A stretch of DNA of 32,380 bases from an uncultured virus (IMG/VR IMGVR_UViG_3300032030_000042) (taxonomy: Duplodnaviria; Heunggongvirae; Uroviricota; Caudoviricetes). Below are positions 1-32,380 of the stretch, piece by piece (the stretch's first letter is position 1; the number at the start of each line of letters is the position of its first letter). The translations under genes were made by a program, and so were the position numbers. A model generated the notes under the pieces. The model was not told the origin of the DNA, did not search any database, and saw only the letters and a program-made list of their open reading frames with translations. The DNA is taken from the IMG/VR virus record IMGVR_UViG_3300032030_000042; one strand, given 5' to 3'.

Positions 1-406
1 CAAGATGAAGATGCGGACCAGTAGAAGCACCACAGTTAGGTTTATCGTTTGTTGCTCCTCCGGAATACGCTAATGGTTGTCCAGCAGTATAAGTTCTACC
101 AACCTGAATACCATTGAAAATTCTACTCAAATGATGAAACAAAATATAAAAATCAATGCCATTAACATTACGTTTTAAAATAATGTGTAATCCAGCACCA
201 TTAGCTTGCACTCCTATTGAAAAAACAGTAGCAGTCCATGGAAAACATAATAATGTACCAGATGGAATATCTATATCAATTCCATTATGATTTTTTATTG
301 TTCCGCTACCAAATGGGTCTTTTCTTTTACCAAAATCTGAAGTGATTATCAGCCTTGTATTATACCCATAGATAAATTTACTGAAAGTTGGTATATTAAT
401 CATCAT
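1..406 (-). CDS. M23-family peptidase (tail-associated lysin/baseplate protein); 3' end truncated by window edge, absent from ORF track
   Basis: Manual translation from ATG at 406/403: MMINIPTFSKFIYGYNTRLIITSDFGKRKDPFGSGTIKNHNGIDIDIPSGT...FHHLS...GASTGPHLHL. Contains the HxxxD and HxH zinc motifs of M23 peptidases and overlaps the stop of the upstream gene. Confidence 0.88.
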   Translation of the reverse strand, partial: MMINIPTFSKFIYGYNTRLIITSDFGKRKDPFGSGTIKNHNGIDIDIPSGTLLCFPWTATVFSIGVQANGAGLHIILKRNVNGIDFYILFHHLSRIFNGIQVGRTYTAGQPLAYSGGATNDKPNCGASTGPHLHL

Positions 407-1781
407 TTTGTTTCTTTTTAGGTTCTAAATGAGTGAATTTTGTTCGTTCGTCTCCCCATGAATCAAATAAACTTCCTGGAACAACTTCAATGTTTGATAA
501 TTGCGAAAGAATGCCCTTTATTACAAAATCAATATCTTTATTAATAGCATTAGCAAACACATCAATTTCTCCTCCAAGACGACGCAAACGACGCATAGGA
601 TTAGCGGTAAATCCTCTTAAATAGTCAACACCCTGCATATCGCCTTGAACAGAATCGTTATAATTAGCAAATAACTTATTTGATTCATAGGCAGTTGAAA
701 TATTAAAGAAGAAAGAACCATCATCGAGTAAAAGTTTCATTAAATCACGACCAGTAATCTCAACATATGCAGAGGCATTTTCTTCATTAGTCACAACCCT
801 TACTGAATCAACTAATCCAATCATATCATAAACTCCATAATGTAAATTACGTTCATAATTCTTAAATTCGTTTGATTTACCCCACGAACTTTTACCAGCA
901 GTACCATCTTCTCGCTCAAACCATTCATAAGTTGCTTCCATTTCCAATCTTTCCATTGAAAGTAAAAGTAAATCATTATTGCTTATTAACCAAGAAAAAT
1001 AGTCTTTTAAATAAGGTATATTTTGATTCGTCTTTGCGTAATATTGACTTTCGCCGTATTTATCGGCTTCATAAGAAACGCTTATGCTTGACAAATTTTC
1101 TGGGTCAGATTCTTGATACCAGTTTCCTGCTTTAAAGTTTTTGCGTCTTATTATAGGTAATTTTATCGTAAACGTCCCGCCATTAGGAGTAACAGAAATA
1201 TTCATGGCAATAACATACTCACTAATATCATGCCATTGTAATGAATCGGGACTTGCATTAATACTATTAGTCCTCCCTTTTGAACCAGTGCCAAAATTAT
1301 ACGAACTTTTAAACCACCCAATAACTGTACAATCAGGACGTTGTTTTGATACATTTCCCTCATTTCCTTCTGCTACATAACCCTCGTCCTGCATTATATT
1401 CTGAATCTTTTCATCCAAAAATGCAACATAATCATTAGTGTTTACCTGCAAATTACTTTGAATAATGGCTATTTCAGCCTTAATGTCGTTTGGATTTACC
1501 TTTAATGCAGATGGATATGGTAAATATGAATAAATAGTTAAATCATCGGCAGAATTTGGATATTTACCACTCCTTTTTTCTTCAGATTTTTTATCGTTAA
1601 TGGTATATTGACTCCAAATGAAAGTTCTATTTACATCAAGTAAATTTTTAGCAACATCATTCTGACTTCTATCAGGATTTTGTGCATCATATATGTAATT
1701 TAACTTAACAAAATCAACTATCGTAATATCCTTTCTTCTTACAGGAAGGATAATGATATCGTTATTATTTTCTTGTGCCAT
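396..1781 (-). CDS. Putative baseplate hub protein
   Basis: Lies directly after the tape measure gene. The segment GLVDSVRV...VEITGRDLMKLLLD resembles hub/tail-lysin N-terminal domains of SPO1/Twort-like myoviruses. Confidence 0.6.
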   Translation of the reverse strand: MAQENNNDIIILPVRRKDITIVDFVKLNYIYDAQNPDRSQNDVAKNLLDVNRTFIWSQYTINDKKSEEKRSGKYPNSADDLTIYSYLPYPSALKVNPNDIKAEIAIIQSNLQVNTNDYVAFLDEKIQNIMQDEGYVAEGNEGNVSKQRPDCTVIGWFKSSYNFGTGSKGRTNSINASPDSLQWHDISEYVIAMNISVTPNGGTFTIKLPIIRRKNFKAGNWYQESDPENLSSISVSYEADKYGESQYYAKTNQNIPYLKDYFSWLISNNDLLLLSMERLEMEATYEWFEREDGTAGKSSWGKSNEFKNYERNLHYGVYDMIGLVDSVRVVTNEENASAYVEITGRDLMKLLLDDGSFFFNISTAYESNKLFANYNDSVQGDMQGVDYLRGFTANPMRRLRRLGGEIDVFANAINKDIDFVIKGILSQLSNIEVVPGSLFDSWGDERTKFTHLEPKKKQNDD

Positions 1782-3817
1782 TATCTATTTCCTCCTCCTG
1801 AAGCAATTGGTGGTGTAGCATTCCCCCAAACCCTACCATTTGTTCCTGTAACACCATCACGTATTTCAGTCAATAAAATTTTAATATCATTTACCGCACG
1901 TGTCCAACCAGCCGTCATTTCAGTAGCATCTCTAAACGCTTGTTCACCCCAACCGGAAGTCCAATCTCGTTTATTTGGGTCACCACCGCCCTTTGTATAA
2001 TATTCATAGAATGAAGCAAAACCACCAGTATTAAAATGATTTATATATTCATCCAAGCGGTCTGGAGAAATATTAGGAAATAAATTTTTGAAAACAAAAT
2101 AACCCATTTGCGTGTCTGTACCGCCGAACTGTTCTGTTAAGCGGTTCATCACTGCTTCTAATATTTTCGCTTCATTTTCAGGATTACGTATCGCTCTATC
2201 AATCAAATCTGCACGACCGCCAGTTTCAGGGAATAAATCAGAAACAGTACCATAAATTAACGCCTGCATGCGTTCATTCATTGGGTTCTGTATAGCATTC
2301 TGAAACGCTTGATAATCTGAACCGATACGAGCGTCTTGCGTTATACCTTGAACGCTAGACATTGCAGCAAGTATTCCATTAGCAACATCATAATCGGGTC
2401 TATCTTGCCGATTCATGAATGAAGCCATTATCTGTTGTTGAATATCGTACTTTTCTTGTACCCTTGTGAAATCTGTTGCTTCAACACCACTTTTTTCGAT
2501 TGATGAAAGTATGGCAACCATACGTTCTAATGCAGTTGTAACAGTAACGCCATATCGGTCGTACTGCGCACCTTTCATTAAAGAACCCTCATTTAAAGCA
2601 AACCCTTTTTCATATCCTATCTGACGCATGGTTTCATTAAACCAATTATCGGACATTCCTCTTGCTCTTATACGTTTTGCCGCTTCATCTCCAAATTCTT
2701 CAATGGAATTATATCCTAATTCGGTAATTGATGCACCATTATAAGTTAGACTTGGAATATTGCTTCTCAATTGAGTGATACCCTCGGCTCCGTGTAACCC
2801 CATTGCTGGAGCACGAAAACCTGCTATTCCTACCATCTTATTCCACGAATCAGCACTGCCAGTAAGCCAATCTCCTATCCCTGCTATTAAACCAACCCAA
2901 CCGAGCATTTTAGTCATAGAACCCATGTTCATGCCTTTCATAGCACCAAACATAGCGGCACCGCCCAAGGCTGTATCCATAATGCTTCCGCCCTCAATAC
3001 CACGAAATAATTGTTGTACACCGCCTAATGCTCGTGTAGTGGGGTCATAAAATCGCTTGCTCTGCTCTGAAACGCTATCTGAAGTTTCACCCCTTAACAC
3101 AGCGTTGAGTTTGTTGCTTACCTCACGCAATTCACGACTTGCTGCGGCTGCTTCCTCTTCTGTAGGTGCAGCGTCACGCTTTTGAATTATCTCACGCTGT
3201 TGTTCGCGTAATTTAGCAATATAAGAACTTTCCGCACCACCTCTTGCTTCTGTTTCAAAATGTTTAGTAAGTTCTTCTATTGCTTTTGTTAAACGTTCAT
3301 CCGCTAATTGTAATTCTTGCTGCTCGTTTTCTTTAGATAATGTAGCGTTTACTGCTTCAAAGTCAGCATAGATTTGCTTCCTTTCTTCACCAAAAGCCTT
3401 ATAATATGGATAATACCCAGTATATCTTAACTTTTCTTCATTATCTTCTAAATCATATTTCTTTAAAAATTCTTTGCGTCTTCTTTCAACATCAGCAAGC
3501 CTTTCATCACGCTCTCTTTCATTAGCAATTTTCTGCTGCTCATATTCTGAATGAATTTCTTGCCGTTTATTTTGCCGCAAACTTTGCCCATACTGATTAA
3601 TAATTTGCGACATAGATGCAGAACCTGGAACCATAACAACTCCACGTTGCTGCATTTCACGACGTATATCTTCAACCATACGTTGATTAAAAGCGGTATC
3701 TCCCGTGCTAGGAGTACCGCCACCACCCTGAGTTCCCCAAGTTCGGTTATTAACGTCATTCAGAGTTTGCTGTAAATCTGAAGCGTTTCCTCGTATATTA
3801 ACAACTACATCAGCCAT
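1781..3817 (-). CDS. Tape measure protein
   Basis: Follows the tail chaperone pair. MADVVVNIRGNAS N-terminus, long coiled coil and a Gly/Ala-rich hydrophobic middle segment. Confidence 0.75.
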   Translation of the reverse strand: MADVVVNIRGNASDLQQTLNDVNNRTWGTQGGGGTPSTGDTAFNQRMVEDIRREMQQRGVVMVPGSASMSQIINQYGQSLRQNKRQEIHSEYEQQKIANERERDERLADVERRRKEFLKKYDLEDNEEKLRYTGYYPYYKAFGEERKQIYADFEAVNATLSKENEQQELQLADERLTKAIEELTKHFETEARGGAESSYIAKLREQQREIIQKRDAAPTEEEAAAASRELREVSNKLNAVLRGETSDSVSEQSKRFYDPTTRALGGVQQLFRGIEGGSIMDTALGGAAMFGAMKGMNMGSMTKMLGWVGLIAGIGDWLTGSADSWNKMVGIAGFRAPAMGLHGAEGITQLRSNIPSLTYNGASITELGYNSIEEFGDEAAKRIRARGMSDNWFNETMRQIGYEKGFALNEGSLMKGAQYDRYGVTVTTALERMVAILSSIEKSGVEATDFTRVQEKYDIQQQIMASFMNRQDRPDYDVANGILAAMSSVQGITQDARIGSDYQAFQNAIQNPMNERMQALIYGTVSDLFPETGGRADLIDRAIRNPENEAKILEAVMNRLTEQFGGTDTQMGYFVFKNLFPNISPDRLDEYINHFNTGGFASFYEYYTKGGGDPNKRDWTSGWGEQAFRDATEMTAGWTRAVNDIKILLTEIRDGVTGTNGRVWGNATPPIASGGGNR

Positions 3818-4128
3818 TATTTGTCAAATTGCGCTAAATTTAAATTTTCGTAGTCTTCATCAATTTCTTCTTGCGTTAAACGAACACCATTATACTCATT
3901 GCCAACACTCACCTCATCTATTTCAGCCTGCTTCAATGCTTTCGTCATTTCCAAGGCTTCCTTATATTCTATCGCCATATCAATGAAAGACATTTCGCGG
4001 TGTTGCTTAGAACCAAAAGGAATATTGTATTTCTTTCTCCACCAATAGTCAATGAAGAATTGGTTCCAAGCAAACACAAACCGCTTAATGTCTTCATTTA
4101 AGTCACTCTGTTTTTTCTGCGTTTCCAT
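3817..4128 (-). CDS. Tail assembly chaperone, second ORF (T-like)
   Basis: Overlaps the upstream chaperone ORF and precedes the tape measure gene. Start is uncertain: ATG at 4140 or 4128, or expression by frameshift. Confidence 0.6.
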   Translation of the reverse strand: METQKKQSDLNEDIKRFVFAWNQFFIDYWWRKKYNIPFGSKQHREMSFIDMAIEYKEALEMTKALKQAEIDEVSVGNEYNGVRLTQEEIDEDYENLNLAQFDK

Positions 4129-4480
4129 TATCCGAAGCATTGAAGTTCTTCAATTCCTTCATCACGCTATCGTACCAAGGACGAATTTCTTTCGTATATG
4201 CATCAACAAATTGACGCATGCGTTCAGGCGATAATTCGGCATAATTCTTAATGTCTAAATATCGAGCAACATCCGGGACTACTACCTGAAGAAACGCAAT
4301 AGCATCTACCATGTCAAGAGCGTCATACATGGAAGCAACACCACTTTGAGCCATAACTCCGTAGCGGTTATTAGTTAATGCTTGCTTCAAACTTTCCATG
4401 TCAATCAACTGACCTACATTAGGAAAGTTAGCAATAAATTGATGTTCTCCGATTTTGAATCTTTTCTGTCTTTCAATCAT
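4103..4480 (-). CDS. Tail assembly chaperone (G-like)
   Basis: 125 aa ORF between the tail tube and tape measure genes. Confidence 0.65.
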   Translation of the reverse strand: MIERQKRFKIGEHQFIANFPNVGQLIDMESLKQALTNNRYGVMAQSGVASMYDALDMVDAIAFLQVVVPDVARYLDIKNYAELSPERMRQFVDAYTKEIRPWYDSVMKELKNFNASDNGNAEKTE

Positions 4481-4503
4481 AATTTTACAGTTTTATATTA
4501 ACA

Positions 4504-4541
4504 ATTAAAGCGGTAAAACCTAATGGTAATACCGCTTTAAT
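4504..4541 (-). terminator. Stem-loop, probable terminator after tail tube gene
   Basis: 12-bp inverted repeat ATTAAAGCGGTA...TACCGCTTTAAT in the intergenic gap; U-tract is weak. Confidence 0.6.
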
Positions 4542-4561
4542 AATAGTTGTTTTGTTACTCG

Positions 4562-5059
4562 TTATTGAGTGACGGGAAACAGAATTGGCTCAAGATACTC
4601 AAACTCGGTATCGCGTCCACTGATTTGTCCCTCTTGGATATCAAATCCTTCGCGAGTTACAAACGCCCCATTGACCTTTGCAAAGGTTTCGTACTTAACT
4701 TGCACCATACCAGTTTGCGGGTCAATCGCTCCATCTTTAACTTTTCTTAGTATAGAAATTTCCAATCCATCCTCCTGAAGAAGAATAGCGTTTGCCCAAT
4801 CTTCAATAGTTTGAGCATTACGGAAACTGCCCTTAGCAATTTTATTTGCCAAGAGATTGAAATTGATACTGTAGGAAGAACAAGACATAGAACCACTCCA
4901 TTCAATAGCGGGAAGTTCCTCAGGATTCAACCTACCAATACCAGTAACACGACCACGGCGAATATTCTCGGTGATACGGACGTTTTTCATCTTTCCAACT
5001 GTAACGCTATTAATTTGGATAATAGCCAGAGGAGCCGTCATTGTTTTTGTCTGTGGCAT
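4562..5059 (-). CDS. Tail tube protein
   Basis: 165 aa beta-rich ORF immediately after the sheath gene, with a GIGRLNPEE motif typical of SPO1/Twort-like tube proteins. Preceded by AAGGAG. Confidence 0.8.
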   Translation of the reverse strand: MPQTKTMTAPLAIIQINSVTVGKMKNVRITENIRRGRVTGIGRLNPEELPAIEWSGSMSCSSYSINFNLLANKIAKGSFRNAQTIEDWANAILLQEDGLEISILRKVKDGAIDPQTGMVQVKYETFAKVNGAFVTREGFDIQEGQISGRDTEFEYLEPILFPVTQ

Positions 5060-5076
5060 AATTTACTCCTTTCTTG

Positions 5077-6711
5077 TTAGAATGAAAAGTCCAAAATATT
5101 ACCCACGAAGAACGTCTTATTCACAGGTACATTCGGAACAAAATCGTAATACACAAAATAGTCACCATTATTAGCAACAACCTTGACGTTCCTCCAACTT
5201 ATAAGCAAATTATCATTGCCTGGAGATGCTACAAATGATGCGAGTTTAGTTTCGGTGAAATTCTTAACCGATTCAGGACTTGCTTGAGCAGCGGTGTTAC
5301 CAGTAAAACGAATTTGACCCTCAAGAATAAGTTCCTTATTCAATTGCGCCTTAATCAATTCAATGGAAAGTTCAAATGACTGACCATCAGGAGCAATCGT
5401 TCGTAAGTTATCTTGTAAAGTCGTAACTCCTTGGTTTACGCAGTAATAACCAGAAACATTGCGAATATGCATAATACCAGCCTGCAACGCCTTTTCACGT
5501 TCTTTTTTCTTCAGGTCATATGCAAAAGCATTATAACCAACACGCTTAAATGTAATTGGCGTTTGCGGTGCTAATCCCGCATTTAAACCGATAATATTGG
5601 CCGCAAGATAAATTGGTTCAAGTTGCTTAGTGCCATTATTGTTCTTACGAGTTACAACTGGAGCACCGTGAATAGTTACTACTTGACCGCTGTTGAAATA
5701 CTTAGCAATTGCCTCTGAAGTGTTTGACTCACCAAAAAGGTCAGTATCATCCTTTCCTCCAGGAATAACCATGAATTCGGTGTATTTTGCCTTTTGTTTG
5801 AGGTAAGTAAACAACTTACCATTAGTAGCAGCATCAACACCTGCTCCAGAAGCAGCGTTCAGATTAGTGCAAAGGAAGAATGTAATATCCATTTCATCAA
5901 TTGCTTCAAGAACATCATCGTATGCACCTTGAGCAGTGTAATCCGTAGTACCACCAGAAGCCAAAACTTGAGAAACAGCAGCAAGTTGAGTTGAAAGTTC
6001 GCCAGTAGTAGAAATGGTGAAATTAGCAATCATTACTTTACTATTAAGACACCAATCATACAATTGTTGCAAAGTTGTGAAGTCTTCAGATTCAGCAATC
6101 ATATCAGGTTGCGCTTCATCAAGTGTCTTGGTACCAAAAGGCTCGCCATATTCATCAACACCTTGGAAAGTTCCGCGAAATACTTGCAGTTTAAAAGTAT
6201 TGGCAGTAGCACCAGCAACAATAGCGGCAGCATAACCTACTTTCAAAACACTATTCACGAGAACGCCATTTCCTACAATACCCTCATTCTTACATTTAAG
6301 AACTAGAGCAACGGCTGGGTCGTCTCCTGAAGCAGCGGCAATTTCTAGTGTAATGCTTGCACACGTTGTTTGAGCAGCACGAACATAGAATAATTTTGGG
6401 GCACCTGCGTTGCCATTTCCTGGGATGAAGATTTGAGTGGCGATATCCGTCACTAAACCACCGCCCATAAAGGCACGGAAGTCTTCCAAGGAGTTGAATT
6501 CATAGACCGACTTGAGTCCAGAGGCAAGTTCTCCTTTAATGCCCGAACCACCAGCAAACTCGTAAGTGCCGTTCTTTGCCAACCCAGTGTCAATAATCAT
6601 GACGTTACCAAATTCAGCAACATTTATGACAGACGTTGGATTGTACACAGTAGCGGCATACGAACCAGGCTCGATGCATTTCTTGCCATTAAAATTAACT
6701 ACTGTAGCCAT
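5077..6711 (-). CDS. Tail sheath protein
   Basis: 544 aa with N-terminal PGSYA and C-terminal NQGVTT...ELS sheath-type motifs; expected synteny. Confidence 0.9.
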   Translation of the reverse strand: MATVVNFNGKKCIEPGSYAATVYNPTSVINVAEFGNVMIIDTGLAKNGTYEFAGGSGIKGELASGLKSVYEFNSLEDFRAFMGGGLVTDIATQIFIPGNGNAGAPKLFYVRAAQTTCASITLEIAAASGDDPAVALVLKCKNEGIVGNGVLVNSVLKVGYAAAIVAGATANTFKLQVFRGTFQGVDEYGEPFGTKTLDEAQPDMIAESEDFTTLQQLYDWCLNSKVMIANFTISTTGELSTQLAAVSQVLASGGTTDYTAQGAYDDVLEAIDEMDITFFLCTNLNAASGAGVDAATNGKLFTYLKQKAKYTEFMVIPGGKDDTDLFGESNTSEAIAKYFNSGQVVTIHGAPVVTRKNNNGTKQLEPIYLAANIIGLNAGLAPQTPITFKRVGYNAFAYDLKKKEREKALQAGIMHIRNVSGYYCVNQGVTTLQDNLRTIAPDGQSFELSIELIKAQLNKELILEGQIRFTGNTAAQASPESVKNFTETKLASFVASPGNDNLLISWRNVKVVANNGDYFVYYDFVPNVPVNKTFFVGNILDFSF

Positions 6712-6732
6712 TTTCTTTAATGTTAAAATATT

Positions 6733-7446
6733 TTAATCTTCTTGTTGAGTAATACTTGTTACATTGTTGTCGATAGGCGAACTTGCTTCACCTGAATGAA
6801 AATCAATAATTCTGTATATAGTATAAAAACGATTCATGACATTCTTTGTAAGTAATTGCGGAACATTATGCTCGTATTTAAAACCAATATTTAAAACCTT
6901 ATGAAAAATTGGTACTGGAATGAGGTCATCTTGCATAATAATATCATTTCCGCTAAAATGCGGAACACGCAAACCGAGTAATTCAAGTTGCGGTACGAGC
7001 ATTAATAACATACTTTTGAGAACGTTGTATATTACATTCACCTCAGCACTATTTACGCTCGTAATCATTACCTGATAATTACATTCATAAGTTTGCGTTA
7101 AATACATACGTTCTTCATCCTCAATATATCCTTCATCTTCACCAATAGCAGCAGTTGCTTGTTCAGAAGGAAGAATAATGTGTAGCGAAAGCAGTTTTGC
7201 TACTTCTTGATTGTAACCAAAATTAACTGATAAGTTGTTTTTGTTTGTAATAATCTTTTTTGCCTGCTTGAAGTAATTATAAAGGTTCATTTGTATAGGT
7301 GCGTCATCCTCATCAACCCCTAACAACCTATACAATATGGTTTTCGTGTCGTCTGCAGCATTTTCTTCGAGGTCTGTTCGTAGTAACCGAACGATGGTCT
7401 CAAGCGTGTTGTAGATGACGATTTCCGGCATTAATATTCCGCTCAT
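6733..7446 (-). CDS. Putative tail terminator/completion protein
   Basis: Directly upstream of the sheath gene; size and position fit. Confidence 0.55.
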   Translation of the reverse strand: MSGILMPEIVIYNTLETIVRLLRTDLEENAADDTKTILYRLLGVDEDDAPIQMNLYNYFKQAKKIITNKNNLSVNFGYNQEVAKLLSLHIILPSEQATAAIGEDEGYIEDEERMYLTQTYECNYQVMITSVNSAEVNVIYNVLKSMLLMLVPQLELLGLRVPHFSGNDIIMQDDLIPVPIFHKVLNIGFKYEHNVPQLLTKNVMNRFYTIYRIIDFHSGEASSPIDNNVTSITQQED

Positions 7447-8243
7447 AAAATTTCCTCCAAATAATTAGTTACTTCATTTTCCACAATTCCTTCAACATCC
7501 GTAGCATCAATTGCCTTTTGAGCAAAACCCCTGGGTGAAAGACCTTTATGTATCCACGCCAGTGGGTCGCTATTAGCACCTGCTCTACGAAATGTTCCAT
7601 AGGTATTTTGAGTTGTTTTTGCGTAAACAGCAGTGCGTTTTGTTAATCCCTCATAAATGGAATTCTTGTGCTGGTATTTGCCATACACCACTATTCCATT
7701 TTGCATAATGGCTTCACGGGATTTAGGTATATCGTATGGACTTGGTATTTCACCTGCCGTCAACGGACTGCGGCTTGCCCTATGAACCATAGCGTCATAT
7801 ATTTCCTGAGGCATCTCACCGCTAAATCCTGCCTGACCAAGTGTTCCTGGTACTCCAATACGAAACGGAATAGTTAAATACCAATCGCCTCCAGCATAGA
7901 CTTGCGCACCTTTTGCATTATAAACAGGAATTGTGTATTTTACCTTATCGCTCTTTTTGAATCCTTCCTTCATATCAAAGGCACTTGCGCCTTGTTCTAG
8001 CATATTAGGAAGAACGCCAGTAAGAACAATTTGTTTAGCAAAACGACCCTTATCTACCTTAATGAGATGATTCGTGTATTCCTCGGCAGTACCTTTTAAT
8101 TCACGACGAGCAATACTTTGCCAATTTTGAAAAATAATTGCCGTAACCTCATTGACGCACGTTTCGGTTAATGTATCAATGACGCTTGCAGCGAGCCCAA
8201 ACTGCGCTTGTAAACCCGACAAATCAATAATTACAGGACTCAT
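7443..8243 (-). CDS. Putative neck/tail completion protein
   Basis: Synteny; LEQGASAFDMK, WYLTIPFR and TFRR..NSDP.AWIH motifs resemble Twort-like neck-region proteins. Confidence 0.6.
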   Translation of the reverse strand: MSPVIIDLSGLQAQFGLAASVIDTLTETCVNEVTAIIFQNWQSIARRELKGTAEEYTNHLIKVDKGRFAKQIVLTGVLPNMLEQGASAFDMKEGFKKSDKVKYTIPVYNAKGAQVYAGGDWYLTIPFRIGVPGTLGQAGFSGEMPQEIYDAMVHRASRSPLTAGEIPSPYDIPKSREAIMQNGIVVYGKYQHKNSIYEGLTKRTAVYAKTTQNTYGTFRRAGANSDPLAWIHKGLSPRGFAQKAIDATDVEGIVENEVTNYLEEIL

Positions 8244-9085
8244 TTTCTATCCCTAGCTGGTATTACAGTGTTTTCAAAACTTTCCTCGCCGAACTTTTGC
8301 GCATCAAAAATAAAGTGCGCCTTGCGTGCAAGAACGTTAATTGGCATTTGACGCAATGTGTACTCATCGTACGAACATAATTTACTTTCCCTAACTTTCA
8401 TCAACTCACGATTCACATCAATAACATGATATACTGGGAAGTGGGAATAGCGTATCGAGATTGCTATTGGTATTTCAGTACGACTTTTGATATTCATATC
8501 ATCAATACTTACTTTATCAACAATGCCATCAACAAAAACAATCTTATTCCCTTGTACACTATATTCGTCGGGAGTAATAGGCATCAACCTTTCATCGTCA
8601 TCCGTAAACATAAACATATCTGTAATTTCCAATGGTTCGTAAACTGGATATGCGATGATTTGATTTTGATAATATATTGGACGTATAATTTCAGAATAGA
8701 ATTCCTCCAACTGAGTAAGAATTATCCTATCCATGAAACCAAGTTTGTCAATTCCTTTCGTAGTAATAGAAGCGGTTCCTCTATTAACCTCACTCCATTC
8801 TTCATAACGCTTTTTGCTATCCATATGTTGAGCAATCAAGCGTGTTTCGGTGCGATTTACAAAGAACCAACCCTTACCAAGACAATTTTTACAAGTGCTT
8901 AACGCTTGTCCTGTTGCCTTATCAACGCAGGGACAACGCATAGCGTGGTCAATTAAAGCATCATATCCCTGCGTCTGTATTAGCGTTTCAAAACGATTAA
9001 CGTCCCAGCCAACTCTCGGATTCATAGGAGCAGCCGGAGTTTGATACGCTATTGGTTTATCTACTATAATGCTTTTTTCGGGCAT
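8240..9085 (-). CDS. Putative head closure/neck protein with Zn-finger
   Basis: CPC-x10-CKNC-x-GKG motif; position after the adaptor gene as in Twort-like phages. Confidence 0.6.
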   Translation of the reverse strand: MPEKSIIVDKPIAYQTPAAPMNPRVGWDVNRFETLIQTQGYDALIDHAMRCPCVDKATGQALSTCKNCLGKGWFFVNRTETRLIAQHMDSKKRYEEWSEVNRGTASITTKGIDKLGFMDRIILTQLEEFYSEIIRPIYYQNQIIAYPVYEPLEITDMFMFTDDDERLMPITPDEYSVQGNKIVFVDGIVDKVSIDDMNIKSRTEIPIAISIRYSHFPVYHVIDVNRELMKVRESKLCSYDEYTLRQMPINVLARKAHFIFDAQKFGEESFENTVIPARDRK

Positions 9086-9090
9086 AATAA

Positions 9091-9888
9091 TTAAAGTATT
9101 TCAAATGGAATGCCACGATATTTGCTACTCAAAATCGGTAACATTCTTTCCAAATCGTCGATATAAGTTTTAATTCTACCTCCAAACAGACCACCGCTGC
9201 TACTGCGTGTCAGAGGAGTGCTTTGACTTACTCCATCAAGCGTAATTTGAACCGAAGTTAAACCAATGCCATAGAGTATATCACCAATTACAGCAAGAAC
9301 ATTCATTGCTGCTATTTTTGCAACAAATTCCAACAAATCTGCAGGAACTTTATCCCAACCAGTGATATAACGCATACGCCAGTAGTTGGGAATGTACGTT
9401 TGACCAAACCAAGCAAGGTGTGGCGAAATACCATTATAGATTAACGAATTTTGCGTCATTGTAGCACCCTCACGGCTTCCTGTATTAGGAATTAAGTACA
9501 CATTACGATATACCGCTACATCCTCTTGCTTTTTGATAGAAAGCCATTCTCTAGGATATTGGATTTGACATACATCATTAATCCAACCTTGCAAATTGTC
9601 AATGTAATTAATAGGATACATTGTCCTGATAAATCCCCACGACATAAACTCTTGTCGATTGAAGTCTCTGTTTTCCTCAATTACCTGCTTGGTCAACTTA
9701 ATGTTAAATAAATTTTCCACTTGCGTTTGTGCGCTCTGAATATGCTGAATTATTGACTCCTTCGACATTTTACGTCCATCGTTAGAACACATTGGGATGC
9801 CAAACAAGTAATTATTCAACAATTCTTCAGGAGAAATAACCATCTCCATGTTGCGGTTATAAAGTATTTCCAAAGACAGTTTAGACAT
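9091..9888 (-). CDS. Putative head-tail adaptor protein
   Basis: YITGW..VPADL and ITLDGVSQS adaptor-like motifs; second gene after the capsid gene. Confidence 0.65.
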   Translation of the reverse strand: MSKLSLEILYNRNMEMVISPEELLNNYLFGIPMCSNDGRKMSKESIIQHIQSAQTQVENLFNIKLTKQVIEENRDFNRQEFMSWGFIRTMYPINYIDNLQGWINDVCQIQYPREWLSIKKQEDVAVYRNVYLIPNTGSREGATMTQNSLIYNGISPHLAWFGQTYIPNYWRMRYITGWDKVPADLLEFVAKIAAMNVLAVIGDILYGIGLTSVQITLDGVSQSTPLTRSSSGGLFGGRIKTYIDDLERMLPILSSKYRGIPFEIL

Positions 9889-9919
9889 ATCAGGACAATG
9901 TTGTTAAGGTTGTGTAATC

Positions 9920-10351
9920 TTATTTACTTGCCTCATCGTATTTCTGGAGGAGGAAAGTACGCATGAGTTTCTTAGTGTTGATAGAAGCATACTCGCTTTC
10001 AGCGATACCAGCCTCAGCAGCGTACTTTTTCATTTCTTCTAGGCTCATACTAACAAACATTTTCTCAATTTCTTTGCGCTCGTTTTCCTCATCAGTAGTT
10101 TCTGTTTCAGAAGCAGCGTCTACAACCTCATCTTTTACTTGTGGTTCCTGACTTTGCTCTTCTACTTCTGCATCCTTTTCAGCAGTACTCTTACCGCTTA
10201 CGAATGCCCAGTCTGAAGTGCCTTTAACAAGCATAGTTGCACACTTAGGCGAAACATCGGCAATGCCGTTTTTGTCGATACTAATAAGACCATCGATAGG
10301 TACGATGAGTTGCATAGCAACAATTGTTGGATTAATGGCTTTAATCTTCAT
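9920..10351 (-). CDS. Hypothetical head-associated protein (acidic linker, C-terminal Rho_N/HeH-like helices)
   Basis: Follows the capsid gene; contains MSLEEMKKYAAEAGI...TKKLMRTFL. Confidence 0.5.
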   Translation of the reverse strand: MKIKAINPTIVAMQLIVPIDGLISIDKNGIADVSPKCATMLVKGTSDWAFVSGKSTAEKDAEVEEQSQEPQVKDEVVDAASETETTDEENERKEIEKMFVSMSLEEMKKYAAEAGIAESEYASINTKKLMRTFLLQKYDEASK

Positions 10352-10375
10352 ATTTCTTTATTTTTAAAAGTTTGT

Positions 10376-10422
10376 AAAAAGAAGAAACGAGGGAGGGCAA
10401 TACACCCTACCCTCGTTCTTTT
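10376..10422 (-). terminator. Rho-independent terminator after major capsid gene
   Basis: Minus strand GAACGAGGGTAGGG-loop-CCCTCCCTCGTTTC followed by TTCTTTTT. Confidence 0.85.
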
Positions 10423-10439
10423 GAATTGATGGCTTTGGT

Positions 10440-11924
10440 TTAGCCGATGTTGACGAAACGAACCATCTTCTTTGGTGCATACAAGAACGGAGTGCCGTAC
10501 AGAAGCACCATGAAGCGGAAGGCAGGAGACAGCACTGCCAAATCCATCTTCATAAGAGGAGCCAACTGAGCAAACTCCACGACCTCGTTGTCGAACTGGA
10601 CAAGCATGGCTTGGTCGCAATTAGGCAGGAAGCGGTTCATGTCGCGGATAATGCCAGCACCTCCTCCATCGTATCCGCGAGTAAGGTCGTCCAGCGATAC
10701 CTCGAACAGAGGATAGAATTCGCCAGTGGCAGAACCACCAACCTTGGTACGATAGATACGATAGCCAGTAGCAGCGTTGGTACCGCCACCATCGGCAAAC
10801 TTGAGGTCAACAGCGCAAGCAGCAACAACGGCAGCAGCGGTACTGTAAACTGCGAGAGCAGACTCACCAAAGCGGTTGAGTGCGCTAACAGCGTAGTACA
10901 CATTGCCAGCATCGGCAGTAGCAAACTTGCTACCAGCAACGCTACTCTGAATGGTAATTGGGGCAGTGCCATCCCAAGTCGGGGCATTAGGAGCCTTGAC
11001 GGAAGTAGCAGCAGCATTGTACGCCTTGGAAGGCATCTTACGGAAGAAGATGTCGTGGTTAAGACCGATTTGGCCGAACTGCGAATCAAAGGCGACAACT
11101 TTCTGACCCATGATACCAGCGGACAGAGCCTGAGTGTTAGGCTGGATGAACTTGTTGCCGTAGAAATTCTTGACGAAATTCGACAGCACTGCAGGAGGAG
11201 CGTAGATTTGGGTACCAAGACCATAGTTCTCGACGATAGAATTAGCAGCGGTCTCAATCACATCCTCAGTGAGTTGCTGACCACGGCAATCGATAACCAT
11301 TTCGCTGTTCATGTAATCAGCGTAGGAAGCCCAAGCATCGCTTTGCTGCTGCTGAGCCAGGAAGCCGTTAAACTGCTCGGGAACGATTTTCTCATTGCCG
11401 AAGTACAGACCCTGGTTCAGAGTGCGAAGAATCCACATGGTACCATCCTTAATGGCTTTCTCCATGACGGAACCAATCATAGTGTTGACGAGGGTCATCT
11501 GGTGAGTAACGCTCTTGGTAACACCAAGGTACTTCACCAACTGAGCACGACGCACGAATACACTGTCTTCCTCCTCAGGAAGTTCGCCCTCTCGGTTCCA
11601 ACCGCCACGATTGGCACCATACGAGGTTTGCTGGTTGTATTCCTCAACAGTGTTATAAGCAGGTTTCTTCGGGAGGTCTTTCCAAATACGGATATCCTGC
11701 TCACGGAAAGTAAGGTGTTTGAGAGTCTTCTCCAAGGACTCAACTTTTAATGGAGCACCCGACGCAGTGGTCAGGTTGGCGGTTTCACGACCAGTAATTT
11801 GTTCAGCGGCAAGAGCCTTGTTGAGTTGGTCAACTGCCTCAGCCGACTGCATACCTGCGTGAAGACCATCCTGCTGACTAGCAAAGCCGTAGTCTTGCAG
11901 ATTGATTGAAAGTCTTTCGTTCAT
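10440..11924 (-). CDS. Major capsid protein (SPO1/Twort-like) with N-terminal propeptide and FN3/Ig-like insertion
   Basis: GAPLKVESLEKTLKHLTF, EQFNG and VLLYGTP motifs; strongly biased codon usage; follows the prohead protease gene. Confidence 0.93.
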   Translation of the reverse strand: MNERLSINLQDYGFASQQDGLHAGMQSAEAVDQLNKALAAEQITGRETANLTTASGAPLKVESLEKTLKHLTFREQDIRIWKDLPKKPAYNTVEEYNQQTSYGANRGGWNREGELPEEEDSVFVRRAQLVKYLGVTKSVTHQMTLVNTMIGSVMEKAIKDGTMWILRTLNQGLYFGNEKIVPEQFNGFLAQQQQSDAWASYADYMNSEMVIDCRGQQLTEDVIETAANSIVENYGLGTQIYAPPAVLSNFVKNFYGNKFIQPNTQALSAGIMGQKVVAFDSQFGQIGLNHDIFFRKMPSKAYNAAATSVKAPNAPTWDGTAPITIQSSVAGSKFATADAGNVYYAVSALNRFGESALAVYSTAAAVVAACAVDLKFADGGGTNAATGYRIYRTKVGGSATGEFYPLFEVSLDDLTRGYDGGGAGIIRDMNRFLPNCDQAMLVQFDNEVVEFAQLAPLMKMDLAVLSPAFRFMVLLYGTPFLYAPKKMVRFVNIG

Positions 11925-11947
11925 TTTTTCTTATAGGTATTAAATTG

Positions 11948-13393
11948 TTATTTCACGATTTCGTAACCAAACTCGTTTTTAACGCGAGCGATAATGGAAG
12001 GAGGCAAAGTCTTATTTGCTTCAAACGAAACACAAGCCTTACTCATTTCATCATCAAAACCTTTGGCAAACGTTGCCTGGTCAAGTAACTCGACAACCGC
12101 TTTTGGATTCTTACTCATAGAAATTTGGTTTTCTTTACCCTTACCACCCTTTTCAATCTCAGGGTCTTCGCCCTTATCAAAGTGGCGTTCAATGGCACGA
12201 GCACTGGAGATGGAGCGTGGAGCAGGAGTTTCTGAGCCGTATGCTTCAAGACGCTCGCTCATTTCAGAAATAGTTTCCTCTTGAGCCTTAATGATATCCA
12301 TCATTTCGTTTTCACGCTCAGCAGAGGCATCAAGTTTATTTGCGGCATCCTTAACCATGACACCAAGTGCCTTAACGTATTTCGAGGTGATTTGGTGAGA
12401 AGTAGCAATTGCCTTTTCAAGTCGGTCAAAACGATTGCCCTTTTCAACACCTTTCTTACCCTTTTCAGTTTCATCCTCAGTTTCCTCAGTTTCCTCGGTC
12501 TCCTCATCCTCCTCATCCTCGGTTTCTTCTTCCGTAGTTTCGGTCTTTTTGGTTTCCTTAGTCTCCTCAGTTTCCTCGGTTTCATCTGATTTGGCAAGAT
12601 TAGTGTCTTTGTCATCACACCCCTTTTCGACATCGGTGTTTTCAACACTCAAACCAAGAGCCTCATATGCCTTGGTGATGTCATCTTCGGTGATTGATTT
12701 CTTACCTTTCATCGTTGCAATATTTTGTATTAAACTATGTACTTTATTTGCTTTTGCTAAACTAATACCTGGTACATCATTGAACAAACGTTCGAGAATT
12801 TTTGCCTTGGTAATTTCAGCCGATACCTCGCTAAAATTTTCATCATCGCACTCCTCTTTATAATCATCATCTATTTCACCTTTGATGATATTAGCAAAAG
12901 TTTTCGGATTTTTAGGCATATGAGTAATAGCAACACCAGTAATAACAGCCTTGGTGATTTTATTATAATCAGGACTATTCTTATTATTGCTCTTACGTTC
13001 CAATACCTTACCCTCTATCGAATATCCTAATCTGCGAGTTTTGGAGTCTTTTTCAAGTGTTTCAGCAAGTTTGTAAACATCGCGTGCAACTTCCGAATTT
13101 TCGTACAATTCTGTTTCAATATACAAACCCTCTGGGCGAATTTCAGCAACTGTAGGTTCACCAATGATAGCAGCAGGATTACCCTTTGCTTGATGATGCC
13201 AGTTTACAACTCCGCTTTTAAGTAATGGCTGAATATCAAAACCATTTGGGTCAAGATATTCATTATCGCTATCCTTATCTGAAGTAGAAGCAATGCCGCC
13301 CAAAACCATGCGCTTTTTGCCAGTAGTTGGGTCTAACACTTCTTGTCCTTTAGAAATGGTAATTGGACACCAAAATTTGAAGTCTTGTTTCAT
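11948..13393 (-). CDS. Prohead protease fused to acidic scaffold region
   Basis: GIAST..KDSDNE, VNWHH and LGYSIEG (catalytic His/Ser) motifs, with a Glu/Thr-rich and coiled-coil C-terminal half. Confidence 0.88.
   Translation of the reverse strand: MKQDFKFWCPITISKGQEVLDPTTGKKRMVLGGIASTSDKDSDNEYLDPNGFDIQPLLKSGVVNWHHQAKGNPAAIIGEPTVAEIRPEGLYIETELYENSEVARDVYKLAETLEKDSKTRRLGYSIEGKVLERKSNNKNSPDYNKITKAVITGVAITHMPKNPKTFANIIKGEIDDDYKEECDDENFSEVSAEITKAKILERLFNDVPGISLAKANKVHSLIQNIATMKGKKSITEDDITKAYEALGLSVENTDVEKGCDDKDTNLAKSDETEETEETKETKKTETTEEETEDEEDEETEETEETEDETEKGKKGVEKGNRFDRLEKAIATSHQITSKYVKALGVMVKDAANKLDASAERENEMMDIIKAQEETISEMSERLEAYGSETPAPRSISSARAIERHFDKGEDPEIEKGGKGKENQISMSKNPKAVVELLDQATFAKGFDDEMSKACVSFEANKTLPPSIIARVKNEFGYEIVK
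12472..12585. repeat. Imperfect 9-bp tandem repeats (GTTTCCTCA/G) encoding EET runs in the scaffold
   Basis: Repeated gtttcctcag/gtttcctcgg units, translated as ETEETEET. Confidence 0.7.
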
Positions 13394-13414
13394 TTAATGA
13401 ACTTTTTTGTTTTG

Positions 13415-13424
13415 TTAATAACTG
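13415..13424 (-). promoter_or_regulatory. Candidate late-promoter motif CAGTTATTAA
   Basis: About 22 nt upstream of the protease start; same motif at 18794 and 28957, variant at 31607. Confidence 0.5.
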
Positions 13425-13754
13425 TTAGTCTTTCGTCATGGTGCGTTTTATCCAGCCATAAAAGAACTTTTTATTATTAGGATTCTTTTCAGTGATGTTG
13501 ATATAATACTTAATTTTTTCTATACGTCGAGCGTTTATATAGTTTTCATAACTCATAGTCGTATCTAAACTATCAATAACGCCTCTTAAACGTAAATTTT
13601 CATGCTCTAGTTCTGCAATATACGCTGTATCTTGCAAAACCTTTTCAACGTAAATCGTATCAACAGTAATAGCAGTGTCTTTTGGGCACTGCTTACATAT
13701 TTTACCACAACCTAAAATTAAAGGCAGTAGCAACAATAAAAACCACTTTCTCAT
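13425..13754 (-). CDS. Lipoprotein, putative o-spanin-like
   Basis: MRKWFLLLLLPLILG-C lipobox; directly downstream of the endolysin. Confidence 0.55.
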   Translation of the reverse strand: MRKWFLLLLLPLILGCGKICKQCPKDTAITVDTIYVEKVLQDTAYIAELEHENLRLRGVIDSLDTTMSYENYINARRIEKIKYYINITEKNPNNKKFFYGWIKRTMTKD

Positions 13755-14164
13755 GTTCGTATTCTATTCAATTTAATTAACAACTCATTAGTCATAACTG
13801 TACGTTCAACCATATGAAGTGTGCGATAGGCAAGTCTTATACTCATAGCCACACCCATATTAACGGCTGTATCGTACATGTCGTTTGCTACTTTCTGGTT
13901 CTTGAGATTATCACCCCAAATCTTATCCCAATACTGAGATTTATACAACTGACGTTTTAAAATTTCCAACTGGTCGTTAATGTAACGCTTACCGCTCTTC
14001 TTATTAGGAATAGCATCAAGTATCCTCCAACCAGCCCAATTAGGATTTGCGGCTCTAGAAATTCCACTCCATGTTTCCTTTCCAGAATCTCCATCTATAT
14101 TAGTCCAGACATTTTTGCCTTCAAAACTTTCAGTGCGTGTAAATGCAACGTTAAAATCTGCCAT
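13751..14164 (-). CDS. Glycoside hydrolase family 108 endolysin
   Basis: FEG...D.GDSGKETWSGISR, YWD and YDTAVNMG motifs. Likely start MADF at 14164, giving a TAATG overlap with the upstream gene. Confidence 0.85.
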   Translation of the reverse strand: MADFNVAFTRTESFEGKNVWTNIDGDSGKETWSGISRAANPNWAGWRILDAIPNKKSGKRYINDQLEILKRQLYKSQYWDKIWGDNLKNQKVANDMYDTAVNMGVAMSIRLAYRTLHMVERTVMTNELLIKLNRIRT

Positions 14165-14520
14165 TATATATTCAAATATTGAGTCGTTACGCAATTAGCA
14201 TCCATCCAGCGAACTAATAAGTCTGCTTTTTTATCCGCTGGTAATTTCAGGAAGCCATCCAGTTGTCCTATCTTTTGTAAAAAATTAGTAAAACTATTTT
14301 CCAAATCATACATTTTAGCACCTTTGGAAATAATTTCCTGAATATTAACTTCCTTAATTTCGCTTAAATATCTATGATTGTGAATGGCGTCAGTTATCTG
14401 CTGATGTTGCCATTCCTTTGCAAGTGGAAAATCACCCTTGAAAGGTATATAACGACTTGGTTTATTTTTGAAGATATATTGGGTCGCCTTACCACCCAAT
14501 GAACTTAACATTTCTTCCAT
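14164..14520 (-). CDS. Hypothetical protein
   Basis: 118 aa ORF tightly packed in the operon. Confidence 0.65.
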   Translation of the reverse strand: MEEMLSSLGGKATQYIFKNKPSRYIPFKGDFPLAKEWQHQQITDAIHNHRYLSEIKEVNIQEIISKGAKMYDLENSFTNFLQKIGQLDGFLKLPADKKADLLVRWMDANCVTTQYLNI

Positions 14521-14522
14521 GA

Positions 14523-16964
14523 TTAAACGTAATCTACTTTGTTACTAAATATAAGTTTGGTGCGGTTTAAAACCACTGTATATCCATTGTTGACCTTAAT
14601 AGCATCATAACCCTTTAATGCAGCGTACAAACCAACAGTTTCGCAATAACCACGCATTGCATAAATAGAATCAATAAAGTTTTCATCAGGATTTCCTTTT
14701 CCAGCAACTTTATTTAATTCACTTTTCTTGGAATTGTACTTATTCTGCATATCATTACGCTCCTGAATCAACTTTTGATATTGAGGATTATCTGCTTTCG
14801 TTTGCTTAGAAATTTCCTGCTGCATATAACGCATATAATGGTTATTAACAAAATCTCTAAACGTTTCAACTGCCCCATTATACATAGGAGACATAGGATT
14901 GCGACGACGCAAAGCAAATACACCATCATACTGAAGTTTATTAATGCGTAACGTTTCATCATCATAAGGAAATTTAATATCAACAACACCCTTACCAATA
15001 CGAACTGTTGCGCCCATTGAAGCAGCCTGCTTTGCTATCTTACCAGCAACCATATCTTTCCATGAAGGAATATCTGGATTGCCTGACGGGTCAACCTTAC
15101 TCCAAATAACGTTATCGAGGTCATCATTAAATACAGTCCATTCCGTTTCATTGAAATTAAACTGCTTGTAAACAGAATCTTTAACGTTTTGTTTAAAATT
15201 AACAATTTCGTTTTCTTTATCAACTAAATCGTTAGATAAAACGTTTAATTCATCACGCAACGCTTCTGCTTTATCATCACCACTAGGCGTTAAATCATTC
15301 AACTCTTTGCTGATAGTAGCATAATCAATAATTTTAGCATCTTCCGCAAACATACCTTTAAGAACAATGCCGTTATGATTATCTTTTGTACCTCCGTAAC
15401 CGCCAGCATAACTACATGCTTCCTGATATGCCCAAGTGTTGCCGTACTGCGTTTGGTCGCCATCTTTTATAGTGAAATTCTTTTTTGAAGTATGTTGAGC
15501 GACGTAAATACCTTGACCATATGCGGCTCTTGTTCCATAATAACACCTATCCTCAAATAAGGTATTAATAGCAGCATCCTCTGCATCAACATTTCCGTTT
15601 TCTAATCCACGGAAAAATTGGCATTGCGGGTCATTACGTTTATTATACATATCCCAGTACTCATCCTCGGTAACTACCTGAGGCAATCCTGTGAACCCGC
15701 GTTCCTCGCAAATTTCATTTAATAACGACCAACCATGCTTTTTATCTGTTGCTAAAACAACGTCTGTGTTATTATCGCCACTTTGAGTCATAACACGCTC
15801 ACGCAATTCCAGTAGTAGGTCGTTATCAAGTTCACGATACATAATATCTTCCGGCACTATGTTTCGCTGCGGAATAGGTATATCCTCAATATCCTCACGA
15901 CCATTAAGAAGTTTTATTATATCATCAAGATTATCGATACGCTGTTCCATTATTTTAGCATACGAAAGCATATTATTTTCGTACATAAATGCTAAAATAT
16001 CTTCCTTGTGAGCCTTGATGTTGTCAATCTGTGACTGTATATCTTGCTTAGAAAGCAAATTATAAATTTGTCTATTATTTGAAGCCATTCCATTAAAGGT
16101 CTGAACAACATCATCATCAAATTTACTTGCTGATTGACTACCTCTTGCTCTGTAATCAAAGCACGAGCCGTTATCGACACGAACAATATTACCACTAGCA
16201 TCCTTACGAACATTATCATTTTGATAGATGTCCCAGTTTGCCAATAAAACATCCATCATGAAGCCTTGAGCAACGTCTTTGTAATCACTTGGAGAAATAT
16301 TTTGCAAACTCCAATCGAATTTACTCAACAAAACAGATTCGTTACCCTCATCGTACAATTCACACACCTTGGCTTTATAACCAACTAAATCATACAATTG
16401 ATTAGCGGCATACTCAACCGCAATAAAACCTTTATTCGTACTTTGCTTTTTCAAAAAAGTACGTTTCTTTGGGTCTTCAACAAGTTGTGCTCCAGTACTT
16501 CCTCCAATAGAATAAGGTCTTCCTGTAGATGGGTCAATAGCTGGAGTGAGAGATGAAAGGTCTTTTGGAAACATATCGTTTACCAAAACATTCATATCCT
16601 TTTCTTTGCCAGCACTTAACTTACTACCGCCACCAACATTTTTACCATTATGTTGCTTAACTACATGCCAAGCATATTCCGCTTGTGAACCGCTTTTCGT
16701 AGGAGACCAAACATACAGAACGCCATCAATAACCTTTGTTTGTCCTGGAACAATGGCCTTTGCTATTTCTTCTTCCTGCTCTAAACCATGTAATGAATCA
16801 AAGCAACTCTTTGATACTTTGAACTGGTAATCGTAATCATCGGTGAAGTCGCTCTTGAGTTTGTAATTCTCAACCGCCTTTTCCAAGCGGTCAATAGAAA
16901 TATTGCCCTCAGAGTACCCAAGGGCAATAGTTTCTAATGCTTTATAAAGTTTATCTTTCTTCAT
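14523..16964 (-). CDS. Multidomain protein: HipA/PI3K-PI4K-like kinase plus ADP-ribosyltransferase-like domain; putative virion-packaged effector
   Basis: Kinase motifs: GGSTGA..FLKK, EYAANQLY, DVLLANWD..N, RVDNG. ART-like motifs: FFRG, YGQGIYVA, ACSYA, YAALKGYDAI...YTVVLNR. Confidence 0.7.
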   Translation of the reverse strand: MKKDKLYKALETIALGYSEGNISIDRLEKAVENYKLKSDFTDDYDYQFKVSKSCFDSLHGLEQEEEIAKAIVPGQTKVIDGVLYVWSPTKSGSQAEYAWHVVKQHNGKNVGGGSKLSAGKEKDMNVLVNDMFPKDLSSLTPAIDPSTGRPYSIGGSTGAQLVEDPKKRTFLKKQSTNKGFIAVEYAANQLYDLVGYKAKVCELYDEGNESVLLSKFDWSLQNISPSDYKDVAQGFMMDVLLANWDIYQNDNVRKDASGNIVRVDNGSCFDYRARGSQSASKFDDDVVQTFNGMASNNRQIYNLLSKQDIQSQIDNIKAHKEDILAFMYENNMLSYAKIMEQRIDNLDDIIKLLNGREDIEDIPIPQRNIVPEDIMYRELDNDLLLELRERVMTQSGDNNTDVVLATDKKHGWSLLNEICEERGFTGLPQVVTEDEYWDMYNKRNDPQCQFFRGLENGNVDAEDAAINTLFEDRCYYGTRAAYGQGIYVAQHTSKKNFTIKDGDQTQYGNTWAYQEACSYAGGYGGTKDNHNGIVLKGMFAEDAKIIDYATISKELNDLTPSGDDKAEALRDELNVLSNDLVDKENEIVNFKQNVKDSVYKQFNFNETEWTVFNDDLDNVIWSKVDPSGNPDIPSWKDMVAGKIAKQAASMGATVRIGKGVVDIKFPYDDETLRINKLQYDGVFALRRRNPMSPMYNGAVETFRDFVNNHYMRYMQQEISKQTKADNPQYQKLIQERNDMQNKYNSKKSELNKVAGKGNPDENFIDSIYAMRGYCETVGLYAALKGYDAIKVNNGYTVVLNRTKLIFSNKVDYV

Positions 16965-18757
16965 AATAATATTCCTTCTGCTTCTTCAACAGACATGGTT
17001 AATTCATCGTTGAATGCCTTTGCTAACGCACTTTCGTCATTCTCATCTACACTTACCATAGCACTTTTTTCTAACGATAACTCAGGTGTAATTATTTGAT
17101 TTCCGATTTCAACCTCAACAGCCTTGTTAAGATTTTTCAGAACCAAACGCTTCCAATCAAACTTATTACCACCAATTGCTTCAGCATATTCTTCATTTTC
17201 TTCAGCCTTTTTGCGACCACCAAGATTAGTATCAATTAACTCAAGCATCTTTGTAAAAGTACGCACACTAAATGTTTGCGGGTCAATCTTATCCTGATTA
17301 TTTAAAAACAAATCATAAAGTTCCTCGCGAATTTCTTGTTCTTCCTGAGCATTAGCATTAACCATTTTCTTACCCATAGTCTTATAGCGGTCTTTAAGAA
17401 CCTCTAAATTTTCACGAGTAGTAAAATGAATATCGTTATTATCAGCACGGCTCATAATTGCCTTATGGTCTTCATCACTATTCAACACTTCTTTGGTTTT
17501 ATTAGTAAGGAAAAGCATTTGGCCAGTAAATTTCTCTGGTTCTCCAGTACGACTATTTTTAAAGGTACGAATTTCAGGGTCTTCATCGGCAAGGCTCTTC
17601 ATCATACCTACAAGGTCTTTATTATTCGTAGTAAGTAAGCGGTCTTTATCATCGAACACTAACAACTTGCCCTTATGTTTAGTAAGTAATTCATTAAATT
17701 CTTTTGCAGAATTAACATCCTTATCAACTAACACCCAATCGTAGTTATCAGCATTGTCATCTTTATTCTTTTCTGGGTCGTAACGCTCCATGCCGTTCAA
17801 ACGAGCCATCTTCAAGAAGCCGGAAGTTTTACCAGCACCAGCACCACCTGAAGCAACAAACATAGGACGCTTCTTAGAAGTAATGAAATGGTCTAACTGC
17901 ATATTCAACGCACCAAGAATTGCTTTTGGCGGGTCATAATATGGGTCTTGACGTTTCATATAATCGCGAAAAGCGTCATATTGCTGGCGGTCTTTCAAAG
18001 ATTTCAAATCATTAAATTTTGACTTGATATATGAATTATTTGAATTATCCCAGCCATCATCTCCCTCAGGAAACGTTTCTTTACCCCATTCTTCAAGACC
18101 TAAACCCTCAATTGGCGAGTTATAATCTTCATATTCTTCCTCCGAAACATCAATAACATCAGAAGGATTCATGGTTTCCCATTTTTCTTTTGCTCTATCC
18201 CACTCATCCTGCAATTTGCCTTTTGGAGAAATTTTACTTTCATCAATACCACGAGCCATGGCTTCTTCAATAGCAATCATACGAACATTAGGATTGCCCT
18301 TAGGATTATTGGCGATTTTCAAAAGTTTATCGTCTGGAGTGAGGTTGACGTCAGCGTATGCCTTACGATAGGTTTCACGCTTCTGTTCCATTGGCTTATG
18401 AGTCTTCGGATTTAAGACAGTCCAAGACTTTTTTGCCTTAAAACCATACTTGGGGTCAGGCATAAAGGAATACTGAACTTTGGCTTCAGGGGCATCATAC
18501 TTATCCTCTTCAACTTTCTGCTCAATCTTTACCTCCTTTCCATTGCCTTTTTTATCTTCGGTAACAGTAGTGGTCTTTTTCTTAGTCTCATCCTCGTCAG
18601 TTTTGGCGGTTGTAGACGTGGAAATATTTTTGTTCTTATTATGCTTTCCCCTCATACTCTTCCAATCAAACTTTCCGGGAGCATACTCCGTCCACACCCA
18701 TTTGCCATTAGGATGGATATCACCTACTTGGTGTTTTGCTTTTTCAATCTCATTCAT
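16961..18757 (-). CDS. AAA+ ATPase with long N-terminal extension
   Basis: Walker A SGGAGAGKT, Walker B LLVFDDKD, sensor-1 FLTN, Arg-finger AIMSR and sensor-2 SVR. Confidence 0.8.
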   Translation of the reverse strand: MNEIEKAKHQVGDIHPNGKWVWTEYAPGKFDWKSMRGKHNKNKNISTSTTAKTDEDETKKKTTTVTEDKKGNGKEVKIEQKVEEDKYDAPEAKVQYSFMPDPKYGFKAKKSWTVLNPKTHKPMEQKRETYRKAYADVNLTPDDKLLKIANNPKGNPNVRMIAIEEAMARGIDESKISPKGKLQDEWDRAKEKWETMNPSDVIDVSEEEYEDYNSPIEGLGLEEWGKETFPEGDDGWDNSNNSYIKSKFNDLKSLKDRQQYDAFRDYMKRQDPYYDPPKAILGALNMQLDHFITSKKRPMFVASGGAGAGKTSGFLKMARLNGMERYDPEKNKDDNADNYDWVLVDKDVNSAKEFNELLTKHKGKLLVFDDKDRLLTTNNKDLVGMMKSLADEDPEIRTFKNSRTGEPEKFTGQMLFLTNKTKEVLNSDEDHKAIMSRADNNDIHFTTRENLEVLKDRYKTMGKKMVNANAQEEQEIREELYDLFLNNQDKIDPQTFSVRTFTKMLELIDTNLGGRKKAEENEEYAEAIGGNKFDWKRLVLKNLNKAVEVEIGNQIITPELSLEKSAMVSVDENDESALAKAFNDELTMSVEEAEGILL

Positions 18758-18793
18758 ATTATTATACGTTTTAATTAATCACTGAACAACGTA

Positions 18794-18803
18794 TTTATAA
18801 CTG
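18794..18803 (-). promoter_or_regulatory. Candidate late-promoter motif CAGTTATAAA
   Basis: About 37 nt upstream of the ATPase start; overlaps the stop of the upstream gene. Confidence 0.4.
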
Positions 18804-20321
18804 CTTAACCAGTTTTTGAATCCTGGTCATACATTTCGGCGTGTTCTCGAAAACCTTATAAATTGTCCTCAATTCAGGCACTCCATTAGTAGGTTTCTTT
18901 TTAGTATCAATTACAACGTTATCTGGCCATCGTTCAAGCATTATATTTTGCGCTTCCATAAGATTTTCCGTACGTTGGTAAGTTTCAGAAAGACCGCCTT
19001 TTTGTTTACCATCCTTATTCATACGTGTTTGCTGAAGATAACGCATAAATTTAGCAACTCGAAAACCAAGGTACATGCATTTTAACGAATAGTCAATGTC
19101 GGATTTGAATTTCAATGTAGTATCAAAATCAAATGCCTTTAATTTATTAGAATTAAATATCCAAACGACTGCCATGGTAAAATACCTTGACCGAGAACCA
19201 GGATACACTATTTTAGGACTTACATCCGGAGTATTCCAATCGAAAGCAGATTTTCCTACAGTACCAACATCAAATTCAGTACTACATATTTCCCTATCCA
19301 TTTCCTCAAAGAACGACTTAAATTCCTCAGCCGTTTTTAAAGACAATGAAATTTTAGGCTCATTGGGTAAATTATAAAACCAAGATAAAATATCATCGTC
19401 CATCATAACCACTGGGTTAGTTCCGTCATATAAATTCTTAACATAATTCATAACGTAACTAACACCTCGGTCATTTTCTGGCAATACAAGTACATTTTCG
19501 TGACCTGCATTGCGATACGCTTCTTCATCTTGCGGTTCAACAACTACAGTATAAGGTTGACCGCAAAGACGGAAATGCTTAAACGATTTTCCGTCAGGTC
19601 GTCCTTTACTGATAACATATATCTTAATATGGCGTTCCGCACTTGCTTTCCTGGTTGTAGGCGTCTCAATTTCCTTCAGGGTGTAATATTCTTCAGAATG
19701 TAGTTTAGCGATGTTATCATGCTCGTAAAAGAAAAAACCGCTTTGACTTTTATAACACTTTTGCGCTACTTGATATTTCAAAGCATTTATTTCCTTATCA
19801 TCGCCAGTAAGTAATAAGTCAATACGCTGCTCCTCATCTTGTAGTTGCTCCGCTGCTTTACGTTTATATGCATGCGGAAATTCCTTATAGAAAATAAAGG
19901 TGCTTTCTAAATCCCGCAACTGCATACGAACAAAGTAGTGAAACGGATGACCTATACCAAGCGGACATACAATCACATATCCTTTATTAATGTAATACTT
20001 TATCTTATTCAGTAAGATAGTACGAAATTCTTTGATGCGTTTACCAAACCTACCTCTGTAGAATTTAATAACATTAACGTCATTCAAAGTTTCACCCTTA
20101 AATTGCTTAAAGAATTCTTTATAATCATTATTGTCTTGGATATCAAAACCAAGTGAAATATACTTGATTCCTATCATACGACCTACTGCTTCATCTTCCT
20201 TAATACGCTTTGGGTCGTTATCTATTGTAAGCACTCTGACCTTATCTTGTTCTGAAAATAAAAACCTGGAGCAACTTAACAAGGCATCGTCAGAGTGCGG
20301 TTGTATAATCAATATCTTCAT
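18795..20321 (-). CDS. PIG-L-like deacetylase fused to GREB1/TAGT-like GT-A glycosyltransferase
   Basis: N-half: QPHSDD, PLGIGHPFH, YKSQ. C-half: IYVISKGRP, VVVEPQDEEAY, VMMDDDI, KSDIDYSL, QKGGL, ERWP. Confidence 0.82.
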   Translation of the reverse strand: MKILIIQPHSDDALLSCSRFLFSEQDKVRVLTIDNDPKRIKEDEAVGRMIGIKYISLGFDIQDNNDYKEFFKQFKGETLNDVNVIKFYRGRFGKRIKEFRTILLNKIKYYINKGYVIVCPLGIGHPFHYFVRMQLRDLESTFIFYKEFPHAYKRKAAEQLQDEEQRIDLLLTGDDKEINALKYQVAQKCYKSQSGFFFYEHDNIAKLHSEEYYTLKEIETPTTRKASAERHIKIYVISKGRPDGKSFKHFRLCGQPYTVVVEPQDEEAYRNAGHENVLVLPENDRGVSYVMNYVKNLYDGTNPVVMMDDDILSWFYNLPNEPKISLSLKTAEEFKSFFEEMDREICSTEFDVGTVGKSAFDWNTPDVSPKIVYPGSRSRYFTMAVVWIFNSNKLKAFDFDTTLKFKSDIDYSLKCMYLGFRVAKFMRYLQQTRMNKDGKQKGGLSETYQRTENLMEAQNIMLERWPDNVVIDTKKKPTNGVPELRTIYKVFENTPKCMTRIQKLVKQL

Positions 20322-20338
20322 AGCGTTAATTTTTTATA

Positions 20339-21016
20339 TTAAACGCTGCTTTCACCCTTAACGTAAATTTCTTCAGGCAGGTTCTTTCTAATGTATGCTT
20401 GCTCAAACCAGAGTAAACCGCTTTGGCTTTTATAGAATTTTTTAGCCAACTCCCACTTAACAGCCGCAAAATCTTCAACCTTATGTTGCGACTGAAGAAC
20501 ATATTGCTTGAGCAATTCCTCCATCTGCTTTTGTGATTTCTTTTTATAAGATTGAGGAAAATCGCGATAATATTTTAATTTTACGTTGCTATTGCCCTCA
20601 AATTCCTTTTCAATAACGTAACGGATAAAAATATGAAACGGATGCCCTACACCCAAAGGCAAAAAGACTACAACGCTTTTATGACGCTTAATAAAATTAC
20701 TTACATATGCAATAACCTCACGCTGTATTTCAGCAGTCTTTTTATTACCAAAATAATCGGTAATAAATTCAATTACCACGTCATCATTTACTTCTTTATG
20801 TTGCTTCTTGAAATCATAATACGAATTATCTTCAAATTCCACGTTCAAATGTTGGTATGGAATTTCAAGAAACTCGTATAACTTTTCATCCTCAGCTACT
20901 CGCTTAGCATTATTTTCAACAGTACATACTGAAACATTACCGCTGAAAAGCAAATGCGATGCAGAAAATAATGCATCGTCTGAATGAGGCTGAATAATGA
21001 GTTGTTTTTTAGCCAT
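20339..21016 (-). CDS. PIG-L/LmbE-like deacetylase
   Basis: QPHSDDALFS, PLGVGHPFH, YRDFP and YKSQSG; paralog of the next gene's N-terminal domain. Confidence 0.8.
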   Translation of the reverse strand: MAKKQLIIQPHSDDALFSASHLLFSGNVSVCTVENNAKRVAEDEKLYEFLEIPYQHLNVEFEDNSYYDFKKQHKEVNDDVVIEFITDYFGNKKTAEIQREVIAYVSNFIKRHKSVVVFLPLGVGHPFHIFIRYVIEKEFEGNSNVKLKYYRDFPQSYKKKSQKQMEELLKQYVLQSQHKVEDFAAVKWELAKKFYKSQSGLLWFEQAYIRKNLPEEIYVKGESSV

Positions 21017-21061
21017 AACAATTTTTATTTACAGTTCATAAAATTTAACGTTGATAATTCA

Positions 21062-21991
21062 CTACCCTTTTGAAACTTTAATGTTTAATTTAACATTACC
21101 AAGTTTACTGCTCTTACGTTTTATCGGTAACGTAAATGCATGGGTGGCTGGGTTCCAAGCATAGCCTGGTTTCTTATAATTAACAGTACAACGACAATAT
21201 GGATGCGTTGGAGCAATAGTTGGTAACCAATTAGGTGCCTTGCGCCCTATATTATTGCCGTTTGCTAATATATCGCCTAGTTTGAAAATCTTTGGTTCAC
21301 TATCTTCATCTTCTGAGTCGGTTAAATAAAGTTCCTTACAGCGTTCGCAAGCACCTTGCAAAACATCAAACCATATTTCCGCATCTGCTCCGTGTTCACG
21401 TAAAATACCCTGCGCTCTTCCTGTATTGAATGCTTCATGCATTAAATACTGACTAATGCGTAACCAATCAACTTCCCAGTCTTCAGATGTTCGAGCAAGG
21501 TCGGCTGCTAATGCACGAGCCATTTGGCGTGTTTTAACCGCATCAACAGTTTTTTCCTTTATGATTTTTGCTACAATTGCTGCTTGTTTAGCATTACTAT
21601 TCAAAGCAGCGTTTGCTACCGATGTACGCATGCGTGCCCCTAAATTTGTAATATCAGTATAGGCACGACGCTTCATATGCTGCAAAGCAAATTCCTCATC
21701 TTCATTCAAAGGTATAAAATTACCGCTTGCTAAAAAGTTTTGGAATTGCTTATAATTCATATTCTTTGCTCGAGCATCACCTATCGCTTCAGCAAGGATA
21801 CCAAATAGAAATGCATGCTCGATAACTCCTTGCTTATTTTTAAATGTATCTACATTAATGCCTGCAGCAAGGAGTATCGCCTTATCAGTCTTTGAAAGAA
21901 AGTCTGTACCTAGCTGGTTCGCTATAAACAAAAGTTCGTAACGTTGTAATATGCTGAGCATATCTTGTATTTGCGCCTGGGTAAAAATCAT
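21062..21991 (-). CDS. MuF/SPP1 gp7-like head morphogenesis protein
   Basis: AFNTGR, ACERC and the PTHPYCRC signature. Confidence 0.8.
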   Translation of the reverse strand: MIFTQAQIQDMLSILQRYELLFIANQLGTDFLSKTDKAILLAAGINVDTFKNKQGVIEHAFLFGILAEAIGDARAKNMNYKQFQNFLASGNFIPLNEDEEFALQHMKRRAYTDITNLGARMRTSVANAALNSNAKQAAIVAKIIKEKTVDAVKTRQMARALAADLARTSEDWEVDWLRISQYLMHEAFNTGRAQGILREHGADAEIWFDVLQGACERCKELYLTDSEDEDSEPKIFKLGDILANGNNIGRKAPNWLPTIAPTHPYCRCTVNYKKPGYAWNPATHAFTLPIKRKSSKLGNVKLNIKVSKG

Positions 21992-22173
21992 TCTTCGGTA
22001 ACGTTATCTTGATTATTATTCATCACTTCTTTGGCTGCATCAGCGATATACTTTAACACTTCAGCCAAGCAAGAAGCCGTATTCTTGCGCCATTGATTAT
22101 TGAAATCTTTTTCGTACTCATTAACGCAAGGATACGGCGACTTTATTACCACGTTATGTTTATGATTCGCCAT
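21988..22173 (-). CDS. Hypothetical protein
   Basis: 61 aa ORF with ATGA overlap to the MuF gene. Confidence 0.55.
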   Translation of the reverse strand: MANHKHNVVIKSPYPCVNEYEKDFNNQWRKNTASCLAEVLKYIADAAKEVMNNNQDNVTEE

Positions 22174-22191
22174 TCAAATTAAATATGAAAA

Positions 22192-22563
22192 TTATTCGTC
22201 ATATCTTGTAAACAAATCCTTTATACCAGCAGCATCTTTTGCAGCATCATTTGCTAAATAACGAGCTTGGCGTAAATCTTTATTTTCCTTATAAAACAAT
22301 CTATCAAATTCCCCTTTATACGCAGAAATATAATTTTCTGCTTCTTTATCCGTTTTTCCAGCATTTTTTAAATTGAAAAACATTTTAGCATGACTTCTCT
22401 GTTCACCATCCATTTGCGGACCTGCAAGTTCTAAAAACTTTTTAGAAGAAATAACATCTTTAAAACCATTATAAGTTCTATATAAAGCATCTCTCCAATC
22501 TGGAGAATCATTGTCATTAAATTCTAATTCAGCATCAAAAACTTCATCGATGTATTCCTCCAT
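22192..22563 (-). CDS. Hypothetical protein
   Basis: 123 aa, AT-rich ORF overlapping the upstream gene. Confidence 0.6.
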   Translation of the reverse strand: MEEYIDEVFDAELEFNDNDSPDWRDALYRTYNGFKDVISSKKFLELAGPQMDGEQRSHAKMFFNLKNAGKTDKEAENYISAYKGEFDRLFYKENKDLRQARYLANDAAKDAAGIKDLFTRYDE

Positions 22564-23278
22564 CCTTTTTTTTTGCTTCTTTTACACGCTTTTTAGTTTG
22601 TTTATATTCATCACTTCCTTTATCAAGCGTTTTTAAAGCTTCTTTATCATTTTTTAAACCCTCAACAAATTCTTTATTTCCAATTTTTTTAATATAATCA
22701 GTGTTATTACCATTATCACCACCACGCTTCTTCAATTCCTCCTTTGCTGCGTTACGCACATCTTCAGAAGCATTTTCATCGGCTGCTGCACGTTTCAATG
22801 CACCATCACTTGCTTTAGAAGCATGAGAACTTACATCAGATTTACCACTTTTACCATCAATATGTTTATCGTAAAGTTCATCAAGTTTTTTAGCAGGTAA
22901 TTTTTCAACAACGGATTTAATTTCTTTTTCATCCATTTCTGAAAAATCGACATCTGCTAAACTTTCAACCGCTGCAGCCATCTTACTACTTTCACCCATT
23001 GCCCGCATAATACGAGGAACATCATAAGTTCTATTCTTATTTGAATCACCACCCTCTTCTTTTTTAGTTGAAACTTTTCCATTAGGCATTTCTTCTTGTT
23101 TTTTATGACCATACGCCTGACCAACGCGGTTCAAACGACGGTTCTCTGCAGTATCCGCGTAAACACCGCTGCGAGCCTTTTCTAGTTCTTCATTAAGGTT
23201 CATACCAGAACCAAATGCTTTTTCAATGTTTTCCTGAACTGCCTGACGGCGAGTTTGAATGCCATATAAATCTTCCAT
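22544..23278 (-). CDS. Lys/Glu-rich mosaic protein, putative internal head protein
   Basis: IEKA/LEKA N-terminal motifs; shares modules with the genes at 16961-18757 and 31696-32380. Confidence 0.6.
   Translation of the reverse strand: MEDLYGIQTRRQAVQENIEKAFGSGMNLNEELEKARSGVYADTAENRRLNRVGQAYGHKKQEEMPNGKVSTKKEEGGDSNKNRTYDVPRIMRAMGESSKMAAAVESLADVDFSEMDEKEIKSVVEKLPAKKLDELYDKHIDGKSGKSDVSSHASKASDGALKRAAADENASEDVRNAAKEELKKRGGDNGNNTDYIKKIGNKEFVEGLKNDKEALKTLDKGSDEYKQTKKRVKEAKKKDGGIHR
22867..22967 (+). repeat. 101-bp exact direct repeat, copy 1
   Basis: Identical to 32280-32380. Confidence 0.95.
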
Positions 23279-23305
23279 AATATTATGTTTTTTAGTTTTT
23301 ATTTG

Positions 23306-23911
23306 TTAAAATTTTATTCCTACATTTATTGTATAACCAAACTGTTTTTGATATATAAACGCTGTTGCGCCAAAAACATACCTATCCGCAACTACACATA
23401 AACCGCTTAACTGATAACTTGTTAATTCTATACTTGCTCCTGCGGTTGCTATAAATGATAATGGTTTGTGCTTATATATTGTATTCGTTGTCGTAATAGT
23501 TTGCGTCTTTATTAACGGCTGGATGGTTGATACGGCATTCTGCAACTTATTTCGTTCAATGTCCAAATCTACCTTAAACACCCCAGTAGTATCAGTTGAA
23601 TAATCTAACAAATACTTGCGGGTAGTGGTATAATCGGCTATCGCATCCATGAGTAAGGAAGTGTCCTGATATATATATTTTATCGCCGTATCATGACGAA
23701 TTTCAGTGTAAGCAACAGGATAATAAATTGTATCGGTAATAACCTCACCTGGGAGGTATTCAGTAATAGTGTCAGTGGTGCTTTCAACTTTAATTTCATG
23801 ATAACCTACAATAATCCCTACAATAAATGCAGCGGAAAGAAAAATTACTGCGACAAGAAATATTACTTGCCACCATTCTTTAAGCCAATTTTTAAGATAA
23901 TCTTTGTTCAT
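23306..23911 (-). CDS. Membrane-anchored spanin-like protein
   Basis: N-terminal TM helix, DTI/DTA repeats and amphipathic beta strands ending in GYTINVGIKF; next to the holin-like gene. Confidence 0.5.
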   Translation of the reverse strand: MNKDYLKNWLKEWWQVIFLVAVIFLSAAFIVGIIVGYHEIKVESTTDTITEYLPGEVITDTIYYPVAYTEIRHDTAIKYIYQDTSLLMDAIADYTTTRKYLLDYSTDTTGVFKVDLDIERNKLQNAVSTIQPLIKTQTITTTNTIYKHKPLSFIATAGASIELTSYQLSGLCVVADRYVFGATAFIYQKQFGYTINVGIKF

Positions 23912-24362
23912 ATCCTTCTACTATTTTTTCAAGTTGCGTAATACGTTGCTTGTATTCTGTTTCACGCTTTCGAGATTCTTCCTCAAACAATTTATATTGC
24001 TCCATCAGTTTATCGTATTTAGCACGCTCCAACTCACGCTGCTTTTCATAGTCAGAACGCATTTCCTCTAACTCATTACGAAACGACTTAACAATTTCAT
24101 TGCTGAGTTTTCGCTCATTTTGATATTCTGCATATAATGAGTCATAACGTTCCTTCCACCAATCATCCTTACTTTGCACTTCCTTTTGAAGAACGTCATA
24201 ACGCTGCTTCCAAAACTCATCGCCCTTGATATCTGCCTGGGCTGCTGCTTCACGAACTTCTTGAACGTATTTTCGTTTATCTAAGATACGAGCAATGATT
24301 GCATAACCAATACCGCCAGTACCAAAGATTAATGATACTATATTTATCAACTGTTCGTTCAT
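23892..24362 (-). CDS. Putative holin/antiholin-like protein (one TM helix plus coiled coil)
   Basis: IVSLIFGTGGIGYAII TM segment followed by a long coiled coil. Confidence 0.5.
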   Translation of the reverse strand: MNEQLINIVSLIFGTGGIGYAIIARILDKRKYVQEVREAAAQADIKGDEFWKQRYDVLQKEVQSKDDWWKERYDSLYAEYQNERKLSNEIVKSFRNELEEMRSDYEKQRELERAKYDKLMEQYKLFEEESRKRETEYKQRITQLEKIVEGYEQRLS

Positions 24363-24363
24363 A

Positions 24364-24924
24364 TTATTCTTGTACTTTATGTATTTTTAGTTTTGCCGAC
24401 TTTACACGTTGCCTATAATTGTCGACGTTATAGTTTGACCGCAAACAGCGTATTATTTCATCAGCGAATAGTTTTACAACATCTGGGAAAGCAACGTTGT
24501 AATTGTTCCAGTCATATTCGTTATTAATAGTGCAAAGGTAAAAAATCGCCTTAGTAGATGCAGAAACTTTATTGAAAAATTTAAACCACCTTTTGTTATC
24601 CGAATCAACAAACTCTAGGTCACGCCAGCGTATCATAGGCGTCAGGCGGTCGTAGTCGTTAGATAAATTATATGCAAAATCACGTCCAATATACGAGCAG
24701 TTGCGATTCAAAGTAAGACCGCTGCCCTGCTTACCATCACGATAAAAATCAAATGCCATCGCTATACCATATGTATGATGTTTACGAAAATGATTAAAAA
24801 TATCAAAAGCGTTTTTAGATACCACTTCAACTCCACGATTGCGTAGTTCATTAGCAAGGGCATCTCGGAATAACTTTGATGCCCTATCGAAACGTCGCGT
24901 GGTAAGATAGACTATTTTACACAT
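24364..24924 (-). CDS. Amidase_3-fold-like protein lacking catalytic residues
   Basis: Pattern KIVYL...LANELRNRGVEVV...IAMAFDF...AIFYLCTINN..D...FADEIIRCL parallels N-acetylmuramoyl-L-alanine amidases, but the His/Glu ligands are missing. Confidence 0.45.
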   Translation of the reverse strand: MCKIVYLTTRRFDRASKLFRDALANELRNRGVEVVSKNAFDIFNHFRKHHTYGIAMAFDFYRDGKQGSGLTLNRNCSYIGRDFAYNLSNDYDRLTPMIRWRDLEFVDSDNKRWFKFFNKVSASTKAIFYLCTINNEYDWNNYNVAFPDVVKLFADEIIRCLRSNYNVDNYRQRVKSAKLKIHKVQE

Positions 24925-24934
24925 AATTCATTTT

Positions 24935-26938
24935 TTATTGAGACACATTCCATCCTCCAGAAGCAGTAGCATCTGCAGCAACTGGAGAAATATTATAAGG
25001 TGAAGCAAAACAATTTGTTCCCAAAGTTCCTGTACAATGACTCATGCCAAAACAATAACTAAAAGTTCCATGGCAACTAAACATATTATTACAGTGTCCT
25101 GATGATGAAGTTCCAAATGTACCATAACAATTTGTAAGTTCAGAAACTTGTTGAAAAGTACCGCCCTTGCAATTAATCAAAAATTGCGATAACCCATGAA
25201 AATTATCAGAAAAACAATCACTAATATAAACACAACCATAAATACTTTTAGTAACGCAATGAGAAATTCTTGCGCTATTATATATTCTTGGAACATTACA
25301 ATTTATTATATCGTAACAATTAGTCCAATAATTAACAGTTAAATCACTAAACACATTGACGTTTTCTATTCTATGGCAACGCTTAATTTTCACTTGCGCA
25401 TTACCAACGGGATTAATAATTAAATCTCTTATGTTTCCTAAATTTGCGAATAACCAAGTAGATAAATCACTACTTATTTCTTGCGTAGTGAACACATTAA
25501 TTACCGCTCCATTTCCGTTAAAAATCACCCCATTGTTGTAACTTTCATCTTCTGCTACTGAAGAAAAACCCTTAAAAAATATAGTGTTTGCGGTATTGCG
25601 ATAAATAGTTAAAACGCACTTTGGGTCAAAATCAACAATACATGGATTAGTGTTTATGAAATTCTCAAAAGATATCCCAGGGTGATTTGCTTGAGCATAT
25701 AAATTTCCCTTAAATAATATAGAATGAACTGATGACGGAATAACATCTAATGCAGCAAGTTGAGTAGAAGTTTCAACAACTAAATCATATTGAAAACAAC
25801 GTCTTGACGATAAAAAAATATTGTTTATCGAATAAGCCATTGAATTAAGCACTTGCTGTAATGTCGATTTTCCAGGAATAGGAATATATGGTTGAGAATT
25901 GTCTATCGCTTCAGCAAGGATAATTCCTTTTGTTTCTTGCTGAATCTTTGTTAAATATTTTTGCACCTTTTGAAATGCCGTTAGCAAAGTATCACTATTA
26001 TTGATATTTTGCAAGGTGCTTGCCGCAGCAAATGTTGAATCAATCTTAATACCACTAGCATTTTTAAATTGATTAACCCAACGCTGAAATTTAGTTACAA
26101 TCGTACTCAACGTATCGTTAGCAAAAACATCTACAGCCGTTCCTACTACTGGTGTAGCAGGTAACTTTTTAGAAAATACATTGACATCTGAAAGACCAGT
26201 AGAAATAGCGTTTTCGCAGTCCTGGCGTAAATGTTCATAATTATCAGCAACGTTATTGATTGCTTGTACTAATTGTTGATAATCTGTTTGATAAGTTTGA
26301 AATTTTACAAATCCTCCAGGAATATCGCTTTTGCTTTCAAAAGCATTTTCAAAATTAAAGTATAATCCACTATTCCAAGTAATGCTATTTCCAGCAATAG
26401 CAGAAATCAATGAAGATACTTTATATTTTACAAACTGCCATACGCTTCCATTCAAACGCTTTCCGAGCAAGAAGTCATTTGCGGTATTCCCAGGATTTAC
26501 CTCAGTAAAAGAAAATATAATGCGATTTGTAGTAGAATCATAAACACCGCTAATATTATCAATAGTAAGATTAGTTGATGTAACGTGATATTGAATATTG
26601 CTACCAAGGTCATCAATAAGAATATTGCCAACTGTATCTACATATTGAACTTTTGTAGTAGTAATAGCCAAGGCAAGAGCATTACTTTTATCGGTAATCT
26701 TATACCATTGACCTACTGTAAGGCCAGTGCTTGAAGCAAGATTGACTAATACTGAATATTGAATTGCGGTAATAAGATTAGGATTAAGATTCACCCATTG
26801 CTGTAAATCATTATCCCAAACCTTATGACAACGCTGGCTTGGCGTTTCATCATACCAAATTAAAGTTGTATTTTGAGGAGCGGAAGTTCCTATATGCAAT
26901 CCCTGAACTTGCCCCAGATTTTTTGTTCCTCCTGGCAT
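24935..26938 (-). CDS. Fibre/spike-like virion protein with C-terminal beta-helix-like repeats
   Basis: Likely start MPGGTKNLG at 26938. Contains IGTSAP..TTLIWYD, repeated DTL..xxKxQ helices and a Cys/Asn-periodic C-terminus. Confidence 0.55.
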   Translation of the reverse strand: MPGGTKNLGQVQGLHIGTSAPQNTTLIWYDETPSQRCHKVWDNDLQQWVNLNPNLITAIQYSVLVNLASSTGLTVGQWYKITDKSNALALAITTTKVQYVDTVGNILIDDLGSNIQYHVTSTNLTIDNISGVYDSTTNRIIFSFTEVNPGNTANDFLLGKRLNGSVWQFVKYKVSSLISAIAGNSITWNSGLYFNFENAFESKSDIPGGFVKFQTYQTDYQQLVQAINNVADNYEHLRQDCENAISTGLSDVNVFSKKLPATPVVGTAVDVFANDTLSTIVTKFQRWVNQFKNASGIKIDSTFAAASTLQNINNSDTLLTAFQKVQKYLTKIQQETKGIILAEAIDNSQPYIPIPGKSTLQQVLNSMAYSINNIFLSSRRCFQYDLVVETSTQLAALDVIPSSVHSILFKGNLYAQANHPGISFENFINTNPCIVDFDPKCVLTIYRNTANTIFFKGFSSVAEDESYNNGVIFNGNGAVINVFTTQEISSDLSTWLFANLGNIRDLIINPVGNAQVKIKRCHRIENVNVFSDLTVNYWTNCYDIINCNVPRIYNSARISHCVTKSIYGCVYISDCFSDNFHGLSQFLINCKGGTFQQVSELTNCYGTFGTSSSGHCNNMFSCHGTFSYCFGMSHCTGTLGTNCFASPYNISPVAADATASGGWNVSQ

Positions 26939-26951
26939 AGCGAATAATTTT

Positions 26952-27215
26952 TTAACGACCGTATGTATAATTAGCACGCTCGCTCCAAGCAAAGCGATAA
27001 TCCATTGAGCCTTGAGCATAAAGCGTCTTTGTTACTGTTCCTTGTTTTAATACCTTTGCAATGCGCCATCCTTCCTCATTTTCTTCAGTTCCTAATGGCG
27101 CATAACCATAATATTTTACATTAGTTCCGCTTTCAGTAGTTTCATCTACTAATGGTGCGGGCATGTACTCACTTAACGTTTGAACGACTGGTGCGTTAAT
27201 CTTACTGTCTTTCAT
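26952..27215 (-). CDS. Small hypothetical virion-associated protein
   Basis: 87 aa ORF after the portal gene; YYGYA.LG...WRI.K...W..RA.YTY pattern. Confidence 0.6.
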   Translation of the reverse strand: MKDSKINAPVVQTLSEYMPAPLVDETTESGTNVKYYGYAPLGTEENEEGWRIAKVLKQGTVTKTLYAQGSMDYRFAWSERANYTYGR

Positions 27216-27216
27216 G

Positions 27217-28926
27217 TTATTCTTTTGTTAAATAATTATCAAATGCTTTAATTAATTGAGCGTGGAAAGATTTCTCTTCGTAATCATCAAATGGATTTTC
27301 ATCTTTATTCCATTCAGAGTAATCAATGAAGTTCTCATCGGTTTCTTCGTCACCCTGCTCTTCTTCTTCATCACCGCCCATACTACCCATGCCACCCTGC
27401 ATTGCGGCTTGCTGTTGACGCATTGCTTCTTGATTCTTATTTGAAAGGAATGCACTATTTGCAGGAATATCACCACCCTCCAGAGGTTTCATGTCATATT
27501 TCTCACGCACCTCATTAATAGTAGCAAAATTCTGCATACGTTTAATATCCATATCAAGTTCCTCATCAATCGTCATGCCATTCAAACCAACGAACATTAA
27601 CTCAAAGTCTGGATTGATTTGTTCAACGATATATTTGTTGATTTTCTTTTGCAAGAATTTCAACAACGGATATAAACCTTTATCTTTGGAATGCTGTAGT
27701 CGTTCACTTTGACTGCCCTCAAATAAACCGCTATTGCCGGAACCACGGCTAATATCCCAACCGATTTCCGTTGGGTCAATAGTGTAAACTGCACAAGCGA
27801 TTTTAATCAAGTATTCCATCCAAGCGGAATACTCCATATCACGATTATTATGCTGCAGGTCAATCCAATCAACATCAGCCTGAACAACTGGCGTCTTCCA
27901 CGCTTGCATAACACCAGTTATCATTGACTGCCACTGTTGACGGAATTGCTGTAATGCCGCTTCGTTATTAGTTCCCTTAACTCTCAATAATCCCTTTGGT
28001 ACACTACCCTGACTGAAGAAGCGACGATTATATTCATCACTCCAAAGCATGGCGGTAACAACGTTGATTAAGTCTTCTAGTTCAGAAACACCATATCCAT
28101 TACTATAAATTGAAGTAGAAGGATTGCGAACCCCAAAGCACAATTCCCAGGGATAGAATTCATTTACCTTTGCTGAATTATAAACCTGAACGAAACTTGG
28201 GTAATATCCATCAATCTTTTTTCCAAAATCTTCTTTTCTATTCCAAACGGCTGCTCCGTTACGACGGAAGAAGTCATTATTGTAATCTTCGGCAAAATAA
28301 CTATCAGCAATACGGAAAGTAGAAGCATCAGTTGCAATAAAACTCTCAATCTGACCCCTGCGGTTTCGTATTACTTCAAAGGTCATCTGGTCATAGGTTA
28401 ATGAATCGTCAACAAGTTTACGAACAAACGTATCAAAATCATCACCACTCCAAGCACCTACATTACCGCCACGCAAAAGAAATTCCGTAATTCCAAACGC
28501 AATCTTCTTATCCTGAGCAGTCATCTTTACTTCTTCGCCATTACGTGTTTTACGACGGATAATAAAACCAGTAGAATATTTGTTTTCCTGAGGTTCAGCA
28601 AAATCTGCCACCTGAGTTTTACGTGTTTTGATAATGCTATTAATGATAGGTACTTTCGACATTCGCTTCAGCGTCATATATGACAGACTATATGGCTTGT
28701 CTTTGTAACCTAAATTAGCATTAAACTCCAATGGGTCAATAAAAAATGCTTTTGGTTCTACTTCCGATTGTTGACTTTTTTGTATAGCGTTATAAACCTC
28801 GTTTGCCTTTATCATATCAGCAGGCGAATCGGAGCGGAATGCTTTCTCCATCACCCGAAAACGTTTTGCTTTCAGATGTTGCTCCGCTTTCGACAATGCG
28901 TCTAACTGTTGTGCGTAACTACTCAT
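27217..28926 (-). CDS. Portal protein
   Basis: FVRKLVDDSLTYDQ, YGVSELE, FFSQGSVPKGLL, DMEY..W.EYLI and IDPTEIG motifs typical of SPO1/Twort-like portals. Confidence 0.93.
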   Translation of the reverse strand: MSSYAQQLDALSKAEQHLKAKRFRVMEKAFRSDSPADMIKANEVYNAIQKSQQSEVEPKAFFIDPLEFNANLGYKDKPYSLSYMTLKRMSKVPIINSIIKTRKTQVADFAEPQENKYSTGFIIRRKTRNGEEVKMTAQDKKIAFGITEFLLRGGNVGAWSGDDFDTFVRKLVDDSLTYDQMTFEVIRNRRGQIESFIATDASTFRIADSYFAEDYNNDFFRRNGAAVWNRKEDFGKKIDGYYPSFVQVYNSAKVNEFYPWELCFGVRNPSTSIYSNGYGVSELEDLINVVTAMLWSDEYNRRFFSQGSVPKGLLRVKGTNNEAALQQFRQQWQSMITGVMQAWKTPVVQADVDWIDLQHNNRDMEYSAWMEYLIKIACAVYTIDPTEIGWDISRGSGNSGLFEGSQSERLQHSKDKGLYPLLKFLQKKINKYIVEQINPDFELMFVGLNGMTIDEELDMDIKRMQNFATINEVREKYDMKPLEGGDIPANSAFLSNKNQEAMRQQQAAMQGGMGSMGGDEEEEQGDEETDENFIDYSEWNKDENPFDDYEEKSFHAQLIKAFDNYLTKE

Positions 28927-28956
28927 ATAAATTTTATACTACTTTTTTACTTTGAG

Positions 28957-28966
28957 TTTATAACTG
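28957..28966 (-). promoter_or_regulatory. Candidate late-promoter motif CAGTTATAAA
   Basis: Lies between a terminator and the portal start codon. Confidence 0.5.
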
Positions 28967-28967
28967 T

Positions 28968-28992
28968 AAAAGGACGCTGTTATTGCGTCCTT
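28968..28992 (-). terminator. Rho-independent terminator
   Basis: Minus strand AAGGACGC-AATAACA-GCGTCCTTTT. Confidence 0.7.
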
Positions 28993-29023
28993 ATCGTTAC
29001 GATTACAAATATTTCTTATGAAA

Positions 29024-29353
29024 TCACATGAAGGAATTGAATTTACTCCTTATCATACTTTCCAATCCAACATCGTAAATGATATAGAACTTTCCAAGTG
29101 TTTCATGCAATACAATTGCTTCATTATTGTATTCCCAAAGCGTTGTATTATCATCAAAAGAAGTTACCTCAACCCCATCATTAACCTTAATATCGTTGAC
29201 TAAATTTTTAAACGCTTCTAATTCTATCGCATCTGTAAAGCATTCATCAGTAAGACAGCGTAAACACTTCGCTGACGTATCCATCTCAGTTGCTACTAAC
29301 TGTAAATTAATATCAAGCGGTTCTTTTAAGTTACAAACTTTTAATGTTTTCAT
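29024..29353 (-). CDS. Hypothetical protein
   Basis: 109 aa ORF with ATGA coupling to the glycosyltransferase gene. Confidence 0.65.
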   Translation of the reverse strand: MKTLKVCNLKEPLDINLQLVATEMDTSAKCLRCLTDECFTDAIELEAFKNLVNDIKVNDGVEVTSFDDNTTLWEYNNEAIVLHETLGKFYIIYDVGLESMIRSKFNSFM

Positions 29354-30192
29354 ATTTCTTTTTTGATTTTACTCCAATTAACTACAACATCAAGCATTTC
29401 CTTACCCTCCATTTCACCATGCCAATTCTTATTGTTACGTCTTTTTATTTTAACGACACCAGGAAAGCGTTTAGCCATACTTTTAGCAACATTATTCATC
29501 ATATCTATGGTCCTGTAATAACTGCAACCTCCCTGACTATTACTGCCGTTCAGTTTATCAAACGACCAGCGATTAGTAACAAGAATATCATACCCCATAC
29601 GACGAACAGCAATTCCCGTAACAAAATCCTGCTTAATAGGATATTCAGACATGAATAAATCATTCTTCTTACAATAATACTTTCGAGTATCTAAACCCCA
29701 AATAGCAAAGAAACGCTTATTAAATTCATCATCAGGCATATTATCCCTATTAAAAGGACGAAATGACGGAGCCGATATAGCAATATTTTCAACATCAAGT
29801 ACATCCCAAAGAAAATTGAACATCTGTATCTGATGAAAACGTATCTCTTCGGCTGTAAAGTTATCATCGTTCAAAACTCTCGGTGTCTTATATTTACTAA
29901 GCATACGAACGGAAAAACTAACATTATCATCAATAAAGATGATTTTATGCTTCGGAGCATTCCACGCTAACCACTCACGCACTTCGCTTAAATTAGTACA
30001 TGACTTATCATATTCTTCAATCAAACGAACCTTACCACCCCAATTACGTTCATGCGCCTTCTTTTCACCAGGATGACAATATACGCAAACCGATTTACGA
30101 ACATCTGGATGAAGACGCATCAACGTTTTTTGTCCATCAATGCGTCCCCTCGTTGTTAAAACGATATATATATCTTTCCTTAAACGTTCCAT
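29350..30192 (-). CDS. GREB1/TAGT-like GT-A glycosyltransferase
   Basis: IVLTTRGR, VYCHPGE, LSEVREWL, IIFIDDN, KQDF, SQGGCSYYR and KRFPGVVK. Confidence 0.8.
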   Translation of the reverse strand: MERLRKDIYIVLTTRGRIDGQKTLMRLHPDVRKSVCVYCHPGEKKAHERNWGGKVRLIEEYDKSCTNLSEVREWLAWNAPKHKIIFIDDNVSFSVRMLSKYKTPRVLNDDNFTAEEIRFHQIQMFNFLWDVLDVENIAISAPSFRPFNRDNMPDDEFNKRFFAIWGLDTRKYYCKKNDLFMSEYPIKQDFVTGIAVRRMGYDILVTNRWSFDKLNGSNSQGGCSYYRTIDMMNNVAKSMAKRFPGVVKIKRRNNKNWHGEMEGKEMLDVVVNWSKIKKEI

Positions 30193-31325
30193 TACACGAC
30201 TTTTGTACGTGGGCTGAACTTACTTCTCTGCTTTCCTTCGCCGATAGTCATTTTCCAATACTTTTGAAATTCACACAACCACATTTCTATTTGATGAAGC
30301 GTAATATTGCACTTATTGGTTGTGTAATATTTATTCTTCTTTTTATCGTACTCTAAATATGGAAAACTTTGTCCATTCACCGCTACCTTTTCAAGCATTT
30401 CATCAGCCATATCACGTAAACGATAAATGCCTTCCTTTTGTTGTTTACCCTTTAAATTCGGAAAAATTAAACGAATACCGACAGACGCTCCTGGTCCGAC
30501 ATTGGTATAGTCGTTCTGGTCAAAACGCATAAAGCGACGATTAGTGTAGCGTGGTATGTAAGTGAAGTCTTGATAATATTCATGAGCAATGAAATTAGCA
30601 ACCGCAGGAAGTGTAGTCAGGAACGATATAATTTCCTCAGGTGTGTTAGCGGTTATAACAGTGCTTATAATTTCACTCATACGTCTGTGTATAGTCGGTA
30701 TTACAGACCTTGTATAGCAGTAATCACGGCTCTGTCCAGGAGTAGCTATACTGTTAATTAAATATGCCGTAGTGAACGGATTTTTACCGACGCTGCGTAT
30801 TCCAGCAATAAACCTTACAAATTCCTCCTCATCATACTCATCGTAATCGGGGATACCATTTTTCCATTTAGTTGCCGGAATAAGTTCTGTAGTATCATTT
30901 GCCTGACGCAATCCGGATTTAACCGCATCACCAAATAGATTTGTTTGTAATGATTTGCCTTTTGGGTCAAAAGTGAATGTTTCGGGATTATTAAAGGTAC
31001 GAAACACCATTAATTTCCAAATCAAATTTTTAAGCGAAAGTGACTGGTCTAATAGGATGTTGTTAATTTGCCATTGACTGTTGCGGTCTAATTCCCTATA
31101 TACATTAGTGAATTTATAATCACGTAATATGATATTTGTTGTCCATGGAGCAGGACGCTTTTCAATAAAACGACGTTTCCAAACCATTTGTCGCTCATAC
31201 ATCGTCTGGAAGAATAAAAGTAAGTTTTCTTCACAAACATTTAATTTTTCATCCGGCAAGTTTTTATACCAACTGTAATCTTCAAACATAAAATTATAAA
31301 GTTTTTGTGTTTTTACGAATTTCAA
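30192..31325 (-). CDS. aGPT-Pplase1 / 5-hmdU DNA kinase helical-domain family protein (DNA hypermodification)
   Basis: ERQ.VW..R...PAPWT.N.IL..YKFTNVYRELDR signature, plus FR.FN, AY, F.A..Y.QD, GPGA..GI and IEMWLCEFQKY. Confidence 0.85.
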   Translation of the reverse strand: MKFVKTQKLYNFMFEDYSWYKNLPDEKLNVCEENLLLFFQTMYERQMVWKRRFIEKRPAPWTTNIILRDYKFTNVYRELDRNSQWQINNILLDQSLSLKNLIWKLMVFRTFNNPETFTFDPKGKSLQTNLFGDAVKSGLRQANDTTELIPATKWKNGIPDYDEYDEEEFVRFIAGIRSVGKNPFTTAYLINSIATPGQSRDYCYTRSVIPTIHRRMSEIISTVITANTPEEIISFLTTLPAVANFIAHEYYQDFTYIPRYTNRRFMRFDQNDYTNVGPGASVGIRLIFPNLKGKQQKEGIYRLRDMADEMLEKVAVNGQSFPYLEYDKKKNKYYTTNKCNITLHQIEMWLCEFQKYWKMTIGEGKQRSKFSPRTKVV

Positions 31326-31602
31326 ATTCTTTAACGGCTTCCGCCTTACCTTTTGCTCGCATTTTAATTAACACCTTGGTCGGAATATTTCGATATGGGC
31401 GATAATTGCTATCTACTATCCGTGCCGTCCTCATTACTATATTAACTTGCTTTCGCACCTTATCGTCACTAATAAGGTAACACGCTAACATAGGACAATA
31501 TGCTGAACCAAATTGTGCGTAAACCTCAAATCGTTGTTTCCCCCAAGTAGAATTTCTACTATCCATGACGATATCGCCAGAATTATAAGTAACTTTCTTC
31601 AT
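31294..31602 (-). CDS. Hypothetical basic protein
   Basis: 102 aa ORF, first gene after a terminator. Confidence 0.6.
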   Translation of the reverse strand: MKKVTYNSGDIVMDSRNSTWGKQRFEVYAQFGSAYCPMLACYLISDDKVRKQVNIVMRTARIVDSNYRPYRNIPTKVLIKMRAKGKAEAVKEFEIRKNTKTL

Positions 31603-31626
31603 ACTATTAATAACGCTGGCGAAGTT

Positions 31627-31668
31627 AAAAAGAGCGGTGCCCTTAATCTTTTGATTGAAGCACCGCTC
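31627..31668 (-). terminator. Rho-independent terminator
   Basis: Minus strand GAGCGGTGC...GCACCGCTC followed by TTTTT. Confidence 0.8.
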
Positions 31669-31695
31669 ATGAAAAAGTACACTTCTTTTGCAATT

Positions 31696-32380
31696 TTAGA
31701 ATTTCAAACAAGCAGCCTGACGCGGCGTGAGGTCATAGTTCTTTTTATCCTTTACCTGACTAAGAAGTTCAAGAGCCTTGAGGTCTGCGCAAACATTATA
31801 CATTTGGTAAACCAAATCATTATATTCACGACGAGCCGTTGCTTGCTCCTTGCTTTCGGGACGCAACCCATTTTTGTTCTCATCATCTTCAGCGGTGATA
31901 GAATCCTGACGAGCATTCTCGTCGTAATAAACAGCATCCCAGGGATAACGCTTATAACCGCAATCCATAGCAACACCACCAGTCATATATGGGTCGGGCA
32001 ATTCGGTTGGAGCAGCACCGCAATCCTTTAATTTCTCGTCTGCCTGAGCCTTCAAAGAACCGAGGTGAGTAACTAACTCTGGACATACAACGCCTTGTAT
32101 TTGTTGCTTAATTTCGGCTCCTGTTTTAGTAAGTTTAATGGCGTCACTACCATCACTGAAAGCATACATGATGTCGCTTTTAGTAAGTTCAGTCATTTCC
32201 GCACCCTCTTCTGGAGTTAATTCACCACCCATAATGCCTTTTTCAAAGATACGTTCATTTTCTGACTTCCCAATATATCTATCGTAAAGTTCATCAAGTT
32301 TTTTAGCAGGTAATTTTTCAACAACGGATTTAATTTCTTTTTCATCCATTTCTGAAAAATCGACATCTGCTAAACTTTCA
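31696..32380 (-). CDS. Hypothetical protein, 5' truncated; putative internal head protein
   Basis: Frame is open to the window edge (ESLADVDFSEMDEK...); FEKG and LTKS motifs. Confidence 0.7.
   Translation of the reverse strand, partial: ESLADVDFSEMDEKEIKSVVEKLPAKKLDELYDRYIGKSENERIFEKGIMGGELTPEEGAEMTELTKSDIMYAFSDGSDAIKLTKTGAEIKQQIQGVVCPELVTHLGSLKAQADEKLKDCGAAPTELPDPYMTGGVAMDCGYKRYPWDAVYYDENARQDSITAEDDENKNGLRPESKEQATARREYNDLVYQMYNVCADLKALELLSQVKDKKNYDLTPRQAACLKF
32280..32380 (+). repeat. 101-bp exact direct repeat, copy 2 (may extend beyond window)
   Basis: Identical to 22867-22967. Confidence 0.95.

Follow-up and report, generated by a model that had tools for sequence, protein, structure and literature searches.

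A phage gene set of glycosyltransferases, putative sugar de-N-acetylases and HMUDK_hel that probably decorates 5-hydroxymethyluracil DNA with an amino sugar

Why would a tailed phage carry two glycosyltransferases and two PIG-L-like proteins together with HMUDK_hel, a protein otherwise known only from thymidine-hypermodifying phages? The genes in question lie in the window (i.e., the whole stretch of DNA analysed here, 32,380 nucleotides long), which covers the structural half of the genome of an uncultured tailed phage, some 90-120 kb in size, and they form two pairs about 8.3 kb apart with the portal gene between them. We suggest that this gene set probably decorates hydroxymethyluracil DNA with an amino sugar of undescribed kind: 5-hydroxymethyldeoxyuridine (5-hmdU) in DNA would be O-glycosylated with an N-acetylhexosamine (HexNAc) and then de-N-acetylated, a reading to which we lean, if only modestly. 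It would be a new variant of phage hydroxymethylpyrimidine glycosylation; glycosylated hydroxymethylpyrimidines are a classic means by which phages protect their DNA from restriction enzymes and CRISPR nucleases. The features are the following, in window coordinates.

30192..31325, minus strand: HMUDK_hel, formerly aGPT-Pplase clade 1 (P0004), 377 aa by the TTG start
29350..30192, minus strand: standalone TAGT-type GT-A glycosyltransferase (P0003), 280 aa; phrog_842, with PF20691 in homologue clusters
29024..29353, minus strand: conserved 109-aa protein; no family match, synteny
27217..28926, minus strand: portal protein gene, given as context; PF04860 at E 2.4e-20, phrog_12 at E 1.4e-49
20339..21016, minus strand: standalone LmbE/PIG-L-like putative de-N-acetylase (P0002), 225 aa; PF02585 at E 7.3e-4
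18795..20321, minus strand: 508-aa fusion gene, whole (P0001), PIG-L-like plus TAGT
19659..20321, minus strand: PIG-L-like domain of the 508-aa fusion, residues 1-221
18804..19637, minus strand: TAGT GT-A glycosyltransferase domain of the fusion, residues 229-506
16961..18757, minus strand: 598-aa neighbour protein with a Walker A; membership in the system uncertain

All the flagged genes are on the minus strand, and the layout described in the initial annotation is the one we observe, down to the overlap of the HMUDK_hel stop with the start of the 280-aa glycosyltransferase as TAATG. This coupling, although present in the window, is rare elsewhere (4 of 80 related loci). The module genes are conserved coding genes and not chance open reading frames, because they have 25 (fusion), 18 (280-aa glycosyltransferase) and 147 (standalone PIG-L-like) homologue clusters, and 2472 representatives at E <= 0.001 in the case of HMUDK_hel. 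The 109-aa protein, for which family searches (Pfam, phrog) gave no match, sits between a variable slot and the portal gene in about 46 of 80 related loci. The gene set is common in metagenomes, where 216 IMG/VR stretches encode a relative of this HMUDK_hel clade and the 147 clusters make up an unannotated deacetylase family, and it is absent from 50,697 GenBank phage records, in which the standalone PIG-L-like protein has no tblastn match; megablast of the region against GenBank phages gave no match either.

Both transferases have a GT-A fold with an acidic DXD-type motif. The C-terminal half of the fusion is GT-A/TAGT, as had been annotated, and matches PF20691 ('TET-associated glycosyltransferase') at residues 232-443 (E 3.5e-15, 56.9 bits against a cut-off of 27.5), and the standalone transferase matches phrog_842 (E 2.2e-27), annotated as 'beta-glucosyl-HMC-alpha-glucosyltransferase'. 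The latter has itself no Pfam TAGT match up to E 10, and PF20691 is carried by 17 of its 18 homologue clusters, with relatives scoring 27.9 and 26.6 bits around the 27.5-bit cut-off. Its D88-D89-N90, invariant in 19 sequences, gives DDN where a full DXD motif is expected, and its resemblance to the fusion domain is distant and co-linear (BLASTP E 0.55). The kinship of both to DNA-base transferases (PF20691, phrog_842) counts for DNA as the acceptor, and, as PMC8256090 describes, phage GT-II/GT-I pairs attach mono- or disaccharides of GlcNAc or Glc to 5hmC in DNA. Donor specificity is unreadable from the fold, and HexNAc is the donor we infer.

Structurally, the GT-A folds come closest to protein O-GalNAc transferases, and teichoic-acid GlcNAc transferases are also among the top neighbours; the genes for the fusion and the standalone PIG-L-like protein are embedded among head genes, flanked by a weakly MuF-like gene on one side and large virion-type genes on the other; and known LmbE substrates are small glycosides. 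All this would suit transferases and deacetylases that make an amino-sugar glycan on a virion protein, a small molecule or the host envelope, to which HMUDK_hel and 5-hmdU are unrelated, as would the fact that the co-occurrence with HMUDK_hel and a thymidylate-synthase homologue, described below, lies within a single lineage. Nevertheless, we think such a role rather unlikely, since the sequence families matched are those of DNA-base transferases, genes of the standalone type are found elsewhere amid replication genes or adjoining HMUDK_hel, and Pfam scans of the window and of two related genomes (G002 and G004) show neither an export signal nor a glycan-carrier gene.

If the acceptor is DNA, the next matter is what the PIG-L-like parts would do to the sugar. 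The standalone protein matches PF02585 (PIG-L) at 20.5 bits, below the 28.2-bit cut-off, and 17 of the 43 members of its family match it at E <= 0.01, no other family recurring; the N-terminal half of the fusion has no PF02585 match up to E 10, and a search of PDB sequences at E <= 1 with the profile of the standalone family brings up no LmbE chain. The N-terminal 214 residues of the fusion are 38% identical to the standalone protein, and the fold observed in this half is the LmbE/PIG-L Rossmann-like one. The rule for LmbE/PIG-L proteins is an HxD1D2 plus H metal/base motif with a spacer of 97-148 residues (PMC4101496), and we find H9-S-D11-D12 with H128 in the fusion and H11-S-D13-D14 with H128 in the standalone protein, a set invariant in 71 sequences (28 of the fusion and 43 of the standalone type). 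The domain assignments first proposed, PIG-L included, are therefore borne out by fold and intact motif, and we regard these parts as putative sugar de-N-acetylases. They could instead hydrolyse another amide or ester, or bind, in which case 5-hmdU would still be glycosylated, though not necessarily with a HexNAc. This seems to us quite improbable, given the invariance of the full catalytic set, the GlcNAc-glycoside deacetylases that lead the structural matches by 3-4 Z units, and the fusion to a transferase, which argues for consecutive steps on one substrate.

Do the two activities keep company beyond this window? Our relatives are 28 near-complete genomes of at least 85 kb, picked for the same HMUDK_hel clade, and it is from them, at 54-79% protein identity to the window, that the content of the rest of the genome was read. 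Every one of the 28 has a PIG-L-like gene. In 10 of them a TAGT glycosyltransferase is fused to it or adjoins it directly (alignment searches being used in place of a six-frame PF20691 search, which missed known matches in G002 and G004), and in the other 18 the PIG-L-like gene lies near a gene for a GT4-like 389-aa protein, at 710 nt or less in 17 and at 1.7 kb in G022; the GT4 assignment is based on four weak GT-B Pfam matches and Atlas scores of 0.95-0.97. Deacetylase and transferase stay together as the type of transferase changes, and GT4 transferase with LmbE deacetylase is also the pairing in MshA/MshB, BshA/BshB and PIG-A/PIG-L. The co-occurrence looked for at the outset is there, as shared descent and not as independent evidence, because the 28 relatives are one phage lineage chosen for HMUDK_hel.

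The same genomes point to a source of the hydroxymethyl base, another thing that the initial annotation had proposed to look for. A thymidylate-synthase homologue is present in 27 of 28, and those of G002 and G004 carry dUMP-hydroxymethylase residues, by the rules given in PMC13326640: an Asp three residues before the catalytic Cys (the E. coli L143 position), with D169 and N177 kept. The best phage matches, at 37-41% identity, are the SP-10 'dUMP hydroxymethylase', SPO1 gp29 and the Goe9 'deoxyuridylate hydroxymethyltransferase', and the K-D-x-P-C-N motif is also found in M6 gp58 and a Nachito protein. G002 and G004 encode, in addition, a YfbR-like nucleotidase, a DUF1599 protein and a dUTPase; NDP-sugar genes, likewise suggested for checking, were not seen in Pfam scans of these two. 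None of the 28 relatives gave a PF12851 (TET/JBP) match, but the controls were silent as well. For the window itself, the source of the base would be as in these 54-79% identical relatives.

HMUDK_hel matches PF18723 (E 4e-45, 154.8 bits, cut-off 25). Its identity to genes of ViI-like and SP10-like phages is about 28%, and one of these genes bears the label 'aGPT-pyrophosphorylase clade 1'; its homologues include M6 gp55 and the Nachito protein with the label 'aGPT-pyrophosphorylase clade 1'. Because homologues begin at residue 13, translation more likely starts from the ATG at 31289. It retains the Glu/Cys motif (a conserved E347-x3-C351-E352) and the HhH-glycosylase-like fold of amino-acid:DNA transferases, the HhH-GPD DNA-glycosylase-like fold coming from structure comparison and seen only in the full VIA search; Foldseek of the model gave no match at E <= 0.001, phmmer of this protein, the fusion and the standalone transferase against PDB sequences gave nothing meaningful, and PF18724 (amino-acid:DNA transferase, former aGPT-Pplase2) gave no match to it up to E 10. 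A small terminase identity (phrog_800 at 1.4e-10, and some GenBank labels) was rejected because of the fold and PF18723 membership. HMUDK_hel is conserved in all known thymidine-hypermodifying phages without an assigned activity, and none has been demonstrated for the family of M6 gp55 and ViI gp160.

The partners of HMUDK_hel in those phages are missing here. A six-frame profile search at E <= 0.1 detected the 5-hmdU DNA kinase (PF18748) in both controls (M6 and Nachito, 2 of 2) and in none of the 28 relatives; at E <= 1, PF18748 turned up in 0 of 5. The best tblastn match to the Nachito kinase had an E of 0.19, and PF18724 was in 0 of 28 relatives, with the M6 control positive. Since the relatives have neither, the gene first called aGPT-Pplase1 cannot work as in the known hypermodification pathway, and that part of the initial annotation, with the P-loop kinase it proposed to look for, is not supported. 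The 598-aa neighbour, conserved beside the module and with a Walker A (GGAGAGKT, around residue 310) in the window, G002 and G004 orthologues, was rejected as the missing kinase: it has only weak AAA/NTPase Pfam matches and no PF18748 match, its nearest Atlas clusters are phage AAA/nSTAND ATPases, and it is these that it seems to resemble, not a kinase.

What is left for HMUDK_hel to do? Working without any base kinase, it might present flipped-out 5-hmdU to the transferases, or be a Cys-dependent transferase that joins the deacetylase-exposed glucosamine amine to the C5 methylene, roles that we offer with considerable doubt; the second, if true, would make a cationic amino-sugar thymine that is N-linked or in some other way without precedent. 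Spelled out as a rival chemistry, the Cys would add at C6, and the exocyclic C5 methylene arising from unphosphorylated 5-hmdU would trap the free amine of a glucosamine glycoside supplied by the transferase and PIG-L pair, so that the thymine carries an N-linked amino sugar. We judge this highly unlikely, in view of the lack of any known kinase-independent reaction of the HMUDK_hel family, the dispensability of M6 gp55 in vitro, and the direct action of TAGT enzymes on hydroxymethyl bases reported in PMC8256090.

In the O-glycosylation pathway that we prefer, thymidine would be replaced by 5-hydroxymethyl-dU, made at the nucleotide level by the thymidylate-synthase homologue of the relatives. 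The GT-A domain of the fusion would then move a HexNAc from host UDP-HexNAc to the 5-hydroxymethyl group on the DNA polymer, and the fused LmbE/PIG-L domain would strip the N-acetyl, so that the base ends up with a protonatable amino sugar. The second TAGT transferase (29350-30192) and the standalone PIG-L-like enzyme (20339-21016) could extend or diversify the glycan by a second sugar and a second de-N-acetylation, and HMUDK_hel is taken to act on the same 5-hmdU residues, without kinase and clade 2 transferase. If this order of steps is right, amino-sugar thymine would add a new kind of base chemistry to DNA, with a positive charge as well as a bulky group, and the anti-restriction and charge effects suggested in the initial annotation would be its putative consequences. 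The gene set is also a clean way to study HMUDK_hel, present here without its usual kinase, and a DNA-acting transferase-deacetylase fusion could serve as a 5-hmU labelling tool.

A literature search found no characterised pathway with this combination, in agreement with what had been claimed for it. Closest by HMUDK_hel is the 5-HMUDK plus amino-acid:DNA transferase route of M6, ViI, PaMx11, PhiW-14 and SP10 (Lee et al. 2018, 2021), which shares with our phages the predicted dUMP hydroxymethylase, the YfbR-like nucleotidase and the M6 gp55 homologue. Here, however, glycosyltransferases and deacetylases stand in place of 5-HMUDK and the PF18724 transferase (each 0 of 28), and Pfam scans of G002 and G004 showed no PLP enzyme. 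The transfer of GlcNAc followed by metal-dependent de-N-acetylation recalls MshA/MshB, BshA/BshB, PIG-A/PIG-L and teicoplanin Orf2*, with which fold and HxDD+H motif agree, and 18 of 28 relatives likewise pair the PIG-L-like gene with a GT4-like one. MshA, BshA and PIG-A are GT4 enzymes, whereas the transferase of the window is GT-A and fused, and its acceptor is predicted to be a DNA base instead of inositol, malate, PI or a glycopeptide.

The oligosaccharide thymidines of SP-15, YerA41 and Carin-5 are likewise thymidine-derived bases with sugars that include GlcNAc, and the Carin-5 gene block has transferases and a predicted GlcNAc N-deacetylase; unlike here, these phages rely on a dihydroxypentyl or phosphate linker and carry genes for NDP-sugar enzymes (PMC12686479), and the deacetylase they have is labelled a polysaccharide deacetylase instead of LmbE. 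Base J is O-glycosylated 5-hmU in DNA too, but its hmU comes from JBP oxidation of T, its sugar is glucose with no known deacetylation, and it belongs to eukaryotes. By its transferases, the gene set is nearest to phage TET/5hmC glycosylation (Burke et al. 2021, PMC8256090) and T-even hmC glucosylation, where TAGT/phrog_842-type enzymes act on hydroxymethylpyrimidine DNA; the former can make a disaccharide with two transferases and accepts UDP-GlcNAc as donor. From that system our phages would differ in a base predicted to be 5-hmdU, from a thymidylate-synthase homologue and not from TET or a dCMP hydroxymethylase, in a de-N-acetylase that is joined to the transferase or adjoins it (in that paper the word 'deacetylase' has 0 occurrences), and in the presence of HMUDK_hel.

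The window covers the structural half of a tailed-phage genome, with all its sizeable ORFs on the minus strand (ORF calling over the whole window), and it holds two gene pairs much as the initial annotation had described them. An aGPT-Pplase1/HMUDK-helical gene was said to be coupled to a glycosyltransferase gene, and its stop does overlap the transferase start in TAATG; the PIG-L deacetylase and PIG-L::glycosyltransferase fusion placed about 8 kb away were likewise recovered, the N-terminal half of the fusion being 38% identical to the standalone protein.

Genes of the two pairs and structural genes of the window
30192-31325, minus strand: HMUDK_hel protein P0004 (PF18723, E 4e-45)
29350-30192, minus strand: 280-aa transferase P0003 (phrog_842 'beta-glucosyl-HMC-alpha-glucosyltransferase', E 2.2e-27)
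20339-21016, minus strand: 225-aa PIG-L-like protein P0002, ~8.3 kb downstream of the first pair, beyond the portal (PF02585, E 7.3e-4, sub-threshold)
18795-20321, minus strand: 508-aa fusion P0001, adjoining P0002 (C-terminal half TAGT, E 3.5e-15)
13425-14194, minus strand: GH108/PG_binding_3 lysin (GH108 ORF 13751-14194 and overlapping PG_binding_3 ORF 13425-13754)
minus strand: portal (Pfam/PHROG profile matches)
minus strand: prohead protease (Pfam/PHROG profile matches)
minus strand: major head protein (phrog_752, E 1.6e-84)
minus strand: M23 tail lysin (Pfam/PHROG profile matches)
minus strand: sheath (weak match)

The TAGT domain (PF20691) occurs in 17 of 18 homologue clusters of P0003. 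No GenBank phage matched the window by megablast. The two lysin ORFs may be one protein interrupted by a frameshift or may truly be two genes, and G+C rises to 0.477 at 10001-12000, in the major head protein gene, vs 0.34-0.40 elsewhere. A 110-nt direct repeat (22858-22967 and 32271-32380; 98% identity, spacing 9413 nt) brackets the portal, transferase and HMUDK_hel genes; one copy lies within ORF 22544-23278 and the other at the start of ORF 31696-32379, reaching the window end, and its true length may be greater.

Contigs of the same phage group were recovered (head protein identity to the window 76-79%), and a clade alignment search found 216 IMG/VR stretches encoding a HMUDK_hel relative, 80 of which (L034-L113) were retained. 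Co-occurrence was scored in every record of at least 85 kb among these (n=28; CheckV completeness at least 90% for 26), the remaining 52 being too short for calling absence. A PIG-L-like gene is present in all 28, with a TAGT domain fused to it or directly beside it in 10 and, in the other 18, a 389-aa protein of the type found in the related genome G004, lying on the same strand at most 710 nt away in 17 records and 1.7 kb away in G022. This protein has four weak GT-B Pfam matches (E 0.014-0.21), and in the Atlas it falls closest to clusters of GT4 glycosyltransferases (scores 0.95-0.97). A second transferase of the P0003 type occurs in 10/28. The PF20691 family search was left out of these counts because it missed known matches in the related genomes G002 and G004. 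Since all 28 records come from a single lineage and entered the set through their HMUDK_hel, the counts speak of conservation, not independent association; what is informative is that the deacetylase always comes with a transferase partner while the partner's fold changes, and that the two occur both fused and split. The gene set is real and conserved, and it is widespread in metagenomes.

The best-supported mechanism, to which we give somewhat better than an even chance, is that 5-hmdU would be incorporated into DNA, a TAGT or GT4 transferase would put a HexNAc on the hydroxymethyl group, and the LmbE-type domain would then take off the acetyl group, with HMUDK_hel acting on the same base by a kinase-independent route. 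Phage GT-II/GT-I pairs are reported to put GlcNAc or Glc onto 5hmC (PMC8256090). As both activities are doubled in the window, its phage likely makes a disaccharide or two alternative products.

For the deacetylation step, the LmbE superfamily is described as defined by the HxDD+H metal and base motif (PMC4101496), which never varies in the fusion family (H9-S-D11-D12 and H128) or in 43 standalone relatives; the AF2 model of the fusion has a mean pLDDT of 87 (28-sequence alignment). Against the assignment, the PIG-L Pfam score is below cut-off, PF02585 matches at E <= 0.01 in just 17/43 family members, and the family profile found no LmbE chains among PDB sequences. A non-deacetylase role of the PIG-L domains we judge improbable. 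The family's 147 clusters in the protein collection have no Pfam domain and no name, and tblastn against 50,697 GenBank phage records gave no match to it.

The hydroxymethyl-base source that the initial annotation looked to is plausibly a thymidylate-synthase homologue, found in 27/28 relatives (G014 being without one). Those of G002 and G004 carry K-D-[LI]-P-C-N and R-S-N-D-L-H-x-G-L-P-T-N, and, in an E. coli numbering mapped by motif positions, have Asp at the L143 position and retain D169 and N177. According to PMC13326640, N177 indicates dUMP, not dCMP, as substrate, an acidic residue at the L143 position accompanies hydroxymethylation, and a retained D169 speaks against a 5-hydroxycytosine synthase; these residues fit a dUMP hydroxymethylase. 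Among phage proteins they match the SP-10 'dUMP hydroxymethylase', SPO1 gp29 and relatives best, and K-D-x-P-C-N is common to M6 gp58 and the Nachito protein (M6 and Nachito are the phages used as controls). In both G002 and G004, genes for a YfbR-like nucleotidase, DUF1599 and a dUTPase also stand near that for the PolIII-alpha replicase, which is a single intact gene in G002 (1176 aa) and in G004 is split into 557-aa and 692-aa ORFs by a 267-aa ORF (L032:2896-7449), with several GIY-YIG/NUMOD3 homing-endonuclease-like genes close by. The NDP-sugar genes also suggested for such a pathway did not appear in the G002 and G004 scans, so the donor is assumed to be a UDP-sugar of the host. That the sugar goes to an acceptor other than DNA is unlikely in our view. 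The P-loop kinase for which the initial annotation proposed a search was not found: 5-HMUDK (PF18748) is in 0/28 relatives, with M6 and Nachito both positive. PF18724 is likewise in 0/28 (M6 positive, Nachito negative), as is TET/JBP in a search that gave no signal in the controls either.

P0004 is homologous to M6 gp55 (BLASTP 7e-18), which in current Pfam is PF18723, the kinase gp54 being PF18748 and gp51, a characterised glycine:DNA transferase, PF18724 'ADDT'. Foldseek matched nothing to its model (pLDDT 93.4) at E <= 0.001. All of 82 diverse members have C351 and K355, and at least 90% retain E347 and E352; the motif IE-x2-L-C-E-F-x-K-Y resembles EVETVLCKWK of M6 gp51 and, from this likeness, may hold the Cys/Glu pair described as essential by Lee et al. 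Clade 1 may itself be the transferase in SP10-like phages, since Bacillus phage Nachito (OP380492.1, L015) carries HMUDK_hel together with the 5-hmdU DNA kinase and gave no PF18724 match in a six-frame search. As reported, amino-acid transfer was shown for clade 2 enzymes only, these require kinase-made 5-PmdU, and the product could be made in vitro with M6 gp55 left out (Lee et al. 2021, PMC8989533). We consider it very improbable that HMUDK_hel of the present phages is the true transferase, using the exposed amine.

The neighbourhood itself varies. The usual order in the 80 loci, some of which show only part of it, is w217, w102, HMUDK_hel, a slot, a 109-aa gene and the portal. With 3-kb flanks and matches covering at least 40% of the query, the slot is empty in most loci and otherwise holds an FkbM-type methyltransferase (20/80, after HMUDK_hel), a P0003-type transferase (4/80), a Dam-type methylase (1/80) or Radical SAM/SPASM (1/80); the TAATG pairing of the window is therefore an exception. 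Radical SAM/SPASM genes lie upstream of TAGT genes in G002, L017, L018 and L019, and the related genome G003 has an InPase (PF18823, E 9e-51) and an FkbM gene ahead of the fusion. The module is combinatorial. Such accessory genes vary around it (G003 L014:4029-6767, which also has a 334-aa ORF; G002 L009:6767-7735). The gene for a 598-aa protein (16961-18757 in the window) with a Walker A motif and an AAA/nSTAND-like C-terminal half is a conserved neighbour of the PIG-L/transferase module: it follows the module immediately in the window, G002 and G003, and behind a 77-aa ORF in G004. Several proteins of G002, G003 and G004 loci that are otherwise unrelated to it begin with a stretch 52-69% identical to its first 35-45 residues (window 18620-18750), which may be a shared targeting or propeptide segment.

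The system would add a new form to the hydroxymethylpyrimidine glycosylation known from phages, unusual in its transferase-coupled LmbE deacetylase and in a HMUDK_hel without its kinase. The earlier statement that no characterised pathway has this combination has held: literature searches found no paper combining aGPT-Pplase1/HMUDK_hel, a glycosyltransferase and a PIG-L/LmbE deacetylase in phage DNA hypermodification. In MshA/MshB, BshA/BshB and PIG-A/PIG-L transfer is followed by deacetylation, and the proposed mechanism shares this two-step logic. With other hypermodification clusters the module shares its combinatorial make-up, described for them too (PMC8989533). The nearest case is Carin-5: among the genes of its thymidine-glycan block is one for a predicted GlcNAc N-deacetylase, though one that is annotated differently (PMC12686479); a second is that of the T-dioxygenase clade C2 genes, which according to a 2026 report often accompany glycosyltransferases (PMC13229309).
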